Below, piece by piece: positions 1 through 64,000 of a DNA stretch of 64,000 nt; positions within the stretch are counted from its first letter, which is position 1, and each line of letters starts with the position of its first letter. Source of the DNA: an uncultured Armatimonadetes bacterium (GTDB lineage Bacteria; Armatimonadota; UBA5829; DTJY01); contig OY970325.1 in NCBI GenBank assembly GCA_963717145.1, positions 3,936,001 through 4,000,000 on the forward strand. The letters are read 5' to 3'. The position numbers were made by a program, and so were the translations under genes. The notes below the pieces were generated by a model. The model was given only the letters and a program-made list of their open reading frames with translations, was not told where the DNA came from and did not search any database.

Positions 1-2
1 AT

Positions 3-776
3 CACATTGGATGTGGTCTTGATGCTCGGGATTATTACCGTGCTCGGACGGTCTGCCGCAATCGACGACCGTCCTCCGTCCTCGAAGCTGTGATTCTCGT
101 AGCTGTAGGTGACGGCGGTGCCGCTTCCCAGCCGCAAGTCGAGCCCCAGCGTTCCCTGATCGCTACTCCGATCGATCCCGAAGTCCACACTCTCCATTCG
201 ACTCGGACCGGAGCCGCGGTAGTTGAACTGCATGACGCCATTCTCGGACTCCTGCCACCAGTTGGCCCTGTAGGCAATCCTTCCCGTGTTCGGGGTCAGC
301 CGGAAGCCGATCTCATTCACTCGCCGGTTTATCTCGAGCGGGTTGCCCGGCGTAAGATCCACGACGAGCCCTCCCGTGATGCCCAGAGGCGACAGATACG
401 GATCGACCCCGGGTATGCGCACGAGCCTGTGCAGCATGGAACTGGTCTTGGCGCTCAGGGAAAACTCATTCCGGACGCCCATCTTGAATGATATGTCCTC
501 GTCACCGACTATCAGGTCCCGTGCATCGAGCCAGTACTGAAAGTCTCCACCGTAGCCGTATGAGTCGATCGATTCGATCCCCCAGAGGTCGAACCTTCGG
601 CCGTCATACTCGCGCACTGTGTCCTGATTGCCGCTCTGGTCGTGGGTATACAGGCCGATTCCCACCTCAGTGCGCTCGTCCTGGCCTTTCAGCAGATCCG
701 ACTGTCCGAGAGCGGGGACACATATGATCACTGCAACAAACAGCACTATCGCTATCGTTCTGCAACAAAAGTTCAT
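3..776 (-). CDS. Outer-membrane beta-barrel, MtrB/PioB-like porin partner (5' part; runs off the window start)
   Basis: Not in the ORF track. Translated by hand from ATG 776 (SD AGGAGG): MNFCCRTIAIVLFVAVIICVPALG-QSDLL...EVGIGLYTHDQSGNQDTVREYDG..., a signal peptide followed by amphipathic beta-strand-like sequence, open to the window edge. Lies directly downstream of a decaheme cytochrome. Confidence 0.7.
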   Translation of the reverse strand, partial: MNFCCRTIAIVLFVAVIICVPALGQSDLLKGQDERTEVGIGLYTHDQSGNQDTVREYDGRRFDLWGIESIDSYGYGGDFQYWLDARDLIVGDEDISFKMGVRNEFSLSAKTSSMLHRLVRIPGVDPYLSPLGITGGLVVDLTPGNPLEINRRVNEIGFRLTPNTGRIAYRANWWQESENGVMQFNYRGSGPSRMESVDFGIDRSSDQGTLGLDLRLGSGTAVTYSYENHSFEDGGRSSIAADRPSTVIIPSIKTTSNV

Positions 777-806
777 CTGCTTTCCTCCTCTTCTCACTCC
801 CATTCG

Positions 807-1853
807 CTACTCGAAGAGCGCCTCGTGGGTATCCGAACCGTGTATCTGCGTGTGGCAGTTCGTACACGTGGCGTAGCGCTGTGCGAATCTGCCGATATCT
901 CCTCTCGGCGAGTGTGTTCCCGTGTGGCACTTCATGCACAGGAACGGCTCGTTCTGGAGTTGCAGCTTGTTGTTGACCGAGCCGTGCGGGTTGTGGCAAT
1001 TGGTGCATTCCTCGGTTACCGCGGGATGCTCGAACACGAACGGACCGACCTTCTCTGCATGGCATTGTCTGCACGTCTCGTCCACGTTCTCTTGTTTCAG
1101 CATGCCGTTTGGCCCGCCATGAGGGTTGTGGCAGTCCGTGCACTTAACCTTGCCCTCCGCGATCGGATGATGCGAAGGCATCCTGCTCTGGACTTCCTGC
1201 TGCTTGTGGCAGTCAAAGCAGACATACGGTTCGATGCTTCGTCGGTAAGCGGTTTCGGCCCCCTTGAGCTGCTTTCGAGCCTCCTCGAGTTCGGCCGTGA
1301 GTTCCTTGACCTTCTTGTTGGCCGCAAGCTTGTCTTCGCTGCCCGCGGGAGCGACGTTCGATCCCACATCCGTCTGCTTGATCGCTCGAGTGAGTCCTTG
1401 TACGGAGAGCTTGGCGTTTTCCACGTCGCTCAGCAGCTTCTTTTCGCCTTCGCTGTGCAGATCATGGCACTTGATGCAGCTCACCTTGGCTCGAGCATGG
1501 ACGCTCGTCTGCCACTGGGTGACATGCTCTCCGGAGTGGCACTTTAGGCAGGTATCCGCCAACTTGTTCGGTGGCAACTCCTGCGGCCTGATGATCTTCT
1601 TGATGTCGCCGCCGCCTTCGACATGCGCTCCACCCGGCCCGTGGCATGCCTCGCATCCGTTCTGCGAAGGCTCCTTGTTGAAGAGCATTCGTCTGTGAAC
1701 GGTGTGAGACCACGTCTTGACCGTGTCCGCGTGACACGTGGAGCATACCTCACTGCCAATGTACTTGGGCTCGTCCTGTGCTTGGCCCGTGTAGAACCAG
1801 ACCAATCCCAGAACCAGGCAGAACACAAGGGTAAATGCAAGTTTCTTGACCAT
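807..1853 (-). CDS. DmsE/MtrA-family periplasmic decaheme cytochrome c
   Basis: Start MVKKLAFTLVF after SD AAGGAGG; signal peptide; 10 CxxCH motifs; family motifs YIGSEVCSTCH, GCEACHGPG, GPFVFEHPAV, CTNCHTQIHGSD. Confidence 0.9.
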   Translation of the reverse strand: MVKKLAFTLVFCLVLGLVWFYTGQAQDEPKYIGSEVCSTCHADTVKTWSHTVHRRMLFNKEPSQNGCEACHGPGGAHVEGGGDIKKIIRPQELPPNKLADTCLKCHSGEHVTQWQTSVHARAKVSCIKCHDLHSEGEKKLLSDVENAKLSVQGLTRAIKQTDVGSNVAPAGSEDKLAANKKVKELTAELEEARKQLKGAETAYRRSIEPYVCFDCHKQQEVQSRMPSHHPIAEGKVKCTDCHNPHGGPNGMLKQENVDETCRQCHAEKVGPFVFEHPAVTEECTNCHNPHGSVNNKLQLQNEPFLCMKCHTGTHSPRGDIGRFAQRYATCTNCHTQIHGSDTHEALFE

Positions 1854-2092
1854 CGCCTGGCACACGCCTCCTTGATGTTGATTTTGCTTCGCGCTTTCGG
1901 TCACCATCCGGGCCGTCTCCCGAGGGAGCGCCTGCCCTTTGAGCGTTCTGACGGCGCGAGATACTACATTTCGTGTTATTTTGAACGAAACAGCGGAGTG
2001 TTCCTTCCTGCGTGGAAAAAAAAGACGCCTGAACGAGGTTGATTGCCGATTCTCATGTTGTGAGAGCGATCTCCTGGCATAGGAATGCTGCT

Positions 2093-2139
2093 GCAATCAA
2101 GGTGGGACCGGCTTCGCCGGCCGCTCCCGCCTTGATTGC
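2093..2139. terminator. GC-rich hairpin just downstream of the 26-heme cytochrome gene
   Basis: GCAATCAAGGTGGGA-CCGGC...CCGG-CCGC-TCCCGCCTTGATTGC inverted repeat ~10 nt after the stop at 2149; no strong U-tract. Confidence 0.45.
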
Positions 2140-2148
2140 GTGCGCGCT

Positions 2149-3939
2149 CTAAGGGTTCGGATGACACATGGCGCAGTACTCCTGCTTATGGCACTTGAAG
2201 CAGGGCGAACCCTGCGCCAGGCTCGCACCATGCTTCTTATGATCCATTACCCAATTTTCGGGGTGCGGCATCTCTGTTTTGTGGCAATTCATGCAGTTTT
2301 TGCTGTCATGGCAGTTCAGACAGCTCTTGTTGCCTGCTTTCGCGGTCTTGCCGTGTGCCTTCAGCCACTCGCCTTTATGAGAGGACGGCATCAGATTCGA
2401 GTGACACGCATCGCAGAAGCTCTTGGTATGGCAGGTCGTGCAAGTCGTCGATCGGGACTGGCCGCCATGATTCTTCATCCACGCAGGCGACGAGCTGTGG
2501 CTCGCAGGTTTCGTCCCCCGGTGGCAGGCCACACAGAAGCTCTCCTCGTGGCACTTCTTGCATGCCGCCCTGTTCTGTTTCGCCACCGGTCGGTGCGCCG
2601 TCTTCCAGTTCGACGGGTGAGGCATCGTCATGCCGTGACAACTGCTGCAGAAATCCCTGGTGTGACACGTGTTGCACAGCTTGCTGTTGATCGCCGCCTG
2701 CGCGGGATGCTGCTTTGTCCAGTTTGCGGCGTGCGAAGCCGGTTTCTGCGTCTTGTGGCACTTCATGCAGAATTCCGACTTGTGGCATGTCGTGCAGTTC
2801 GCGCTCGACTGCTGGGCGGGATGTCCGTGAGTCCGCAGCCAGGTGGCATTCGCGTGCGAAGCCGGGGTCTTACCCTGGTGACACCCGATGCAGAACTGCT
2901 CCTGGTGGCAATTCTTGCAGGAATCGGCCTTCTGTTTTGCCTGTCCGGGATGCATCTGCAGCCAGTTCTTCGGATGAGTCTGATAGCGCTGATGGCAATC
3001 CGAACAGAAGAGGCGCTCGTGGCACTGGTCGCATGTCCCGGGAGATCGGCGGAACTCCTGAGGGTGCTTGGACAGCCAGTCGAGTTCGTGAGCCCTCTTC
3101 ACTGAGTGGCAGTCTGTGCAGAAACTCTTGGCATGACAGACCTCGCAACTCTGGGGTTTCTTCCGGAACTCTGCCGGGTGAGAGTTCCGCCAACCCGGCG
3201 CGTGCGGGGTCGCCATTCGGTGGCAGTTCTTGCAGAAGTCCTCCTGGTGGCACCGCTTGCAGGAGTCTCGATCGTTCTTGACCTCCTGTTTGTGGCCCTC
3301 GACCCACTCGGGAGTGAACACGCTGGGTTGTCGCATGCCTAATGTTTCATGGCATAGCCCGCACGTATTGGGAGCCTTCTTGCCGTCGTGACACTTGAAG
3401 CAGGTGTCCATCTTCGGCGTATTCTTGGTGGCAGCGTTCGGGCCGTGGACTACGTTGTCGTGGCAGAATGTGCAGGAAATCCCGCGGTCCCAGTGCTTCT
3501 TGTGCGTAATCTTCAGTCCATGGTAGACGACCAGGTCTCGGGTTTCGGGATGGCATTTCTTGCAGTTTGCATCCGGGACATGCCCCTGGATGGCTCCCGG
3601 GTCAACGCCACCCTTCACGTGCTTATACACCTGGCGCATTGCCGAGAACTTGCTCTTCGCCATGTTCGTGAGGCCGGGCATGAGGTGGCATTCCTCACAC
3701 TGGACATCCTTATGCGAAGACTCACCCCATGTCGCATAGTGGACGTCCATTTCGTGGCAGGAGGAGCAGAAGATCGACCTGTTTGTGGCGGCTACTCCGC
3801 TGACCAGCGCGATGCCGAGAATCCCGAAGGCAATCAGGAGCATGCCCCAGCTTATGGTCCAGCGCACTATCGGTATAGTGATTCTGGTCTTCAGCAGGCG
3901 GATACAGGCCTCTCTGGAAACGAAACTAGGGGCTCTCAA
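2149..3939 (-). CDS. NapC/NirT-type membrane-anchored multiheme cytochrome c with 26 CxxCH motifs
   Basis: N-terminal TM helix then FCSSCHEM...WGESSHKDVQCEECH (NapC/NirT signature); 26 CxxCH counted, the last 20 as ten W...H...CxxCH-xxx(F)-CxxCH repeats. TTG start overlaps the upstream stop. Confidence 0.88.
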   Translation of the reverse strand: MRAPSFVSREACIRLLKTRITIPIVRWTISWGMLLIAFGILGIALVSGVAATNRSIFCSSCHEMDVHYATWGESSHKDVQCEECHLMPGLTNMAKSKFSAMRQVYKHVKGGVDPGAIQGHVPDANCKKCHPETRDLVVYHGLKITHKKHWDRGISCTFCHDNVVHGPNAATKNTPKMDTCFKCHDGKKAPNTCGLCHETLGMRQPSVFTPEWVEGHKQEVKNDRDSCKRCHQEDFCKNCHRMATPHAPGWRNSHPAEFRKKPQSCEVCHAKSFCTDCHSVKRAHELDWLSKHPQEFRRSPGTCDQCHERLFCSDCHQRYQTHPKNWLQMHPGQAKQKADSCKNCHQEQFCIGCHQGKTPASHANATWLRTHGHPAQQSSANCTTCHKSEFCMKCHKTQKPASHAANWTKQHPAQAAINSKLCNTCHTRDFCSSCHGMTMPHPSNWKTAHRPVAKQNRAACKKCHEESFCVACHRGTKPASHSSSPAWMKNHGGQSRSTTCTTCHTKSFCDACHSNLMPSSHKGEWLKAHGKTAKAGNKSCLNCHDSKNCMNCHKTEMPHPENWVMDHKKHGASLAQGSPCFKCHKQEYCAMCHPNP

Positions 3940-4898
3940 CTCTTGTACCCCCCGTCGTCCGTCGCATCATGCTTCCCGCCGCCGTTGTTTCTGAGCTTCT
4001 CGCGCTCCGCTATGATCTTCTCGTATTCCAGCGGATGATGATGCATGATGTTCTCCTTGGATATCTTGCCGGTCAGCCACGTCCAACTCATGGGGAAGTT
4101 GTCCGGATTAAAATGCACGTTGTAGAAATGCCATATGATGATTGCCAATGTGGCGAGGAGCGCCTCATCGCTGTGAGCCTCATGAGCCATGTCCAGCGCA
4201 AACTTGGGCAGGAGCGCCATCGTCGTGTCCTGGAACCAGAGCATCAGCCCTGATGTGATCATGACGACCATTCCCCAGTATACTGCCCAATAATCGAATT
4301 TCTCAATGTAGCTGAACCTGCCGAACCTCGCTCCGATCTTCGAAAAGCCCAGAAAATACTTGACGTTTCTGTAGACGTCGGCAACATCCTTGAACTTCGG
4401 AAGCCACTCCATGATGTTGTGGCGTCCTTCCCTCATGGCTATGATGTAGAACACATGGAATGTGCCAACTGCCATGAGGCCGACCGCGCCGATCCTGTGG
4501 ATCAGGCCGCTCTGCGCGACGCCGCCGATAAGGCGGAAGAAAGCGCCCGCCCAGTCAGTGTTCGGGAATTTCAGAGGAATGCCCGTCACGATCAGTATGA
4601 TGCAACTTGTGAAGAGCGCCATGTGCTGCAATCGGAATACGATGCTGAACCGCTCGAATTCCTCTTCGTCGCCGAGCTTCGAGACTGCCGGAGCCTTCCG
4701 CCGGCGAGTCTTCTCTTTCGCGGCTACCTCGAGCCTGTCACGGAGTTCGCGCCGGAGCTGTTCCCGCACTTCATCTTTGGCCCGTGCCAGCGTTTCGGCA
4801 TCGAGTTTGGACCCAAGCTGCTCTGCAGCGGCATCCAACTCACTGTCTATGCTTTCATCGGAGATATGTTTATCGGTTATCGGTCTGTCTCCAGCCAT
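3936..4898 (-). CDS. Cytochrome b subunit (FdnI/HydC-like; CbcL-type membrane domain) with charged N-terminal extension
   Basis: RFS...RLQH, IHRIGA, FHV, RFSYIEKFDYWAVYWG, AHSDEALLA, WHFYNVH; four TM segments with His ligands. Confidence 0.85.
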   Translation of the reverse strand: MAGDRPITDKHISDESIDSELDAAAEQLGSKLDAETLARAKDEVREQLRRELRDRLEVAAKEKTRRRKAPAVSKLGDEEEFERFSIVFRLQHMALFTSCIILIVTGIPLKFPNTDWAGAFFRLIGGVAQSGLIHRIGAVGLMAVGTFHVFYIIAMREGRHNIMEWLPKFKDVADVYRNVKYFLGFSKIGARFGRFSYIEKFDYWAVYWGMVVMITSGLMLWFQDTTMALLPKFALDMAHEAHSDEALLATLAIIIWHFYNVHFNPDNFPMSWTWLTGKISKENIMHHHPLEYEKIIAEREKLRNNGGGKHDATDDGGYKS

Positions 4899-4899
4899 G

Positions 4900-5634
4900 T
4901 TATCGTTCCGTTTCGATTAGCTCTCTGTCGTCGGCCTTCCGCTCATTGCCCACGATGCGCTCGTACTCCAGGGGATGATGCTCTTTCATCTCGTGTTCGG
5001 AGATCTCACCGGTGAGCCAAATCCTGCTCATCGGGAATACCTCCGGGTTGAGATGAACGTGATAGAAGTGCCAGATGATGATCGCGAGGAATGCGAGCAC
5101 GGCCTCGTAGCTGTGTACCACCAGGCCGATGTCCAGTGACCACTTGGGCAGCACCAGCATCGCTTGTTCCTCGAACCAGAGGATAAGGCCGGTGAGGATC
5201 ATGACCGCCGATCCCCACGCCAGCGCCAGATACTCGAACTTCTCGATGAAGTTGAAGCGATCGAACTTCGGTTTGTCCCGCTTCAGACCGAAGTAGTATC
5301 CGAGCATGTGGATCACGTCGAACAGGTCCTTCGGCTTCGGAATGAGTGCCATGAGTTCGCGGTGACCCCTGTTCGTGAACACGGTCCAACCAACGTGGTA
5401 AGTGCACACCAACATCAGGATGACGGCCGAGATGCGATGAAGCACCGATCTCGCCGTGAAGCCGCCCAGGAATCCTATCAGGTGATGCGCCCAGGCGGCG
5501 TCATCGTACCGGAGCGGCAAGCCGGTCAGCACCAGCAGGAAGAAGCTGATCATCATGAATATATGCTGCGTGCGCTGGCTGCGCGAAAGCCTCTCGAAAC
5601 GGCGCTCGCCCGTGAGAATGGATGAATCGGTCAT
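4900..5634 (-). CDS. Cytochrome b subunit (FdnI/HydC-like), paralog of the downstream gene
   Basis: RTQH, LHRISA, KFDRFNFIEKFEYLALAWG, VHSYEAVLA, WHFYHVH. Start placed at MTDSS, which forms a TAATG overlap with the upstream stop. Confidence 0.85.
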   Translation of the reverse strand: MTDSSILTGERRFERLSRSQRTQHIFMMISFFLLVLTGLPLRYDDAAWAHHLIGFLGGFTARSVLHRISAVILMLVCTYHVGWTVFTNRGHRELMALIPKPKDLFDVIHMLGYYFGLKRDKPKFDRFNFIEKFEYLALAWGSAVMILTGLILWFEEQAMLVLPKWSLDIGLVVHSYEAVLAFLAIIIWHFYHVHLNPEVFPMSRIWLTGEISEHEMKEHHPLEYERIVGNERKADDRELIETER

Positions 5635-6932
5635 TACTTGCCATACCCCCTGCTGCCATTCCGGGAACGACGACGCCACCGCGAGATCAGATCCAGCGCG
5701 ATATAGGCGCAGAACGAGCCTATCAGCAGTATTATGAACCCGGTGTAGAAAATGCGCACCCAGTATACGCCCTTGTCCTTCTTGCTCGATGGGAGAACAT
5801 GCACCGACCCTTCAGCAAAGTTCTTACTGGCGCCGGGATGGCATACTCCGCAGGTCTTGGGCATGTTCGTCTTGTTGATCGATGACTTGGGGTCGCTCGC
5901 CGGCCTTATGTCGTGCGCTCCGTGACATGTCGCGCAGTTGGCGACGGTGATGTCGCCATACTTGTTGGCAACTCCGTGATAGCTCTCGATGTACGTACTC
6001 AGACGGTTGGCCGGCAACCCGTACTTGCGCTCGATTCTCATGTCCTCGTGGCACTTGGAGCAAGTGGCCACGACATGAGTCGGATAGACGGAGGAACGCT
6101 CCTCCGAAGGCTTGGCGATGGTATGCTCACCATGACAATCGGTGCAGGAGGGGGCATCCTTGATCCCGCTTCTCAGGGCCTGCCCGTGGATGCTTTCCTC
6201 GTAGGTCTTGTATATCTTCTGGTGGCATTTCCCGCAGGTCGCCGGTATGTGAGGCTTGCTGACGGTCGAGCCCTTCTCCTTCGCGGCCTCTATATTGTGG
6301 ATGCCATGGCAGTCGGTGCACGTCGCGGCAGCCAGTAGACCCTGCTTGTCGACTGCCTTGCCGTGAACGCTGTCCCGGTACAGCCGGATCGTCGCCGGAC
6401 CGGGAATATTGTGCCGCTCTGTCATGGCGGTATCGGAGTGGCACTTGCCACACGTGTGCGCGATTCTCGATCTGTATGTGCTGGACTTCGGATCGCTCGG
6501 CGCCTTGATGCCATGTGTGCCGTGACAGTCTTTGCAGTTGGGAGCGTCCTTGTCCATTCTCTTCACGGCCTGACCGTGTACGCTGTCCGCATATTCCGTC
6601 ATGGGACTCAGATTCGGCGCGCCGACCGTATTGTCTATCTTGTGACACCGGCTGCAATTCACGGGGTCCGCGTTCTGCTTGTGGGGAAAAGACTGGCCCG
6701 CGAGATCTGTGTGACAGTCCTCACATTTCCTGCCCGCATGCACCGATTGCTGGAGTTCGCTTGCTTCGACATGCAGGGACATCTGCTTGCCGCCTATGGT
6801 CTTGCTCAATCCCTTGGCACTGTGGCACATGAGGCACTTGCCGGAGTCCACCATGGTGGCCGGCGTGGCCGGAGATGCGAGCGCAATAGCGACAACCGCC
6901 ATCAAGCAGGATAGTATCGATCTTCTGAGCAT
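5634..6932 (-). CDS. 11-heme cytochrome c with signal peptide and C-terminal TM anchor (CbcL-like periplasmic domain)
   Basis: 11 CxxCH motifs; repeated YxxSxHG...CxDCHGxH...CGKCH units; C-terminal hydrophobic helix followed by RWRRR. Confidence 0.88.
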   Translation of the reverse strand: MLRRSILSCLMAVVAIALASPATPATMVDSGKCLMCHSAKGLSKTIGGKQMSLHVEASELQQSVHAGRKCEDCHTDLAGQSFPHKQNADPVNCSRCHKIDNTVGAPNLSPMTEYADSVHGQAVKRMDKDAPNCKDCHGTHGIKAPSDPKSSTYRSRIAHTCGKCHSDTAMTERHNIPGPATIRLYRDSVHGKAVDKQGLLAAATCTDCHGIHNIEAAKEKGSTVSKPHIPATCGKCHQKIYKTYEESIHGQALRSGIKDAPSCTDCHGEHTIAKPSEERSSVYPTHVVATCSKCHEDMRIERKYGLPANRLSTYIESYHGVANKYGDITVANCATCHGAHDIRPASDPKSSINKTNMPKTCGVCHPGASKNFAEGSVHVLPSSKKDKGVYWVRIFYTGFIILLIGSFCAYIALDLISRWRRRSRNGSRGYGK

Positions 6933-6959
6933 AGAGTGTTCCCCCTGAGACCTGTCGAG

Positions 6960-8069
6960 CTACCGTGAAGCCCTTCGCCGCCGGCGCTTTGCGTACAGAT
7001 CGAGCAGTATGTGACCGATCAGAGCCACCATCGTGCATATCGTCAGCCACTTGAACGCGGTGCTTACGTAGTATAGCACTGACTGTTCTCCGTGTGAGAT
7101 TATGACGTGTATCTTTCCTTTGGCAAAGTTCTCGTTTGACCCCGTATGGCACTTACCGCACGTCTTGGGCAAATTCGCCTTGCTGACACTCGACTTGGGA
7201 TCGCTGGACGGGCGTATGTTGTGCGCGCTGTGACAGCTTGCACAATTCGCCACGGCCGGATTTCCAAACTTGTTCGCCACACCGTGATAGCTCTCACGGT
7301 ATGTCGCGTATCGTTCCTTGGGAATTCCGTACTTCTTCTCGATAAGCAGGCTGTCATGGCACTTCGAGCAGGTCTCCGGTATGGTGGTCGCATATACGGA
7401 GGAAGCTGGATCCTTCGGCGACTGGATGGCGTGCTCTCCGTGGCAGGTCGTGCATACCGGAACGTCGGGGTTGCCATGCAACAGAGCTTGTCCGTGAATG
7501 CTCTCGCGGTAGTCGCTGTATATGTCGATATGGCATCGGCCGCACATCTTCGGAACCTCTGCCTTGTTGACGCGCGACTTCGGGTCCGACGGTTTCCTGA
7601 TGTCGTGTCTGCCATGGCAATCCTGGCAGGTCGGGGCGCTCGTATTGCCGGATGCAAGGGCGCGCTTGTGGATGCTTTCACGGTATTCGGCGGGTTTCTT
7701 CGGCATTTTGATGCCCTGGATCTTCTCCACGTAGTGGCACCGCCCGCAGTTCACCTTTTCGATGTGATCCAGGCCGTGAGGAATCCGTTTGATGTCGTTA
7801 TGGCAATCGGTGCAAGCGCGTTGGGAGTGGACCGTCTTGGCGAACTCCGCGCCGTCCACGTACAGCGAGATCGTTCTGCCGTCAGCCATGGTCTTCTTGA
7901 GCTTCGGATCGTCATGGCAGCCCAGACACACGCCGTTATCCCTGGATGACTCCAGGTTCACGGGTATCGATGCGGCAGACGCGCTCGGACCCGCAAGCCT
8001 GAACAGAAGTGCCAGGCAGGCGGTCATGTGGAATACTCTGACGTTTTGAACTATTGTACCTTTTTTCAC
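6960..8069 (-). CDS. 9-heme cytochrome c with signal peptide and C-terminal TM anchor (CbcL-like periplasmic domain)
   Basis: 9 CxxCH motifs; clear paralog of 5634-6932 (e.g. ESYHGVANK(F/Y)G...VANCAxCH). Start uncertain (GTG 8069 chosen); the ORF-track extension to 8258 runs through a repeat element. Confidence 0.85.
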   Translation of the reverse strand: MKKGTIVQNVRVFHMTACLALLFRLAGPSASAASIPVNLESSRDNGVCLGCHDDPKLKKTMADGRTISLYVDGAEFAKTVHSQRACTDCHNDIKRIPHGLDHIEKVNCGRCHYVEKIQGIKMPKKPAEYRESIHKRALASGNTSAPTCQDCHGRHDIRKPSDPKSRVNKAEVPKMCGRCHIDIYSDYRESIHGQALLHGNPDVPVCTTCHGEHAIQSPKDPASSVYATTIPETCSKCHDSLLIEKKYGIPKERYATYRESYHGVANKFGNPAVANCASCHSAHNIRPSSDPKSSVSKANLPKTCGKCHTGSNENFAKGKIHVIISHGEQSVLYYVSTAFKWLTICTMVALIGHILLDLYAKRRRRRASR

Positions 8070-8089
8070 TAATTTGCCCCGGACACTGT

Positions 8090-8120
8090 AGTATATCACA
8101 CAATGCCCTGATCTAGTCAA
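8090..8120 (-). promoter_or_regulatory. Candidate sigma70 promoter for the cytochrome operon
   Basis: Minus strand TTGACT-N19-TATACT with extended -10 TG, ~20 nt upstream of the proposed start. The spacer is long. Confidence 0.4.
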
Positions 8121-8170
8121 GAGGAAATTCGTAAAAACGGGTACGTGAGGAGGAGGAAATTCGGGGCTCC

Positions 8171-8236
8171 GTAGTGGCCGTGCCTCTGTGCCGGCCAAGT
8201 GACCTGGCATGGCCGGCACAGATGTACGGCAACTAC
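8171..8236. repeat. GTAG-type REP/REPIN-like palindrome, copy 1 of 4
   Basis: GTAGTGGCCGTGCCTCTGTGCCGGCC-loop-GGCCGGCACAGATGTACGGCAACTAC; other copies at 12047, 51243, 59313. Confidence 0.85.
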
Positions 8237-8250
8237 GGAGCTTCCGTCTA

Positions 8251-8300
8251 GCCCGCATTATTCATGACCTGCTGAAGTCAGCACATGAATAATGTGGGCT
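8251..8300. terminator. Hairpin immediately after the stop of 8299-11253
   Basis: GCCCGCATTATTCATG...CATGAATAATGTGGGC inverted repeat. Confidence 0.45.
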
Positions 8301-11253
8301 AGAAAGGCGGAGGGGGCGGTACGCCGCCGACCGGCTCGATATCGGTCGAGCGGATCACTCGGATGATCTTGTCGCCGCTCGTCTCGGAACCGGAGATGCC
8401 GGTGACCTCGAGGTATGTCGATCCGGGCGCCGTCCCGTACACCTTGACGCCCGTGCGCCCCGGATCCGTCGGAACGTTCGATCCGTCATCGAGATAGAAG
8501 AAGCCGGTCTCGGAGTACGTCACCCTGCCCCAGACCTTCACCCGCAGCCCGATGTTGTACGGACCTGATGCGCCGGTGACTGTGCAGTAGCCCGGGGTCG
8601 GCCCGATGCCGCCCAGATCCTCGATGACCAGTCCGAGCGGTCGGGGGATCGGGTTGCCCGTGCCCAACACTTGGGCCGTCGATGCATCGATCAGGGTCTC
8701 GCCGTTGATCTTTTTCAGCCGTCCGGTGAAAGTCACCATCGAACCCGCCGCGCAATCTTCGAGCGACTTCACGCCGATTCCGAACGTCCTGAGATACTGC
8801 ACGTAGAATCGGTCGCCGGGGAACCCGGCGGAGACCACCCGGTTCGGAATGGTAATGTACGCGCCCTCGTAGAGCCCTCTCAACTCACCAAGCCCGGTCA
8901 GGCTGAGCTGGTTGTCGATGTAGAGCCCCTTGGCGCGGGTGCTCTGGTAGGGCCGGTCATCGTAGCTAGCGTAGGCTGCGAGGATGCGCCCAGTTGGACC
9001 GGCGCACATCGTTCCGCCGATCTCCGAGGTCGAGCTGCTGAGCACGTTCACCCCGTTGATGCCGATGAGCTGGTTATTCGAGCTGATCCGCGTGAACTGC
9101 AGGTCGGACTGCATGGCGGCCCCGCATGCAGGGTCCGGGTTGGCGATCGTCCACGTGAGCACATAATCGAGGCCGTCCCAGAAGAAGTTCATGTTCTCCT
9201 GAACCGTAGCGTTTGCCGTCACCACAAGGGGGACGGGAGGCACACCGGGAGACGTACCGAACCATTTGTACACGGAGTCCCACCCGCCGTATGAATGAAT
9301 CTCCGATCCCCGTGAGATCAGCCGCAAGGTCTGGCCATTCCAGACCAGGTGGAACTCGGATGGGCTGGAGGCGTCGGTAAACTGCCGTGTAGTACCCAGT
9401 GCCCCAGCCTGGGTTATCGTAGTATAGGCTATGGCATTGGACGTGGTCGGATGCTTCCAGACCAGCACATAGTACTGCCCCGCCCAGCATGCGGCGATTT
9501 CGCCGCTATAGCCGCTGGATCCCATGTATACTCCAATATCCGAGACCAATGAGCAATCACGCCGGATAAGCGCCGCCCGGTATTTGCTGGTGCTGATCCT
9601 GTATGCGATCAGGCACTTCTCGCCGTCGGTCGTGATCGACCAGCCGGTCGGGGCGCCGTTCGTCGATACGACGATGCTGATCGGCGCCGGATCGAGCACC
9701 GTGCCTGACGGGGATATTCGCAGGGCTTTGAGAGTGGAGCCATCGACCCACACGAGGATGAAGTTCTCGCCGTTCCATATCGCGCGTGGACCGATGCCGG
9801 CGTCCGGGATGGGCATGATCTCGAATGGCGTGGATGCGATCGGCTGACCGGTGTTCGGATCGGCCAACGCGCCCTTCAGCGTCCGGCCGGCCTCGGTCCA
9901 TTCCTCCCAGCAGACGAGGAACCTCTGTCCGTTGTAAGCCGAGCACAATGGCTTGTGCTGGGACGCCGACTCCGCAAGACGGCGCTCCGTCCCGACGCTC
10001 GGCGTACCTTCGGCGACGTTGACGACGGCCTCGACGACCTGCGTGCCGAATCCGACCATGGTCGGGCCCCTGTCATCCGTCCAGCAGATCAGTACGGAGT
10101 CCTGGAGCGTCTCGTCGCTCATGAGCGCCACACTCGTCCTGGCTTGCCGTCCGTCTGCCGAGCAGACGGCGAACCCATTGCCATCGAGGGCCGTGCCTGC
10201 AGCGCCAAGCCTCCCGGCATAGATGTCGGCCCCGTCGGTTACCCTCCGGGTCCACGTCACTATGCAGTTGTGGCCGTTGTAGGCGATCTGAGGATCGAAC
10301 TGCCGCTCGGTTACTGAGCTGACGGTCCAGGGCTCTGTATCAAGGAGAGCGCCGTTCTGATCGAAGCGCATGCCCTTGATCTCGCGTCCGGCCGGTTCAC
10401 CGTCGGCCCACACGGCCTTGAAGTGATCGCCCGCCCAGCAGCAGTCGGGCGTGTCCTGGGAGGTGGTCCCGGCGTATACCGGCACGCCGGAGGTGTTGAC
10501 GACTCCCGTGTCTCCGACCAGTTCTGCTGCCCAGAGATCGTTCGATGTTCCGTTCGACACGGAGTTCCTGCACCAGACGATGAGGCTGCGGCCTGTGGGA
10601 GTCGATGCGACTGCGGGATTGGTCGCCGCAAAGCCGTCCCAGGTCGGGCTGCCGGGCGCAATGTTGATAGGCGCGCTGTCGAGGACCGTGCCGGTCGGGG
10701 TCAAGCGCACCGCGTATACGCCGAGCAAGCCTTGCGGGCCGTCGCCCGACCAGATGACGATCCAGTTTGCGCCGTCCCACGACACTCGGGGCGCGCACTC
10801 GCTGTGGTAGGATGAGATCACAATCGGCTGCTGGGACAGAATTGCCCCATCCGCCGAGAGTCGGATACCATAGATCAGGTTGCCCACAGCGCCGACGGCA
10901 TTCGCGTAGACGACAAAGTACTCCTGGCCGTTGAAGCAGATGTCGGGCCTGCCGAGGACGCACGCATGGTTCGTCAGCCGGATGTTCCCCGGATCGAGCA
11001 CCGTTCCAGTCGGGCCGATGTGAGCGGCGAACAGATCGGCTATGTTGCCGGCGTCTCTCATGTCGACCCAGACGGCCATGAATGAATCGGTCTCTCCCGC
11101 GACGACCGGATTGGTCTGGAGGCGGCCGGTGGACTGCTTCACGACCTCGGAGTCGAAGGAGGCCGGCTGCCCAACTGCGTATGCTCCGAAGCATGTGCCG
11201 CAGATCGACAGGATGAGGACAGCGACGATAGTGTATGTGCGTATGGTTTTCAT
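8299..11253 (-). CDS. Large secreted repeat protein (beta-propeller-like ~60-aa repeats) with the shared C-terminal domain
   Basis: Start MKTIRTYTIVAVLILSICGTCFG after SD GAGGAG; repeats PxVxW(N/D)GxxxxVxW...D(I/L)Y(A/G)xR...GxxLD; C-terminus YNIGLRVKVWGRVT...FFYLDDGS...GVKV...EVTGISG...PPPPPF. Confidence 0.8.
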   Translation of the reverse strand: MKTIRTYTIVAVLILSICGTCFGAYAVGQPASFDSEVVKQSTGRLQTNPVVAGETDSFMAVWVDMRDAGNIADLFAAHIGPTGTVLDPGNIRLTNHACVLGRPDICFNGQEYFVVYANAVGAVGNLIYGIRLSADGAILSQQPIVISSYHSECAPRVSWDGANWIVIWSGDGPQGLLGVYAVRLTPTGTVLDSAPINIAPGSPTWDGFAATNPAVASTPTGRSLIVWCRNSVSNGTSNDLWAAELVGDTGVVNTSGVPVYAGTTSQDTPDCCWAGDHFKAVWADGEPAGREIKGMRFDQNGALLDTEPWTVSSVTERQFDPQIAYNGHNCIVTWTRRVTDGADIYAGRLGAAGTALDGNGFAVCSADGRQARTSVALMSDETLQDSVLICWTDDRGPTMVGFGTQVVEAVVNVAEGTPSVGTERRLAESASQHKPLCSAYNGQRFLVCWEEWTEAGRTLKGALADPNTGQPIASTPFEIMPIPDAGIGPRAIWNGENFILVWVDGSTLKALRISPSGTVLDPAPISIVVSTNGAPTGWSITTDGEKCLIAYRISTSKYRAALIRRDCSLVSDIGVYMGSSGYSGEIAACWAGQYYVLVWKHPTTSNAIAYTTITQAGALGTTRQFTDASSPSEFHLVWNGQTLRLISRGSEIHSYGGWDSVYKWFGTSPGVPPVPLVVTANATVQENMNFFWDGLDYVLTWTIANPDPACGAAMQSDLQFTRISSNNQLIGINGVNVLSSSTSEIGGTMCAGPTGRILAAYASYDDRPYQSTRAKGLYIDNQLSLTGLGELRGLYEGAYITIPNRVVSAGFPGDRFYVQYLRTFGIGVKSLEDCAAGSMVTFTGRLKKINGETLIDASTAQVLGTGNPIPRPLGLVIEDLGGIGPTPGYCTVTGASGPYNIGLRVKVWGRVTYSETGFFYLDDGSNVPTDPGRTGVKVYGTAPGSTYLEVTGISGSETSGDKIIRVIRSTDIEPVGGVPPPPPF

Positions 11254-11267
11254 GTCCACTCTCCTCC

Positions 11268-11963
11268 TCAGTTGCTCACCGCAGGCTTGGGCGCTTCGAG
11301 CCGCAACCAGATCTGCCCCTGGTATGGTCCGTTGTCCCGCAGGTTGTACTGGTCGATTGTCATTGACGACACGTGCCCATCGATCCACAGCACATTGCCT
11401 GTGCTGTTGTGCCTGGTCGCAAAACGACGGCAGGTCGGATCGCCTGGGACGTATTCCACTGGAAGTGCGGCAAAGATGGTTCCTCCCGCACTTCCAGGCC
11501 ACTGCGTCTCGGCGATGCGAATCGTGGATGCCGGGTACCTGACCGACTTGAGTTGAACCACGACCGGAGTGCTACCCTCAGACATCCATCCACCGCACTT
11601 CATGTTCATCCCGTAGCTGCGCCCGGCGCTAAAGCTCTCCTGCCCGGACAGACCGGGTAACGGGCACTTGAATGGGTTGCCCTGACTGCTACTCGAATGG
11701 CCAATATACCGGTTTAGCAAGTCAGGCCACATCGTCCCACCCCATGCGAACGGCGCGCCGTAGGGTACCAGGACGTCATCGAAGTCGGCCTGGTACATGT
11801 CGGACGCCACTCCGAGGGCCTTCAGGTTCTCGGCGCAGGCGACCTGGCTGCTCAATGCGCGAGCATGCCTCAGCCCCACAGCAAGTATCGGCGCGAGCAC
11901 GAGAATGACGGCCACGATCGCCGCCAGGTCCTTCACTCCAAACCGCTGGTGTTTCCTTTTCAC
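11268..11963 (-). CDS. H-X9-DG (DUF1559-like) pilin-like protein with a degenerate prepilin N-terminus
   Basis: Basic N-terminus, TM helix, AR...CAENLKALGVASDMYQADFDD, C-terminal RHNSTGNVLWIDGHVS. SD GGAGG before GTG 11963. Confidence 0.8.
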   Translation of the reverse strand: MKRKHQRFGVKDLAAIVAVILVLAPILAVGLRHARALSSQVACAENLKALGVASDMYQADFDDVLVPYGAPFAWGGTMWPDLLNRYIGHSSSSQGNPFKCPLPGLSGQESFSAGRSYGMNMKCGGWMSEGSTPVVVQLKSVRYPASTIRIAETQWPGSAGGTIFAALPVEYVPGDPTCRRFATRHNSTGNVLWIDGHVSSMTIDQYNLRDNGPYQGQIWLRLEAPKPAVSN

Positions 11964-12046
11964 TGGCACTACCTCCCGTCGGTTTTCCAATGAAGTCACT
12001 AACTCATATGACACGCGAAATCGGCCCAGGTTGCACGGTGGGGTCC

Positions 12047-12112
12047 GTAGTGGCCGCGCCTCTGTGCCGGCCTTCCGACGTTACATGGCCGGCACAGAGG
12101 CGCGGCCACTAC
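12047..12112. repeat. GTAG-type REP/REPIN-like palindrome, copy 2
   Basis: GTAGTGGCCGCGCCTCTGTGCCGGCC...GGCCGGCACAGAGGCGCGGCCACTAC with perfect arms. Confidence 0.88.
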
Positions 12113-12122
12113 AGAGCTTCCC

Positions 12123-12500
12123 CTAGATTGGCGGTGGCGGTGGGTCATCTCCTATCGGCTGGATATCCGTCGAGCGGATCACGCGGATGATCTTGTCGCC
12201 GCTCGTCTCCGTACCGGAGATGCCGGTGACCTCGACATATATATCTTCGGCGGCGGTCCCGTATACCTTGACGCCCATGCGCCCCGGATCTGTCGGAACG
12301 TTCGATCCGTCGTCGAGATAGAAGAAGCCGCTCTCGGCGTGCGTCACCCTGCCCCAGACCTTCACCCGCAGGCCGACGTTGTACAGGCCGAGCGCGCCAT
12401 CGACGCTGCTGAACGCCGAGTTCCGACCGACGCCGCCGAGTTTTCGGATCGCCATGCCCACCGGATCGGGATCGGGTTCATGAACTCACGATATCAGCGT
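12123..12500 (-). pseudogene. Orphan C-terminal-domain fragment, close paralog of the 3' end of 8299-11253
   Basis: GLRVKVWGRVTHAESGFFYLDDGSNVPTDPGRMGVKVYGT...EVTGISGTETSGDKIIRVIRSTDI...PPPPPI; no signal peptide or SD; the upstream part (D-I-V-S-S...N-P-I-P-D-P-V-G-M) is recoverable only through frameshifts. Confidence 0.75.
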
Positions 12501-12537
12501 CTGGCAGTTGATCTCCCGTTCTGATTCGCGGTCACGA

Positions 12538-15500
12538 CTACTCGGGCGCGGAATCGATCGCCGACCATCCGGTCGCTCTGATGATCCTATGTACGCCTAC
12601 CGTGCCGTACATGTACCGGGAACTGATCCCGGTCACCTTGATGAAGCTGCCTTCGGCAGGGAGGTTCTGAGGGTCTGCAAAGACCATCACACCAGGAGTC
12701 CATTCGTTGTCCATCGTGCCCACGCCGTCGTCAAGGAAGAAATGATCGCCGCCAACGTTGGTAACCTTGCCGATTACCCTCACCCGGAGACCGGTATTAT
12801 AGAGACCTGACAAATTTTCGATGGTGTTGAAGTACGGACTGGCGGCGACGCCGCCGAGATTGCGACAGATCATGCCGATCGGGTCCGGCAAGGGATTCGA
12901 TGTGCTGATGATATTAACGTCGGATGATTCTATAGTGACCTCGCCGTCGAGCCTCCTCAGTCTGCCGCTGAAGGAGACTGCATTACCGGGAACCGGCGAA
13001 CCTTCGCTGCGGGGAGACTTTACCCCTATGCCGAACGAGCGGCCTTCCTGAATGTAGAAGTAGTCGTACAGACGGGGTCGGCCGTCGGAATCACGGTAGT
13101 ATCTTGGCCACAGTGCGGTCACCACCTCGCCGGGAACGTTGACGTGGGCGCCTTCGTAGAGCTGACCGATCTGCCCGACGCTGCTCACCGTCAGCCAGGC
13201 GTCGAGGAAGAGCCCCTTCGCCCGCGTGGACTGGTACGGCGGGCCGTCCGAGTTCGAATATGCGAGGAAGGCGCGGCTCGGAGGTCCGGCGCACATCGAG
13301 CCGCCGAGTTCCGACAAGGGAGTATCAGTAACGGAGATGGGCACGATGTCAACGAGTTGGTTGAAGTAGCTGACCCGGGCGGCCATCATGTCGTCCTGCC
13401 AACTCTGAGCGCTCGCAGCGTCCTCTTTGCCGGACAGCCATGTAAGGATGTAGTCCGCGCCGTTCCACGCCACGTTCACGCAGTCGGCGCCGGCGGATTG
13501 CGGGATGATCAGAGGCGTCGTATCCAGCAGATTGCCGGCCAGAGAAAACCTCCTGGTGACGATCTGCGGACCGTATGCCGCCAGGAGGACGTTCTGCCCG
13601 TTGCAGGCGAGCCTGAAGTAGTCGGGGTACGTTTCGTCGGTGATCCTCTTCAGGATGGAGAGCCCCCCGCCGTCCGCATTCACGGTCTTGTAGTCAATGC
13701 CGCCTTTCACCAGAACGCCTCCCGACGTGCTGTAAGCTTGCTTCCAAGCTATGAAGTAGCTTTGGCCGGTCCAGCAGACGGCCACACCCTCGTGGACCGC
13801 ATTGCTCTTCGATGCGCCGATGACGATGGAGGAAGATACCGTGCCGTCACGGGAGAGCAGCTTCCCGTTGACGTTGCTCCCCATCCTGAGCACGACTAGA
13901 CATCGATTGCCGTCCGAAGCGATCGCCGGTTGGACGTAGATGGGGCTCGTGACCCCATCATAGACGATGATGCCCTCCGAATCGAGCACCGTACCGGTGG
14001 GAGTCACTCTGGCGGCCATCACTTTCTTGTGAGCGATCACCCCGGACCCGGGGTATAGGTCAGCGCCGCCGAGCCACGTCACGACGAAGCTCTCGCCGTT
14101 CCAGGCCGCGCTCGGGAACGGGTTCTCGATCAGCAGCGGAGAGATCACAAACGGCTCGGACGTGACCGGCTCGCCGGTGTAGGCGTCGATCAGCTCCCCA
14201 TAGAGATTCCGCGCGCCGTCCCGCCACTCATCGAAGCAGACGAGGAACTGCCGGCCGTTGTAGGCCGAGCACGATATCTTGTGCTGAGGCGCGGACTGCG
14301 TAAGCGGGAACTCCTCTCCGGCCAGGATCCCGGTGGAGTAGATCCGCCTGCCCCGGACCTGGAAGCCGAGGTTCGGCACGGTCGGGCCGACATCGCTCCT
14401 CGAATCCATCCAGCAGACCAGGAAGTTCACGCCGAGCGATCCCACGCACGGCTTGATCTGCCGGTCGTCCGCGGTGCACACGGGGAAGCCCGACCCGTCG
14501 AGGAGCGTTCCGTCCGAATACACGCGCCCGGCGTAGATATCGAGCTGACCCGCCGCCGAGCCCTTCCGCGTCCAGGTCACCAGGGAGTTCGTGCCGTTCC
14601 ATGCGACCTGTGCATCGGATTGCTTCTCCGTGACCGAGCTGATGTTCAGGACCGCCGGATCGAGTAGACCACCGTCTGTCCCGATGCGCCTGCCCCGTAT
14701 GCTCCGAGACTGATCGCCGTCCTGCCACACGACCATGAACTGACCGCCGGCCCAGCACACGTCCGGCATGTCCTCGGCATTGGCAGTGGCGGAGATCGGA
14801 ATGGGAACCATCTGAGCGCCCGGCGCGTAGTCGAGAATCGCACCATAGACGTCCGAAGATGTGCCGGCCACATCGGGCTGCGACCAGACCACGAGCGTAT
14901 CGCCGTCGGGCGAGGATGCCACATCCGGATCACTGCCGGCAGCAACACCGGTGGGCTCCGTGCCAACCGGGACGCCGCCCGCGCTCACACGGCGAGCCAT
15001 TATCACGTCGATGAGCTTGCAGGGAACCCAGATGCAGTTCTCCACGGTGTCTTCATACACCACCACGTGATTCTCGCCGTCCCATGATACGCAAGGCTTG
15101 CGAGCAGTCCCTGTATCGCATATCACGGCGGGAGCCTCGTCCACAATCACGCCGTCGGGCGAGACCCTGAGGCCGAGTATCTCCGTGCCGACGACTCCCG
15201 TGTTGTTCGCATACACGACGAAGAAGTTCTGACCGTTCCAGCAGACATCCGGCTTGCCGGTGACGGATGCGTGGGTGGTGAGTCTGATGCCGAGGGGATC
15301 AAGGACCGTACCGTCCGCCGCGATGCGGGTGGCATAGAGGTCCGACCCGCGTCCGGCGTCCCTCATATCGACCCAGACCGCCAGGTAGATGCTCCCTGAA
15401 CTCGTGATCACGGGGTTGGACTGGAACCAGCCCGTCGAGCCGGCCACGATCGCCCCGGTATCGAGTGGGACCGGCTGCCCGAGGGTGTAGTCAGCGTAAC

Positions 15501-15561
15501 ATGTGCCGCAGATGGATGAAAGAATAAGTGCAATGATAAGGCACAACCGCATGTTTCTCAT
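12538..15561 (-). CDS. Large secreted repeat protein, paralog of 8299-11253, with a variant of the shared C-terminal domain
   Basis: Start MRNMRLCLIIALILSSICGTCYA after SD AGGAGG; shares AVWVDMRDAG, CSAYNG, GGSMCAGP, PYQSTRAKGL with the paralog; C-terminus YNTGLRVRVIGKVT...FFLDDG...KVTGISS. Confidence 0.82.
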   Translation of the reverse strand: MRNMRLCLIIALILSSICGTCYADYTLGQPVPLDTGAIVAGSTGWFQSNPVITSSGSIYLAVWVDMRDAGRGSDLYATRIAADGTVLDPLGIRLTTHASVTGKPDVCWNGQNFFVVYANNTGVVGTEILGLRVSPDGVIVDEAPAVICDTGTARKPCVSWDGENHVVVYEDTVENCIWVPCKLIDVIMARRVSAGGVPVGTEPTGVAAGSDPDVASSPDGDTLVVWSQPDVAGTSSDVYGAILDYAPGAQMVPIPISATANAEDMPDVCWAGGQFMVVWQDGDQSRSIRGRRIGTDGGLLDPAVLNISSVTEKQSDAQVAWNGTNSLVTWTRKGSAAGQLDIYAGRVYSDGTLLDGSGFPVCTADDRQIKPCVGSLGVNFLVCWMDSRSDVGPTVPNLGFQVRGRRIYSTGILAGEEFPLTQSAPQHKISCSAYNGRQFLVCFDEWRDGARNLYGELIDAYTGEPVTSEPFVISPLLIENPFPSAAWNGESFVVTWLGGADLYPGSGVIAHKKVMAARVTPTGTVLDSEGIIVYDGVTSPIYVQPAIASDGNRCLVVLRMGSNVNGKLLSRDGTVSSSIVIGASKSNAVHEGVAVCWTGQSYFIAWKQAYSTSGGVLVKGGIDYKTVNADGGGLSILKRITDETYPDYFRLACNGQNVLLAAYGPQIVTRRFSLAGNLLDTTPLIIPQSAGADCVNVAWNGADYILTWLSGKEDAASAQSWQDDMMAARVSYFNQLVDIVPISVTDTPLSELGGSMCAGPPSRAFLAYSNSDGPPYQSTRAKGLFLDAWLTVSSVGQIGQLYEGAHVNVPGEVVTALWPRYYRDSDGRPRLYDYFYIQEGRSFGIGVKSPRSEGSPVPGNAVSFSGRLRRLDGEVTIESSDVNIISTSNPLPDPIGMICRNLGGVAASPYFNTIENLSGLYNTGLRVRVIGKVTNVGGDHFFLDDGVGTMDNEWTPGVMVFADPQNLPAEGSFIKVTGISSRYMYGTVGVHRIIRATGWSAIDSAPE

Positions 15562-15578
15562 GTCGATCCTCCTTTCGC

Positions 15579-16293
15579 TTAGTTTGCTGGTACCGCCGGC
15601 TTCGGACCTGTGAGCCGGAGCCAGATGTTGCGATTCGCCTGAGCGTCCATCATGTTGTACTGCGCGAGGGTCATCGCGGATACGTGGCCGTCGATCCACA
15701 GCACATTGCCCTTTCCGCTGTGCCGCTCTGGCAACTGCTTGGAGTATGGGCTGCCGTCGTACTCGATAGGCAGTGCGGCGAACAAACTGCCGCCGCTGTT
15801 TCCCCGCCAGGTCACTTCGGCGATCCTGATCGTGGCATGTGGATATCTGATCTCGGATACGGGAACAACATCAGCCGTGCCTTGATCTATCTGAGACTGA
15901 CTCATCGCGCCACCGCAGTAGATGTTCATGCCATAGGTCCGCTCATCCATATACCCTATATCAGGTCGGCTTGGGCACTGGTATTCAGGGGATAGATTGG
16001 CCCCGCTCATCCTTCCACCGGGTATCTTGTGGATATATGCGTCCAACAACTCGGGCCACATGTGGCCCGTCCAGGCGAACGGCATGCCATAGGGGACGAG
16101 GACATCGTCCCAGATCCGCCTGGTACATGTCGCACGCGACGCCCAGGCGCTTGAGGTTCTCGGTGCACCTCTGCTGCTCGGATGCCACCCTGGCACGGTG
16201 AACTGTGCAGGCGAGGACGGGAAGAAGAATGAGTATGGCTGCGATGATCGGCAGCAGGTCGTGCAAGTAACCGGTGTTCTTACTCTTATGCAT
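15579..16293 (-). CDS. H-X9-DG pilin-like protein, paralog of 11268-11963, with one frameshift near 16113
   Basis: N-terminus MHKSK...CTENLKRLGVACDMYQAD in one frame, WDDVLVPYG...RHSGKGNVLWIDGHVS...PKPAVPAN in another. The span is 3n+1, consistent with a single extra base (sequencing error or true pseudogene). Confidence 0.75.
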
Positions 16294-16478
16294 TCGAACC
16301 ACCTCCTCATTACAAAGACGAGTTTCGACGACAGAAGGTTTCGGGGGTAGGCGCAATATAACTATACCCAGTTCGGATGCCTGCGCCATCTACCAGCTTA
16401 CTCCTCGATTGCCTGGAAGTCAATGTTTTCAACGCATAAACAGGTATTATTACCAGGTCGAGGCCGCAAGAGAGCGTA

Positions 16479-16494
16479 TGGCACGAATCATGCA
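16479..16494 (+). promoter_or_regulatory. Sigma54 (-24/-12) promoter
   Basis: TGGCAC-GAATC-ATGCA directly upstream of a PEP-CTERM gene. Confidence 0.6.
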
Positions 16495-16509
16495 CTACTG
16501 CTCTCCGGG

Positions 16510-17133
16510 ATGAAACGATCCATGCGAGGAATTGTGGGATGCATACTGGCGCTTATCGTCGCGGCGCCTGCATTGGGTGACTGGCTGTACGACGGCTACC
16601 CGATCTACAACGTCGGCATCGCGATCGGCAAGGGGAGGCCGACCGAGATGGTGGCCCAGCCATTCAGCCTGCCTCGTGCGGGGGAGATCGACCAGATCGG
16701 GGTCGCGATCGCCCGCGCTCAGGATCCGAACAACGTCGGCTTCCGGGTCACGCTGGCTCAGGACTACCGCGACCTGGCCAAGACGACCCTCGCATCGTGG
16801 AATGTCCTCCCGATCTACGGCCCGACCCTCATGTTCGCCTACTTCACCGTCAAGCCGATCCCGATCGATGCCGGAACATACTACCTCGTGCTCGCGCCGG
16901 GCGATTCGGAGTTCTCCGGCGCGGTGGCCTACGCGAGTCGAGGAAACCTCGCCCTCAAGACGAACGACGACGGCGCGACCTGGCAGGACATCCCTCAGCT
17001 CGGCGTGCGCGTCGGCGGAACGATGGTCCCCGAGCCGTCGGGCCTCCTGGCGCTCGCCGGCGGGGTTCTGGGTGTTGGGTGTTCGGTGTTGGGGATCCGG
17101 AGTCGGACCCGTCGGTCAACGCCCAAACCGTAG
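16510..17133 (+). CDS. PEP-CTERM sorting-domain protein
   Basis: Signal peptide; C-terminal VPEPSGLLALAGG-TM-RSRTRR. Confidence 0.82.
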   Translation: MKRSMRGIVGCILALIVAAPALGDWLYDGYPIYNVGIAIGKGRPTEMVAQPFSLPRAGEIDQIGVAIARAQDPNNVGFRVTLAQDYRDLAKTTLASWNVLPIYGPTLMFAYFTVKPIPIDAGTYYLVLAPGDSEFSGAVAYASRGNLALKTNDDGATWQDIPQLGVRVGGTMVPEPSGLLALAGGVLGVGCSVLGIRSRTRRSTPKP

Positions 17134-17207
17134 CCGCTATCCGCTATCCCCATTGAAGGACTAGACCGTCTCCTTAGCGAACAGGCAGTCAAACGCATCA
17201 AGGAGGC

Positions 17208-18113
17208 ATGCTAGTGAAGAGAGCTACCCTGCTGTCAATCCTGGCGCTGTTGCTGCTTGCGGGCGCACGTACGCAGGCGGACCTCACCGAAGCCATCTCC
17301 GGGAAGCTGATACCACTCATAGTGAAGATGAGCGACCTCGATGGCGAATGGAGGCGGTTCACTGTAGGACCAGAGGCGTCTGGTCCCTCGGCCTACGTGG
17401 ATGCCTCGATCATCATGAGGGCACAAGAGACCGGCGTTCCCCCGACCAGCGTGTATTATACCAGGGGATGGACCCAGGGTTCTGGCGACGAGACATACCT
17501 TGTCGCCTACCAGACCAAGTCGATGCTCACGACCATCGCCATGATGATGCTAACGGGTGAGGAGGACACCAGGAAGTTGGTACTGACCCCGGAGAGCGAA
17601 CTGACAATGTCGCTTCTCAACCTGCGCACCATGGGCAGCATGAAGGACATCCGGGCGGTCAACCTCGGGGAGGAGATCGCCGAGAGCAAGGCCCTCTTCG
17701 GCGCGGAGGAGCCTGCGGCGAGGGAACCGGTTACTGATCAGTCTTTCCAGAACCTCAGAGTGATCGGGCAGTCGCTGTCTGTGTATATACAGGCCTGGGA
17801 TGACAAGCTCCCGCCGATGAAGAGCCCCGAACAGGTGAAGAAACTGCTCCAACCCTATGCAAGCCAGATTCGCCCCGGTGCGGAGAGCCATGAGCTATTC
17901 ACCGATCCCCGGACTGGCGAACTCTACCCGGTGAACACCGTCCTGTCGGAACATAAGCTGGCGCACATCCAATTTCCACAGGATATGGCCGTATATTACG
18001 AGGCGGTCCCGAGTGAAGATGGGACCAGGGCGGTGCTCTTTCTGGATGGGCATATCAAGCGCGCGTCACCCGAAGGGTGGGCGATCATCAAGCGGAAGTC
18101 GAAGATACCGTAG
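17208..18113 (+). CDS. Secreted hypothetical protein with an H-X9-DG-like C-terminal module
   Basis: Signal peptide, SD AAGGAGG; C-terminal half NLRVIGQSLSVYIQAWDDKLPP...RAVLFLDGHIK resembles the DUF1559/H-X9-DG region. Confidence 0.65.
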   Translation: MLVKRATLLSILALLLLAGARTQADLTEAISGKLIPLIVKMSDLDGEWRRFTVGPEASGPSAYVDASIIMRAQETGVPPTSVYYTRGWTQGSGDETYLVAYQTKSMLTTIAMMMLTGEEDTRKLVLTPESELTMSLLNLRTMGSMKDIRAVNLGEEIAESKALFGAEEPAAREPVTDQSFQNLRVIGQSLSVYIQAWDDKLPPMKSPEQVKKLLQPYASQIRPGAESHELFTDPRTGELYPVNTVLSEHKLAHIQFPQDMAVYYEAVPSEDGTRAVLFLDGHIKRASPEGWAIIKRKSKIP

Positions 18114-18147
18114 GCGGATCGAGTACGATTACGATTGGGAGGAAAAC

Positions 18148-19393
18148 ATGACGATGAACTGGGTTTTCGGGCTCGGCGGCGGCACTGATATTCGCGGCCG
18201 GCTCATGTGGGGCGGATGTCCCCGGAGCTGTGGGTGATGGGAAGACCGACGACTCGGCGGCGATCCAGAAGGCGCTCGATCAGGCCTCGGCGACCGGCGC
18301 GACCGTCAAGCTCCCCGTCGGGAAGTACCGCCTCGACAAGCCGATCACCATCCCCGAGGGCGTGACCCTCGAGGGCGAGTGGAAAGCGCCGCACCACGCT
18401 CAACTCGACAAGGGCACGGTCATCCTCGCCTATGCGGGCAAGGGCAAGGAGACCGATCCGGCGCTCATCAGCCTCACCCCGAGCAGCGGCATCAAGGGGC
18501 TGACGATCTTCTACCCGGAGCAGCGCGTCCCCGGCACGATCGCCTATCCGTGGACGATCCAGGGCAGCGGAATGCACTGCAGCGTCAAGGATGTCACCCT
18601 CGTGAACCCGTACAAGGGCATCGACTTCGGCACGAATTCCAACGAGCTGCACTTTATCCGCAACGTCTTCGGCTGCCCGCTGAAGATCGGGGTCTTCGTC
18701 GACAAGTGCACCGACATCGGCCGGATCGAGAACGTCCACTTCAACCCGCACTACTGGCTGCGATCGGACGCTGAGGGCATGCCGTCCTGGCCGGACATCA
18801 TCAAATATCTCTTCGAGAACACCACCGCGTTCGAGTTCGCTCGCAGCGACTGGGAGTACGTGTTCAACACCTTCTCCTACGGCTGCAAGGTCGGGATGCG
18901 GTTCTTCGCCAATAAGGATGGCGCGTGCAACGGCAACTTCCTCGGCAACGGGATCGACTGGGCGCAGACGGCTATCCTGATCGAGCAGACCCAGGAGCCG
19001 GGCCTCCTCTTCACCAACGGCGAGTTCGTCGGCGGCACGGGCGCTGAGACTGAGATCGAGATCGTGGCGAGCCACACCGGCGTCGCTCAGTTCTCCAACT
19101 GCGCATTCTGGGGGCCGTCGAAGCGGGTCGCCCGGGTTGCGGGCGGATCGGCGAGCTTCGTTCAGTGCAATTTCGTCAACTGGGATGCCGGCCTCTATGC
19201 GATCGAGGGGATCGACGGCGACGTGACGGTCCAGAACTGCCGGTTCTCCCACGGCACGAACCACGTCACGCTCGGCCCGGACGTGAAGACGGCGGTGATC
19301 ATGGGCAACACGATGCTCGGCGGCCCGGTCAAGATCGACAACCGCAGCAAGGGCGACGTGCAAATCCTGGCGAATGTGAGCAGAGCAAAATGA
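18148..19393 (+). CDS. Pectate-lyase-superfamily (parallel beta-helix) protein; frameshift near 18176
   Basis: GAVGDGKTDDSAAIQKALD...LPVGKY motif. ATG 18148 (SD GGGAGG) gives signal peptide MTMNWVFGL/AAALIFAAGSCGA if one base is removed; span is 3n+1. Confidence 0.78.
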
Positions 19394-19477
19394 ATGGTTA
19401 ATGGGGAATGGTTGATGGTTGATGGGGACCAGTCCCGAATCCCCCATTAGCCATTAACCATGAACCATCAACCATTT
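19391..19477. repeat. Heptamer-periodic (ATGGTT[A/G]) inverted-repeat spacer
   Basis: GAATGGTTAATGGGGAATGGTTGATGGTTGATGG...CCATTAGCCATTAACCATGAACCATCAACCATT, filling the gap from the stop codon to the next SD. Confidence 0.8.
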
Positions 19478-19496
19478 CCCTGACAGGAGACACGAC

Positions 19497-20555
19497 ATGA
19501 ACTCACGCGAGCGCATTCTGACAACACTCACCGGCGGCATCCCCGATCGGATCGGCCGCTCGGACAGCATATGGAGCGAGACGTTCGCCCGCTGGAAGAC
19601 CGAGGGCCTTGAGGAGGGCCAGGACATCGGCGAGCTGTTCGGCTTCGACTTCCATGGGATCTGGGGGCACAACAACAGCCTCATGCTCCCCGGCGAGGTC
19701 TTCGAGGACACCGACGAGTACATCATCCAGAAGGATGCCAACGGTGTCACACGCAAGGACATGAAGGGCGAATCCGGCCATACTCCTCACTGGCTCGACC
19801 ATACCATCAATACCGGCAAGGACTGGTTTGCGTACAAGGACCGCCTGACTCCGGACGATTCGCGGCTGCCCGCGGACCTGCTTGAGGCATTCGAAGGCGC
19901 GCGGAAGACCGGCAAGTTCGTGCACTTCACGTCGGTCGAGGCATACGAATCAGCCTGGCCGGTCTTCGGACAGGTGAACATCTTCACGCTGCTGATGGAC
20001 GAGCCGGAGGTCGCGAAGGATGTCTTCGAGACATACACCGACCTGATCGTCGGGATGGCGCAGAAGTACCTCGACATGGGCGTGGATTTCGACGGCGCGT
20101 GGTTCTTCGGCGACCTCGGGTACCGGAACTCGACGCTCTTCTCGCCGGCCTGCTACGAGGAACTTCTCTGGCCGGCGCACAGGCGGATGTGCGACTTCTT
20201 CAACTCGCGCGGCAAGCCGGTGATCCTCCACTCGTGCGGGAAGATCGAGTCGCTGATCCCGAAGTTCATCGAGGCGGGGTTCGCCGCGATCCAGCCGCTC
20301 GAGGCGAAGTGCGGGCAGGACGTTCGGGTGCTCAAGGAGCGGTTCGGCAACAAGATCACGTTCTTCGGCAACATCGACATCCGGAAGCTCTCCGGCACGA
20401 GGGCGGATATCGAAGAAGAGATCAGCAGTAAGCTCCCCATAGCGATGAAGGGTGGGGGATACATCTTCCACTCCGACCATTCCGTCCCGCCGACGGTCTC
20501 GTTCGACAACTACCGATACGCGATCGAGCTGATTGAGAAGTATGGGAAGTACTAA
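19497..20555 (+). CDS. Uroporphyrinogen decarboxylase (UroD/MtaA-CmuA) family protein
   Basis: MNSRERIL...PDR, GDLGYRNSTLFSP, LHSCGKI, FFGNID, GGGYIFHSDHSVPP. Confidence 0.85.
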   Translation: MNSRERILTTLTGGIPDRIGRSDSIWSETFARWKTEGLEEGQDIGELFGFDFHGIWGHNNSLMLPGEVFEDTDEYIIQKDANGVTRKDMKGESGHTPHWLDHTINTGKDWFAYKDRLTPDDSRLPADLLEAFEGARKTGKFVHFTSVEAYESAWPVFGQVNIFTLLMDEPEVAKDVFETYTDLIVGMAQKYLDMGVDFDGAWFFGDLGYRNSTLFSPACYEELLWPAHRRMCDFFNSRGKPVILHSCGKIESLIPKFIEAGFAAIQPLEAKCGQDVRVLKERFGNKITFFGNIDIRKLSGTRADIEEEISSKLPIAMKGGGYIFHSDHSVPPTVSFDNYRYAIELIEKYGKY

Positions 20556-20563
20556 GGGTGCTA

Positions 20564-20636
20564 TCAACGGATTGGGAAACGGATGAACGGATGGAGTGTG
20601 CCGGACCCATCCGTTTATCCGTTTCTCATCCGTTGA
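20564..20636. repeat. AACGGAT-periodic inverted repeat between convergent genes
   Basis: TCAACGGATTGGGAAACGGATGAACGGATGG...CCATCCGTTTATCCGTTTCTCATCCGTTGA; contains the stop codon of 20626-21522; sister copy at 24726-24806. Confidence 0.8.
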
Positions 20637-21522
20637 CCGCCACAAATCCGCATTTCGCGCCGGACTTGAGCCGAATTCCGCCGTCCTGCGCGCGGTACTC
20701 CACCTCGACGCCGAGCGCTTCCCCGACAAACCTCAGCGGCACGTAGACCCGCCCGCCGACCATCTGAGCCGGCGCATCGAGTCCAACACCCTTGCTACCC
20801 ACCAGCGCTCTGCGGCTCCCGACCGCGATCTCGATGCGTTTCGAACCTCTGCTCGCGGTCACCGTCCGCGTCTTCTCGTTCCACGTCACACTTGCTCCGA
20901 GCCACTGAAGAATCCCGCGCATCGGGACCAGGATTCGGCCCGATGACCACATCGGCGGGGAATCGAGCTTGATCGGCTCGCACATGTTCGACGGGGATTT
21001 CGGCTTCGAATGGGACGTGGCGACCGAACCGCCCCGGAGGAGCTTGTCGATCGCTGTAGTGATCTCCTTCTCGGGGAAATCACCGATGTATCTGCGCGCG
21101 ATCATGCCGTTCCGGTCGATCAGGACCATCACAGGAATGGCGTAGACGCCGTAGCTCTTGGATACCTTGGCGTAGGAGTCGTGCAGAGTGCGGAGCTTGT
21201 ACCCCTTCTGCTTCAGATACCGCGTCGCCAGCTCGGAAAGCTGAGGATTCACGCCCAGGATGACCGCGCCCTTGCTCCTGTAGGCGTCGCTGAGACGCTG
21301 CATCGTCGGGAATGATTCATCACAGGTCGGGCAGTAAGTCGCCCAGAAGAAGAGGCCGACGACCTTGCCCTTGAGGCCGTCGAGGGATACGTTCGCGCCG
21401 TCGAGGTCGGTGAGACTGAAGCTCGGGGCCTTCTGCTCGGCGGCACTGAGAGCGCTTGCTGAGAGAAGAATCGAGAGGACGATCAGGCTGATGACACAGT
21501 ATCGGATGGCATGCATTCTCAT
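20626..21522 (-). CDS. TlpA/redoxin-family thioredoxin fused to a copper-amine-oxidase N-terminal (stalk) domain
   Basis: Signal peptide; APSFSLTDLDG...FWATYCPTC...IPVMVLIDRNG; C-terminal GRILVPMRGI...W...GRVYVPLRFVGEALG. Confidence 0.85.
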   Translation of the reverse strand: MRMHAIRYCVISLIVLSILLSASALSAAEQKAPSFSLTDLDGANVSLDGLKGKVVGLFFWATYCPTCDESFPTMQRLSDAYRSKGAVILGVNPQLSELATRYLKQKGYKLRTLHDSYAKVSKSYGVYAIPVMVLIDRNGMIARRYIGDFPEKEITTAIDKLLRGGSVATSHSKPKSPSNMCEPIKLDSPPMWSSGRILVPMRGILQWLGASVTWNEKTRTVTASRGSKRIEIAVGSRRALVGSKGVGLDAPAQMVGGRVYVPLRFVGEALGVEVEYRAQDGGIRLKSGAKCGFVAVNG

Positions 21523-21558
21523 CGCCCCCCACTGTCTTTCAGTGAACAGTGAGCATCA

Positions 21559-21668
21559 GGAACCGTCAGTCCTGAGTGCGCCTCTGGGCGTGTATCGAAG
21601 GACGGTGGGACCTGCACAAGGCCGTCCTTCGATACACGCCCAGAGGCGCACTCAGGACTGACGGTTCC
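21559..21668. repeat. Long palindromic element (AGTCCTGAGTGCGCC...GTATCGAAGG family), copy 1
   Basis: ~47-bp perfect arms; second copy at 34892-35011 and a right-end remnant near 57190; flanked by CAGTGAA/TTCACTG heptamer arms. Confidence 0.85.
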
Positions 21669-21698
21669 CGTTTCATTACCGTTCCTACAGTCCGCTGT

Positions 21699-22562
21699 TC
21701 ACTGTTCACCGTGCCCGCACTGATCCCTGAAGAACCCTGACGCCACGGATGCCAGTGCCTCAGGGTACTCCGAATCGGTATCGCGGGCGATCTGCGGTCC
21801 GTGGCGCTCCATCATCTCGATCAGCTTCCCGAGGGTCGCCGCCATCTCCATGCGCTCGGCCTCCGAGACCGTGTCCGAAAGCTCGCGGTTCAGCGCCGGA
21901 TCGAGGTCTCTCCGCACCACGCCCCAGACGATGAACGACATGTCGGTCGCCTCGTCGGGATGGTTCCACAGCCAGAGCACCTGCGCGAGCGTGCCTCGGA
22001 TCGCGTTGACCATCCCCGCCGCATACCAGTATTCTTCCCTCTTTATGAACCTTACAGCCGAATAGACGCATATCCAGAAGAAAATAGTTTTCCGGCGCAC
22101 GATATCGCCCACGGGAGGCGCGAGGCTGTCCTCCGGCTGGCCGACAATCCGCGGCTGATCGAGCAGTCCCCGGCGGTCGAAGACCGTCAGCATCGGCTCG
22201 GAGGCAGGGAGGCTCGCGATCCGTGAGGCTCGATACACCTTCACGTCGAGGAAATTGCAGTCGGAGTAGAATGCGGTGAACCCCGCGCCGTTGACGTCCT
22301 TCGGGCTGTCCCACGCGACGACGCACTCGCTCGACCCGCAGGCCCGATCGCGCGCGCTCTGGAAGCCGTAGTGGAACTGCTCGTCGTCGACTGCGATGGC
22401 GAGGTCGATGTCGGAATACTGGTCGCACGTACCCTTGGCAAACGAGCCCCGAAGCCAGCATGCCAGAATCCGCTCATCCTGAGCGAACGCGCCGGCGAGG
22501 TCGTTTATGAGGTGCGACTGAGCTCCGGGCCCTCGATTCGGGAAACGTCCACTTGATTCCAC
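21699..22562 (-). CDS. Nucleotidyltransferase-domain protein (aminoglycoside/lincosamide NTase-like fold)
   Basis: LRGSFAKGTCDQYSDIDL is the Pol-beta NTase GS...DxD motif; helical C-terminal domain. Confidence 0.7.
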   Translation of the reverse strand: MESSGRFPNRGPGAQSHLINDLAGAFAQDERILACWLRGSFAKGTCDQYSDIDLAIAVDDEQFHYGFQSARDRACGSSECVVAWDSPKDVNGAGFTAFYSDCNFLDVKVYRASRIASLPASEPMLTVFDRRGLLDQPRIVGQPEDSLAPPVGDIVRRKTIFFWICVYSAVRFIKREEYWYAAGMVNAIRGTLAQVLWLWNHPDEATDMSFIVWGVVRRDLDPALNRELSDTVSEAERMEMAATLGKLIEMMERHGPQIARDTDSEYPEALASVASGFFRDQCGHGEQ

Positions 22563-22730
22563 TTCTTGCGCAGGGCATTACCCGGCGGACTCCTTCCACC
22601 GGGAGAGGAAATTCACGTACCGCTACCTCAGCTATTATTCCACATCCGCGCGTTTCCCTTCATCGTCCGCCCTGCAGGACCGTATCATCGCACGAACCGT
22701 TCGCCACAGAGCCGCACTAATACCTGGTGT

Positions 22731-22910
22731 GGGGTGCATTCGAGTTGAGTGGGTGGCGACCGTCTCTCGTTATGGTTTCCAGAGAAACCTACTCGAGACT
22801 AGACGGTTGGGGCTTGGGACCCTGGCAGACCAGACCACCCAACCGATCTCCTCGAGTAGCCACTCTGGTGGCATAACGAGAGGCTGACTCACTCTGCGGA
22901 AATGCACCCC
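22731..22910. ncRNA. ~180-nt rod-like hairpin: candidate ncRNA (6S-like) or palindromic element
   Basis: Nested pairings GGGGTGCATT/AATGCACCCC, GAGTGGGT/ACTCACTC, CTCTCGTTATG/CATAACGAGAG, CCAGAG/CTCTGG, CTACTCGAG/CTCGAGTAG, CGGTTGGG/CCCAACCG in a gene-free region. Confidence 0.4.
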
Positions 22911-22926
22911 CTTGTGTGAGCCGTCA

Positions 22927-22955
22927 TTGACGGGCTGTTGTCTTCAGTGTACAAT
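22927..22955 (+). promoter_or_regulatory. Sigma70 promoter upstream of the hicB-like gene
   Basis: TTGACG-N17-TACAAT. Confidence 0.65.
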
Positions 22956-23063
22956 GAAATCGCGCATCGTGAAGCTGGTTTGCAGGCATAGCGTATGTGG
23001 GCAAAGATTCCGATAATTACGTTGTGCGGCAGAGGCAGCAGTTTATCCGAAAGGGAGCGTGTT

Positions 23064-23420
23064 ATGGCGCGGCAGGCCACATCGACTGATTTCTCACTAC
23101 ACCTCAACGTTATAGTCCAGCGGAAGGAAACCGCTCGCTATGAGGCTCACTGCCTCGAATTGGACTTGGTCGCAGAGGGTCCCACAACTGCTGCTGCTGT
23201 CGAGGAAGTACTCAATCTTGTCGATGTCCAGGTTCGCACCTGCATCGAGACAGATAATCTCGAGAATCTGTTCTGCCCTGCGCCCAAGGCCGCCTGGGAC
23301 AAGCTCGCACAGATAAGATACTCAACGAATCAGTGCAAACATGAGAGGTCCCAACGGCCGTTATCTGTCCCGCTGAATTCTTTCCGCAGCCTTGAGGTGG
23401 ACCAGTACTGCTATGCCTAA
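23064..23420 (+). CDS. HicB-like antitoxin (partial RNase H fold)
   Basis: YEAHCLELDLVAEGPTTAAAVEEV motif; SD AAGGGAG; overlaps the downstream small gene. Confidence 0.65.
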   Translation: MARQATSTDFSLHLNVIVQRKETARYEAHCLELDLVAEGPTTAAAVEEVLNLVDVQVRTCIETDNLENLFCPAPKAAWDKLAQIRYSTNQCKHERSQRPLSVPLNSFRSLEVDQYCYA

Positions 23421-23664
23421 GACGCTGAAACTGCGGGAGCTTCTGAAGCGGCTGGCAGACTACGGCGTGGTGGAGCATCCCAAACCATCCAGGGGCAATG
23501 GCAGCGAACTGCTTGTCTACAAACCGAATGCCCCTGGGTCTCTCAAGGGTCCCATATTCCCCCTCACTAACCACAGCAAGGGAAGAGATGTCCCCGAAGG
23601 GCAGTTGTCCGCCTGTCTCCGCAGGTTCGGGATCGACAAGCTTGACTTCTTCGACGGTCTCTGA
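23413..23664 (+). CDS. HicA-like toxin
   Basis: 83 aa, LKLRELLKRLADYG...RGNGSE...PLTNHSKGRDVPEGQLSACLRRFGI, a HicA-type pattern. Confidence 0.6.
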   Translation: MPKTLKLRELLKRLADYGVVEHPKPSRGNGSELLVYKPNAPGSLKGPIFPLTNHSKGRDVPEGQLSACLRRFGIDKLDFFDGL

Positions 23665-23733
23665 TTGTCACCTCGGCGCCGTCTCGACCCAGCCATGCAG
23701 GACCACATCATCGCCCGCAACTAATGCCGAATC

Positions 23734-24669
23734 TTAGTACGACACAATCCTCGGCGGGTGGACGCCCTCGATGCACGCCTCGATCAGGTCATCCACATGA
23801 GCGGTCGCGAGGCCGATGACGGTGTCCGCCGCCCCGTAGTAGACCTTCAGCTCGCCGTCCGGTTCGAGGATCGCCCCGTTCGAGAACACCACGTTCGGGA
23901 CCTCACCGCACCGCTCGTAGTCCTCCCTCGGCGTCAGGATGAACTCCGGGCACTGGCCGATCACCTGCGTTGGGTCCTCCAGGTCGAGCAGCACCACTCC
24001 GAGCCGGTAGACGACATTGCACGCGAACCACACGCCGTGGATGATCTGCAGCCAGCCCTTGTCGGTCCGGATCGGCGTCGGGCCGATGCCCCACTTCTCG
24101 CGCATCCAGGTCTCGACCTGCAGGTTGATCGGCTGCCAGTCGCCCCAGTGGACGAGGTCCGGCGAATAGGCGATGAACGTGACCGCGTCGTTCCCGCTCA
24201 TCGGGCGTTCGAGGCGCGCGTACCGGCCGTTGATCTTCTCCGGGAAGAGCGCGCAGTTGCGGCTCCAGGGCTGGGTGATGTGGGGCATGCGCTCGAAGGT
24301 CACGAAGTCGGTCGTGCGGGTGAGGCCGATTCGGACGGTCTCCTGCATCGTCTGGGCGCAGTAGGCGATGTAGTACGCGCCCTCGAGGAAGGTCACGCGC
24401 GGGTCGTATCGGTGCTTCTCCCAGACCAACTGCTCGGGCGCGCCGGGGATCTCGATCGGCTCGGGGTTGACCGTGAAGTGGATGCCGTCGTCGCTCATGG
24501 CGACATGGAGGTGGTTGTCGCGCCGTCCGTCCTCGACGCGCGGGATCAGGACGTACTTGTCGCCGAGCTTCGTCGCCCCGCAGTTGTATATGGCGTTGAT
24601 GTGGTAAGGCAGATCCTTGTACGTCAGGATCGGATTTCCGGGGTACCGCTTGAGAAGCTCTTCCTTCAT
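23734..24669 (-). CDS. GH130-family glycoside phosphorylase/hydrolase
   Basis: RYPGNPIL, YNCGA, SDDGIHF, YDPRVT, LFPEKING, YRLGVVLLDLEDP, GEVPNVVFSNG, YYGAADT. Start MKEELL; the ORF-track extension is repeat-derived. Confidence 0.9.
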   Translation of the reverse strand: MKEELLKRYPGNPILTYKDLPYHINAIYNCGATKLGDKYVLIPRVEDGRRDNHLHVAMSDDGIHFTVNPEPIEIPGAPEQLVWEKHRYDPRVTFLEGAYYIAYCAQTMQETVRIGLTRTTDFVTFERMPHITQPWSRNCALFPEKINGRYARLERPMSGNDAVTFIAYSPDLVHWGDWQPINLQVETWMREKWGIGPTPIRTDKGWLQIIHGVWFACNVVYRLGVVLLDLEDPTQVIGQCPEFILTPREDYERCGEVPNVVFSNGAILEPDGELKVYYGAADTVIGLATAHVDDLIEACIEGVHPPRIVSY

Positions 24670-24670
24670 G

Positions 24671-24967
24671 TTCGTACTCCTAATCGTGAATCCTACTCGT
24701 ACTCGTACTCGAAATCCGGGCGTTGTCAACGGATCACGAACGGATAAACGGATAGGCTGATCGCGGACCGACAAGCTATCCGTTGATCCGTTTCCGTATC
24801 CGTTGATCGGCCCATTGTAGTCATGCGGAGGAGGCAGCGTCAAGTTCGATCGCGGGCATTGTGTAGGGGCGAAGCATTGGCAGGTCGGATCGCATCTTCA
24901 TCGGGAGTTGATTGCCAACGCTTCGCCCGGATTCGAGTACGATTACGATTAGGAGTACGAGTACGAA
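24671..24967. repeat. Nested composite of three repeat families
   Basis: Outer hexamer arms (CGTACT)n 24671-24720 and (AGTACG)n 24926-24967 enclose an AACGGAT hairpin (24726-24806) and a GTAGGGGCGAAGC...GCTTCGCCC REP-like stem (24863-24928). Confidence 0.8.
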
Positions 24968-25053
24968 GAGGAGGAGGGGGAAACGCAAAGAGCGCCGGGG
25001 TATAAGCCCCACACTCATACCCCGACGCCCGGGACCAACGTCCCATTCTGCCC

Positions 25054-25104
25054 TGTAGCCTAGGGCCTTGTGCCCGTTCGACGCCCACAAGGGGCTAGGC
25101 TACG
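25054..25104. repeat. GTAG-type hairpin downstream of the CAP-domain gene
   Basis: GTAGCCTAG-GG-CCTTGTG...CACAAGG-GG-CTAGGCTAC. Confidence 0.65.
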
Positions 25105-25115
25105 GAACTTAATGC

Positions 25116-25697
25116 TTAGTCTGTCTTGGCGAGGAACATCTGAGTCACGTAGTACTGGCCGCTCGCAGCCCTGTACTCCCCGACGCCGATCCGCTCGTAC
25201 CGGGGCTCGAGGATGTTCGCCCGGTGGCCTTCGCTGTTCATCAAGGCGTTATGCCCACGGTCCACGTCCACTATCGAGCAGTAGAAGAGGTTCTCGCCGA
25301 TCAGCGCCCACGACGGCCTCGGCGCCATCGCCAGATACCGATCGAGCGGCGACTTCAACCCGGAGGTCGGAGACGTGTGCGAGAAGTACTTCTTGTCGCC
25401 CATCTCCCTGCTGTGCGCCCGTCCGACCCTCACCAGCATCGGATCGATCGTCAGCTTGCTGAGCCCGCGACCGGCACGTTCCTTGTTCACCAGATCGACG
25501 AACTTCAGTTCCTCGGCGGTCATGGTGATGCCGTTCTGTCGAGCGACGGCATAGCCCGCGTCCGCAGGGAATGTGACGGTCGCCGGCATGGTCATCGCAC
25601 TCGGGGCGACGGCCATATCGGGAGTGACATTTGTCTTGGCCGGTGTGAAACTGCTAACGGTCATCAGCAGACCGAAGAACAGCGATAAACTTGTCAT
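25116..25697 (-). CDS. CAP (SCP/Tpx/Ag5) domain secreted protein
   Basis: LVNKERAGRGL, AHSREM...YFSHTSP, IGENL, MNSEGHRANIL, IGVG, YYVTQMF. Confidence 0.9.
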   Translation of the reverse strand: MTSLSLFFGLLMTVSSFTPAKTNVTPDMAVAPSAMTMPATVTFPADAGYAVARQNGITMTAEELKFVDLVNKERAGRGLSKLTIDPMLVRVGRAHSREMGDKKYFSHTSPTSGLKSPLDRYLAMAPRPSWALIGENLFYCSIVDVDRGHNALMNSEGHRANILEPRYERIGVGEYRAASGQYYVTQMFLAKTD

Positions 25698-26057
25698 TCA
25701 GCCCCTCCTCCAGTACCAATCGAGTCATTCCATGAATGGGGCCCGATCCTGGTATGGAATCTTGCGCGGCTTTCTCTCGAAGAGGTGCCTCATTATAGAG
25801 AGTCGCCGCCCGAGTGTCAACCTGTTGTACCACAATCATTCGATATTATGGGGACTTACCGACAGGACAGCTAGCTGGCAATTATACCTGTTTTCGCTTC
25901 GCAGGATTCACGCCGCCTGCAGAGAACATGGGGGATATGTGGGCGCACGAGGGTGAACTCCTACCCTTTATACGGCATCCGGTCCGGAAATGTTCGCATG
26001 AGCTTGATACAACGGAGGCCTGATGTGCCCCGTGCAGGAGTGAGAAGGAGCACAACC

Positions 26058-27335
26058 ATGACATCATTTGCAGGTATGCTGATCATCCTGGCGCTGGTTG
26101 CCGGCGTCTCATATTCGGCGGTACTGCCCCTCGACAAGCCGACGATGGGCGTCAGGGTCGAGGCCGGGAGGTATATCGTCCGGGGGAAGACTATCGAGGT
26201 CCCGGTGGCCGTCGAACTGGCGGTCGAGCCGGCGAGCAGGGTTGTCGTCGAAAACGAGGAGCATGTGTTGGGTGACGAGCAGTCGGGCACTTGGCACCTG
26301 GGTACCTCGCTGGCGAAGACCCTCGGGCCGGTCGATACGGGTACGAGGATGCCTTATGCCATCGATCCCGGATCGGTCAAGGTACATGCAGACGGCAAGG
26401 TCTATCAGGAGGGCAAAGACTACCTCCTCGATCACGATTGGGGCGGCATCAGTCGCACGCCTGCCGGCCCGAAAGAGAAAGTCATGATCGACTACGCGGT
26501 CTTTCTGGAGCGGGTGGATACCGTCCAGGTCTCGAAGGACGGCATGGTCTCGATCAAGACCGGCAAGCCGGTCCCCGTATTGGCCCGCGCGCCGAGAGCC
26601 GATCAGGGATGCGCCTCGATCGCAAGCATCTACGTCCCATATCGGACTACGCAGATCACCGCCGACAACATCTATCCAATGCCCGAGAAGGACATCTCCT
26701 GGCGCAACTTCATCAGGGTGAGCGGACGGGAGTACCTGTCGAACACGCTCGGCCTGCTTAGAAGTGGGAAGCCGGTCACCGTCGTCTGCTGGGGCGACAG
26801 CGTGACCGACGGAGGCTCTCCGAGTTCCCACGACAAGTGCTACGTCGAGCTGTTCCGCCAACGCCTCAAGAAAGCCTGGCCGAAGACGCCGATCAACCTG
26901 ATCAACGCGGGGATCGGCGGCTCGAACACTGACTCCCGGCGCGCCGGCTACGAAAAGGAAGTGCTCGATCTGAATCCCGACCTGATCACCGTCGAGTACG
27001 TCAACGACTCCGGCATGTCCGCCGAGAAGATCGCCGCCAACTACGCGGAGTTCATCAACAAGGCACGGGCGAAGAATCCCAAAGTCGAGTTCATCATCAT
27101 CACGCCTCACCACATCATGCCTCAGTGGATGGGCAACTTCGGGGTTTCGATCCCGGCGATGAGGAAGGCGGCGGCGGACAACAGAGTCGCGCTGGCGGAC
27201 GCGTCGAACATCTGGGAGAACCTGCGGGTGGTCGGCATCCCGTACATGACGCTCGAGGCGAACGGGATCAACCACCCCGACGACCTCGGCCATGAATTCT
27301 TCGCCGCCTGCCTGATGAGGTTGATGTCGCCCTGA
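26058..27335 (+). CDS. SGNH/GDSL hydrolase with an N-terminal accessory domain, secreted
   Basis: WGDSVT, NAGIGG, EYVND, NHPDDLGH blocks; signal peptide; SD AAGGAG. Confidence 0.85.
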   Translation: MTSFAGMLIILALVAGVSYSAVLPLDKPTMGVRVEAGRYIVRGKTIEVPVAVELAVEPASRVVVENEEHVLGDEQSGTWHLGTSLAKTLGPVDTGTRMPYAIDPGSVKVHADGKVYQEGKDYLLDHDWGGISRTPAGPKEKVMIDYAVFLERVDTVQVSKDGMVSIKTGKPVPVLARAPRADQGCASIASIYVPYRTTQITADNIYPMPEKDISWRNFIRVSGREYLSNTLGLLRSGKPVTVVCWGDSVTDGGSPSSHDKCYVELFRQRLKKAWPKTPINLINAGIGGSNTDSRRAGYEKEVLDLNPDLITVEYVNDSGMSAEKIAANYAEFINKARAKNPKVEFIIITPHHIMPQWMGNFGVSIPAMRKAAADNRVALADASNIWENLRVVGIPYMTLEANGINHPDDLGHEFFAACLMRLMSP

Positions 27336-27538
27336 GGGAAATTCGAAATCCGAAGCTCGAAATTCGAAACAATATCGAATAACCGAAAAGGCAAATTCGA
27401 AACTCGAAGCTCGAAATTCGAGACAACTCCGAATAACCGAATAGGGCAAAGGAGCAACCGGACTCCGCTGTCTTGATGTTTGCTTTTTTCCGGATTTGCC
27501 GTTTGTTTCGAGTTTCGAATTTCGTGCTTCGAGTTTCC
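27336..27538. repeat. Heptamer-periodic (CGAAATT/TTTCGAA) inverted-repeat spacer, copy 1
   Basis: Starts at the stop codon and ends at the next SD; homologous copy at 53322-53487. Confidence 0.85.
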
Positions 27539-27554
27539 TACGCAAGGAGGAACC

Positions 27555-28382
27555 ATGTCCGAGAAGATACGCCTCGGAGTCATCACGGGCCTCGGAAAGG
27601 GCGCGGATGAGGAGTTGCGGAAGGTCCGGGAGATCGGGCTGCCGACCTGCCAGGTTTCCCTTTGGGATCCGGCGACCTATACCGACGAAAACGTCCGGGC
27701 GCTCAGGGATGCCTGCGCGAAGCACGATGTGGAGGTCACGTCGATCTGGACCGGCTACCCCGGGCCTTCGGTCTGGAACTTCACCGAGGGGCCGTCCACC
27801 ATCGGCTTCGTCCCGCCGGAGTACCGCGAGATGCGCGTCGATGCGCTCAAGAGGGGCGCACAATTCGCCGCCAGGTGCGGAGTCGCCTCGATCACCACGC
27901 ACGCCGGGTTCATCCCCGAGAACCCCGCCGATCCGCTCTACGCCGGCACGGTCGAGGCGCTTACGGCGATAGCCCGCCGATGCAAGGAACTGGGCATCTG
28001 GTTCTGCTTCGAGACCGGCCAGGAGACGCCGATCACTCTGCTTCGGGTGTTCCGCGACATCGGTACGGACAACCTCGGTGTCAACCTCGATCCGGCGAAC
28101 CTGCTGATGTACGGCAAGGCGAACCCGGTCGATGCGCTCGACATCCTTGGGCCTTACGTGAAGGGCGTCCACGCCAAGGACGGCGAGTACCCGACCGACC
28201 CCGGCAAGCTCGGCGTCGAGAAACCGCTCGGCGAGGGGCGCGTGAACTTCCCGGTGCTGATTCCCAAGCTCAAGTCATTCGGCTTCACCGGCGCATTGAC
28301 CATCGAGCGCGAGATCAGCGGCGACCAGCAGGTCACAGACATCAAACGAGCTATGGAGATCCTGGAACCATTGACAAAGTAG
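27555..28382 (+). CDS. Sugar-phosphate isomerase/epimerase (AP endonuclease 2 TIM barrel)
   Basis: THAGFIP, FETGQE, NLDPANL, VHAKDG, LGEGRV, LTIERE. Confidence 0.88.
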   Translation: MSEKIRLGVITGLGKGADEELRKVREIGLPTCQVSLWDPATYTDENVRALRDACAKHDVEVTSIWTGYPGPSVWNFTEGPSTIGFVPPEYREMRVDALKRGAQFAARCGVASITTHAGFIPENPADPLYAGTVEALTAIARRCKELGIWFCFETGQETPITLLRVFRDIGTDNLGVNLDPANLLMYGKANPVDALDILGPYVKGVHAKDGEYPTDPGKLGVEKPLGEGRVNFPVLIPKLKSFGFTGALTIEREISGDQQVTDIKRAMEILEPLTK

Positions 28383-28399
28383 GCTGTTTTTGCTATAAT
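28371..28399 (+). promoter_or_regulatory. Consensus sigma70 promoter of the metal-efflux operon
   Basis: TTGACA-N17-TATAAT with extended -10 TG; ATG follows 8 nt after the -10 box, implying a near-leaderless uORF. Confidence 0.85.
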
Positions 28400-28407
28400 T
28401 GGCTCAA

Positions 28408-28683
28408 ATGTACCACCTCGCCGCAGAGACACACAGCCTCAGGATGGTCATGCTGCTGGCAGCCGTAGTGATGCTCGCCGGCTGGATGACGGTCCTGTGC
28501 GAAACTCACGAAGAGGAATGCGACGCCTGCTGCATATGTGCACTTCCATGCTGCCAGGCGGCCGTTCTGAGTAGCGACGTGATGGACATCGCTTGCCTCG
28601 AGCTAACCGGCATGCTGCCGACTGCTTCTCTCTCAGTGTATTCCCAATCCACCGATCCGCTCTTCCGCCCCCCACAGGCCTAG
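28408..28683 (+). CDS. Small Cys/His-rich membrane-targeted leader protein (DUF2946/CutF/CruR-like)
   Basis: Hydrophobic segment, CETHEEECDACCIC..CC, C-terminal PLFRPPQA; first gene after the promoter, upstream of the tolC-MFP-RND genes. Confidence 0.65.
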   Translation: MYHLAAETHSLRMVMLLAAVVMLAGWMTVLCETHEEECDACCICALPCCQAAVLSSDVMDIACLELTGMLPTASLSVYSQSTDPLFRPPQA

Positions 28684-28820
28684 CTCCATTCCATCTGTAA
28701 CCAAGCCATCGTTTCCGCACGTCAAATCGTGGCCCATCGGATTACCGGTCCAGTGACCGGAGAATCCTCCTACGGGGGACAATGGTGGCCGAATGAGCGA
28801 ATCCTTGGAGGTAGGCACAC

Positions 28821-30092
28821 ATGCGCCTGATCACAGCAACACTGGCACTCATCGTGTCAATGTCCGCCGCTATTGCGGCTTCCGATACAACGAGCCTCGG
28901 TCTTCAGGAGGCCATAGACATCGCGCTACGCCAGAACCCGAATCTGTTGGCGTCTCGGAGCGACGTTGACGCCGCTCGGGCCAATGAGCGCTCGGCGGGC
29001 ACTCTGACGAACCCCGAACTCGTCGTGTCCCCGACGATCGCGGGCACAGCGGGCTCCGACTCGGCTGTACTCATCGTTCAGCCGCTCGAGATCAACGGCT
29101 CGCGCGCGATCCGCACAAGAATTGCCCGGGCGGAGAAAGACGCCACCCAGGCTGCGCACCTATCAGTCGAGCGCGACGTGGTACGGTCGGTCAAGCAGGC
29201 ATACTGGGAGGTCGCCCAGATCGCCAACGTGGTCGATCTGAACAGGCAAAGCGCCGATGTGGCCGAGTCGATCTATCAGGCGGCCAAACGTCAGCTCGAT
29301 GTCGGATCTGCTCCCGGGGCACAGGCGATCAAGGCGCAGGTGGAATCGTCCCGCGCCCGTCAGGACCTCGCGCGCACCGAGTCCGATCTCCTCCAGGCGA
29401 AGTCGTCGTTGAACACGCTTCTCGGTCGTCCGGCGGACACCCCATTCGACCTTGCCGACGAGTTGGCGTTCAGCCCGACGGAGATCGATGAGAACAAGCT
29501 GAGGTCCGCCGCCGAGGAGGCCCGTCCCGAGCTGGCGGAGGCGCGGTCGATACTCGCCGCTCGGAAGGCGGAGATCCAGGCGGTCGATGCACGGAGGCGT
29601 CCCGATCTGACACTCCAGGCGCGTCAGGAGACATTCGGAGGCGATGCCGGATTGGCGATCGGAGTCACCCTGCCGATCATCGACTGGGGCTCGAACAGGC
29701 ATGACAGGAAACGCGCCGAAGCTTCCGCCGATGCCCAGTCGAAGCGCGTCGATGCCGTGAGGAATGGCGTCGTGCTCGACGTGGATTCCGCGCTCCGTGA
29801 AGTCAGAGTGAGTCGGAAGCTGATCGAGGAGTACGAGCAGGGAGTGATCGGGCAGGCCGAGCAACTCGCGGACATGGCTCAAAAAGGCTACAAGGCGGGC
29901 GCCACCAACTACCTGGAAGTGCTCGAAGCACAGAGGACACTGAAGGCTGTCCGAACCGAGTACTATGCCGCGCTCGCGGATTACCACAAGTCGCTGGCTC
30001 AACTCGAATGGGCCACCGGAGTAAGCCTGTCGCCAACACAAACCGTAGGGGCCGCGGCTCAGTCCCGGCCCGCTAAGGAGGAAACCAAATGA
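28821..30092 (+). CDS. TolC/CzcC-family outer-membrane efflux protein
   Basis: LQEAIDIALRQNPNL, VKQAYW, RPEL, YKAGATNYLEVLEAQR. Confidence 0.92.
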   Translation: MRLITATLALIVSMSAAIAASDTTSLGLQEAIDIALRQNPNLLASRSDVDAARANERSAGTLTNPELVVSPTIAGTAGSDSAVLIVQPLEINGSRAIRTRIARAEKDATQAAHLSVERDVVRSVKQAYWEVAQIANVVDLNRQSADVAESIYQAAKRQLDVGSAPGAQAIKAQVESSRARQDLARTESDLLQAKSSLNTLLGRPADTPFDLADELAFSPTEIDENKLRSAAEEARPELAEARSILAARKAEIQAVDARRRPDLTLQARQETFGGDAGLAIGVTLPIIDWGSNRHDRKRAEASADAQSKRVDAVRNGVVLDVDSALREVRVSRKLIEEYEQGVIGQAEQLADMAQKGYKAGATNYLEVLEAQRTLKAVRTEYYAALADYHKSLAQLEWATGVSLSPTQTVGAAAQSRPAKEETK

Positions 30093-31612
30093 AGAGGTCC
30101 ATCATACTGATAATCGTCGTGGCGCTGCTGTTGGCGTCGCTGACATATGCATTGGTGAGAAGCAAGCCTGTGGCTGCCACGACTCCGGCGGTACCGGAGA
30201 GTGCGGGAGCACTCAGCGGCCTCAAGCTCGTGACCGAGCCCGCCGTCGCAGGCGAGTCATGGCAGCAGATCACCGCCACCGGGAAGGTCGGCCCGAACGT
30301 CAACAAGGTCGTCAAAGTCGGCCCACGTATCGCCGGCAAGATCGTAAGCGTCTATGCCAATGTCGGGGACACCGTGCGTCAGGGCCAGGTGCTCGCGACT
30401 CTGTCGAGCGTCGAACTCGCGCAGGCTCGTGCGGCATACCGTCAGGCCTCAGCCGGGGTCAAGGCGGCGAAAGAGTCATACGACCGTCAGGTGAGATTTG
30501 CCAGGCTCGGAGCTTTCTCCAGCCGTCCCGTCGAGGAGGCGCGCTCGGAGTTCAACTCCGCGCAGGGGGACCTCGCACAGGCAAGGAGCGAACTTGCGGA
30601 GAACAAGAGCGAACTAGTCCGAGTCGAGAGCGAACTGGCGCAGTGCGTGGCGAGACTCGAGCGGGCGAAGGAATTGTACAAGGATCAGATCGTCTCGCGC
30701 AACGACCTCGAAGGCGCCGAAGCCGAGTTCAAGCGTGACAGCGCGGATGTCGAGTCGGCAAAGGCGCGAATCCACCAGACCGAGGCGAAGATCCAGCAGG
30801 CCGAGGCGCGCGTCGGGATCGCGAAGACCTACCTGAACCGCGAGGAGAAGGTCCTCGGCGGCGACCTCCTCGCCTCGAAGGAACTCCAGGCCGCCAAGTC
30901 CGATCTGACCTCTGCCGAACTCGAACTCCGTGCCGCCGCCGACACGATCCGAGTCCTTGGCGCGTCTCCGGGCGGCTCGGGCGATACGATTTCCATCACC
31001 TCCCCGATCTCAGGCCGGGTCGTCTCGCGGTCGGTGAACCTCGGCGAGATGGCCGATCCATCCGGCACGCTCTTCACGGTCATGAACCTCGCGGATGTCT
31101 GGGTCGAGGCCAACGTCTACGAGAAGGACCTCGCGCGGATCCGTAAGGGCCAGGTCGCCGAGATACGGGTCAGCAGCTATCCGGACAGGGTCTTCTCCGG
31201 CAGGGTCACGCACATCAGCGACGTGCTCGACCCCGATTCCCGGACGGCCACGATCCGATGCGCCGTTGTCAATTCCACGGGTCTCCTCAAGCCTGAGATG
31301 TTCGCCACGGTGAGCATCATCACGGCGAAGAACGGCGGTGCGGTGCTCATCCCGACGGCGGCGGTCCTCGATGACGCTGGCAAGAAGATCGTCTTCACGC
31401 CCTGCCTCGAATGCCCTGAGGACGTGAAGGCCGGTACGAACGCCTGCGGCGCCTACGACAAGATCGAGGTTGCACTCGGTCCGGCACACGGCAGCAAGAT
31501 CGAGGCGCTTTCCGGCCTCGAGCCGGGAGTGCTCGTAGTCACCGAGGGCGCGTACCAGCTCAAGACGGCGCTCGGCTCCGGCCAGCTCGAAGCCGGATGC
31601 ACGGACCACTGA
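30089..31612 (+). CDS. RND efflux membrane-fusion protein (CzcB/CusB-like)
   Basis: PRIAGKIVSVYANVGDTVRQGQVL, long coiled coil, SPISGRV, VWVEANVYEKDL, LKPEMFA. Confidence 0.9.
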   Translation: MKRSIILIIVVALLLASLTYALVRSKPVAATTPAVPESAGALSGLKLVTEPAVAGESWQQITATGKVGPNVNKVVKVGPRIAGKIVSVYANVGDTVRQGQVLATLSSVELAQARAAYRQASAGVKAAKESYDRQVRFARLGAFSSRPVEEARSEFNSAQGDLAQARSELAENKSELVRVESELAQCVARLERAKELYKDQIVSRNDLEGAEAEFKRDSADVESAKARIHQTEAKIQQAEARVGIAKTYLNREEKVLGGDLLASKELQAAKSDLTSAELELRAAADTIRVLGASPGGSGDTISITSPISGRVVSRSVNLGEMADPSGTLFTVMNLADVWVEANVYEKDLARIRKGQVAEIRVSSYPDRVFSGRVTHISDVLDPDSRTATIRCAVVNSTGLLKPEMFATVSIITAKNGGAVLIPTAAVLDDAGKKIVFTPCLECPEDVKAGTNACGAYDKIEVALGPAHGSKIEALSGLEPGVLVVTEGAYQLKTALGSGQLEAGCTDH

Positions 31613-31622
31613 GGAGGATCAC

Positions 31623-34600
31623 ATGGACCAGTCACACGGCAGTCTAATCGACCGGATCATCCACGCCTCCTTCAAGCAGCAGGCGATCGTCGTGATGCTC
31701 GTCGCGCTGGCGCTGGTGTTCGGCATCGTCGGCCTACCAGCAGATGCCCCGGAACGTCTATCCCGACATCACGATCCCGGTCTTCACCATCGTCACCGAG
31801 AACGAGGCGATGGCCCCGGAGGAGATCGAGATGATGATCACGCGCCCGATGGAGTCGGCGATGAACGGCCTCCCGGGCGTGCGCAGGATCCGATCGCAGA
31901 CGACTCAGGGGCTCTCGTCGGTCGTCGTCGAGTTCGACATCGAGACCGAGTTCTGGCGGGCCAGGCAGTTCGTCACCGAGCGGATGGCGCAGGTGGCGGC
32001 GCAGCTTCCACCGGGCACCGAGCCGCCGACTCTGAGCAGCGCGACCACTCGCCTCGCGGAGGTCTACGAGTCGCCGTCGAGGGCGATCTCCCGCTGACGG
32101 AGCTGCGCGAGACTCGCCGAGTGGCAGATCGCTACAACCTGCTTACCGTGCCGGGCGTCGCCGAGGTGCTGAACATGGGCGGCCACATGCGCCAGTATCG
32201 GGTCACGATCGACCCGAACCAGCCTCAGGGCGTACGGCATCACGCTTGCCGAGTTGAAGAGGCCGTCAAGGGCGGCAACGAGAACGCCGCCGGCGGATTC
32301 ATCAGCACCGGCCCGACGGAGTACACCGTGCGCGGGATCGGCCGCTTCGACTCGGTCGAGGACATCGAGGACACGGTCGTGGGCGGAACGGGCGGCGTGC
32401 CGATCTTCCTGCACAACGTCGCCGACGTCGAGGAGGGCACCGCGATCCGCAGGGGCATCGCCAGCAAAGAACGGCAAGGAGACCGTGGTCGCGCTCGTCA
32501 TCAAGCAGCCGAACGCCGATACCGTCAAGGTCGTGGAGGGCATCGAGAAGGCGATCGAGGAGATGAAGCCGACGCTGCCCAAGGGCGTCCGGATCGCCCC
32601 CTACTACGACCAGACGCACCTGATCCAGGACTCGCTCTCCAGCGTCACCCGCGCGATACTGGTCGGCGCGGTGCTCGTCATCCTCGTGCTTCTGCTCTTC
32701 CTGGGGCACTTCCGCAGCACGCTGATCGTGGCGGCGTCGCTGCCGCTCTCGGTGATCATCGCCGGGCATCCTGATGCGGCAGCATGGGCGTCGGCCTCAA
32801 CACGATGTCGCTCGGCGGGCTGGCGATCGCGGTCGGCATCATGGTGGATGCCTCGATCATCATGGTCGAGAACATCTACCACCGGTTCCACAAGAGCCGC
32901 GGCGAACCTCGATCGACGCCGGAGGCGAAGGAGCGCGTCGCCCACAAGGCGGCCATCGAGGTCGGGCGGCCGATCGCGTTCGCGACGCTCATCATCATCG
33001 CGGTGTTCCTGCCCGCTCTTCCTGATGGGCGGGATCGAGGGACTGCTCTTCCGTCCGCTCGCGGTCACCGTGGCCGCGGCGATGCTGGTGGCGCTCGTGC
33101 TCTCGCTGACGCTCACGCCGGTCCTGGCGAACACGGTTCCTGCATCCCGAGGAGGGCGACGAATCCGAGGGCGAGGTGAAGTTCGTCCGGTGGATCAAGC
33201 GGCGGCTACGTCCCCGCGCTGGAGTACGCGCTCACTCACCGGTAGGCTGGTCATCGCGCATCGCGTTCGGGCTGCTGATCCCGGCGGCGCTCGGCCTGAT
33301 GGCTGTGGGCAAGGACTTCATGCCGAAGCTCGACGAGGGCTCGTGGTTCATCTCGACCGTCAACACCGGCCGAGACCTCGCTGGAGGAGAACGACCGGAT
33401 CACCCGGCAGATCGAGAAGCGTCCTGCTCGCGAACCCCAACATCGCCGAGGTCGTCCGCCGCAACGGGCGCTCCGAGCGCGCCATCGGCTGCGTGCTGCC
33501 GGTCAACCTCGGGCGAGATCTTCGTCAACCTCAAGCCCAGCGAACCAGCTGACCAAGCCCGCGGACCGAGGTGCTGGCGGAGGTCCGCGAGCAGATCGAG
33601 CAGATCCCGGGCGTCGCGGCCGCGTTCACCCAGCCGCTGCAGAACAAGATCGACGAGAGCCTGGAGGGCACTCCCGCGCCGCTGCAGGTGAAGCTCTTCG
33701 GTCCGGACATCCAGGTGCTGGCCCAGAAGGGCAAGCAGATCGAGGCGATCATGCAGGGCGACACGCGGGCGTGGCCGACGTGAAGATGGACCAGGCCACG
33801 GGCATCCCGCAGCTGCAGGTCCAGATCGACCGGCAGGCCGCGGCTCGCTACGGCGTCTCGGTGGCGGACGATCTCCGAGATCGTGCGGCTCGCGGTCGGC
33901 GGCGAGGAGCTGACCCAGGTCTGGAAGAACCAGCGCAGCTACGGGGTCTTCGTGCGCTTCCCGGACGAGATGCGCGGCGACCCCGGAGGCGATCGGCAAC
34001 CTGCTGGTGGATACCCCGTCGGGCGGCGCAGATACCGCTCTCGCAGGTGGCGCAGGTCACTCTCTCCGAGGGCCCGAACGTCATCTGGCGCGAGGCGATG
34101 AACCGGCGGCTCAGCATCGACGCCGAGCATCCAGGGCCGCGACCTCGGCAGCGTGGTCTCGGACATCAAGAAGGGCCTGACGAAGGTCGAACTGCCGAAG
34201 GACTACTTCGTCGTCTTCGGCGGGCAGTACCAGAACCAGCAGCGGGCGATGAAGTCGCTGCTGCTGGCGACGGCGATCGCGCTGGCGGTCGTGTTCATGC
34301 TGCTCTTCGTGGCGCTGAGTTCGGCGTCGCAGGCGCTGATCATCCTGGCGACCGTGCCCAGCGCGTTCATCGGCGGAGTGGCCTCGCTGCTGCTCACCGG
34401 CGAGACGCTCAACGTCTCCTCGGCGGTCGGGTTCATCGCGCTCTTCGGGATCGCGGTGCAGAACAGCCTGGTGCTGCTGACTCAGACGAGGGACTTCATC
34501 GACGGAGGGGCACACCAGGGATCAGGCGATCCGGCTGGCGAGCGTCCAGCGGCTGCGGCCGAAGCTGATGACGGCCTCGTGCGCGGCGCTCGGGCTCCTG

Positions 34601-34759
34601 CCGATCCTGCTCAGCGGCGGCGTCGGCGCGGAGATCGAGAAGCCGCTGGCGATCGTGATGGTCGGCGGGCTGGTGACCTCGACGCTGTTCACGCTGCTCG
34701 TGCTGCCGGCGGTCTATCTCCTCGTGGAACGGGTGAAGGACCGCGTCAGTCCCGCCTGA
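31623..34759 (+). pseudogene. CusA/CzcA-family heavy-metal RND permease, disrupted by more than ten frameshifts (likely assembly indels)
   Basis: Colinear fragments in alternating frames: [113 protein letters not shown]. Confidence 0.85.
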
Positions 34760-34798
34760 CGGCCGCAGATGCCGTTTATCGCTATGCACTGGGAGAGT

Positions 34799-34862
34799 CG
34801 ATCCCCTGACGACTCCTGTCGTCGGCGCGAGCCACCCGACGACAGGAGTCGTCAGGGGATCG
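34799..34862. repeat. Perfect hairpin downstream of the RND gene
   Basis: CGATCCCCTGACGACTCCTGTCGTCGG...CCGACGACAGGAGTCGTCAGGGGATCG. Confidence 0.75.
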
Positions 34863-34891
34863 GCGTCTTCCCGAGAGTTCGGAAAGCCCCC

Positions 34892-35011
34892 ACCGTGAGT
34901 CCTGAGTGCGCCGGTGAATGACGGCGTGTATCGAAGGACGGACTTGTGGTACTCCGCAGGCCGTCCTTCGATACACGCCGTCATTCACCGGCGCACTCAG
35001 GACTAGACGGT
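34892..35011. repeat. Long palindromic element, copy 2 (same family as 21559-21668)
   Basis: AGTCCTGAGTGCGCC-GGTGAATGAC-GGCGTGTATCGAAGGACGG...CCGTCCTTCGATACACGCC-GTCATTCACC-GGCGCACTCAGGACT; followed by an octamer tract (ACTCCTTG)n at ~35027-35063. Confidence 0.85.
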
Positions 35012-35105
35012 TCCAATCCCCCTCAAACCTTAGCTCCTTGACTCCTCAACTCCTTGACTCCTCCCGAAGTGTATCCTTTGGCGAACGAGGCGCATCTATG
35101 CTATT

Positions 35106-37370
35106 GTGAAAGCAGAGATGCGCAGTCAACGTCACAACCTGAGCGACGCCGAGATGGTGCGGCGGACACTGGCGGGCAGCCGGTCGAGCTTCGACGCCTT
35201 GGTCGACCGGTACCGCGACCGGGTCTACCGCCTGGCCTACTTCAAGGTCCGCCGCCCGGACGAGGCCGAAGACCTCGCCCAGGATGCGTTCGTTGCCGCC
35301 TACCAGGCGCTCGGACAGCTCAGGGATCTCGACCGCTTCGCCCCGTGGCTCAGGCGGGTGGCCGAGAACGTCTGCAACATGCGCGTTCGTCGGACGCGCC
35401 CTGAGACCATCCCCATCGAGGATTACCACACGCCAACCGAGGACCACAGCATCGAACGATGGCTCCTCGACACGCGGATCCACGATGCGCTCTCTCAGCT
35501 TTCAGAGACCAACCGCCTGGCCGCGACGCTCTTCTTCGTGGACGGCCTCTCCCAGAAGGAGATCGCCGAGTTCCTCGACGTTCCGGTGACGACCGTCAAG
35601 CGCCGGATCAACCTGTCGCGCGCCCGGCTCAAGAAGGAGTTGATCGATATCATGCACGACACAATCGGCCCGGAGAAGGCGAAACCCGGGTTCGCCGATG
35701 AGGTCTCCGCCAGGATCGACGTGCTGCGCTGGTGCCGGCAGTTCGGCGACTACATCAACGCCGGGGTGACGCTCGTCAGGGCGCTCTCAGACCTGGAGGA
35801 GGGCGACTTTTCCGATCGAATCAAGGCGGAGACGCACGCCGTCCGAGCCGCCATCATGGAGGGGGCTTTCCTCACTGCGGCGATAAGGGAGCACTCACCA
35901 TCGCTCAATCACCCGCTGATCGTCGGGATGCTCCGCGCCGGCGAGATCGGCGGCGTGCTGGATCAGAGCCTGAGCACGATCGTCTCGTGGATGGAACGCG
36001 AGGACATCGGCCTCAAAGTCGATACGGCATATTGGCTCCGAACGCTTGCCATGATGCTTTCCGCGGGTGTGCCGGTCGTGCAGGCGATCGACACGATGCA
36101 GCACGTCCGAGCGGCCGAACCGCTCCCCGACCTGCAGGCCAGGCTGAACGAAGTCATCCGAGAGGGCTGTCGCTTCCCGGTCATATTCGCCGAGTTCCCG
36201 GGACTCTTCAGCCCGGCGGTGATCGCACTCGTCGCCGCCGGTGAGGAGAACGGCATGCTGGACACGGCACTCGTCATTGCCGCCTCGGAGATCCTCCGCG
36301 AGGCCTTCGAGAAGATTCAGTCCGACACGGCGCTCTCGTTCGACGCCCATGCCCGGGAGAAGTTGGCGGAACAGGTCAGAGCGCATCTCGCCGACAAGTC
36401 GCCCGAGTCACGGATCGGCGCGCTCCAGGCGCTCGATCAACTGACGGGTGCTGTTCGGGTTGTCCAGGTCGGCCCGCTGACATCCCGACGCGCTCCAACG
36501 TGGGGAGAGCTGACCGGATCCGAGTCGATGGAATGCTACGTCTCGGCGCTCGACGACCGGTCGGCCGACGTTCGACGCACCGCCGCCGAGATCCTCGGGA
36601 AGCATCCGTCGGCGGAGTCGGTCACCGCGCTCTCCAGGGCGCTGAAGGACAAGTCGCCCGAGGTCAGGCAGGCGGCGCTGGTGTCGCTGTCGAGCATCGA
36701 TCCCCGGGCCGGCTTCGAGCGTGCCAAGTCGATGCTGGGCGACAAGTCGGTCGGTGTACGGCGTGCGGCGATCCGAATCGTCGGGTCGTTAAGCAGCCGG
36801 GATGCAGCCGACCTGCTCGTCCCGCTGCTCGCAGACCCGGACATGCTGGTCGCCAGCGATGCGATGAAGGGGCTGAAACGCATCGGCGCACCGGCGGTCG
36901 AGCCACTCGTCAACGCGATGAGCGCGACGAAGCCGTTGAGCTGCCAGCTCGCGATGGAGGCGCTCAGAGAGATCGATCCCGGCAAAGCGCGGGAGGTCGC
37001 GCTGGATCTTCTGCAAAGGGGAATCACGGACGCCCGATCTGCTGCGATGCGCACCATATCACGGGTCGGTGGGGACGAGGACATCCCCCTGTTGATCGAA
37101 GCGCTGTCGGACAGCGATCCCTACGGGGTGGTGCGCGACGCCGTGGAGGCGCTCGGACGCCTGAAGGCAAAGGATGCCGTGCCCGCGCTGATCATCACGC
37201 TCGATCATCCCGAGGAGTGGATCGCGCTGAGAGCAGCTTATGCGCTGGCGGCAATCGGCGACAAGAGCGCGATCCCGGCGCTCGAGGCTAAGCTCTCCGC
37301 CAACAATCCTCGCCTGGTGATCAATGCCGCCACGGACGCGCTGAAGTGTCTCGGCGCTGAATGCACATAG
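35106..37370 (+). CDS. ECF sigma-70 factor fused to two T2SS-F/PilC cytoplasmic domains and HEAT repeats
   Basis: Sigma region 2 (AEDLAQDAFVAAY...FAPWLRRVAEN) and region 4 (DGLSQKEIAEFLDVPVTTVKRRINLSRARLK); T2SSF-like RQFGDYINAGVTLVRAL...AGEIGGVLD and RTLAMMLSAGVPVVQAI...AGEENGMLD; HEAT repeats (LxDxxxxVRxxAAxxLG). Confidence 0.85.
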   Translation: MKAEMRSQRHNLSDAEMVRRTLAGSRSSFDALVDRYRDRVYRLAYFKVRRPDEAEDLAQDAFVAAYQALGQLRDLDRFAPWLRRVAENVCNMRVRRTRPETIPIEDYHTPTEDHSIERWLLDTRIHDALSQLSETNRLAATLFFVDGLSQKEIAEFLDVPVTTVKRRINLSRARLKKELIDIMHDTIGPEKAKPGFADEVSARIDVLRWCRQFGDYINAGVTLVRALSDLEEGDFSDRIKAETHAVRAAIMEGAFLTAAIREHSPSLNHPLIVGMLRAGEIGGVLDQSLSTIVSWMEREDIGLKVDTAYWLRTLAMMLSAGVPVVQAIDTMQHVRAAEPLPDLQARLNEVIREGCRFPVIFAEFPGLFSPAVIALVAAGEENGMLDTALVIAASEILREAFEKIQSDTALSFDAHAREKLAEQVRAHLADKSPESRIGALQALDQLTGAVRVVQVGPLTSRRAPTWGELTGSESMECYVSALDDRSADVRRTAAEILGKHPSAESVTALSRALKDKSPEVRQAALVSLSSIDPRAGFERAKSMLGDKSVGVRRAAIRIVGSLSSRDAADLLVPLLADPDMLVASDAMKGLKRIGAPAVEPLVNAMSATKPLSCQLAMEALREIDPGKAREVALDLLQRGITDARSAAMRTISRVGGDEDIPLLIEALSDSDPYGVVRDAVEALGRLKAKDAVPALIITLDHPEEWIALRAAYALAAIGDKSAIPALEAKLSANNPRLVINAATDALKCLGAECT

Positions 37371-37395
37371 CACCCACCGCTGACAGTGGCGTCGG

Positions 37396-37428
37396 TCTCC
37401 CTTGGCGGTCTTGGCGTCTTGGCGGTTA
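37396..37428 (-). repeat. Nonamer-periodic AACCGCCAAGACGCCAAG element, copy 1
   Basis: Minus strand TAACCGCCAAGACGCCAAGACCGCCAAGGGAGA; its TAA is the stop codon of the glycyl-radical gene. Confidence 0.8.
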
Positions 37429-39801
37429 CTTCTGATGCTTCGTGCGGGCGATGATGTGGTCCTGCATGGCTCGGTCGAGGAGGCGGAACGGCTGGCTGAA
37501 TCCTGAGACGCGCACACAGAGGTTCGAATAGCGCTCGGGGTCCTCCTGGGCCGCGCGGAGTGATTCGGCGCTCACCACGTTGAACTGCAACTGCCCGACG
37601 CCGAGGTGGACCGCGCTCATCAGGAGGTCGGTGAACGCCTGCTTCCCACTGCCCGAGAGCAGACTCGGGTGCGCCTCCAGGATCGCCGAGCTGCTCGCGG
37701 CCACCAGATGGTGCGGTATCCGGCTGAGCGAGTTCACCACCGCCGTCAGGCCCTCCTGGTCGCGGCCCTGAACCGGGGACACGCTGTAGGCGAGCGGCTC
37801 TCCCGAGAGCCGGCCATCGGGCGATGCGCCGGTCGCTTGCCCCATCGCGAGCATCAGTGTGAACGTGAAGAGGTGGACGTGATAGCCCCCGCCGCTGGGC
37901 GTCCGATACCGGCCAAGGACCTCGCAGTACTGACGCGCCAGTTCCGCCGCATACTCGTCCGGGAGCGGCTCGTCGTTGCCGTACTTCGGGAGGCGATTCT
38001 TGAGGTACAGGCGCAGGTCCTCGCGACCCTCGAAGTTCGCCCTGAGCGCCTGAAGCATCTCGTCCGGGCTCGTATCAGTGCACTGTAGGGGCGTGCCTTG
38101 TGCCGCCCGAGACCGCCTGCCCACCTGGCGCTGTAGGGGCGTGCCTTGTGCCGCCTGGCGGGTGGTCTCGGGCGGCACAAGGCACGCCCCTACAGCGTTA
38201 TCATTGAAGACTGCGGTCTGGAGGGCGGCCAGGCTGTCGGCGACGTTCGGGATGCCCATCGCCGCGCTGGAGTGGTAGTTGTAGCGCGCGCCGCCCTCGA
38301 TGATGTCGAGGCCGTCCGAGACGCAGTCCTCGGTCAGCAGCGAGAGATACGGCAGCCGGAACTGGTCCCGGTGCGCGAGCTCGGCTGCATTCGAGCCGTA
38401 GACCGACCATTCGGCGAAGTAATCGAGCTGCTTCGAGTAGGCCGCGAGCACGTCATCCATCGAGCGGAAGTCTGCCAGCGTGCCGGTTTGTGGGCCGACC
38501 TGGACGTCGTCGAGCAGATCGCGGCCGTCGTTGAGCGCCAGTTCGAGGCACTTCGCCAGGTTGATCCAGTGGCTGACCGCGTGGGGATTCGCCTTGCCCG
38601 GGATCGTGATCTCGATGCAGCCGATCGCCGCGTAGTCGCGCGCGTCCTCGATCGGAATCCCCTTCGACACGAGCGCGGGGATGAGCGCCTCGTCGTTGAA
38701 GAAGAACGGAATGCCCCCGCCCTGCGCCACGAGATCGACGCACCGCGGGACGAACTCGCGCGGGCTGCCACCATGCAGGCGCGCGGAGAGGCATCGCACG
38801 AAGCCGAGCCCCTCGGTCACGTCGAGCACCAGGTAGCTGAGCGGATTGACCGCATCGCGGCCGTCGGCCTGTTGGCCCCCGATCATCATCTGCTGGACGT
38901 CGTAGGCCTGGTAGAGCTTGACCCATAGTGCCGCGAGCAGTTCGGCGGCCTGTTCCATGTCGAGCAGCCCTTCCGCGAGGTCCCGTTCGAGGTACGGCCA
39001 GAGGAACTGATCGATCCGCCCGATGCCGTTCGCGTTGACGCCGTCCTCCCAGACGGTGATCATGTGGGCGAACCAGAGCGACTGAATGGCCTCGCGGAAG
39101 GTCCGCGCGGGCTGTGCCGGGACGTGTTCGCATATCTCGGCGATCGTTTCCAATCCGCGACGCCTGGCCTCTTCCGCGTGACGCCTGCCGAGGGTGATCG
39201 CCGCATCGCATATCCTGAGCCAGGCAAGGAGATTCGCCCGCCTGTGTGGGCCGTCCGGATCCGTCGGAGAGAGAGAAGTAAGAGCGGCTTCGACCTCGGC
39301 CCGTATGCCCGAGAATCCGAGGCGCAGGACCTTCTCGTAGTCCCGAATGCTGTGGTTCAGTTCCGTGCCCCAAACCGAGATGACGCCGTGCTCCTGGGCT
39401 AGGGTGATCTCCGGCGGAGTCGGCGCGACCCCGGCTAGCTTCTGCCATGCGAACAGCGGCTGCTCGGTCCAGGAGAGGAAGCGGTCTCGCTCCTCGGCGG
39501 TCAGGTGGGATGTGATGTCCTGCCGCCAATCCTGCGGGATCTCAGGCGTGAACGGGATAGGGTAGCAGGGATTTCCGTGCTCGCCGGCGATCAGGTCGCC
39601 GTCGGTGATGCGAACCGGCATCCGCTCGATGACGTTCGCGAGCCCACGGGCGTTTCGGATCGGCAGGGATTGGCCCTCAGCCGCCAACCAGCCCTCGAGG
39701 TAGTAGTACGGGCAGTACCAGCGTCCGTGAAACAACTCCTCCGGCTGGGCGAGCATCCTCTCCCGCAGCCGTTCGATTCGCTCCGAGGGCTGATAGGTCA
39801 T
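37426..39801 (-). CDS. Glycyl-radical enzyme (pyruvate formate-lyase superfamily, PflD-like)
   Basis: GRIDQFLWPY, AAIGCIEI (Cys loop), PKYGND, GASPDGR, QLQFNVV, VRVSGFS (glycyl motif); carries an in-frame repeat-derived insert. Confidence 0.9.
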   Translation of the reverse strand: MTYQPSERIERLRERMLAQPEELFHGRWYCPYYYLEGWLAAEGQSLPIRNARGLANVIERMPVRITDGDLIAGEHGNPCYPIPFTPEIPQDWRQDITSHLTAEERDRFLSWTEQPLFAWQKLAGVAPTPPEITLAQEHGVISVWGTELNHSIRDYEKVLRLGFSGIRAEVEAALTSLSPTDPDGPHRRANLLAWLRICDAAITLGRRHAEEARRRGLETIAEICEHVPAQPARTFREAIQSLWFAHMITVWEDGVNANGIGRIDQFLWPYLERDLAEGLLDMEQAAELLAALWVKLYQAYDVQQMMIGGQQADGRDAVNPLSYLVLDVTEGLGFVRCLSARLHGGSPREFVPRCVDLVAQGGGIPFFFNDEALIPALVSKGIPIEDARDYAAIGCIEITIPGKANPHAVSHWINLAKCLELALNDGRDLLDDVQVGPQTGTLADFRSMDDVLAAYSKQLDYFAEWSVYGSNAAELAHRDQFRLPYLSLLTEDCVSDGLDIIEGGARYNYHSSAAMGIPNVADSLAALQTAVFNDNAVGACLVPPETTRQAAQGTPLQRQVGRRSRAAQGTPLQCTDTSPDEMLQALRANFEGREDLRLYLKNRLPKYGNDEPLPDEYAAELARQYCEVLGRYRTPSGGGYHVHLFTFTLMLAMGQATGASPDGRLSGEPLAYSVSPVQGRDQEGLTAVVNSLSRIPHHLVAASSSAILEAHPSLLSGSGKQAFTDLLMSAVHLGVGQLQFNVVSAESLRAAQEDPERYSNLCVRVSGFSQPFRLLDRAMQDHIIARTKHQK
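38083..38197. repeat. GTAG REP cluster inserted in frame within the glycyl-radical gene
   Basis: Two direct copies of CTGTAGGGGCGTGCCTTGTGCCGCC plus one inverted copy GGCGGCACAAGGCACGCCCCTACAG. Confidence 0.9.
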
Positions 39802-39825
39802 TCTCGGTCCCCATCGGGTGTTCGG

Positions 39826-39936
39826 GCGGATTTGTAATCCGGCCCGCATTGGCAATCCGGGGATCTGTGATCCCACGACCCGCCGGATGGCATCACAGAT
39901 GCCGGTTTGCCACCGGGTGCTGGATTGCAAATCCGC
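39826..39936. repeat. Palindromic element upstream of the glycyl-radical gene
   Basis: GCGGATTTGTAATCC...GGATTGCAAATCCGC outer arms with an inner ATCTGTGAT/ATCACAGAT stem. Confidence 0.6.
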
Positions 39937-39957
39937 ACCAACGTTGGGTCATTTCCG

Positions 39958-39990
39958 GTCCCCTTGGCGTTCTTGGCGTCTTGGCGGTTA
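39958..39990 (-). repeat. AACCGCCAAGACGCCAAG element, copy 2
   Basis: TAACCGCCAAGACGCCAAGAACGCCAAGGGGAC, 3 nt after the DUF1080 stop codon. Confidence 0.8.
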
Positions 39991-39993
39991 GCC

Positions 39994-40566
39994 CTAATCC
40001 GGCAGTTCGCGGATGTAGATGTCCTTGAACCAGAGCGGGTGATTGTGATGCTGAAGCTCGATCGTGCCGGTCTCGGGCAGGCCATTGATGCTGTTCATCT
40101 TCACATGATCGACCACCTGGACGCCGTTCTCGATCACCGTCACGTAGCCCTTCCTCATGATGATGATGAAGCTGTTCCACTCGCCTACCGGTTTGTCGAC
40201 GTTCAAGCGCGGCTCGTTCTTGTCGTTGTAGAGTCCCCCCGAGCCGATCGGATTGTCCCAGATCTGGACCTGCGGCTGGCCTCGGAGGTAGATCCCGCTG
40301 TCCCCGCCCTTGTCTATCTTCCAGTCGACCATCAGGATGAAGTTACGGTAGTCCTTCTCGGTCCGTAGCGAGTCGCCCTTGCCGTCATAGTTCAGGACGC
40401 CGTCGACGACCTTCCAGTGCTTCTCGATCTCGGCATCGTGCTTCCAGCCGCTTAGGTCCTTGCCATTGAAGAGCGGCTTGAACCACTCCGGGACCTTCTT
40501 GCCCGCGAGCGCGATCGAGCCGATGGTCAGCACGATCAGGGTAATCGCGAATGTGAGACGTTTCAT
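39994..40566 (-). CDS. DUF1080 (3-keto-disaccharide hydrolase-like) secreted protein
   Basis: LFNGKDLSGW, WKVVDG, DSGIYLRG, KPVGEWN, GTIELQHH...FKDIYIREL; SD AAGGAGG. Confidence 0.9.
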   Translation of the reverse strand: MKRLTFAITLIVLTIGSIALAGKKVPEWFKPLFNGKDLSGWKHDAEIEKHWKVVDGVLNYDGKGDSLRTEKDYRNFILMVDWKIDKGGDSGIYLRGQPQVQIWDNPIGSGGLYNDKNEPRLNVDKPVGEWNSFIIIMRKGYVTVIENGVQVVDHVKMNSINGLPETGTIELQHHNHPLWFKDIYIRELPD

Positions 40567-40626
40567 ACCGGAATCCTCCTTGTGATCGCTGATATCTGTT
40601 TCGACCCCATGTCGGAGGAAACCTGC

Positions 40627-40669
40627 AAAAACGCAGAAAACCGGCTGCCTCGGCCGGTTCTCTGCGTTT
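40627..40669 (-). terminator. Intrinsic terminator-like hairpin ~60 nt upstream of the DUF1080 start
   Basis: Minus strand AAACGCAGAGAACCGGC-loop-GCCGGTTTTCTGCGTTTTT. Confidence 0.6.
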
Positions 40670-40803
40670 ACGCTAGGACTGTATTTAGTTATGCAGCCTC
40701 GAGACGGGATCGATTCCAACCCCCCGTTGGCGCTAGCCATTGAACCAGCTTCCCGTCTCAGGCATCGCAGGCACTGCAAGCAACGCCTGCAATCATCTAA
40801 TCT

Positions 40804-40829
40804 GACGCCGGCCGCGCGCGGAAAGTTCC
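40804..40829 (-). promoter_or_regulatory. ECF-type promoter
   Basis: GGAACT-N16-CGTC on the minus strand. Confidence 0.55.
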
Positions 40830-40901
40830 TATGGCCGACGGTTTTTTGTCATACTCAGCGAAATTTTCCCCAACTGCGTGGACGTTTCGCTCATCACCCT
40901 C

Positions 40902-40930
40902 ATATTACCATGTGTGCGATCTGTGTCCAA
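40902..40930 (-). promoter_or_regulatory. Candidate sigma70 promoter
   Basis: TTGGAC-N17-TAATAT with extended -10 TG. Confidence 0.4.
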
Positions 40931-40983
40931 CTGTTAAGAATACCAGGTTTCGGTGGAATCGCATGAGGAATGACGCAGCCACG

Positions 40984-41014
40984 AAAAAAGAGCCTCACCT
41001 TGCGGTGAGGCTCT
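40984..41014 (-). terminator. Intrinsic terminator
   Basis: Minus strand AGAGCCTCACC-GCAA-GGTGAGGCTCT-TTTTT. Confidence 0.85.
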
Positions 41015-41133
41015 AAGAATGCCGGGTCGTCGGTGCTCGGGACCTTGCAACAACCAACGGCCCGGCTTGGGCAAGGAGGTATTGGAAAGGAGCAATCTGC
41101 ATCACTTGCGTTCTGCAGGTTTCCTACTTATGA

Positions 41134-41159
41134 TACGACGTGGCCGTGTCCAGAGTTCC
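41134..41159 (-). promoter_or_regulatory. Second ECF-type promoter
   Basis: GGAACT-N16-CGTA on the minus strand, ~120 nt upstream of the 40984-41014 terminator. Confidence 0.5.
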
Positions 41160-41221
41160 GTAATTGTCACACCTTTTTCACAGTATTTCAGGAAGGCGTC
41201 GGAGGTCGCAGGATAGTGTCC

Positions 41222-44200
41222 TCAGAGGGGATAGGTGAAGATGTCCGCTGCCGTTCGAGGAAGGACCACGCGCACGAGTCCGCAGTCCCCAGCGGCCATC
41301 GAGAGCACACCCGTCGCAATGGCGTAGTCGCCTTCCGGAGGAAGCGGGCTCAGAACGGACGAATCCACTCGGATGCCCGGCGTGGACGTGCAGTCGCGCA
41401 GCCCCGAACCATCATCCAGGTAGATGAACCCATCGCCAACGGAGCTTATGCGTCCCCAGACCGTCACCAGAAGACCCGGCGGGCAGCTCGATTCGATATC
41501 CCTGCTGAGAATGGTGACCGGACGCACATTGACGGTCTCGCCGGTCTTCCCGATGTGTTCTCCTGCGAGCGCGCGCTCGGAGAGCACCGTCGTCAGCCGA
41601 CCGCCGACCTGAACCACGTCGCCGACCCCGACGCCAAGGCCCTGAACCTTGATCGCGGACGACCGATCGAGCGCCTCGATGTAGAACCACGACCCGAAGA
41701 CTCCCGTGACCGCGCCTGACACGAGTATGCTTTCCCCGTCGCCCAACGTGCGGGCCACACCGATCGATGGAACCGTCACGAATGCCGGCTCGAATCGGAC
41801 CGAGTCGGCGAGGACGACATATCCCGAATCCGCAACATTGGTGAGCCGGACTGTGATGGTTTCACCCGCGGACAGTTCGCTTACGCCAAGCTGGTTCCAT
41901 TGGCCGCCGTCGATCTGCTGGTTGACGGTCGTGTTGTACTCATTCGGGCCGACGATGATGGAGTATCGGGCGGTCGTTGTACGGTTTGCCCCTGCCGACC
42001 ATCGCGCTTGGATCCTGTAGATGCCTGTCTCCGGTGCCTGCCGAGTCCAGTATGCCTTCGACGTTCCACTCGGACTGGCCATCGCATAGCGGTAGTCCGG
42101 GCCGTATGCGCCCGGAGTGACGTTACCGGTGGACCAGCCTCCCTCGACGCTGAACGCGGCATCGAGGTTGTCGACAATCACGGCATCATCGGCCCTGGTG
42201 ACGATGTAGATCGGCTCCGATTCGGCGCGCTGGCCGAACTCGTCTTCCGATGCGACATCGATCCGATAGACCACGCCGGGCGCGAGGCCCTCGAGCCTGA
42301 TGCGGTGCTGGAGAACTTGCTTGGCGTCGAAGTGGCTCTGGAGACCGTCCGGGCCGACCACCGCATACTCGAGCCTGCTGTCGGCCGGAAGGTTAGTCTT
42401 CCACCCGACATCAGCCGTTGTGGTGGTGACATCTGAGACTCCCGGATCGATTAGCCTCAGCGGACTTCGCAGATACTCCACGCACTGGTTGCCGAACCAG
42501 TCGGTCGCTCCGACTGCAATGGTGAGAGTGTCGGCCGGTTCGAACTGGATCTGCCAACGGTTCGGACCTGAGTGCGTGCAGTCCAGGCGCGAATATGAGC
42601 CGTCCGTGCCGAGTCGGGCCACAAACGGCTGAAGCTGGTAGATCTCCTCGTCGTATGAGAGGGTCACCGTGCGAATGCTCGCATCATCCTCGCTCGTGAC
42701 CTGGAGGTTCGGCGGAGTGACATCCGATCCGTCTCGCCATCGGAGCATGCACTCGCGGCCGGTGAGGTATTCGAACTCGACCATCGGGAGGCTGCCGTGC
42801 AGATCGGTCAGTCTGGCGTGAAGGGCATCGACCTGCTCCGGGAAATCGGTTTCCTTGAGGTGCGAGAAGAGCGTCATGAGCTGCGGTTCGCCGTCGAGCG
42901 CCTTGTAGAACGCATCTGTCAGCACGGCCGTCGTTGCGCTGCTGATAGACTCGCTCCTCGAATCCCACCCGCGGAGCGTCCCGGGCGACTGATAGTCGTT
43001 CGGATCGGGATGGTATGGCGTCCAATCCGACGGCGCACGTCGCCAGTCGTAGATGTTGCCGACAGGCTCCTCGGTCGTCGTGCGGTAGGCTGGCCAGTCG
43101 TTCTCGAACCGGTATGGGATCCAATCGTCCAGGTGGCGCTGCCAGAGGTTGTCCATGTAGTGCCAGCCGCTGCGGAACGATGACGGATAGAACCCCCGGT
43201 CGATCAGCATGTGGGCCATGGTGCAGTCGAAGTCCTCCATGCAGTAGCTGAAGTCGGGCGACTGGTTCCAGTGGAAGGCGCCGTCGGCATTCGGATCGTT
43301 CCAGATCCAGGTGTGGTAGTGGTAGGCCATCTCGTCGCCCCAGCGGTCGATCGAGTCGCCGTGATAGTCCTCCATCAGCTCGAACGGGAGGAGCGGCCCG
43401 GAGTCGGTTCCGGCTGCGTAGAGCGAGCCGGTCTGCATGTACCACGTGAACTTGATCGCGTTCCCGAGGCTGTCGCGGTGGGCGTCGCGGTATGACTCCG
43501 CCATGACGCGCGCGGCCTGGCCCTCGGGCGTCGTATAGGTGTTGTCGAGTTCCGGGAAATCGATGTAGCGGCTGGCGATATTGATCCCGCCGGTCGACGT
43601 GTCGGAGCAGACTTGGACGTATACCTTCGCGGGCGTTGCGTCTCCCGGCCTCGTGAAGACCAGGTCGTCCACGAAGAATGTGCTCGTGTGCGGCATGACG
43701 AAGTTGCCGATGCACGCGTATAACGGCGCGCGGAGGTAGGTCTGGGCGATGCTCGCGTCGGGAGCGGCGTGGCCGTCGAGGTACAGGTTCGTCGTGGAGC
43801 CGTCATAGGTGATTCGGAAGGAGTGCCACGCACCGTAGGACATCGGCTGGACGACGTTCGCGTACTTGCCGGAGACTGAATCGGGGACGTACAACTGCAC
43901 CCGTCCGCCGGGGAGGATGAAGATGATCGCCGCGACACCCGTGGACGAGTTCTGGACCGACCACGGGATCGCCTCGTCTCCCATCGACTCGATGAAGAGG
44001 TTGAAGGTACACGTGAATGTCTGATCCACGGTCCGCACGCCTGAACAGGTGTGGACCGCGCCCATCTCGTTGGCCGACGCGACCTTCAGGCTGTATGCGC
44101 CCGATGTCGAGCGCTCGTCGCTGATGCTGACGGACCCGGGCTGGACGTACGTCCACCTCGGGTCGGCAGTAAGATTGCCGTCGTCGAAGTCGTCGCGCTG

Positions 44201-44272
44201 GACGACGCTGTCGGCCCATGCCGACCCGCACAGGAGTATCAGTAGCAGTAGTATGGCGGCCGATGTCTTCAT
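41222..44272 (-). CDS. Large secreted multidomain protein (LamG-like, putative catalytic domain, FN3-like, golvesin/Xly CBD-like) with the shared C-terminal domain
   Basis: Signal peptide MKTSAAILLLLILLCGSAWA; WHSFRITYDG...LYLDG; VDNLDAAFSVEGGWS...YGPDYRY...NQQIDGGQWNQLG...ADSVRF; C-terminal GLLVTVWGRI...FIYLDDGSG...GIRV...ATGVLS. Confidence 0.78.
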   Translation of the reverse strand: MKTSAAILLLLILLCGSAWADSVVQRDDFDDGNLTADPRWTYVQPGSVSISDERSTSGAYSLKVASANEMGAVHTCSGVRTVDQTFTCTFNLFIESMGDEAIPWSVQNSSTGVAAIIFILPGGRVQLYVPDSVSGKYANVVQPMSYGAWHSFRITYDGSTTNLYLDGHAAPDASIAQTYLRAPLYACIGNFVMPHTSTFFVDDLVFTRPGDATPAKVYVQVCSDTSTGGINIASRYIDFPELDNTYTTPEGQAARVMAESYRDAHRDSLGNAIKFTWYMQTGSLYAAGTDSGPLLPFELMEDYHGDSIDRWGDEMAYHYHTWIWNDPNADGAFHWNQSPDFSYCMEDFDCTMAHMLIDRGFYPSSFRSGWHYMDNLWQRHLDDWIPYRFENDWPAYRTTTEEPVGNIYDWRRAPSDWTPYHPDPNDYQSPGTLRGWDSRSESISSATTAVLTDAFYKALDGEPQLMTLFSHLKETDFPEQVDALHARLTDLHGSLPMVEFEYLTGRECMLRWRDGSDVTPPNLQVTSEDDASIRTVTLSYDEEIYQLQPFVARLGTDGSYSRLDCTHSGPNRWQIQFEPADTLTIAVGATDWFGNQCVEYLRSPLRLIDPGVSDVTTTTADVGWKTNLPADSRLEYAVVGPDGLQSHFDAKQVLQHRIRLEGLAPGVVYRIDVASEDEFGQRAESEPIYIVTRADDAVIVDNLDAAFSVEGGWSTGNVTPGAYGPDYRYAMASPSGTSKAYWTRQAPETGIYRIQARWSAGANRTTTARYSIIVGPNEYNTTVNQQIDGGQWNQLGVSELSAGETITVRLTNVADSGYVVLADSVRFEPAFVTVPSIGVARTLGDGESILVSGAVTGVFGSWFYIEALDRSSAIKVQGLGVGVGDVVQVGGRLTTVLSERALAGEHIGKTGETVNVRPVTILSRDIESSCPPGLLVTVWGRISSVGDGFIYLDDGSGLRDCTSTPGIRVDSSVLSPLPPEGDYAIATGVLSMAAGDCGLVRVVLPRTAADIFTYPL

Positions 44273-44329
44273 GGCCGAATTCGCCTTTCGATCAACTTGG
44301 CTGCCGCGCGATACCATTATACCACATGA

Positions 44330-46121
44330 TCACTTCAGATCGACGTGGCCGATCGAATGAGGCTCGAGACGGAGAGTCTGCTTCCAGGAAGAGGGGACAC
44401 CAGTGCGGCCGCCTTTCGGGAAGTCCGAGGGGTGGAGGTCGATCTTGAGATCAACCGGCTCGGTCGCAGGAGTTCAGGTAGAGAATCCGGTCGGCGAAGA
44501 GAGTTGCGGTCACATTGGGCGTTGGCGTGTCGATGATGTGAGGCATGTCCAGCGTGAGGAGAGCGTCCTGAAGTCCCTTCCGGTCGACCTCGATCACTCG
44601 ATCCTTGAACCGTGCGACGATGCGGTCCCATGCCGAACGGTCACCTTCAACCGTCTCGATGGTGCTCATTCCCTGGTGGAAGAGGACACCTCCGCCCTTG
44701 ATCCACTTCTCCAGTGCCTCCAGAGTCGAGTTCTCCATGATCCGCCCATCACAGATCACGAGGGCCTTATATCGGCTCAGTGCGCCGTCACGGATCATGC
44801 GCTCATCAATGAGATTGTAGTCGAATGATGAGCGGCATGACTCGGCCAAATGATACGTCTTCTGCGGCCAGTCCTCGTTTCGGAGGCGGTGCTCGGTCGT
44901 CGGGAAGAAGAACGCGACATCGACGATCGCCTGATTGCCGTCGAGGTACTTCCCGTACTGGGCGAAGAGGTCCTTCGCGCCGAGGAGATTCTGCGGGTAG
45001 TCGAAGTACGTCTGAGTGCCGCATGAGGCGTCCGACCAGATGCGGTTCACCTCCGCATTGCGGTCCATTCCGCCGGGCGGCTCCGTGAAGTACGGCACGC
45101 TGTAGAAGTGGCATGGACTGGAGAGGCTTTTCATCGCGAAATAGGGGATGTTGCCGGGCGTCTGGCAGGCGACCTTCAGCTCTTTGCAGAGCTTCGCAAT
45201 CCCGACGTCGTCGTTCCCGTAGACGGGGTTCTGCGAGCCGTAACCCATGCTGACGATGATCTCCTTGCCGGGGAAGTACTTGCGCACGATGCCGACCGCC
45301 TTCCGCACGAACTCGGCTTGGCTGTCGTAGTACCAGCCGACGAAATCGAGGATCCATCTGCGCTCGCCCGGCGTCATCTCCGTCGGATCCTTGAGGTTTT
45401 CGCGGGCCTTCGCCATATCCGGAAACTGGATGATCTCGAAGTACGCGAAACTCGTGCCCCATGCCTTATTGAGCGCCTTTATGTCCCCATAGCGCTTTGC
45501 CATCCGAGCCCTGAAGTCTTCCCGTGCATAGTAATCGTTGCACCAGTAGCCGGGGTGGACGTGCTCCTGCTTGACGAGCCAGTTCGTCATGCCGTTCGGG
45601 TAGCCGATCTCGCCGTATTCCGAGGGAGTGGCGAGCCGGATGAAGTCGATCTTATCGCCGAAATGGGCCGCGAGTTCCCGGTAGAAGCGATCGTAGGCAT
45701 TGAGGGTCTGCGGCGCCCAGAGCGACATCTGCTTGACCGGCTGGTTATGCTCGACGCACTTGTAAGGCGTGTATGGAAGCCATTTCGGCGGGAAGTGAAG
45801 CCAGCAGAAGACGTTATACCTGAGGCCGTTCTCGTGCAGGACCCTCTCGTTCTTGTCATAGATGCTCCAGTCCCACTCGTTGCAGTCCTTCTCGACCAGA
45901 CACAAGCCGATGTAGTCGCACACGGCGCTGACTCCGACCCCCTTCATCTGGTCGCAGAACTCAGGCGTGGCGAAGTCGCCGGCGGAGGGTTTGCCGGTCC
46001 CCCAGTACTCCTGGAACTGGCCGACACTGAGGTTGCCGGTATAGAAGCGGATTCCTGCATCGGCGGCAGAGAGCGACGTGAGCAGCATCAGCGGGACCAG
46101 AATCAATGCGGCATGTGACAT
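44330..46121 (-). CDS. GH14/GH42-like (beta-amylase/beta-galactosidase fold) glycoside hydrolase; probable frameshift near 44466
   Basis: WDWSIYD, HFPPKWL, EYGEIGYP, LNKAWGT, trimerisation-like C-terminal part. The ORF stops at 44451, but another frame continues TEPVDLKIDL...LEPHSIGHVDLK* to 44330 (span 3n+1). Confidence 0.72.
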
Positions 46122-46398
46122 GGAGTGCCTCCATCGAGTCAGTCATCAGTATATCAGTTGGCCGGCGGGTTCGAGGTTTCATCCCTGAAATCCGAAAAAA
46201 CCTCTGGAACCATCGCCGCGTTCCCGTCGTCAAATACGTGGGAAAACCGAATAGCGCATGCGTCGGATTACCATACTTGCAGCGGACAATCCATACCAGC
46301 AATCATCTTGTCCCAGCAATCCGACCTCCTTCCGTCTATGCCCCAGTCGCCTCCTCCTTTGCCGGCTGGGGCATTCTTTTGCCTCCTCCCACTGCCCA

Positions 46399-46534
46399 GT
46401 AAGAGTTCACGATTGTTGATAATGCAGCCTGGCGGATGTCATTCTGAACGCAGTGAAGAATCTGGCTTGCGCAGGGGCCAGATTCTTCACTGCGTTCAGA
46501 ATGACATCCGCTATCCAGGATCGTGAACTCTTGC
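46399..46534. mobile_element. MITE-like palindromic element (TGTCATTCTGAACGCAGTGAAGAATC family), copy 1
   Basis: Terminal IR GTAAGAGTTCACGAT/ATCGTGAACTCTTGC around a perfect inner palindrome; second copy 56239-56367; collapsed remnant 59577-59610. Confidence 0.7.
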
Positions 46535-46557
46535 GCTGCCAACTTTCCTTTGACGCA

Positions 46558-46590
46558 AAGAAGGCGGTCCGCATCGCGGACCGCCTTCTT
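46558..46590. terminator. Terminator-like hairpin downstream of 46621-50913
   Basis: AAGAAGGCGGTCCGC-ATC-GCGGACCGCCTTCTT. Confidence 0.7.
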
Positions 46591-46620
46591 CTTCAGTGCG
46601 TGGTATTCGTGTTATTCGCG

Positions 46621-49600
46621 CTATTCGTGCGGGTAGATCGTCACGTCACTTCCGTTCTGAGGCCGCAGCATCCGTGTGTAGCTCAGATCGACCTTCAGGA
46701 TCGAGCTGATGCCCATGACGACTGCGTAGTCCTGCTCAGTGAACGTCGTGCTCACGCCGGTCCGATCCACTCTGATGCCGACGAAGCCCGAACCGTCCAG
46801 AAGGGATACGCCGTCATCGATGTATGCGAATCCCGACTCCGCGTGAGTGATCTTGCCGGCGATTATCACCAGCATTCCGATGTTGTTGGCGTCAATGCCG
46901 CCATCGACTCCCCGAGTCAGACCGTTGAGCGCTGCTCCGCCGAGTGCGCTCGTCTTGAGCACCGGGATGAACGGCATGGTGGTCGTGCTTCCCGGCCTCA
47001 GTGTGGCATCAGCGATATACCGTTCGCCGTTGGTGTCGGTGCGGATCTTCCCCGCGACCTCAGCCGAGGTACCGCGAACCGGACCGGCTGTGTCCACACG
47101 GATGCCCGACGAGCCGTCGGACTCTTCGATGTAGACCGACGTCCCGAAGTTGGCGGTCACGACCTTGCCCACCAGGCTGACGAGTTGCTCATTGTCGAGC
47201 GTCTTGGCAAGGGAGATCGTGCCGCTCGCGGCCACGACGGTGATGCCATCGGAGTTGCCAGCGTCACCCCACAGGCCGACGTTGTTCTTCGCCATGACCG
47301 AGAAGTAATACGTCGAACCGGCGGAGAGAGTCAGGCCGGTCTTGGTGACGGACGCGTTCGATGTAGTCGTCCAGTCCCAGATGTCGTTGCCGCCGGACGT
47401 TGTGCCGATCGCGTACTTGTACTCCGCGATGCCGGATTCGATATCGGCCGCAGTCCAGGAGGCCGCGAGTTCGGTGGTGGATGGGGTGTAGATGCCCTCA
47501 TCGGTAACCGTCGGCGCTCCCGGCGGAGTGACGTCGTAGTTGTAAGGGCCGAGGTCCAGCGAGCCATTTGCCACGTCCTCAGCGTTGTAGCCCCGAACGT
47601 GCAGATACCATCCGCCGGTACCTGCGCAACTGTGTGTGATTGTGTCTGCAGACCACACGGACTCCGTGCCGGTCCAGGTATGAGTGGGAGACTGGTCCCA
47701 CGCAGTTCGATAGTACTGGATCGTGCCGGCGCCGAACCCGCCGACAGCGGTGAACTCGACGTCCGGATCGGCGGACCAGCTATTCGCGGCCCGGCTTCCG
47801 GTTACATTTCCCGTAGTCGGAAGTGCGGATAGAGTATACTTGCTCACAGTGCCGCTGTACGGACTATCGAGCGACCCGTTCCAGGCAAGGACTTTGCGCG
47901 TATACTGCGTGTTTGGTGTCAGAGCACCTTCTGCCCAGGAAGTTGCGGATCTGTTCTTCCAGCCCGAGGTGGGATACTGCGGGGACTTGATCGTGCCCGA
48001 ACCGTCAGCAACATTGAAGCCAAACACGTTGTTATCGGCTCGCGACCAGTTCCACGTGATCTGGCTGGCAGAGTTCGCAGTCGCGGCCCCGATGGTCGGG
48101 GCGCCGGGGGCCGTGGCCTCCAGCTTGACGTCGTCCCACCTGCGACCGGCGGTCGTGCAGGTCAAGTTCATTCCGATGACAACGCGGCCGGCGCCGTAGG
48201 TGAAGAAGTCAGTGGTCAGGCTAGCCGTCTTCGAGACCGTCCCGCCGCCGTCCGTCGCTTTGTAGGTGACGGTTCCGACCGGCGAAGCGCCCGGGTTGCC
48301 GGGAGTCACCGTGGTTTCATAGGCAATCCACGCGGGACTGCAGTTCGTGGCAGGCCACCGATTGCCGATCGCCGACCAGGCGATAGCACCGCCACCCACA
48401 GTGCGGTAGTTATAGGAAGCGTAACTGGGGGCGGAGTACATGCCATGCTCGAGTATCATGCTTATGCTGCCGTCGAGCGGACGCAAGGCAATCGTCTCGC
48501 GCTGTGATACGCCACATACGCCCGACTTATAGCCGTTCTTCAGATCATAGTAGTAGGCCGAAAGCCTGCATTCCGCGAAGGGCCTGGCGGCCGTAGCGCG
48601 CCACATCTTGCTGACCGCGGTAGTGGATATGTACGCAGAACCTGCGCCGGGAAGGGTTCCCTTATTCTGCGCCGTGTCATAGACGTACCCGGCATCCACC
48701 GTCCAGTTGGCAACGCTGCCGTCGAAACCATCCGCCCAGATCGTCGTATACGCCGCTGCCGTCGTCACAACGGCCGCGGCGCTCCTCGCCGACTCGTTCG
48801 GAATCGCGTCATGCGCAGTGACCTCATACGAGTACGTCGTGGACGACGAGCAGGTGTTGTCGGTGTAACTGGTAGCAGCGGTCGATCCGATATTGACGTT
48901 GTCTCGATAGATCGTGTAGCCGGTCACGCCGTAATAGTCCGTCGAGGCATCCCAGGCGAGCGCAACGGTGTTGAAAGTGACCGCGGTGCTGTGTAGGTTC
49001 CCCGGCACGGTCGGCGCGACCGAGTCGGCAGCCTGTGAAGTCAGGATCGCGGGCACGCTTCTGGCGGACTCGTTCGGCACTATGTCACAGGCAGTGACTT
49101 CGTAAGTGTACGTCGTGCCCGCAGAGCAGGTACTGTCGGTGTAGCTGGTCGTAACGCTCGATCCGATATTGACGTTGTCGCGATAGATGTTGTAGCTCAC
49201 GACGCCGACATTGTCGGTCGAGGCGGTCCATGTCAGGTTCATGCGGTACGAGTAATCCGAGGTACCGGCCAGATCCGTCGGCGCGGTTGGCGCTTCATAG
49301 TCCGGAGTTCCGGTAACCTCGATGTCCTGTGTGACCGTCGCGCCGAACCACGAGAATCCGTCACGGACCATCCGCCAGTCGGTGGTGAATGTCCCGACGG
49401 CGTTGGGCGCCTTCAGATTGAAGGTGTAGGTGTAGGTTGCGTTCGGGTTCACCTCACCTGAGATGGCCTGGCGGGTGGTCGTGGTGAAGGGATCGGTGTC
49501 ATCGACAGCGCCCAGATGGAACCCCTTGGCGTCGTTCCAGAGCACGCCTCGGTTCCTCATCGTGACATGCACTGTCCGGATCTCGCCGACTCCCATGGCA

Positions 49601-50913
49601 GCCGGGACATCATGGCTGACGATTTCGTCCGAGTAGAAGTCCCATGTCGGGGTTGTGCCGAAGTAGTCGCAAACACCCTTGTAGACTCCCCACATAGTTG
49701 CGGAGCGGAAGAAGTTGTCCCGGAGCTTGAGGGCGTCCGTGTCGCATGAGTCGTGGAACGCCAGCTCGATCAAAACGGCCGCGCGGTCCGGGATCCGGAT
49801 CTCGCCGTAAGCTCCACCTGAGTCGAAGACGCCTCGGTCTGACCACCCGGCATCGACGTAGTTGGTTCGGACGGCGTCGACGATACCGGCCTGCACGGCG
49901 TCGCCAAGAGTGTGGCTTACAGCACCCCAGGCGGCGTGCTCCGTGCTGGCATCGTAGTACGTGGCTGTGCCGGTCGGGCAGCTTCCCGTGCAGTCGCCGG
50001 TGTAGCCATTAGTGTGAAGGGAAATATAGATGTCAGAGGCGTCGTAGTCGGATGACAGCGGCCTCGACTGGATCTCGTTGGTGTCGTCACTGCCGCCCGA
50101 TCCGATCGGCGGCGAGGGAGCGTATACGGCTTCGGGATAGCCGATGTTCTGCAGCCAGTAGCACGCGCCCATGCGCCACCACTGTTCGCCGCTGGCCCAC
50201 GGGGACGCGCCCTGGCTCTTGTTCGTGCAGCGCATCGTGTGGACGGTGCAACTGTCCTGCAACAGATAGGCTTCCAGGTACTGGGCATTCTCCAGGTTGT
50301 GGTAATCCTCCTGGTTGAGAGGCGAGCAGTAGACCGGTCTGGCCGTGTTCCAGCTCGTGCCGTTCCAGCGCTTGCCGTGGCCCGGGGAGAGCGTGACCGT
50401 CCTGCCCGAGAGGCTGCTAATGCCGACGACGCGGTCCTTGGCCGCCGCGAGTGCCTGTGCGCTCGGGGCTACGGACGGAGGCGACTGCACAGACTGGGAG
50501 AGCATGCTCCCATCGGCCAGCACTCGCACATCGCCGGTGACCCCGAACTGCCACAGGGTGTCGCGGACCTGTTCGAAGACCTGCTCCAGCCGGGCCTCAT
50601 CGAGTCCCGCGCCGATGACCTGCTTCGACAGGTTGACGACCGTGGTGTCGCCGTCCTGGTGCACTCCGATCACCTTGGTACCCGGGAGCACCGCGGAGAA
50701 GAGCTTCTTCCCGGCGTCAGCCTCGGACGGTGGAGTGGCAAGCAGAGTGAGCGCCGACATGGGGTCATATGCCTGCGGGTGCATATAGCCCGTCGGTGCG
50801 CCCAGTTCGTCGAAGTAGACGACAAGCGCAGCGGATTGCGCCGGGCCAATGAGTGAGAATACCGAGATCATGGCGACAAAGGCCACGATCAGCCAGGAAA
50901 TTCGGCTGTTCAT
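46621..50913 (-). CDS. Secreted 1430-aa protein: GerMN-like domain, N-acetylmuramoyl-L-alanine amidase (Amidase_3), NBR1-Ig-like, FN3 repeats and the shared C-terminal domain
   Basis: LLATPPSEAD...SAVLPGTKV...VVNLS (GerMN); LSPGHG, ISLHTN, AVLIELAFHD (amidase); WTASTDNVGVVSYNIYRD (FN3); C-terminal NNIGMLVIIAGKIT...YIDDG...GIRV...VMGISS. Confidence 0.82.
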   Translation of the reverse strand: MNSRISWLIVAFVAMISVFSLIGPAQSAALVVYFDELGAPTGYMHPQAYDPMSALTLLATPPSEADAGKKLFSAVLPGTKVIGVHQDGDTTVVNLSKQVIGAGLDEARLEQVFEQVRDTLWQFGVTGDVRVLADGSMLSQSVQSPPSVAPSAQALAAAKDRVVGISSLSGRTVTLSPGHGKRWNGTSWNTARPVYCSPLNQEDYHNLENAQYLEAYLLQDSCTVHTMRCTNKSQGASPWASGEQWWRMGACYWLQNIGYPEAVYAPSPPIGSGGSDDTNEIQSRPLSSDYDASDIYISLHTNGYTGDCTGSCPTGTATYYDASTEHAAWGAVSHTLGDAVQAGIVDAVRTNYVDAGWSDRGVFDSGGAYGEIRIPDRAAVLIELAFHDSCDTDALKLRDNFFRSATMWGVYKGVCDYFGTTPTWDFYSDEIVSHDVPAAMGVGEIRTVHVTMRNRGVLWNDAKGFHLGAVDDTDPFTTTTRQAISGEVNPNATYTYTFNLKAPNAVGTFTTDWRMVRDGFSWFGATVTQDIEVTGTPDYEAPTAPTDLAGTSDYSYRMNLTWTASTDNVGVVSYNIYRDNVNIGSSVTTSYTDSTCSAGTTYTYEVTACDIVPNESARSVPAILTSQAADSVAPTVPGNLHSTAVTFNTVALAWDASTDYYGVTGYTIYRDNVNIGSTAATSYTDNTCSSSTTYSYEVTAHDAIPNESARSAAAVVTTAAAYTTIWADGFDGSVANWTVDAGYVYDTAQNKGTLPGAGSAYISTTAVSKMWRATAARPFAECRLSAYYYDLKNGYKSGVCGVSQRETIALRPLDGSISMILEHGMYSAPSYASYNYRTVGGGAIAWSAIGNRWPATNCSPAWIAYETTVTPGNPGASPVGTVTYKATDGGGTVSKTASLTTDFFTYGAGRVVIGMNLTCTTAGRRWDDVKLEATAPGAPTIGAATANSASQITWNWSRADNNVFGFNVADGSGTIKSPQYPTSGWKNRSATSWAEGALTPNTQYTRKVLAWNGSLDSPYSGTVSKYTLSALPTTGNVTGSRAANSWSADPDVEFTAVGGFGAGTIQYYRTAWDQSPTHTWTGTESVWSADTITHSCAGTGGWYLHVRGYNAEDVANGSLDLGPYNYDVTPPGAPTVTDEGIYTPSTTELAASWTAADIESGIAEYKYAIGTTSGGNDIWDWTTTSNASVTKTGLTLSAGSTYYFSVMAKNNVGLWGDAGNSDGITVVAASGTISLAKTLDNEQLVSLVGKVVTANFGTSVYIEESDGSSGIRVDTAGPVRGTSAEVAGKIRTDTNGERYIADATLRPGSTTTMPFIPVLKTSALGGAALNGLTRGVDGGIDANNIGMLVIIAGKITHAESGFAYIDDGVSLLDGSGFVGIRVDRTGVSTTFTEQDYAVVMGISSILKVDLSYTRMLRPQNGSDVTIYPHE

Positions 50914-51242
50914 TCCATACGCCTCCCTTAGATTCGGACAGATGCAAATCCCTGATCGAGCGATTCGTGGTTTGCTGACAAGGCTTGGCAGACTGAACGC
51001 ACGCCGTTCGCAGGGTAATACGGGGTACAGGCCTGATAAGGCATCCTACCGCCAGTATAAGTGCGAGTCTGCCGACTGTCAAGGATGTTTGGACAAAACT
51101 GGTATTATTACCAGTTCCCCGAAGCCCTTACCGGCCAATGTGTGTTGTTCCATATCCGAGCGCCATTCTCCAGTACTATTGCGGGGACTTTTCGCGGGAG
51201 GGCATCTTGGCGCGAGCGGCGAATACACAAGGGAAGAGGCAT

Positions 51243-51308
51243 GTAGTGGCCGCGCCTCCGTGCCGGCCATCCGGCACTATCAGGCCGGCGCGGAAGCGCG
51301 GCCACTAC
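51243..51308. repeat. GTAG-type REP/REPIN-like palindrome, copy 3
   Basis: GTAGTGGCCGCGCCTCCGTGCCGGCC...GGCCGGCGCGGAAGCGCGGCCACTAC. Confidence 0.85.
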
Positions 51309-51341
51309 ATGTCGTTGGCGCAAGACGGAGAGCCCTTACTC

Positions 51342-53321
51342 ATGCTGAAGAAGTACCTGCGTTTCATCCTGCCCCTCCTCACAATCCTCCTGTCATCAAT
51401 GGCCTGTGGTCAGGGGCCGACACTCCCGGCGGTCATGGTCTCCGAGCCGCCAAAGCTCGACGGCGAACTCTCAGACTCGTGCTGGAAGCAGGCGACTTCC
51501 GTCAATGACTTCGTTACGACAACTGACGGGGCGGAGGCCGAAGAGCCGACTACCGCATGGCTCTGTTGCGACAAAGCAAACATCTACGTAGCCTTCTACT
51601 GCAAGGATTCCCAACCGGCGCAGATCGTCGCGCAACAGAAGAAGCGCGGCGGCGACGTCAATTCGGATGATTGGGTGGCGTTCACGCTCGACTGCTACCG
51701 GAATTATGTGGCATGCGTCTGGTTCAAGGTCACCCCGCGCGGTGCACAGGTAGAATACCTGCCGAACCGCGGGGAGGTCAGCAATATCGAGTGGCGCGGC
51801 GACTGGCGATCTGCGGCGAAGATCGTCGATGACGGTTACATCGTGGAGATGGCCGTGCCGTTTTCGATCCTCAATTATGATGCGAGTCGGACGAGCATGG
51901 GCATCTCCCTCAACCGCAGGCACGCGCGGACGAGGCTCCAGTGGCGCTCGCCCGATTGCAGCCCGGACCTCGATCCACGCAAGTTCTACGTCTGGGACGG
52001 CCTCCAGCTCCCCAAGACGAAGTCGCGGCCAATGATGATGGCCTACTCACTTCTCGGCACGGGCGAGAGCAACTCCCCGAGGAGAGCCGGACTCGATATC
52101 AAGCACTCGCTGTCCCCCACGATGACCGGAGTCTTGTCGGTGAACCCGGATTTCCGCAACGTCGAGCAGCAGGTCCAAAGCGTCGATTTCACTTATACGG
52201 AACGATACCTCTCCGACAGCCGGCCGTTCTTCCAGGAAGGCGCGGACTACTTCCCCGATTCGCAGATCTTCTATTCCCGGCGGATCGACGAGATCGACGC
52301 CGGCGCGAAGGTGTCCGGCATGATGGGGAACTACGGTATCGGGTTCCTGCACGCCCGGAACTTCGGCACTGACGACAACACCGCCTTGCAGATCCTGCAC
52401 CGGTGGCCGGCGCGCGGGTATCTGGGTGTTTCGGGCGTTCGAAGCATGGTGTCGGGCGGCGAACGCCTTTCCGGCGCGCTTTTTGGACAGTACAGACTCT
52501 ACGATCGGAATGACAGGCGCGTCGAACTCGGCACGGACTACTTCTCCGCCAACACGGCCTCCGGACCCGGACACGGCGGTTACTTCCACACTTCGCTCTC
52601 GTCATCCGGGCCGCCTCGAACGCTGGAATGGGGCATAGGGCACAGTGTCATCGATTCGGACTTCGAGCCGTACCTTGGATTCGTGCCGGAGAAGGGGATC
52701 AAGACATGGAACGTCTACACCGGCCTGGGAGACGATCCGTCGTCCGGCAAGGTCCATGACTGGGGGATCGACCTCTCGGCCTACAAGGCCGACCACCAGG
52801 ACGGATCGCTCTACTACGAGGGGATATCTTTCGGCGCGGACCTCGAATGGGTGAACGGCACGGGCATCGATATCTGGACTGGCATCACGCACCGGCCGCC
52901 GTATCGCGACCAGACGATCGGCATGGGTATTGGCTGGAACAGAAACGACTTGTACAAGAGCGGATACCTGGACGTCAGTCTCGGCAGGCTTGCAGGTGGA
53001 AGCTACCTTTCCTATGAGATCGGGCAGGGCTGGAACATCGGCGACAAACTGAGCCTGCAGATGAACTACGAGCACAGCAGGATCAAGGAGCCGAGCCCGA
53101 ATGCGTATTCCGCGAGCCAGCTCATCGCCGGAATCTCTTATGACCTGAACGACGAGCGCACCATCGGTGGCCGCCTGGTCAGCGAGGAGGGCAACACGAA
53201 TCTCTTCCTCACGTTCAGGCAGCGGGTCAGGTCCGGCACGGATGTCTGGCTGATCTTCGGCGACCCGAACGCGGAGACGACGAGAAGCTCGATCCTGCTC
53301 AAGCTGATCCGACCGCTCTGA
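51342..53321 (+). CDS. CBM9-like/DUF5916 outer-membrane protein
   Basis: PPKLDGELSDSCW, GYIVEMAVPFS, VNPDFRNVE, DSRPFFQEG...FYSRRI; beta-strand-rich C-terminus. Confidence 0.78.
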   Translation: MLKKYLRFILPLLTILLSSMACGQGPTLPAVMVSEPPKLDGELSDSCWKQATSVNDFVTTTDGAEAEEPTTAWLCCDKANIYVAFYCKDSQPAQIVAQQKKRGGDVNSDDWVAFTLDCYRNYVACVWFKVTPRGAQVEYLPNRGEVSNIEWRGDWRSAAKIVDDGYIVEMAVPFSILNYDASRTSMGISLNRRHARTRLQWRSPDCSPDLDPRKFYVWDGLQLPKTKSRPMMMAYSLLGTGESNSPRRAGLDIKHSLSPTMTGVLSVNPDFRNVEQQVQSVDFTYTERYLSDSRPFFQEGADYFPDSQIFYSRRIDEIDAGAKVSGMMGNYGIGFLHARNFGTDDNTALQILHRWPARGYLGVSGVRSMVSGGERLSGALFGQYRLYDRNDRRVELGTDYFSANTASGPGHGGYFHTSLSSSGPPRTLEWGIGHSVIDSDFEPYLGFVPEKGIKTWNVYTGLGDDPSSGKVHDWGIDLSAYKADHQDGSLYYEGISFGADLEWVNGTGIDIWTGITHRPPYRDQTIGMGIGWNRNDLYKSGYLDVSLGRLAGGSYLSYEIGQGWNIGDKLSLQMNYEHSRIKEPSPNAYSASQLIAGISYDLNDERTIGGRLVSEEGNTNLFLTFRQRVRSGTDVWLIFGDPNAETTRSSILLKLIRPL

Positions 53322-53487
53322 GGGAAAATTCGAAATCCGAAATTCGAGATTCGAAACAAGCACGAAGCTCGAATTCGAAATGCGAAGCAGTCTCGAAGCA
53401 CGCAGCAGCAGATCCGCCCGTTTCGGACTTGGGATTTCGAATTTGCCGTTTTGTTTCGAATTTCGAGTTTCGAGTTTCGAATTTGCC
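53322..53487. repeat. Heptamer-periodic CGAAATT inverted-repeat spacer, copy 2
   Basis: GGGAAAATTCGAAATCCGAAATTCGAGATTCGAAAC...GTTTCGAATTTCGAGTTTCGAGTTTCGAATTT, from the stop codon to the next SD. Confidence 0.85.
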
Positions 53488-53499
53488 TTGGAGTATGAC

Positions 53500-54021
53500 A
53501 TGGCACAAGCTCAACTGCACATGGTCAGGCGGGGATTCGACGACCTGCCGGAGATCGAGGTCCCGGAGGGATGCGGCCTGCGGACCTACATCTCCGGCGA
53601 TGAGGCCGCCTGGGCGGAGATCATGAACACGGGCGTCGGCGAGTGGACCGTCGAGCGGGTACGTGAGAACCTCACGGAGATGCCGCAGTTCGTCGCGGAC
53701 GGGCTCTTCTTCGCCACATGCGAGGGTCAAGCTGTCGGGTCGGCGTGCGCGTGGCGGCACGATGCTCAGGAGTGGAACACGGGCGAGTTGCACATGGTCT
53801 GCGTGCTCCCGGAGCACCGGGGGAAGCGGCTCGGGCATCTGTTGACGCTCGCGGTGCTCCACTGGTTCGCGGACCACGGCTTCGAGGAGGTCCGGCTCTC
53901 GACCGACGACCACCGCATCCCCGCGATCAAGTCGTACCTCCGACTCGGCTTCGAGCCCATCATCCCCGACGACGTGTTCCAGGCGCGTTGGGATGCGGTC
54001 TTCGAGGCGATCAAGGGCTGA
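53500..54021 (+). CDS. GNAT-family N-acetyltransferase
   Basis: VCVLPEHRGKRLG acetyl-CoA motif; AIKSYLRLGF. Confidence 0.88.
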   Translation: MAQAQLHMVRRGFDDLPEIEVPEGCGLRTYISGDEAAWAEIMNTGVGEWTVERVRENLTEMPQFVADGLFFATCEGQAVGSACAWRHDAQEWNTGELHMVCVLPEHRGKRLGHLLTLAVLHWFADHGFEEVRLSTDDHRIPAIKSYLRLGFEPIIPDDVFQARWDAVFEAIKG

Positions 54022-54096
54022 GCCAACAGGGATATACAGGATATTCAGGATGGGAGGGCCGGTGATCGCCCCTTCCTTTCACGTGTGATCCGCCGT

Positions 54097-55194
54097 CTAG
54101 CCCCGCCGCCGCCTCAGCCACGGGAGCCCGACCGCAACCAATCCACTTCCCAGCGCCAGCATCCCCGCCGGCTCGGGAACGACATTGTGCCAGAGGATGG
54201 CTACCCCGTGGCCAACGGTCGGATCGACAGCGCAGCCTGCGACCCAGACATCGCTGCCCGTCACCTCTATAGCTCGTGCCTGGGAGTACGTGAAGCGTGT
54301 ATCCAGGAAGCTGTGGAGGTCCACCCAGCTTCCTGACGTCCCGCTCCACATTCCTGCTCGTTGGCCGGTCCCGACGCCAGTGCATCCCACCTGGAATCCG
54401 TTCGAGACGTCCCAAGCCAAAGATGTCGTACTGCCTGAGGGATTGAGGTCTATGAAGCTCTCCGCACTTCCGCTCCACAGGCCGGCGTGGCCATTGCCGC
54501 CGATGTATGCGAAACCTGCCTGCTGCCCGTCGGCTATTCCGTAGGCTGCGGATCTCGTGCAGCCAGCCGGGTTGAGGTCAAGGAAGCTCTGCGCCGTTCC
54601 GCTCCACAGCGCGGCATGGAGGCTGCTGCCGAAGGTCGCGTGTCCGACCTGCTGTCCGCGAGAAGCATCCCAGGCGCTAGACGCATAGGCCCCGGAGGGG
54701 TGCAGGTCGACCATACTCGCTGCCGTTCCGCTCCATAGGGCGGCGTGAGCTACACCGCCGGCAGACGCCATGACATGTCCAACTTGCTGACCGTTGGACA
54801 CACCACGGGCGTGAGAGCTATTCGTTCCAGCGGGATGCAGGTCGACAAAGCTCTCAGCCGTTCCAGTCCACATGGCGGCGTGATCCCGGAAACCAACATA
54901 GGTGTATCCCACCTGCTGGCCATTGGAGACGCCTTCGATCCCGGAGGACGTACAGCCCGGAGGATTGAGGTCCACGACGCTTTCAGCCGTACCGGTCCAG
55001 ATTGCGGCGTGGTAGTTCTGGTAGTTCATATCCAGACTACCCCCTTGCTGACCGCCAGATATGCTATCGGCGAAAGAGCCAAGTGCGCCGGCGGGATTGA
55101 GGCTGACCACTTCCCATCCGGCGAACGTGGAGACGGCGCTTGATATGAAGACAAGAAGTAGTGCGGTGAAACCGAACAAACCCTTTGAGTTCAT
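54097..55194 (-). CDS. PEP-CTERM protein with six ~43-aa repeats
   Basis: Repeats GQQVG...HAALWSGTAESFVDLHP; C-terminal VPEPAGMLALGSGL...RRRRG. Confidence 0.88.
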   Translation of the reverse strand: MNSKGLFGFTALLLVFISSAVSTFAGWEVVSLNPAGALGSFADSISGGQQGGSLDMNYQNYHAAIWTGTAESVVDLNPPGCTSSGIEGVSNGQQVGYTYVGFRDHAAMWTGTAESFVDLHPAGTNSSHARGVSNGQQVGHVMASAGGVAHAALWSGTAASMVDLHPSGAYASSAWDASRGQQVGHATFGSSLHAALWSGTAQSFLDLNPAGCTRSAAYGIADGQQAGFAYIGGNGHAGLWSGSAESFIDLNPSGSTTSLAWDVSNGFQVGCTGVGTGQRAGMWSGTSGSWVDLHSFLDTRFTYSQARAIEVTGSDVWVAGCAVDPTVGHGVAILWHNVVPEPAGMLALGSGLVAVGLPWLRRRRG

Positions 55195-55253
55195 CCTGAA
55201 CCTCCTTTGTCCAGTCTTGCCAACGGGGGATCGGCCCGCAACCTAACTGCATA

Positions 55254-55269
55254 TGCAAGAATCGTGCCA
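55254..55269 (-). promoter_or_regulatory. Sigma54 (-24/-12) promoter
   Basis: TGGCAC-GATTC-TTGCA consensus, ~60 nt upstream of a PEP-CTERM gene. Confidence 0.8.
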
Positions 55270-55310
55270 AAGTGGGCCGCGAGCCGGTAATGTCACCAGG
55301 AATGTGCAAA

Positions 55311-55337
55311 CGGGAGGGCCGATGATCGGCCCTCCCG
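55311..55337. terminator. Hairpin downstream of a PEP-CTERM gene (similar hairpin at 54051-54076)
   Basis: CGGGAGGGCCGAT-G-ATCGGCCCTCCCG, followed by TTTG on the minus strand. Confidence 0.65.
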
Positions 55338-55367
55338 TTCTTCGCGAATCACCTCATGCGGGGACAA

Positions 55368-55982
55368 CTACCTGCGGCGGCGGAGGCCGAGGAGAAGGCC
55401 GATCGCGCCGGTTCCGAGGACCGCGAGCGATCCGGGCTCGGGCACCGGCACGCACACGGTGTCGATCACCATCTCGTCCACGTAGATCTCGCCCGTGATC
55501 AGGATGCTTTCGACGGTGGGATTCGGCTGCATAGTGATCGCAAACGTCGAGTGTATCCAACCAGTCAGGTTGTCCTCATGTACGAGTTGACCCGATGTGG
55601 CAGTGGTTGTCTCGATCACGAATGGCCTGCACCCGATGCCCTGAGGCGTCCACGTGATGCTTACCCAGACGATCTTCGACGGATTCGGGACGGGGGTGTT
55701 CGGGATGGTCGTTTCGATGTATCCCGAAAGCGGCCACACTCCGATCCTTCCGTTGAGCGCCGGGATCCAACTCATTCCGTTGTTGGGAACGACCGTTGTC
55801 GACGGCATGCCGTACGGATTGTTCAGCAAGGTCGGCAGTGGAGCGGGATCTGGGTCGTTGAACTCCCACTGCTGGAATGTGGTTCCGGGTGATCCCCGCC
55901 AGGGCGCGGGGTTGAAGTCGTCCGCATATGCGAACTGGCAGACGAGGCACAGCAGTGCTGTGACTAACAACAACTTCTTCAC
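55368..55982 (-). CDS. PEP-CTERM protein
   Basis: GTG start after SD AAGGAG; signal peptide; VPEPGSLAVLGTGAIGLLLGLRRRR. Confidence 0.88.
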   Translation of the reverse strand: MKKLLLVTALLCLVCQFAYADDFNPAPWRGSPGTTFQQWEFNDPDPAPLPTLLNNPYGMPSTTVVPNNGMSWIPALNGRIGVWPLSGYIETTIPNTPVPNPSKIVWVSITWTPQGIGCRPFVIETTTATSGQLVHEDNLTGWIHSTFAITMQPNPTVESILITGEIYVDEMVIDTVCVPVPEPGSLAVLGTGAIGLLLGLRRRR

Positions 55983-56238
55983 GATTTGGTTCTCCTTTTG
56001 TGCCGACTCGTAGATCGGCGAATTGGTGATTACAGTCGCAGTCAAAGCGGAGTGCCGCTCGGACTGCGTGAGCATACACCTGTTGGATTAACTGTGATCA
56101 GACAGACGGTGGATGAGTTGAGGAGTGCCCTATCCTGGGGCTTGAGGCGTCCGGCTCGTTGACCTGGACAACCGCCCACCAGCTATATAGACAAGCGATA
56201 TGTCGATATGTCAACCATCGAGTTGGAAAACCGCAAAT

Positions 56239-56367
56239 GTAAGAGTTCACGATCGTTGATAGTTGCTTCGCGCGGATGTCATTCTGAACGCAGTGAAGAA
56301 TCCGTTTGCGCACGGCCAGATTCTTCACTGCGTTCAGAATGACATCCGCTATCCTTGATCCTGAGCT
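56239..56367. mobile_element. MITE-like palindromic element, copy 2
   Basis: GTAAGAGTTCACGATCGTTGATA...GCGGATGTCATTCTGAACGCAGTGAAGAATC...GATTCTTCACTGCGTTCAGAATGACATCCGCTATCC; right terminal IR degenerate. Confidence 0.7.
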
Positions 56368-56426
56368 GTTTCTCGCAAATCGCGTGCTGGACTCAGCGCC
56401 TCGGTCTAAGGTAGAATCGAGGCGAT

Positions 56427-57185
56427 ATGAGGGATGAATCTACCAGACCGAAGGCCGTGGTGCTGCTGTCGGGCGGACTCGACAGCGCGACTGCGGCGGC
56501 GATCGCCAAGGCGGAGGGCTACGAGCTGTACGCCGTCTCGTTCTCCTATGGCCAGCGCCATTCGAAGGAGATCGAGTGCGCCAGGAAGGTCGGCGAGCGG
56601 CTCGGGGTCGCGGGCCACGTCGTAGTCGAGTTCGATCTCCGGCTCTGGGGCGGGAGCGCCTTGACCGATGACCTCGACGTGCCTCTCGATCATCTTGAAC
56701 CGCCAAGACGCCAAGGGCGCCAGGAGGACCAGGAACCGCCAAGACGCCAAGAGCGCCAAGGGGGACAGGAGACCGATATCCCGGTGACCTATGTGCCGGC
56801 GCGGAACACGATATTCCTCTCGTTCGCGCTCGGTTACGCGGAGGTCGTCGGTGCGGATACCATCGTGATCGGCGTGAACCAGCTCGACTACAGCGGCTAT
56901 CCCGACTGTCGGAGTGAGTACCTGCAAGCGTTCGAGCGGATGGCGAACCTGGCGACCAGGGCCGGAACCGCCGACGGACGGCACACACGGATCTACGCGC
57001 CGCTACTCGATATGACGAAGGCGCAGATCATCCGGCGTGGGTTCGAGCTGGGGGTCGATTACTCGCTGACGTGGAGCTGCTACCTGGGCCTCGATGAGCC
57101 CTGCGGGCGGTGCGATTCGTGCATCCTCCGAGCCGAGGGCTTCCGGGCGGCAGAGGCCGTGGATCCGGCAAACAGTAAACAGTGA
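56427..57185 (+). CDS. queC: 7-cyano-7-deazaguanine synthase
   Basis: [35 protein letters not shown]...PCGRCDSC; contains an in-frame repeat insert at 56697-56768. Confidence 0.95.
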
Positions 57186-57229
57186 ACAGATGCGTACTCA
57201 GGACTAGCGGGTCATGCTGCGCTCCAGGG

Positions 57230-59281
57230 TTAGGGGTTCATGATGGTTATGCCGGTTGCGCGGAGGAGCCGGTAGAGGTCGGTTCCCGTCTTGGAGCACG
57301 AACTTACCCCGGTGACCTTGACGTACTTGCCAAGCGGCGGCAAGGTGAGTCCCGTGGCTAACACTTTCACACCCTTGTACTGGCTGTTGTCTTGCGCCTT
57401 CGATCCATCATTCACATAGAAGTAGTTGGTTCCGACGTAGCTGACCTCCCCCGAGGTGCATACAAGTAGCCCGATGTTGTTCAGATCGATGGCATCCTTG
57501 ATGCCCTTCTGCCCCGCGCCGGTGGCCGGGTCGTACTCCCAGTCGGCGCCACCGACCCGGCGGTTCACGACGAGCAGTGGCTCCACCGAGCCGTCCCCGT
57601 TGTGTGTCACCGTCGTCGCGTTGATGTACTTCTCGCCGCCGACATTGGTGGAGGGAGTGCCCAGGACATCTGCTTTCATTCCGACCGCCATGCCGTGTCC
57701 CGACTTGTACACGCCGATGCCGGTCGAGCAATCGGCGGCCTCGATGTAGAACGTGCTGCCGAACACGCCTGTCACGATCCCTCCGCTGAGGAATATCGGG
57801 TCGCCGCCGTTCGGTAGCCGCTTGGCATCACAGATGGGGATCGTCGGGTTCACGTAGATGCTGTACGCCTTGATGCAGGCGTTCGTGTTCGAGTAGGACG
57901 AGGTCAGGTCTGACCAGGAGGCGCCGTTCGGGCTGATGTAGCTCTCCCCCGGATGAGCCGTTGCGGTGCTGCTGTAGTTGCCCGCCGGGAATTCCATCGC
58001 GATGGGCCAGTTGTAGCCGGGGGTGGTCAGCTTGATCACGATGGAGAACCTCTGGCCCGGCGAAACCGTCACCGGCGTGTCGAAGACGATCGTGTGGTAG
58101 CCGGCGTCGGTCAGTGTGCCGGTCTTCCGCGACGCCCAGCCGGACGTGTTGATCGGTCCCGAATTGGGATCGACATGGATGTACGCGTCGTAGGTGGTTC
58201 CGGGCGACCCGGCATAGAACCCGGCGGCGAGCATCCGTCCGCTCTCGGCTGAGGTGAAGATGTTCGCGCCCCATGCGGTGTTGCTCCCATAGCCCACGCT
58301 GGACACCCAGCCGAGCGGATCGTATTGGTAGACTCGATCGTAGTTGTTGAGCGCTGAGGCGTTGCAGAAAACGATGTTGTCGTGCGCCACGGTGGTGTCG
58401 TAGTATGACTGGTAGAAGTAGCCGCTCTGTCCCCAGCCTGTCCCCCAGCTATTCCTGACGATGAACGCGCCGTTCGCCGGTGGAACGGTCGAGAACTTGG
58501 TCCTGTCGAAGTTGTCATCCCAGCCCACGATGCAAACGGCGTGGTTCAGGTTGTATGCGCCATTGTAGTAATACGCGCAGTTGCCGCTGTTGTAGTATGT
58601 GCCATCCCACTGGAAGGTATTGTAGACCGCACCGTAGGTCATCACCGCTTGCTTGATCGCGTCGTTATCCGTGTAGCTGCTTCGGTCAGGCAGGAATATG
58701 ACGTCCTGGACGTGCTTCTGGATCGGGAGTCCGGCGGGCGACGTGCAACTGGACTGGTTATACGGATCGCTCACCTCATTGATCGGGCCGCCCCATCTCG
58801 TCAGATATGCCGTCGTCATCTGGTGGTTACCGCCGGCGCAGCACTGGATGTCGAACCCGCTGAGGTTCTTGAGGTTGTTCTCGGAGAAATCCCTCGACTC
58901 GCCCGGCATCAGGCATGATTCCATCGAGCCGTATGCCGCGAACGACCAGCAACTCCCGCAGCCCCCCTGGTTCCTGATCGCCGTGAGCTTCCCCGTCGCG
59001 CGCAGGTCATAGGTTGCGGGAAGGCTGAGGATGCCGCGATCGACCTTTGCATTCTTCATGTGCGAGAGGTCAACGGGCGATGGGATGGCTCCGAGGCCGT
59101 GGCCTTCCCCGGTCAGGGCCTGGATGCCGTCGGAGGAGGCCGCCTGTTGGTACTGCACGAATGCCGGATTCAGAGGCGCAGCGCTCGGTTTCGCGGTCTG
59201 AGCGAAACAGGTTTCCATCGCCAGGAAGATCAGCAGGCAAACGAGGATCACCTGCTCTGAGCGCGTTCTCCGAAGTCCCAT
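57230..59281 (-). CDS. Papain-family (C1A) cysteine peptidase with a lectin-like domain and the shared C-terminal domain
   Basis: RNQGGCGSCWSF (catalytic Cys), NHAVCIVGWDD (His), VRNSWG (Asn); YQYDPLG...NACIKAY; C-terminal LNNIGLLVCTSGEV...FYVNDGS...GVKV...KVTGVSS. Confidence 0.9.
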   Translation of the reverse strand: MGLRRTRSEQVILVCLLIFLAMETCFAQTAKPSAAPLNPAFVQYQQAASSDGIQALTGEGHGLGAIPSPVDLSHMKNAKVDRGILSLPATYDLRATGKLTAIRNQGGCGSCWSFAAYGSMESCLMPGESRDFSENNLKNLSGFDIQCCAGGNHQMTTAYLTRWGGPINEVSDPYNQSSCTSPAGLPIQKHVQDVIFLPDRSSYTDNDAIKQAVMTYGAVYNTFQWDGTYYNSGNCAYYYNGAYNLNHAVCIVGWDDNFDRTKFSTVPPANGAFIVRNSWGTGWGQSGYFYQSYYDTTVAHDNIVFCNASALNNYDRVYQYDPLGWVSSVGYGSNTAWGANIFTSAESGRMLAAGFYAGSPGTTYDAYIHVDPNSGPINTSGWASRKTGTLTDAGYHTIVFDTPVTVSPGQRFSIVIKLTTPGYNWPIAMEFPAGNYSSTATAHPGESYISPNGASWSDLTSSYSNTNACIKAYSIYVNPTIPICDAKRLPNGGDPIFLSGGIVTGVFGSTFYIEAADCSTGIGVYKSGHGMAVGMKADVLGTPSTNVGGEKYINATTVTHNGDGSVEPLLVVNRRVGGADWEYDPATGAGQKGIKDAIDLNNIGLLVCTSGEVSYVGTNYFYVNDGSKAQDNSQYKGVKVLATGLTLPPLGKYVKVTGVSSCSKTGTDLYRLLRATGITIMNP

Positions 59282-59312
59282 CGAAACTCCCTTTGCCCTT
59301 GCGAATCGGCGA

Positions 59313-59377
59313 GTAGTGGCCGCGCCTCCGTGCCGGCCATCCCTGTGCTGTGGCCGGCACGGAGGCGCGGCCACTAC
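59313..59377. repeat. GTAG-type REP/REPIN-like palindrome, copy 4
   Basis: GTAGTGGCCGCGCCTCCGTGCCGGCCA...TGGCCGGCACGGAGGCGCGGCCACTAC. Confidence 0.88.
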
Positions 59378-59501
59378 TCGAGTTTAGCCCAGCAGCTTCG
59401 GTCTGTCAAGCAATCCCCGCAAAAACCAGTACAATTGCGGGGATATCTCAGATTGCTCGCCAGGCAGCATATAATACTATGAATTGTCAGCACTCGTCAT
59501 C

Positions 59502-59531
59502 TTGACAAGGGCTGACGGACTATTCTATACT
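59502..59531 (+). promoter_or_regulatory. Sigma70 promoter for the synthase-aconitase-IDH cluster
   Basis: TTGACA-N18-TATACT, ~105 nt upstream of ATG 59638. Confidence 0.55.
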
Positions 59532-59637
59532 GTCGCCGGGAAAGCAACCGGTCCGAACCACGTGCCGGTTTCGAGGGCTGTCATTCTTCGCCGCGCTCAG
59601 AATGACAGCCGGGTAGTCGTAGCGAAAGGAGTTCTTA

Positions 59638-60864
59638 ATGCCTAAGATTTACCTGATAGATGTCACCAACAGGGACGGCGTGCAGGCCTCGAGGATCGGC
59701 ATTGCCAAGCTTCAGAAGACAATGGTCAACGTCCTGCTGAACGAGATGGGCGTCTACCAAACCGAGATGGGTTTCCCATTCACACGCCACGAAGCGAACT
59801 ACATCAATGCCAACCTGGAACTCCAGCAGATGGGCGTCCTGAAGCCGATCGTCCTCGAGGGCTGGTGCAGAGGGATCGTGAAGGACGTCCAGGACGCGTT
59901 CAAGCATACTACGATCAAGGACTTCAACCTTTCGATCTCGACATCCGACCAGATGATCGCGAATAAGTTCAAGGGCAAGCTCGATCGTGACAGCATCATC
60001 GCGGAAACGACCGAGGCCGTCCACGCCGCCCGCGAAGGCGGGGCGCGAACTGTCGGTGTGAACTCCGAGGACGCATCCCGGACGGACATGGGCTACCTCG
60101 TTCGGTTCGCGAAGGCGGTCAAGGACTCCGGCGCGGACAGGATGCGATACTGCGACACCCTGGGGGTTGACGACCCGAACACCATTTATGAGCGGATCAA
60201 CCATATCGCGAAGGAAGTCGGCATCCCGATCGAGTTGCACTGTCACAACGACCTGGGCATGGTGATCGCCAATTCCGTCATGGGCGCGAAGGGCGCGATC
60301 GACGCCGGGGTGGACGCTTTCATCAACACGACCGTCAACGGCGTCGGCGAGAGGGCAGGGAACGCAGACCTGGTTTCCGTTATTCTCGCCCTGAGATACT
60401 CCACCCTGAGGGACCTCAACCTCCTCGACGAGCGAATCGATCTCTCGAAGGCCTGGAAGATCAGCCGGTACGGTTCCCATGCGTTCGGGCTGCCGATCCC
60501 GATCAACCAGCCGGGTGTCGGAGCGAATGCCTTCGCCCACGAGTCGGGAATCCATGCGGACGGCGCGCTCAAGGACCGGAAGAATTACGAGCTGTACGAC
60601 TTCGAGGAACTCGGTCGCGGCGAACCGGAGTGCACTGATACCGGGCGCGTGATCACCACCGGTGAGTACGGCGGGATTCGAGGCTTCCTGAAGGTCTACG
60701 AGGATCTCGGCATCCAGTTCGAGACATCAGAGCAGGCGAGCCGCGGACTGGAACTCTGCCAGTATGCCAACCTGCACACCGGCAAGCCGCTTCACGAGGA
60801 GGAACTGCGGTTCCTGGCGGCGTACCCCGAGCAGGCGGCGAAGATCATGACCGTCACGCCTTAG
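59638..60864 (+). CDS. DRE-TIM acyltransferase: homocitrate-synthase-like, probable Re-citrate synthase
   Basis: DVTNRDGVQ, EDASR, HCHNDLG, NGVGERAGN, FAHESGIHADG; no LeuA allosteric domain; upstream of aconitase and IDH. Confidence 0.8.
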   Translation: MPKIYLIDVTNRDGVQASRIGIAKLQKTMVNVLLNEMGVYQTEMGFPFTRHEANYINANLELQQMGVLKPIVLEGWCRGIVKDVQDAFKHTTIKDFNLSISTSDQMIANKFKGKLDRDSIIAETTEAVHAAREGGARTVGVNSEDASRTDMGYLVRFAKAVKDSGADRMRYCDTLGVDDPNTIYERINHIAKEVGIPIELHCHNDLGMVIANSVMGAKGAIDAGVDAFINTTVNGVGERAGNADLVSVILALRYSTLRDLNLLDERIDLSKAWKISRYGSHAFGLPIPINQPGVGANAFAHESGIHADGALKDRKNYELYDFEELGRGEPECTDTGRVITTGEYGGIRGFLKVYEDLGIQFETSEQASRGLELCQYANLHTGKPLHEEELRFLAAYPEQAAKIMTVTP

Positions 60865-60947
60865 CGCTGTGGTATTCAGAGACGATACCGTTGTAGAATA
60901 AGGGCCAGTGGCGCCAACGCCACTGGCCCATTTGATGGAGGGCAACG

Positions 60948-61691
60948 GTGACAAAAAGCAACTGGGAGCAGTTCTTCGACGGGCACGCGCCCGTTTACAT
61001 GGACAACTGCTTTACGAAGAACACCATGGCCGAGGTAGATTTCCTGTCGGAGGAACTGGCGCTTCCACGGGGCAGTCACATTTTGGACGTTGGCTGCGGT
61101 ACGGGCCGCCACTCGGTCGAGTTGGCAAAGCGCGGGTACAGGATGACGGGAGTCGATCTCTCTTCGGGCATGCTTGCAGAAGCCCGGAAGGCGGCATCCG
61201 ACGCCGGCGTGAACGTCGAACTCATACAATGTGATGCCACCCAGTACACGCCCGACGGACTGTTCGATGCGGTGATCTGCCTCTGCGAAGGAGCGTTCGG
61301 CCTTCTCGGAACAGGTGTTGATCCGCTGGAGCACGACTTGGCGATCTGGCGGCTGTTCAGTTCCGCATTGAAGCCAGGAGGCAAGCTGGTTCTCACCACC
61401 TTGAATGCGGCCCGCGGGTTCCGCGAGCACAGCGACGAGGCTGTGAGGCAAGGAGTCTTCGATCCGGTCCGGGGCATAGGGACCTGCACAATCGACTGGG
61501 ACACGCCGGAGGGCAAGAGAAGCATCTGCCTCAGGGAGCGCAGCTATACACCTTCTGAGTTGACGCTCCTTGCCCACGTGGTCGGCCTCAAAGTAGAGAA
61601 CGTGTGGGGCGGTACGGCTGGCAATTGGGGCAGGCGGATGTTTGATCTCGACGAAATGGAAATAATGGTGACTGCAAGCAAGCCGGGATGA
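60948..61691 (+). CDS. Class I SAM-dependent methyltransferase
   Basis: ILDVGCGTGRH, GVDLS, LKPGG. Confidence 0.88.
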   Translation: MTKSNWEQFFDGHAPVYMDNCFTKNTMAEVDFLSEELALPRGSHILDVGCGTGRHSVELAKRGYRMTGVDLSSGMLAEARKAASDAGVNVELIQCDATQYTPDGLFDAVICLCEGAFGLLGTGVDPLEHDLAIWRLFSSALKPGGKLVLTTLNAARGFREHSDEAVRQGVFDPVRGIGTCTIDWDTPEGKRSICLRERSYTPSELTLLAHVVGLKVENVWGGTAGNWGRRMFDLDEMEIMVTASKPG

Positions 61692-61712
61692 CAGTCGCCC
61701 AGGAGTTTGGTA

Positions 61713-63638
61713 ATGGGAAATAACGTCACGCAGAAGATATTGTCCGCTCACTTGGTGAGCGGTGAGATGGAGTCCGGCAAGGAGATCGCGATCCGGATCG
61801 ACCAGACGCTGACCCAGGACGCCACCGGGACGATGGCGTACCTGCAGTTCGAGGCGATGGGCGTTCCTCGCGTGCGGACGAAGCTCTCGGTCAGCTACAT
61901 CGACCACAACACGCTCCAGACCGGCTTCGAGAACGCGGACGATCACCGCTTCCTGCAGACCATCGCAGCCAAGTATGGACTCTATTTCTCGCGGGCCGGG
62001 AACGGCATCTGCCACCAGGTCCACCTCGAGCGATTCGGCGTCCCCGGACAGACGCTCCTCGGCTCGGACAGCCATACCCCGACCGGCGGCGGCCTCGGGA
62101 TGCTCGCGATCGGCGCGGGCGGACTCGATGTCGCGGTGGCGATGGCCGGAGGCCCGTTCTACCTCAACATGCCGCACGTCGTGCTCGTCAAGCTGACCGG
62201 CAGGCTCGGCCCTTGGGTCTCGGCGAAGGACGTGATCCTCGAACTGCTCCGACGGCTCAGCGTGAAGGGCGGAGTCGGCAAGGTCATGGAGTACGGCGGC
62301 GAGGGCGTCAGGGCGCTCTCCGTTCCCGACCGAGCGACGATCACCAACATGGGCGCTGAACTCGGCGCGACGACCTCGGTCTTCCCGAGCGACGAGCGGA
62401 CCCGCGAGTTCCTCAGGGCCGAGGGACGCGAGGACGCCTGGACACAAATCGAGGCCGATCCCGATGCCGCATACGATGAGACCATCGAGATCGATCTCTC
62501 CAGCCTGGAGCCGATGATCGCTCAACCGCATCAGCCCGACCGGGTCGTCAAGGTCAGCGAGATCGAGGGCATGAAGGTCGCCCAGGTGCTCGTCGGAAGC
62601 TGCACGAACTCGTCCTACCGCGACCTGATGACGCTCGCGGGAGCGCTCAAGGGCAAGGTCGTCCATCCCTCCGTGAGCGCCGGAGTCTCGCCCGGCTCGC
62701 GGCAGGTGTTCGAGATGATCGCTCGGAACGGCGCGCTTGGGGACCTGATCGCATCGGGCGCTCGAATCCTGGAGGCTACGTGCGGGCCGTGCATCGGCAT
62801 GGGTCAGTCGCCTCCCTCGGGCGGAGTGAGCGTCCGGACCTTCAATCGCAACTTCGAGGGCCGAAGCGGCACTCCGAGCGGCCAGATCTTCCTCGCCAGC
62901 CCGGAGGTCGCGGCGGCGGCGATGCTCACCGGCGTGCTGACCGATCCCCGCAAGCTCGGCGAACCGATCAAGGTGGAGCTGCCGGAGAGATACACAATCG
63001 ACGACGGCATGATCATGCCGCCGTCCGATCAGCCGGAAGCGGTCGAGGTCGTCCGCGGCCCGAACATCAAGCCGCTCCCGATCCGAGAGCCACTCGCGGA
63101 GACGATCAGTGGGATAGTGCTGCTCAAGACAGCGGACAACATCACGACCGACCACATCATGCCGGCGGGCGCGAGGATTCTGCCTCTGCGATCGAACATC
63201 CCCGCGATCGCAGAGCACGTCTTCGAGTGCATCGATCCTCATTTCGCCGCGCGCGCAAAGGAGGCCCACGGCGGCTTCATCGTCGGTGGCGAGAACTACG
63301 GGCAGGGATCGAGCCGCGAGCATGCCGCGCTCGCCCCGATGTACCTGGGGGTCAAGGCCGTGATCGTCAAGTCGTTCGCGCGGATCCACCGGGCGAACCT
63401 GGTGAACTTCGGCATCCTGCCGCTGACGTTCGTGAACACGGGCGACTACGACGACATGGGATTCGAAGACGAACTCGAGATCACGAACGTCCACGAGGCG
63501 TTGAAGCACGGGCCCGTGATCTCGATTACGAACAAGACCTGCGGCTGGGAGTTCGAGGTCCGCCACGACCTCACGCCTCGCCAGATTGACATCATTCTCG
63601 CAGGCGGCATGCTTAACTATACGAAGGGCAGGGCTTAG
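61713..63638 (+). CDS. Aconitate hydratase (single-chain, ~640-aa type)
   Basis: QDATGTMA, DHN, GICHQ, GSDSHT, GSCTN, CGPCIG, FNRNF, DNITTDHI, YGQGSSREHA. Confidence 0.93.
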   Translation: MGNNVTQKILSAHLVSGEMESGKEIAIRIDQTLTQDATGTMAYLQFEAMGVPRVRTKLSVSYIDHNTLQTGFENADDHRFLQTIAAKYGLYFSRAGNGICHQVHLERFGVPGQTLLGSDSHTPTGGGLGMLAIGAGGLDVAVAMAGGPFYLNMPHVVLVKLTGRLGPWVSAKDVILELLRRLSVKGGVGKVMEYGGEGVRALSVPDRATITNMGAELGATTSVFPSDERTREFLRAEGREDAWTQIEADPDAAYDETIEIDLSSLEPMIAQPHQPDRVVKVSEIEGMKVAQVLVGSCTNSSYRDLMTLAGALKGKVVHPSVSAGVSPGSRQVFEMIARNGALGDLIASGARILEATCGPCIGMGQSPPSGGVSVRTFNRNFEGRSGTPSGQIFLASPEVAAAAMLTGVLTDPRKLGEPIKVELPERYTIDDGMIMPPSDQPEAVEVVRGPNIKPLPIREPLAETISGIVLLKTADNITTDHIMPAGARILPLRSNIPAIAEHVFECIDPHFAARAKEAHGGFIVGGENYGQGSSREHAALAPMYLGVKAVIVKSFARIHRANLVNFGILPLTFVNTGDYDDMGFEDELEITNVHEALKHGPVISITNKTCGWEFEVRHDLTPRQIDIILAGGMLNYTKGRA

Positions 63639-63756
63639 AACACAGATAGCACAGATGAGAAGGGATGATGGGAGGGGAATGGCGATGGTTCATGCGAATC
63701 CGACCATTTCCCACTCCATCTGTTTCATCCTCTGCCATCTGTGTCATCTGTGTTCT
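63638..63756. repeat. CACAGAT-periodic inverted-repeat spacer
   Basis: GAACACAGATAGCACAGATG...CATCTGTGTCATCTGTGTTC, from the stop codon to the next SD. Confidence 0.75.
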
Positions 63757-63781
63757 GATGGGTCAGGAAAGGAGCATACGA

Positions 63782-64000
63782 TTGGCTTACACGATTACAC
63801 TAATCCCTGGTGACGGGGTCGGGCCGGAGCAGACTGCGGCGGCGAAGCGCGTCATCGACGCGACCGGCGTCGACATCGAGTGGGAGGTCCACGACGCCGG
63901 GATCGACGTCATGGACAAGTACGGCACCCCGCTCCCCGAGCACGTGCTGGAGAGCATCCGGCGGAACAAGGTCGCGCTCAAGGGCCCGATCACCACTCCC
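63782..64000 (+). CDS. Isocitrate/isopropylmalate dehydrogenase family protein (5' part)
   Basis: Not in the ORF track. TTG start after [25 protein letters not shown]...[12 protein letters not shown]...[10 protein letters not shown]. Confidence 0.88.

Follow-up and report, generated by a model that had tools for sequence, protein, structure and literature searches.

A soluble GspF/PilC domain tandem fused to an ECF sigma factor and HEAT repeats in Armatimonadota

ECF sigma factors constitute a major class of bacterial signalling proteins, and the mode by which each of their groups is switched on is the central question about them. In a 64-kb stretch of DNA from an uncultured Armatimonadetes bacterium, referred to here as the window, a gene was identified which joins an ECF sigma factor to a membrane-free homologue of the cytoplasmic domains of GspF/PilC, the platform protein of type IV filament machines, and to a HEAT-repeat solenoid. 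The architecture recurs across the phylum and is preceded by a conserved promoter motif, and it suggests a form of gene control by repurposed pilus-motor parts that has not been described.

Architecture and distribution of the sigma fusion

The fusion is encoded by a single unbroken ORF on the forward strand (35106..37370, +), which specifies 754 aa from a GTG start or, with the ATG at 35118 that serves as the start in the protein collection, 750 aa. Its N-terminal part comprises sigma-70 region 2 (residues 32-98; 35199..35399, +; Pfam Sigma70_r2 PF04542, E 2.6e-15) and region 4 (residues 124-177; 35475..35636, +; PF08281 Sigma70_r4_2 at residues 124-175, E 3.1e-12, and PF04545, E 2.3e-7), with regions 1.1 and 3 absent, a composition which places it among the ECF (group 4) sigma factors. 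Consistent with this assignment, the protein scored 83.6 bits against the NCBIfam sigma70-ECF model (TIGR02937; cut-off 42.9), and the NCBIfam equivalog models (SigM, SigW, RpoE and others) all remained far below their cut-offs for the fused sigma. In the predicted structure, regions 2 and 4 are connected by a ~25-residue linker of low confidence, and in the model of residues 1-412 the fold of the sigma part was found to match SigW, AlgU, sigmaE and SigH. The motifs of both regions were invariant across 20 members of the fusion family, down to 27% identity, and the sigma part looks functional, as judged from these motifs and the predicted fold.

The sigma part is followed by two helical bundles resembling GspF/PilC cytoplasmic domain 1 (residues ~204-299; 35715..36002, +; delineated by NCBIfam GspF alignment and fold match) and domain 2 (residues ~310-410; 36033..36335, +; delineated by Pfam T2SSF, PilC alignment and hydropathy). 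The remainder of the protein (residues ~414-754; 36345..37367, +) forms a HEAT-repeat solenoid of about 20 helices, recognized both in the predicted structure and by Pfam HEAT_2 (four stretches, E 5.2e-36; about ten HEAT repeats). The pLDDT of the solenoid was mostly above 90, falling below 50 at residues 452-469 within a lineage-specific, low-confidence loop (about residues 449-469). A palindromic-repeat insertion was considered as the origin of this loop and rejected, as no palindrome is present there. AlphaFold returned pTM values of 0.51 for the full-length protein and 0.46 for residues 1-412; in a Foldseek comparison, the matches listed for the full-length model consisted entirely of helical-repeat proteins, those of the HEAT/armadillo type included, and the fold comparison of the middle region was made with the shorter model instead. 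The layout agrees with a preliminary description of the locus, in which a single 754-aa ORF with sigma regions 2 and 4, two T2SSF-like domains and HEAT repeats had been proposed; its coordinates were right to within about 40 nt, the end of domain 2 lying at about 36335 rather than 36300.

A chimeric assembly, which the same description had considered, was ruled out by homologues, by recurrence of the architecture across genomes and by metagenome contigs from 85-95% similar strains, which bridge both domain junctions in four runs from three studies (the DNA sequencing runs with small shares, 0.05-0.11, were used for junction bridging only). Five full-length homologues with 47-71% identity were identified, and among the best 150 matches of an exhaustive search, 12 full-length 50%-identity cluster representatives exhibited the same architecture, together with seven truncated ones. 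Among 401 sampled Armatimonadota genomes, the fusion was present in seven, belonging to three families, compared with 351 in which a canonical PilC was matched, and a phylogenetic tree showed the architecture to be kept across two deep subclades. One of the seven copies, from a genome of 73% completeness (G369), carries a frameshift. A scan of genome contigs for related loci using sigma-motif patterns retained 80 loci, all of which matched the sigma part only (query residues within 1-218).

The membrane-free tandem and its ATPase-associated relatives

The two middle domains are homologous to the cytoplasmic domains Cyto1 and Cyto2 of PilC/GspF. Pfam T2SSF (PF00482) matched the protein in two stretches (E 9.5e-28), the better of which (residues 310-410) covers model positions 1-102 of 125, leaving unmatched the end that corresponds to the membrane helix; NCBIfam GspF aligned residues 204-299 to its model positions 63-157. 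Compared with Myxococcus xanthus PilC (3jc8, E 2.7e-18), domain 1 corresponds to PilC residues 70-200 and domain 2 to residues 280-368, and further structure-sequence matches of the tandem were obtained to 5nbg, 2whn and 2vmb. At the level of fold, domain 1 superposed on EpsF (3c1q) with a TM-score of 0.73 and an rmsd of 2.2 Å over 96 columns, and the tandem matched 5nbg and 2whn with TM-scores of 0.76 and 0.74, respectively. The signature of domain 1 (P..L...GE..G; P265, L267, G279, E280 and G283) was invariant in all 20 family members.

As had been anticipated from the sequence, the tandem is devoid of transmembrane helices and its domains are joined by a short linker. Only about seven residues (297-303) separate domains 1 and 2, at a site where PilC carries TM1, a periplasmic loop and TM2 (about 110 residues), and TM1, TM2 and TM3, the three transmembrane segments of a platform protein, are all absent from the fusion. 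Its highest 19-residue Kyte-Doolittle mean was 1.94, at residue 359 within the conserved FPxxF...AGE motif of domain 2, whereas canonical GspF/PilC proteins of ~400 aa displayed two or three segments with maxima of 2.0-3.7 in the same analysis.

Membrane-free T2SSF tandems were also observed at the N-terminus of PilB-like ATPases (four cluster representatives and one JGI locus), the ATPase moieties of which share 41-47% identity with the PilB paralogues of the present genome. In a phylogenetic tree, the sigma-fused and other membrane-free tandems grouped together with weak support (SH-aLRT 86, quick search). In one genome (G273), three tightly packed genes on the same strand encode an ECF sigma factor, an ATPase whose N-terminal extension matches the ZAS profile, and a T2SSF-tandem-ATPase. 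A scan of metagenome contigs with ATPase-fused tandems yielded one true fusion among 80 loci, representing the second such locus with DNA context, and no sigma or ZAS gene was found in its vicinity.

The ZAS-ATPase is a soluble PilB-like ATPase (T2SSE) that carries a zinc anti-sigma (zf-HC2) domain at its N-terminus. In the present genome, a ZAS-ATPase gene (441 aa) directly follows an ECF sigma gene, about 230 kb from the sigma-fusion gene; a sigma gene directly precedes it in 16 of 17 loci examined, and its H-x3-C-x2-C and Walker motifs were invariant in six of six orthologues. The ZAS-ATPase was detected in five (probably six) of the seven fusion genomes compared with 23 of 394 others (one-sided Fisher p = 2e-5, a value that overstates the association because related genomes were counted as independent). 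In G007 it is represented by a contig-end fragment with 58% identity, and none was found in the 73% complete fusion carrier G369. Within family f27, the fusion occurs in a single genome out of 24 (G318), which is also the sole ZAS-ATPase carrier among the 20 genomes of this family sampled. A link between the soluble GspF/PilC tandem and PilB/GspE-type ATPases is independently indicated by the tandem-ATPase fusions, the three-gene operon of G273 and this co-occurrence. The 23 genomes that possess the ZAS-ATPase without the fusion imply that the ATPase system has no need of the latter, and, as the fused sigma domain shares only 30% identity with the sigma that is paired with the ZAS-ATPase (9th to 11th in rank among the paralogues), nothing suggests that the ZAS domain itself recognizes the fused sigma. 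An ATPase gene lies beside the sigma-fusion gene in none of the eight loci examined.

Upstream region and gene neighbourhood

The fusion gene is flanked upstream by RND-pump gene fragments and two palindromes, and downstream by a convergent gene for a glycyl-radical enzyme. The first palindrome (34799..34862; 27-nt arms, 100% complementary; 10-nt loop) is perfect and REP-like, lies between the RND-pump remnant and the sigma gene, and probably insulates the gene from, or terminates, transcription from upstream. The second, longer palindrome (34898..35004; 47-nt arms, 98% complementary; 13-nt loop) resembles REP/REPIN repeats. Summed contig depth reached 243-1483 in the bin 34891-34981 compared with 5-25 over the sigma-fusion gene, and was also high on the flank that contains the first palindrome.

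Directly ahead of the ORF, a conserved ECF-type promoter motif was identified, with a candidate -35 box (TATCCTTT; 35072..35079, +) and, 13 nt past it and 6 nt ahead of the GTG, a candidate -10 box (CATCTAT; 35093..35099, +). An ATCCTT[TC] box was present upstream of the fusion gene in all eight family loci compared with 187 of 5000 random 330-nt genome pieces, and the full two-box pattern, TATCCTTT-N13-CATCTAT, in five of eight loci compared with none of the 5000 pieces. The motif is retained although the neighbourhoods of the family loci are unrelated. Given this conserved motif directly upstream, the sigma-fusion gene is probably autoregulated from the candidate promoter. Across the 5.37-Mb genome, the only strong two-box site is that upstream of the fusion gene itself (score 30.4; next best 21.6), and a genome-wide regulon prediction retrieved no second strong site. 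A weaker look-alike of the motif precedes a long paralogous ECF gene (genome position 210647).

No anti-sigma gene adjoins the fusion gene, as previously noted for this locus, and no anti-sigma domain was found among the neighbours at eight family loci. These eight loci share no conserved gene neighbourhood, except for an upstream dnaN shared by two genomes from one family. In contrast to the preliminary description, which had pointed to pilin-like genes in the window, no T4P or T2SS gene, canonical prepilin motif or N_methyl match was found within its 64 kb. The genome contains 13 T2SSE matches and eight other T2SSF gene loci, all of which are situated outside the neighbourhood of the fusion gene, and the latter is therefore not part of a pilus gene cluster.

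Possible mode of action and comparison with known systems

The reading that we favour, with a probability of roughly 40%, is that the protein may act as an autoregulated one-component ECF sigma factor, in which the soluble PilC-like tandem would dock the sigma part onto a hexamer of a PilB-family ATPase, most likely the ZAS-ATPase. In the published PulE6:PulF3 model (PMC10790770), each Cyto domain touches an N2 domain of the ATPase, and the Cyto1-Cyto2 tandem may have kept this ancestral role, binding a PilB/GspE-family hexamer through the N2 domains of the latter. The likeliest partner would be the soluble ATPase with an N-terminal zf-HC2 domain of the same genome, encoded beside its own ECF sigma. 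Docking might either hold the sigma on the ATPase or free it, such that transcription would follow the state of the ATPase, and the HEAT solenoid could bind a further protein or signal. A 1:1 complex prediction between the zf-HC2-ATPase (alignment of 6) and fusion residues 190-430 (alignment of 20), run without controls, gave no verdict in either direction (score 0.00, mark 0.32); the canonical pair has been modelled as a 6:3 assembly, a stoichiometry beyond the reach of a 1:1 prediction. The earlier proposal that the protein senses a pilus or T2SS motor is partly supported: the tandem-ATPase fusions, the operon and the co-occurrence favour a link to PilB/GspE-type ATPases, and the evidence points to the ZAS-ATPase as a likelier partner than a working motor.

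The main alternative, somewhat less likely, is that the extension acts in cis, as in ECF41, ECF42 or ECF56: the Cyto bundles and/or the HEAT solenoid would fold onto sigma2/sigma4 to inhibit or license them, and binding of a ligand or of a protein to the HEAT repeats would relieve this state, with no ATPase being involved. It is well established that some ECF sigma factors carry a regulatory domain fused to their C-terminus and have no anti-sigma gene next to them (PMC3426412; PMC7826278), and the absence of an anti-sigma gene next to the fusion gene fits this pattern. Furthermore, the ECF231, ECF275 and ECF277 groups have anti-sigma factors that contain HEAT repeats, and a sister family in the same class, in which a sigma factor is followed by a non-T2SSF helical region, HEAT repeats and DUF2087, indicates that the sigma-HEAT pairing exists without a recognizable T2SSF tandem. 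Neither of the two AlphaFold models, as judged from pTM (0.51 and 0.46), displayed confident compact packing, which speaks at most tentatively against a folding of the extension onto the sigma part. Regulation in cis leaves the invariance of the GspF/PilC signature, the tandem-ATPase fusions and the co-occurrence with the ZAS-ATPase unexplained.

It is improbable that the tandem reads out working T4P/T2SS motors (canonical PilB or PilT), or competes with them, thereby tying transcription to pilus activity. Candidate motors are numerous, as evident from the T2SSE and T2SSF gene content of the genome; the Cyto domains have been modelled as binding ATPase N2 domains generally; and the tandem-fused ATPases are PilB-like, with 41-47% identity to the PilB paralogues of this genome. 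Yet a pilus or secretion gene was found near the fusion gene in none of eight loci, the window lacks a canonical prepilin motif, and the fusion tracks the rarer ZAS-ATPase rather than canonical PilC. That the protein is a scaffold or decoy with a vestigial sigma part, or a functionless lineage-specific accident, is very improbable: no target promoter besides its own was found and the G369 copy is frameshifted, but the sigma motifs are invariant down to 27% identity, three families and two deep subclades retain the architecture, and the promoter is conserved; the soluble decoy of the platform protein suggested earlier gained no support of its own.

Docking onto the ZAS-ATPase could form part of a wider, rather unlikely scheme, in which Armatimonadota would have built a soluble signalling machine from filament motor parts. 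Such a machine would consist of a ZAS-bearing PilB-like hexamer and a ring of Cyto1-Cyto2 tandems fused to a second ECF sigma or, elsewhere, to a second ATPase, and ATP-driven movements of the N2 domains would capture or release the two sigmas. If correct, this would amount to a sigma/anti-sigma switch that depends on energy, for which no sigma family offers a described precedent. Should the tandem dock on a PilB-type ATPase, the interface between platform protein and ATPase, long elusive, would become accessible through a naturally soluble protein; considered alongside the anti-sigma-ATPase that these genomes encode, such docking would also hint at ATP-dependent control of sigma factors. With the fusion family, a new kind joins the regulatory extensions found fused to ECF sigmas, and the cytoplasmic half of the platform protein emerges as a reusable soluble module, occurring fused to a sigma factor, fused to an ATPase or alone.

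Among known systems, the fusion shares with ECF41-, ECF42- and ECF56-type sigmas a sigma2 and sigma4 followed directly by a soluble extension, the lack of an adjacent anti-sigma gene and a probable autoregulation from a conserved promoter. Extensions described so far are of the SnoaL-like, TPR or Cys-rich type, whereas here two T2SSF domains and HEAT repeats are present; in the main text and part of the supplement of the ECF reclassification paper, neither a T2SSF tandem nor a combination of T2SSF and HEAT was found for any group, and the fusion matches no ECF group found in this printed material. Likewise, no description of a T2SSF-fused ECF sigma factor or of a zf-HC2-T2SSE anti-sigma factor was found in the literature.

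With the GspF/PilC/PulF platform proteins, the fusion has in common two homologous cytoplasmic helical bundles and the family signature, its tandem matching PilC, EpsF and OutF in sequence and fold. Unlike these proteins, it is without the three transmembrane segments and the periplasmic loop, includes a sigma factor and HEAT repeats in the same chain, and is encoded outside any pilus or secretion gene cluster, from which it follows that it is not a platform protein. The same kind of Cyto1-Cyto2 module without transmembrane segments, from the same phylum and in the weakly supported tree grouping, is found in MBI3921439.1 ('Flp pilus assembly complex ATPase component TadA', from an Armatimonadetes MAG), where it is joined to a PilB-like ATPase rather than to a sigma factor. 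Finally, the pair of an ECF sigma and a zf-HC2-GspE/PilB ATPase, present in the same genome and phylum, is a second instance in which a component of the type IV filament motor has been recruited to control an ECF sigma; it differs in being a two-gene sigma/anti-sigma system, in which the recruited part is the ATPase instead of the platform domains.

Architecture and authenticity of the fusion gene

The fusion of an ECF sigma factor, a membrane-free GspF/PilC (T2SSF) tandem (Cyto1-Cyto2) and a HEAT solenoid was confirmed, in agreement with the preliminary description. The gene comprises 754 uninterrupted codons starting at a GTG (35106-37370, plus strand); the protein-collection entry of the same protein, on a contig of 5,366,867 bases, starts at ATG 35118 and comprises 750 aa. 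Pfam identified sigma regions 2 (Sigma70_r2, residues 32-98, E 2.6e-15) and 4 (Sigma70_r4_2, residues 124-175, E 3.1e-12), two T2SSF (PF00482) stretches (E 9.5e-28) and four HEAT_2 stretches (E 5.2e-36). The N-terminus was placed in the sigma70-ECF superfamily (NCBIfam; 83.6 bits, cut-off 42.9), and no NCBIfam equivalog model reached its cut-off against the protein.

The T2SSF matches end at approximately model position 102 of 125, short of the membrane-helix part of the model. In an alignment with Myxococcus xanthus PilC (3jc8), domain 1 corresponds to PilC positions 70-200 and domain 2 to positions 280-368, the two being separated in the fusion protein by ~7 residues (previously estimated as ~6) where PilC has TM1, a periplasmic loop and TM2. 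Hydropathy reaches a maximum of 1.94 (19-residue scan) at a conserved FPxxF...AGE motif within domain 2, whereas canonical GspF/PilC proteins of ~400 aa exhibited two or three segments with peaks of 2.0-3.7 in the same analysis, consistent with the described lack of TM helices.

The full-length AlphaFold2 model (pLDDT 81, pTM 0.51) is all-helical and includes ~20 HEAT helices, most above pLDDT 90. A model of residues 1-412 (pLDDT 69, pTM 0.46) was matched by Foldseek to the ECF sigmas SigW, AlgU, sigmaE and SigH, to PilC (3jc8) and to the Cyto domains of EpsF (3c1q; TM 0.73, rmsd 2.2 Å), OutF (5nbg; TM 0.76) and PilC (2whn; TM 0.74). An insertion of ~20 residues relative to the closest homologues (36450-36510, residues ~449-469), modelled as disordered, separates the first HEAT pair from the remaining solenoid; at the corresponding position, the homologue P0007 carries an insertion unrelated to it.

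An assembly artefact was rejected, because the whole architecture recurs in other contigs and genomes and metagenome contigs bridge both junctions. The complete architecture is also seen in five further proteins (725-876 aa; 47-71% identity) encoded on different metagenome contigs. When the middle region was used as query in an exhaustive HMMER search (E <= 0.001), 6931 matches were obtained, and a Pfam scan of 33 of the best 150, together with two already known proteins, revealed 12 full-length sigma+T2SSF+HEAT representatives, seven apparently truncated ones (one with a cut sigma part, four without HEAT and two without sigma), four fusions of a T2SSF tandem to a T2SSE ATPase and 12 T2SSF-only proteins. 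Among 401 sampled Armatimonadota genomes, with a contiguous two-domain match in a long ORF as the definition, the fusion was present in seven genomes of three families (the source genome G000, G004, G007, G038, G318, G369 and G393). G038 harbours two paralogues, and the G369 copy, whose sigma2 part lies in another frame, therefore contains one frameshift; an eighth genome, G273, encodes an ATPase-fused tandem. With respect to the chimera considered in the preliminary description, Logan contigs from strains 85-95% similar (four runs in three studies) span the sigma/T2SSF junction (e.g. 35255-35746 and 35219-35731) and the T2SSF/HEAT junction (35788-37243, 35879-36701 and 36084-37500).

Promoter and genomic surroundings

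A conserved two-box motif, TATCCTTT-N13-CATCTAT (35072-35099), ends 6 nt 5' of the GTG and is kept although the neighbourhoods of family members differ. The pattern ATCCTT[TC]-N12-15-C[AT][ATC]CTA[TC] was observed at five of the eight loci of sigma+T2SSF+HEAT fusion genes, compared with none of 5000 random 330-nt pieces of the source genome, and the -35 box alone at all eight compared with 187 of 5000. Genome-wide, the sole strong site is the fusion gene's own (matrix score 30.4; next best 21.6). This arrangement resembles that of an autoregulated ECF sigma gene. A weaker look-alike, AATCCTTT-N13-GCTCTAT (G000:C1:210647-210674), precedes a paralogous gene for a long ECF sigma (505-aa ORF) by 36 nt, a hint that one promoter type is shared among related ECFs with extensions.

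Upstream of the fusion gene lies an RND efflux operon with OEP, HlyD-type and AcrB-type genes. The last of these (31623-34809, plus strand), downstream of the other two, is broken up, with matches to successive parts of the Pfam ACR_tran model distributed over five or more overlapping ORFs that differ in frame, which reflects either a decaying pseudogene or indel errors. A second apparently frameshifted gene of the source assembly, encoding a PilB-like ATPase beside pilT and pilC (G000:C1:2504565-2506354), is split into two overlapping ORFs of 347 and 287 aa. Two near-perfect intergenic palindromes (34799-34862 with 27-nt arms and 34898-35004 with 47-nt arms) both stand out in soil and freshwater metagenome contigs, where their summed depth exceeds that of the flanking gene 10- to 100-fold, as for REP/REPIN-type repeats elsewhere in the source genome. 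On the 3' side, the neighbour is a convergent glycyl-radical enzyme gene, and the short intergenic stretch (37348-37438) contains CTTGGCGG-type direct repeats and likewise shows elevated metagenome depth. In a few contigs, 34861-34865 is joined directly to 37399-37400, so that the whole fusion gene is bypassed, with a shorter side of just 23-29 letters; these are probably repeat-mediated mis-joins or relatives without the gene. Elsewhere (807-8258, minus strand), four multihaem c-type cytochrome genes (Paired_CXXCH, Cytochrome_C7 and MtrC/MtrF-like domains) are clustered with two cytochrome b561-like genes, followed by genes for two ~1050-aa proteins with zero Pfam matches.

No anti-sigma, pilus or secretion gene was found within the 64-kb window, which extends the reported absence of an adjacent anti-sigma gene to the whole window; nor was a canonical prepilin motif, and the argument from pilin-like genes in the window was thus not confirmed. 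Neighbours of the other family members are mutually unrelated (dnaN/aroA, methyltransferase, transposase with AbiEi, NamZ, GH42, MnmE/Jag and sugar-binding protein).

Anti-sigma ATPases and membrane-free tandems

Approximately 230 kb from the window, the source genome encodes a PilB-like ATPase of 441 aa (G000:C1:4198480-4199805) that bears a zf-HC2 anti-sigma domain at its N-terminus (residues 3-37, E 9.3e-8) and is designated here as ZAS-ATPase. Its gene directly follows an ECF sigma gene (236-aa ORF call) in a two-gene operon (G000:C1:4198480-4200570, L138:7481-9571, minus strand) with a separate conserved promoter, GAACCTTTT-N13-TTCT. The ATPase is complete and of the PilB/GspE type, retaining the N2 and C-terminal domains without N1. 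The H-x3-C-x2-C zinc motif, Walker A, the four-cysteine motif and the Walker B and His-box regions (columns D261, P262, D263; G286, H287, L288) are invariant in six orthologues, and an ECF sigma gene is positioned directly upstream on the same strand at 16 of 17 loci examined. No publication on such a pair was found in literature searches or in part of the ECF reclassification supplement.

Based on matches covering the ZAS-to-N2 junction, ZAS-ATPase was detected in 28 of the 401 genomes, including five of the seven with the fusion (G000, G004, G038, G318 and G393), against a background of 23/394 (one-sided Fisher p 2e-5, which overstates the co-occurrence since related genomes are not independent). 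G007 possesses a ZAS-ATPase fragment at a contig end (58% identical), and no match was found in G369 (73% complete). In family f27, the fusion occurs in G318 alone (1/24 genomes), as does ZAS-ATPase among 20 sampled genomes; in family f4 (28 genomes), the fusion is present in G038, G369 and G393, and ZAS-ATPase in G038, G393 and five others.

In G273, a tightly packed three-gene operon (L150, G273:C123, 3-3570, minus strand) codes for an ECF sigma of 208 aa, a 494-aa ATPase with an N-terminal extension that fits the ZAS profile, and a membrane-free T2SSF tandem joined to another PilB-like ATPase (NCBI MBI3921439.1, annotated as TadA), the gene for the last of these being truncated at the contig end. 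In G009 (L152, G009:C174, 5435-8833, minus strand), the slot of this tandem-ATPase after the sigma/ZAS-ATPase pair is taken by another ATPase (387 aa) that has no N-terminal domain.

Proteins without strongly hydrophobic segments among the best 150 of the 6931 matches formed three groups, i.e. sigma-fused forms, four tandems joined to a PilB-like ATPase at its N-terminus, and short tandems that stand alone and measure 218-377 aa (P0134, P0142, P0145, P0149, P0152, P0158, P0162, P0165, P0166, P0181, P0196, P0213, P0221 and P0259), each of those listed having two T2SSF domains and all hydropathy peaks below 1.9. In a quick maximum-likelihood tree (71 tandems, 205 columns), the 22 sigma-fused tandems are united in a single clade (SH-aLRT 99) that divides into two deep subclades, and all 40 membrane-free tandems group with one long-branched membrane form, with weak support (SH-aLRT 86). 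The ATPase moieties of the ATPase-fused tandems share 41-47% identity with source-genome PilB paralogues, with no single best match.

Possible role and relation to known ECF sigma factors

In the most economical account, to which a probability of about 0.4 is assigned, the Cyto1-Cyto2 tandem would still dock on a PilB-family ATPase and thereby tie the sigma factor to it, the co-occurring soluble ZAS-ATPase being the best candidate partner. Docking, partner identity and direction of control are all three what we infer. In the published PulE6:PulF3 model (PMC10790770), one ATPase N2 domain is bound per Cyto domain.

The main alternative, a regulatory extension acting in cis as in ECF41 and ECF42, is considered somewhat unlikely; in its favour, there is a sister family of long ECF sigmas in which the sigma part is combined with a helical region of ~270 residues that cannot be recognised as T2SSF, with HEAT repeats and with DUF2087 (L154:9984-11999, minus strand, in G016; also P0014, P0019, P0048 and P0099). 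The G016 copy is located ~4 kb from that genome's sigma/ZAS-ATPase operon. The coupling to a pilus or T2SS motor put forward in the preliminary description, with the fusion reading out working pilus motors, seems improbable, as the distribution of the fusion follows ZAS-ATPase, which is rare, and not canonical PilC, which is near-universal, and no pilus genes lie nearby.

A T2SSF-tandem plus HEAT extension was not found in the main text of the ECF reclassification, part of its supplement or full-text searches. Like known ECF sigmas with fused extensions, the fusion protein is an ECF sigma with an extension, but no extension type described in these sources was found to combine a soluble platform-protein tandem with HEAT; if the ATPase link holds, the fusion could belong to something categorically new.
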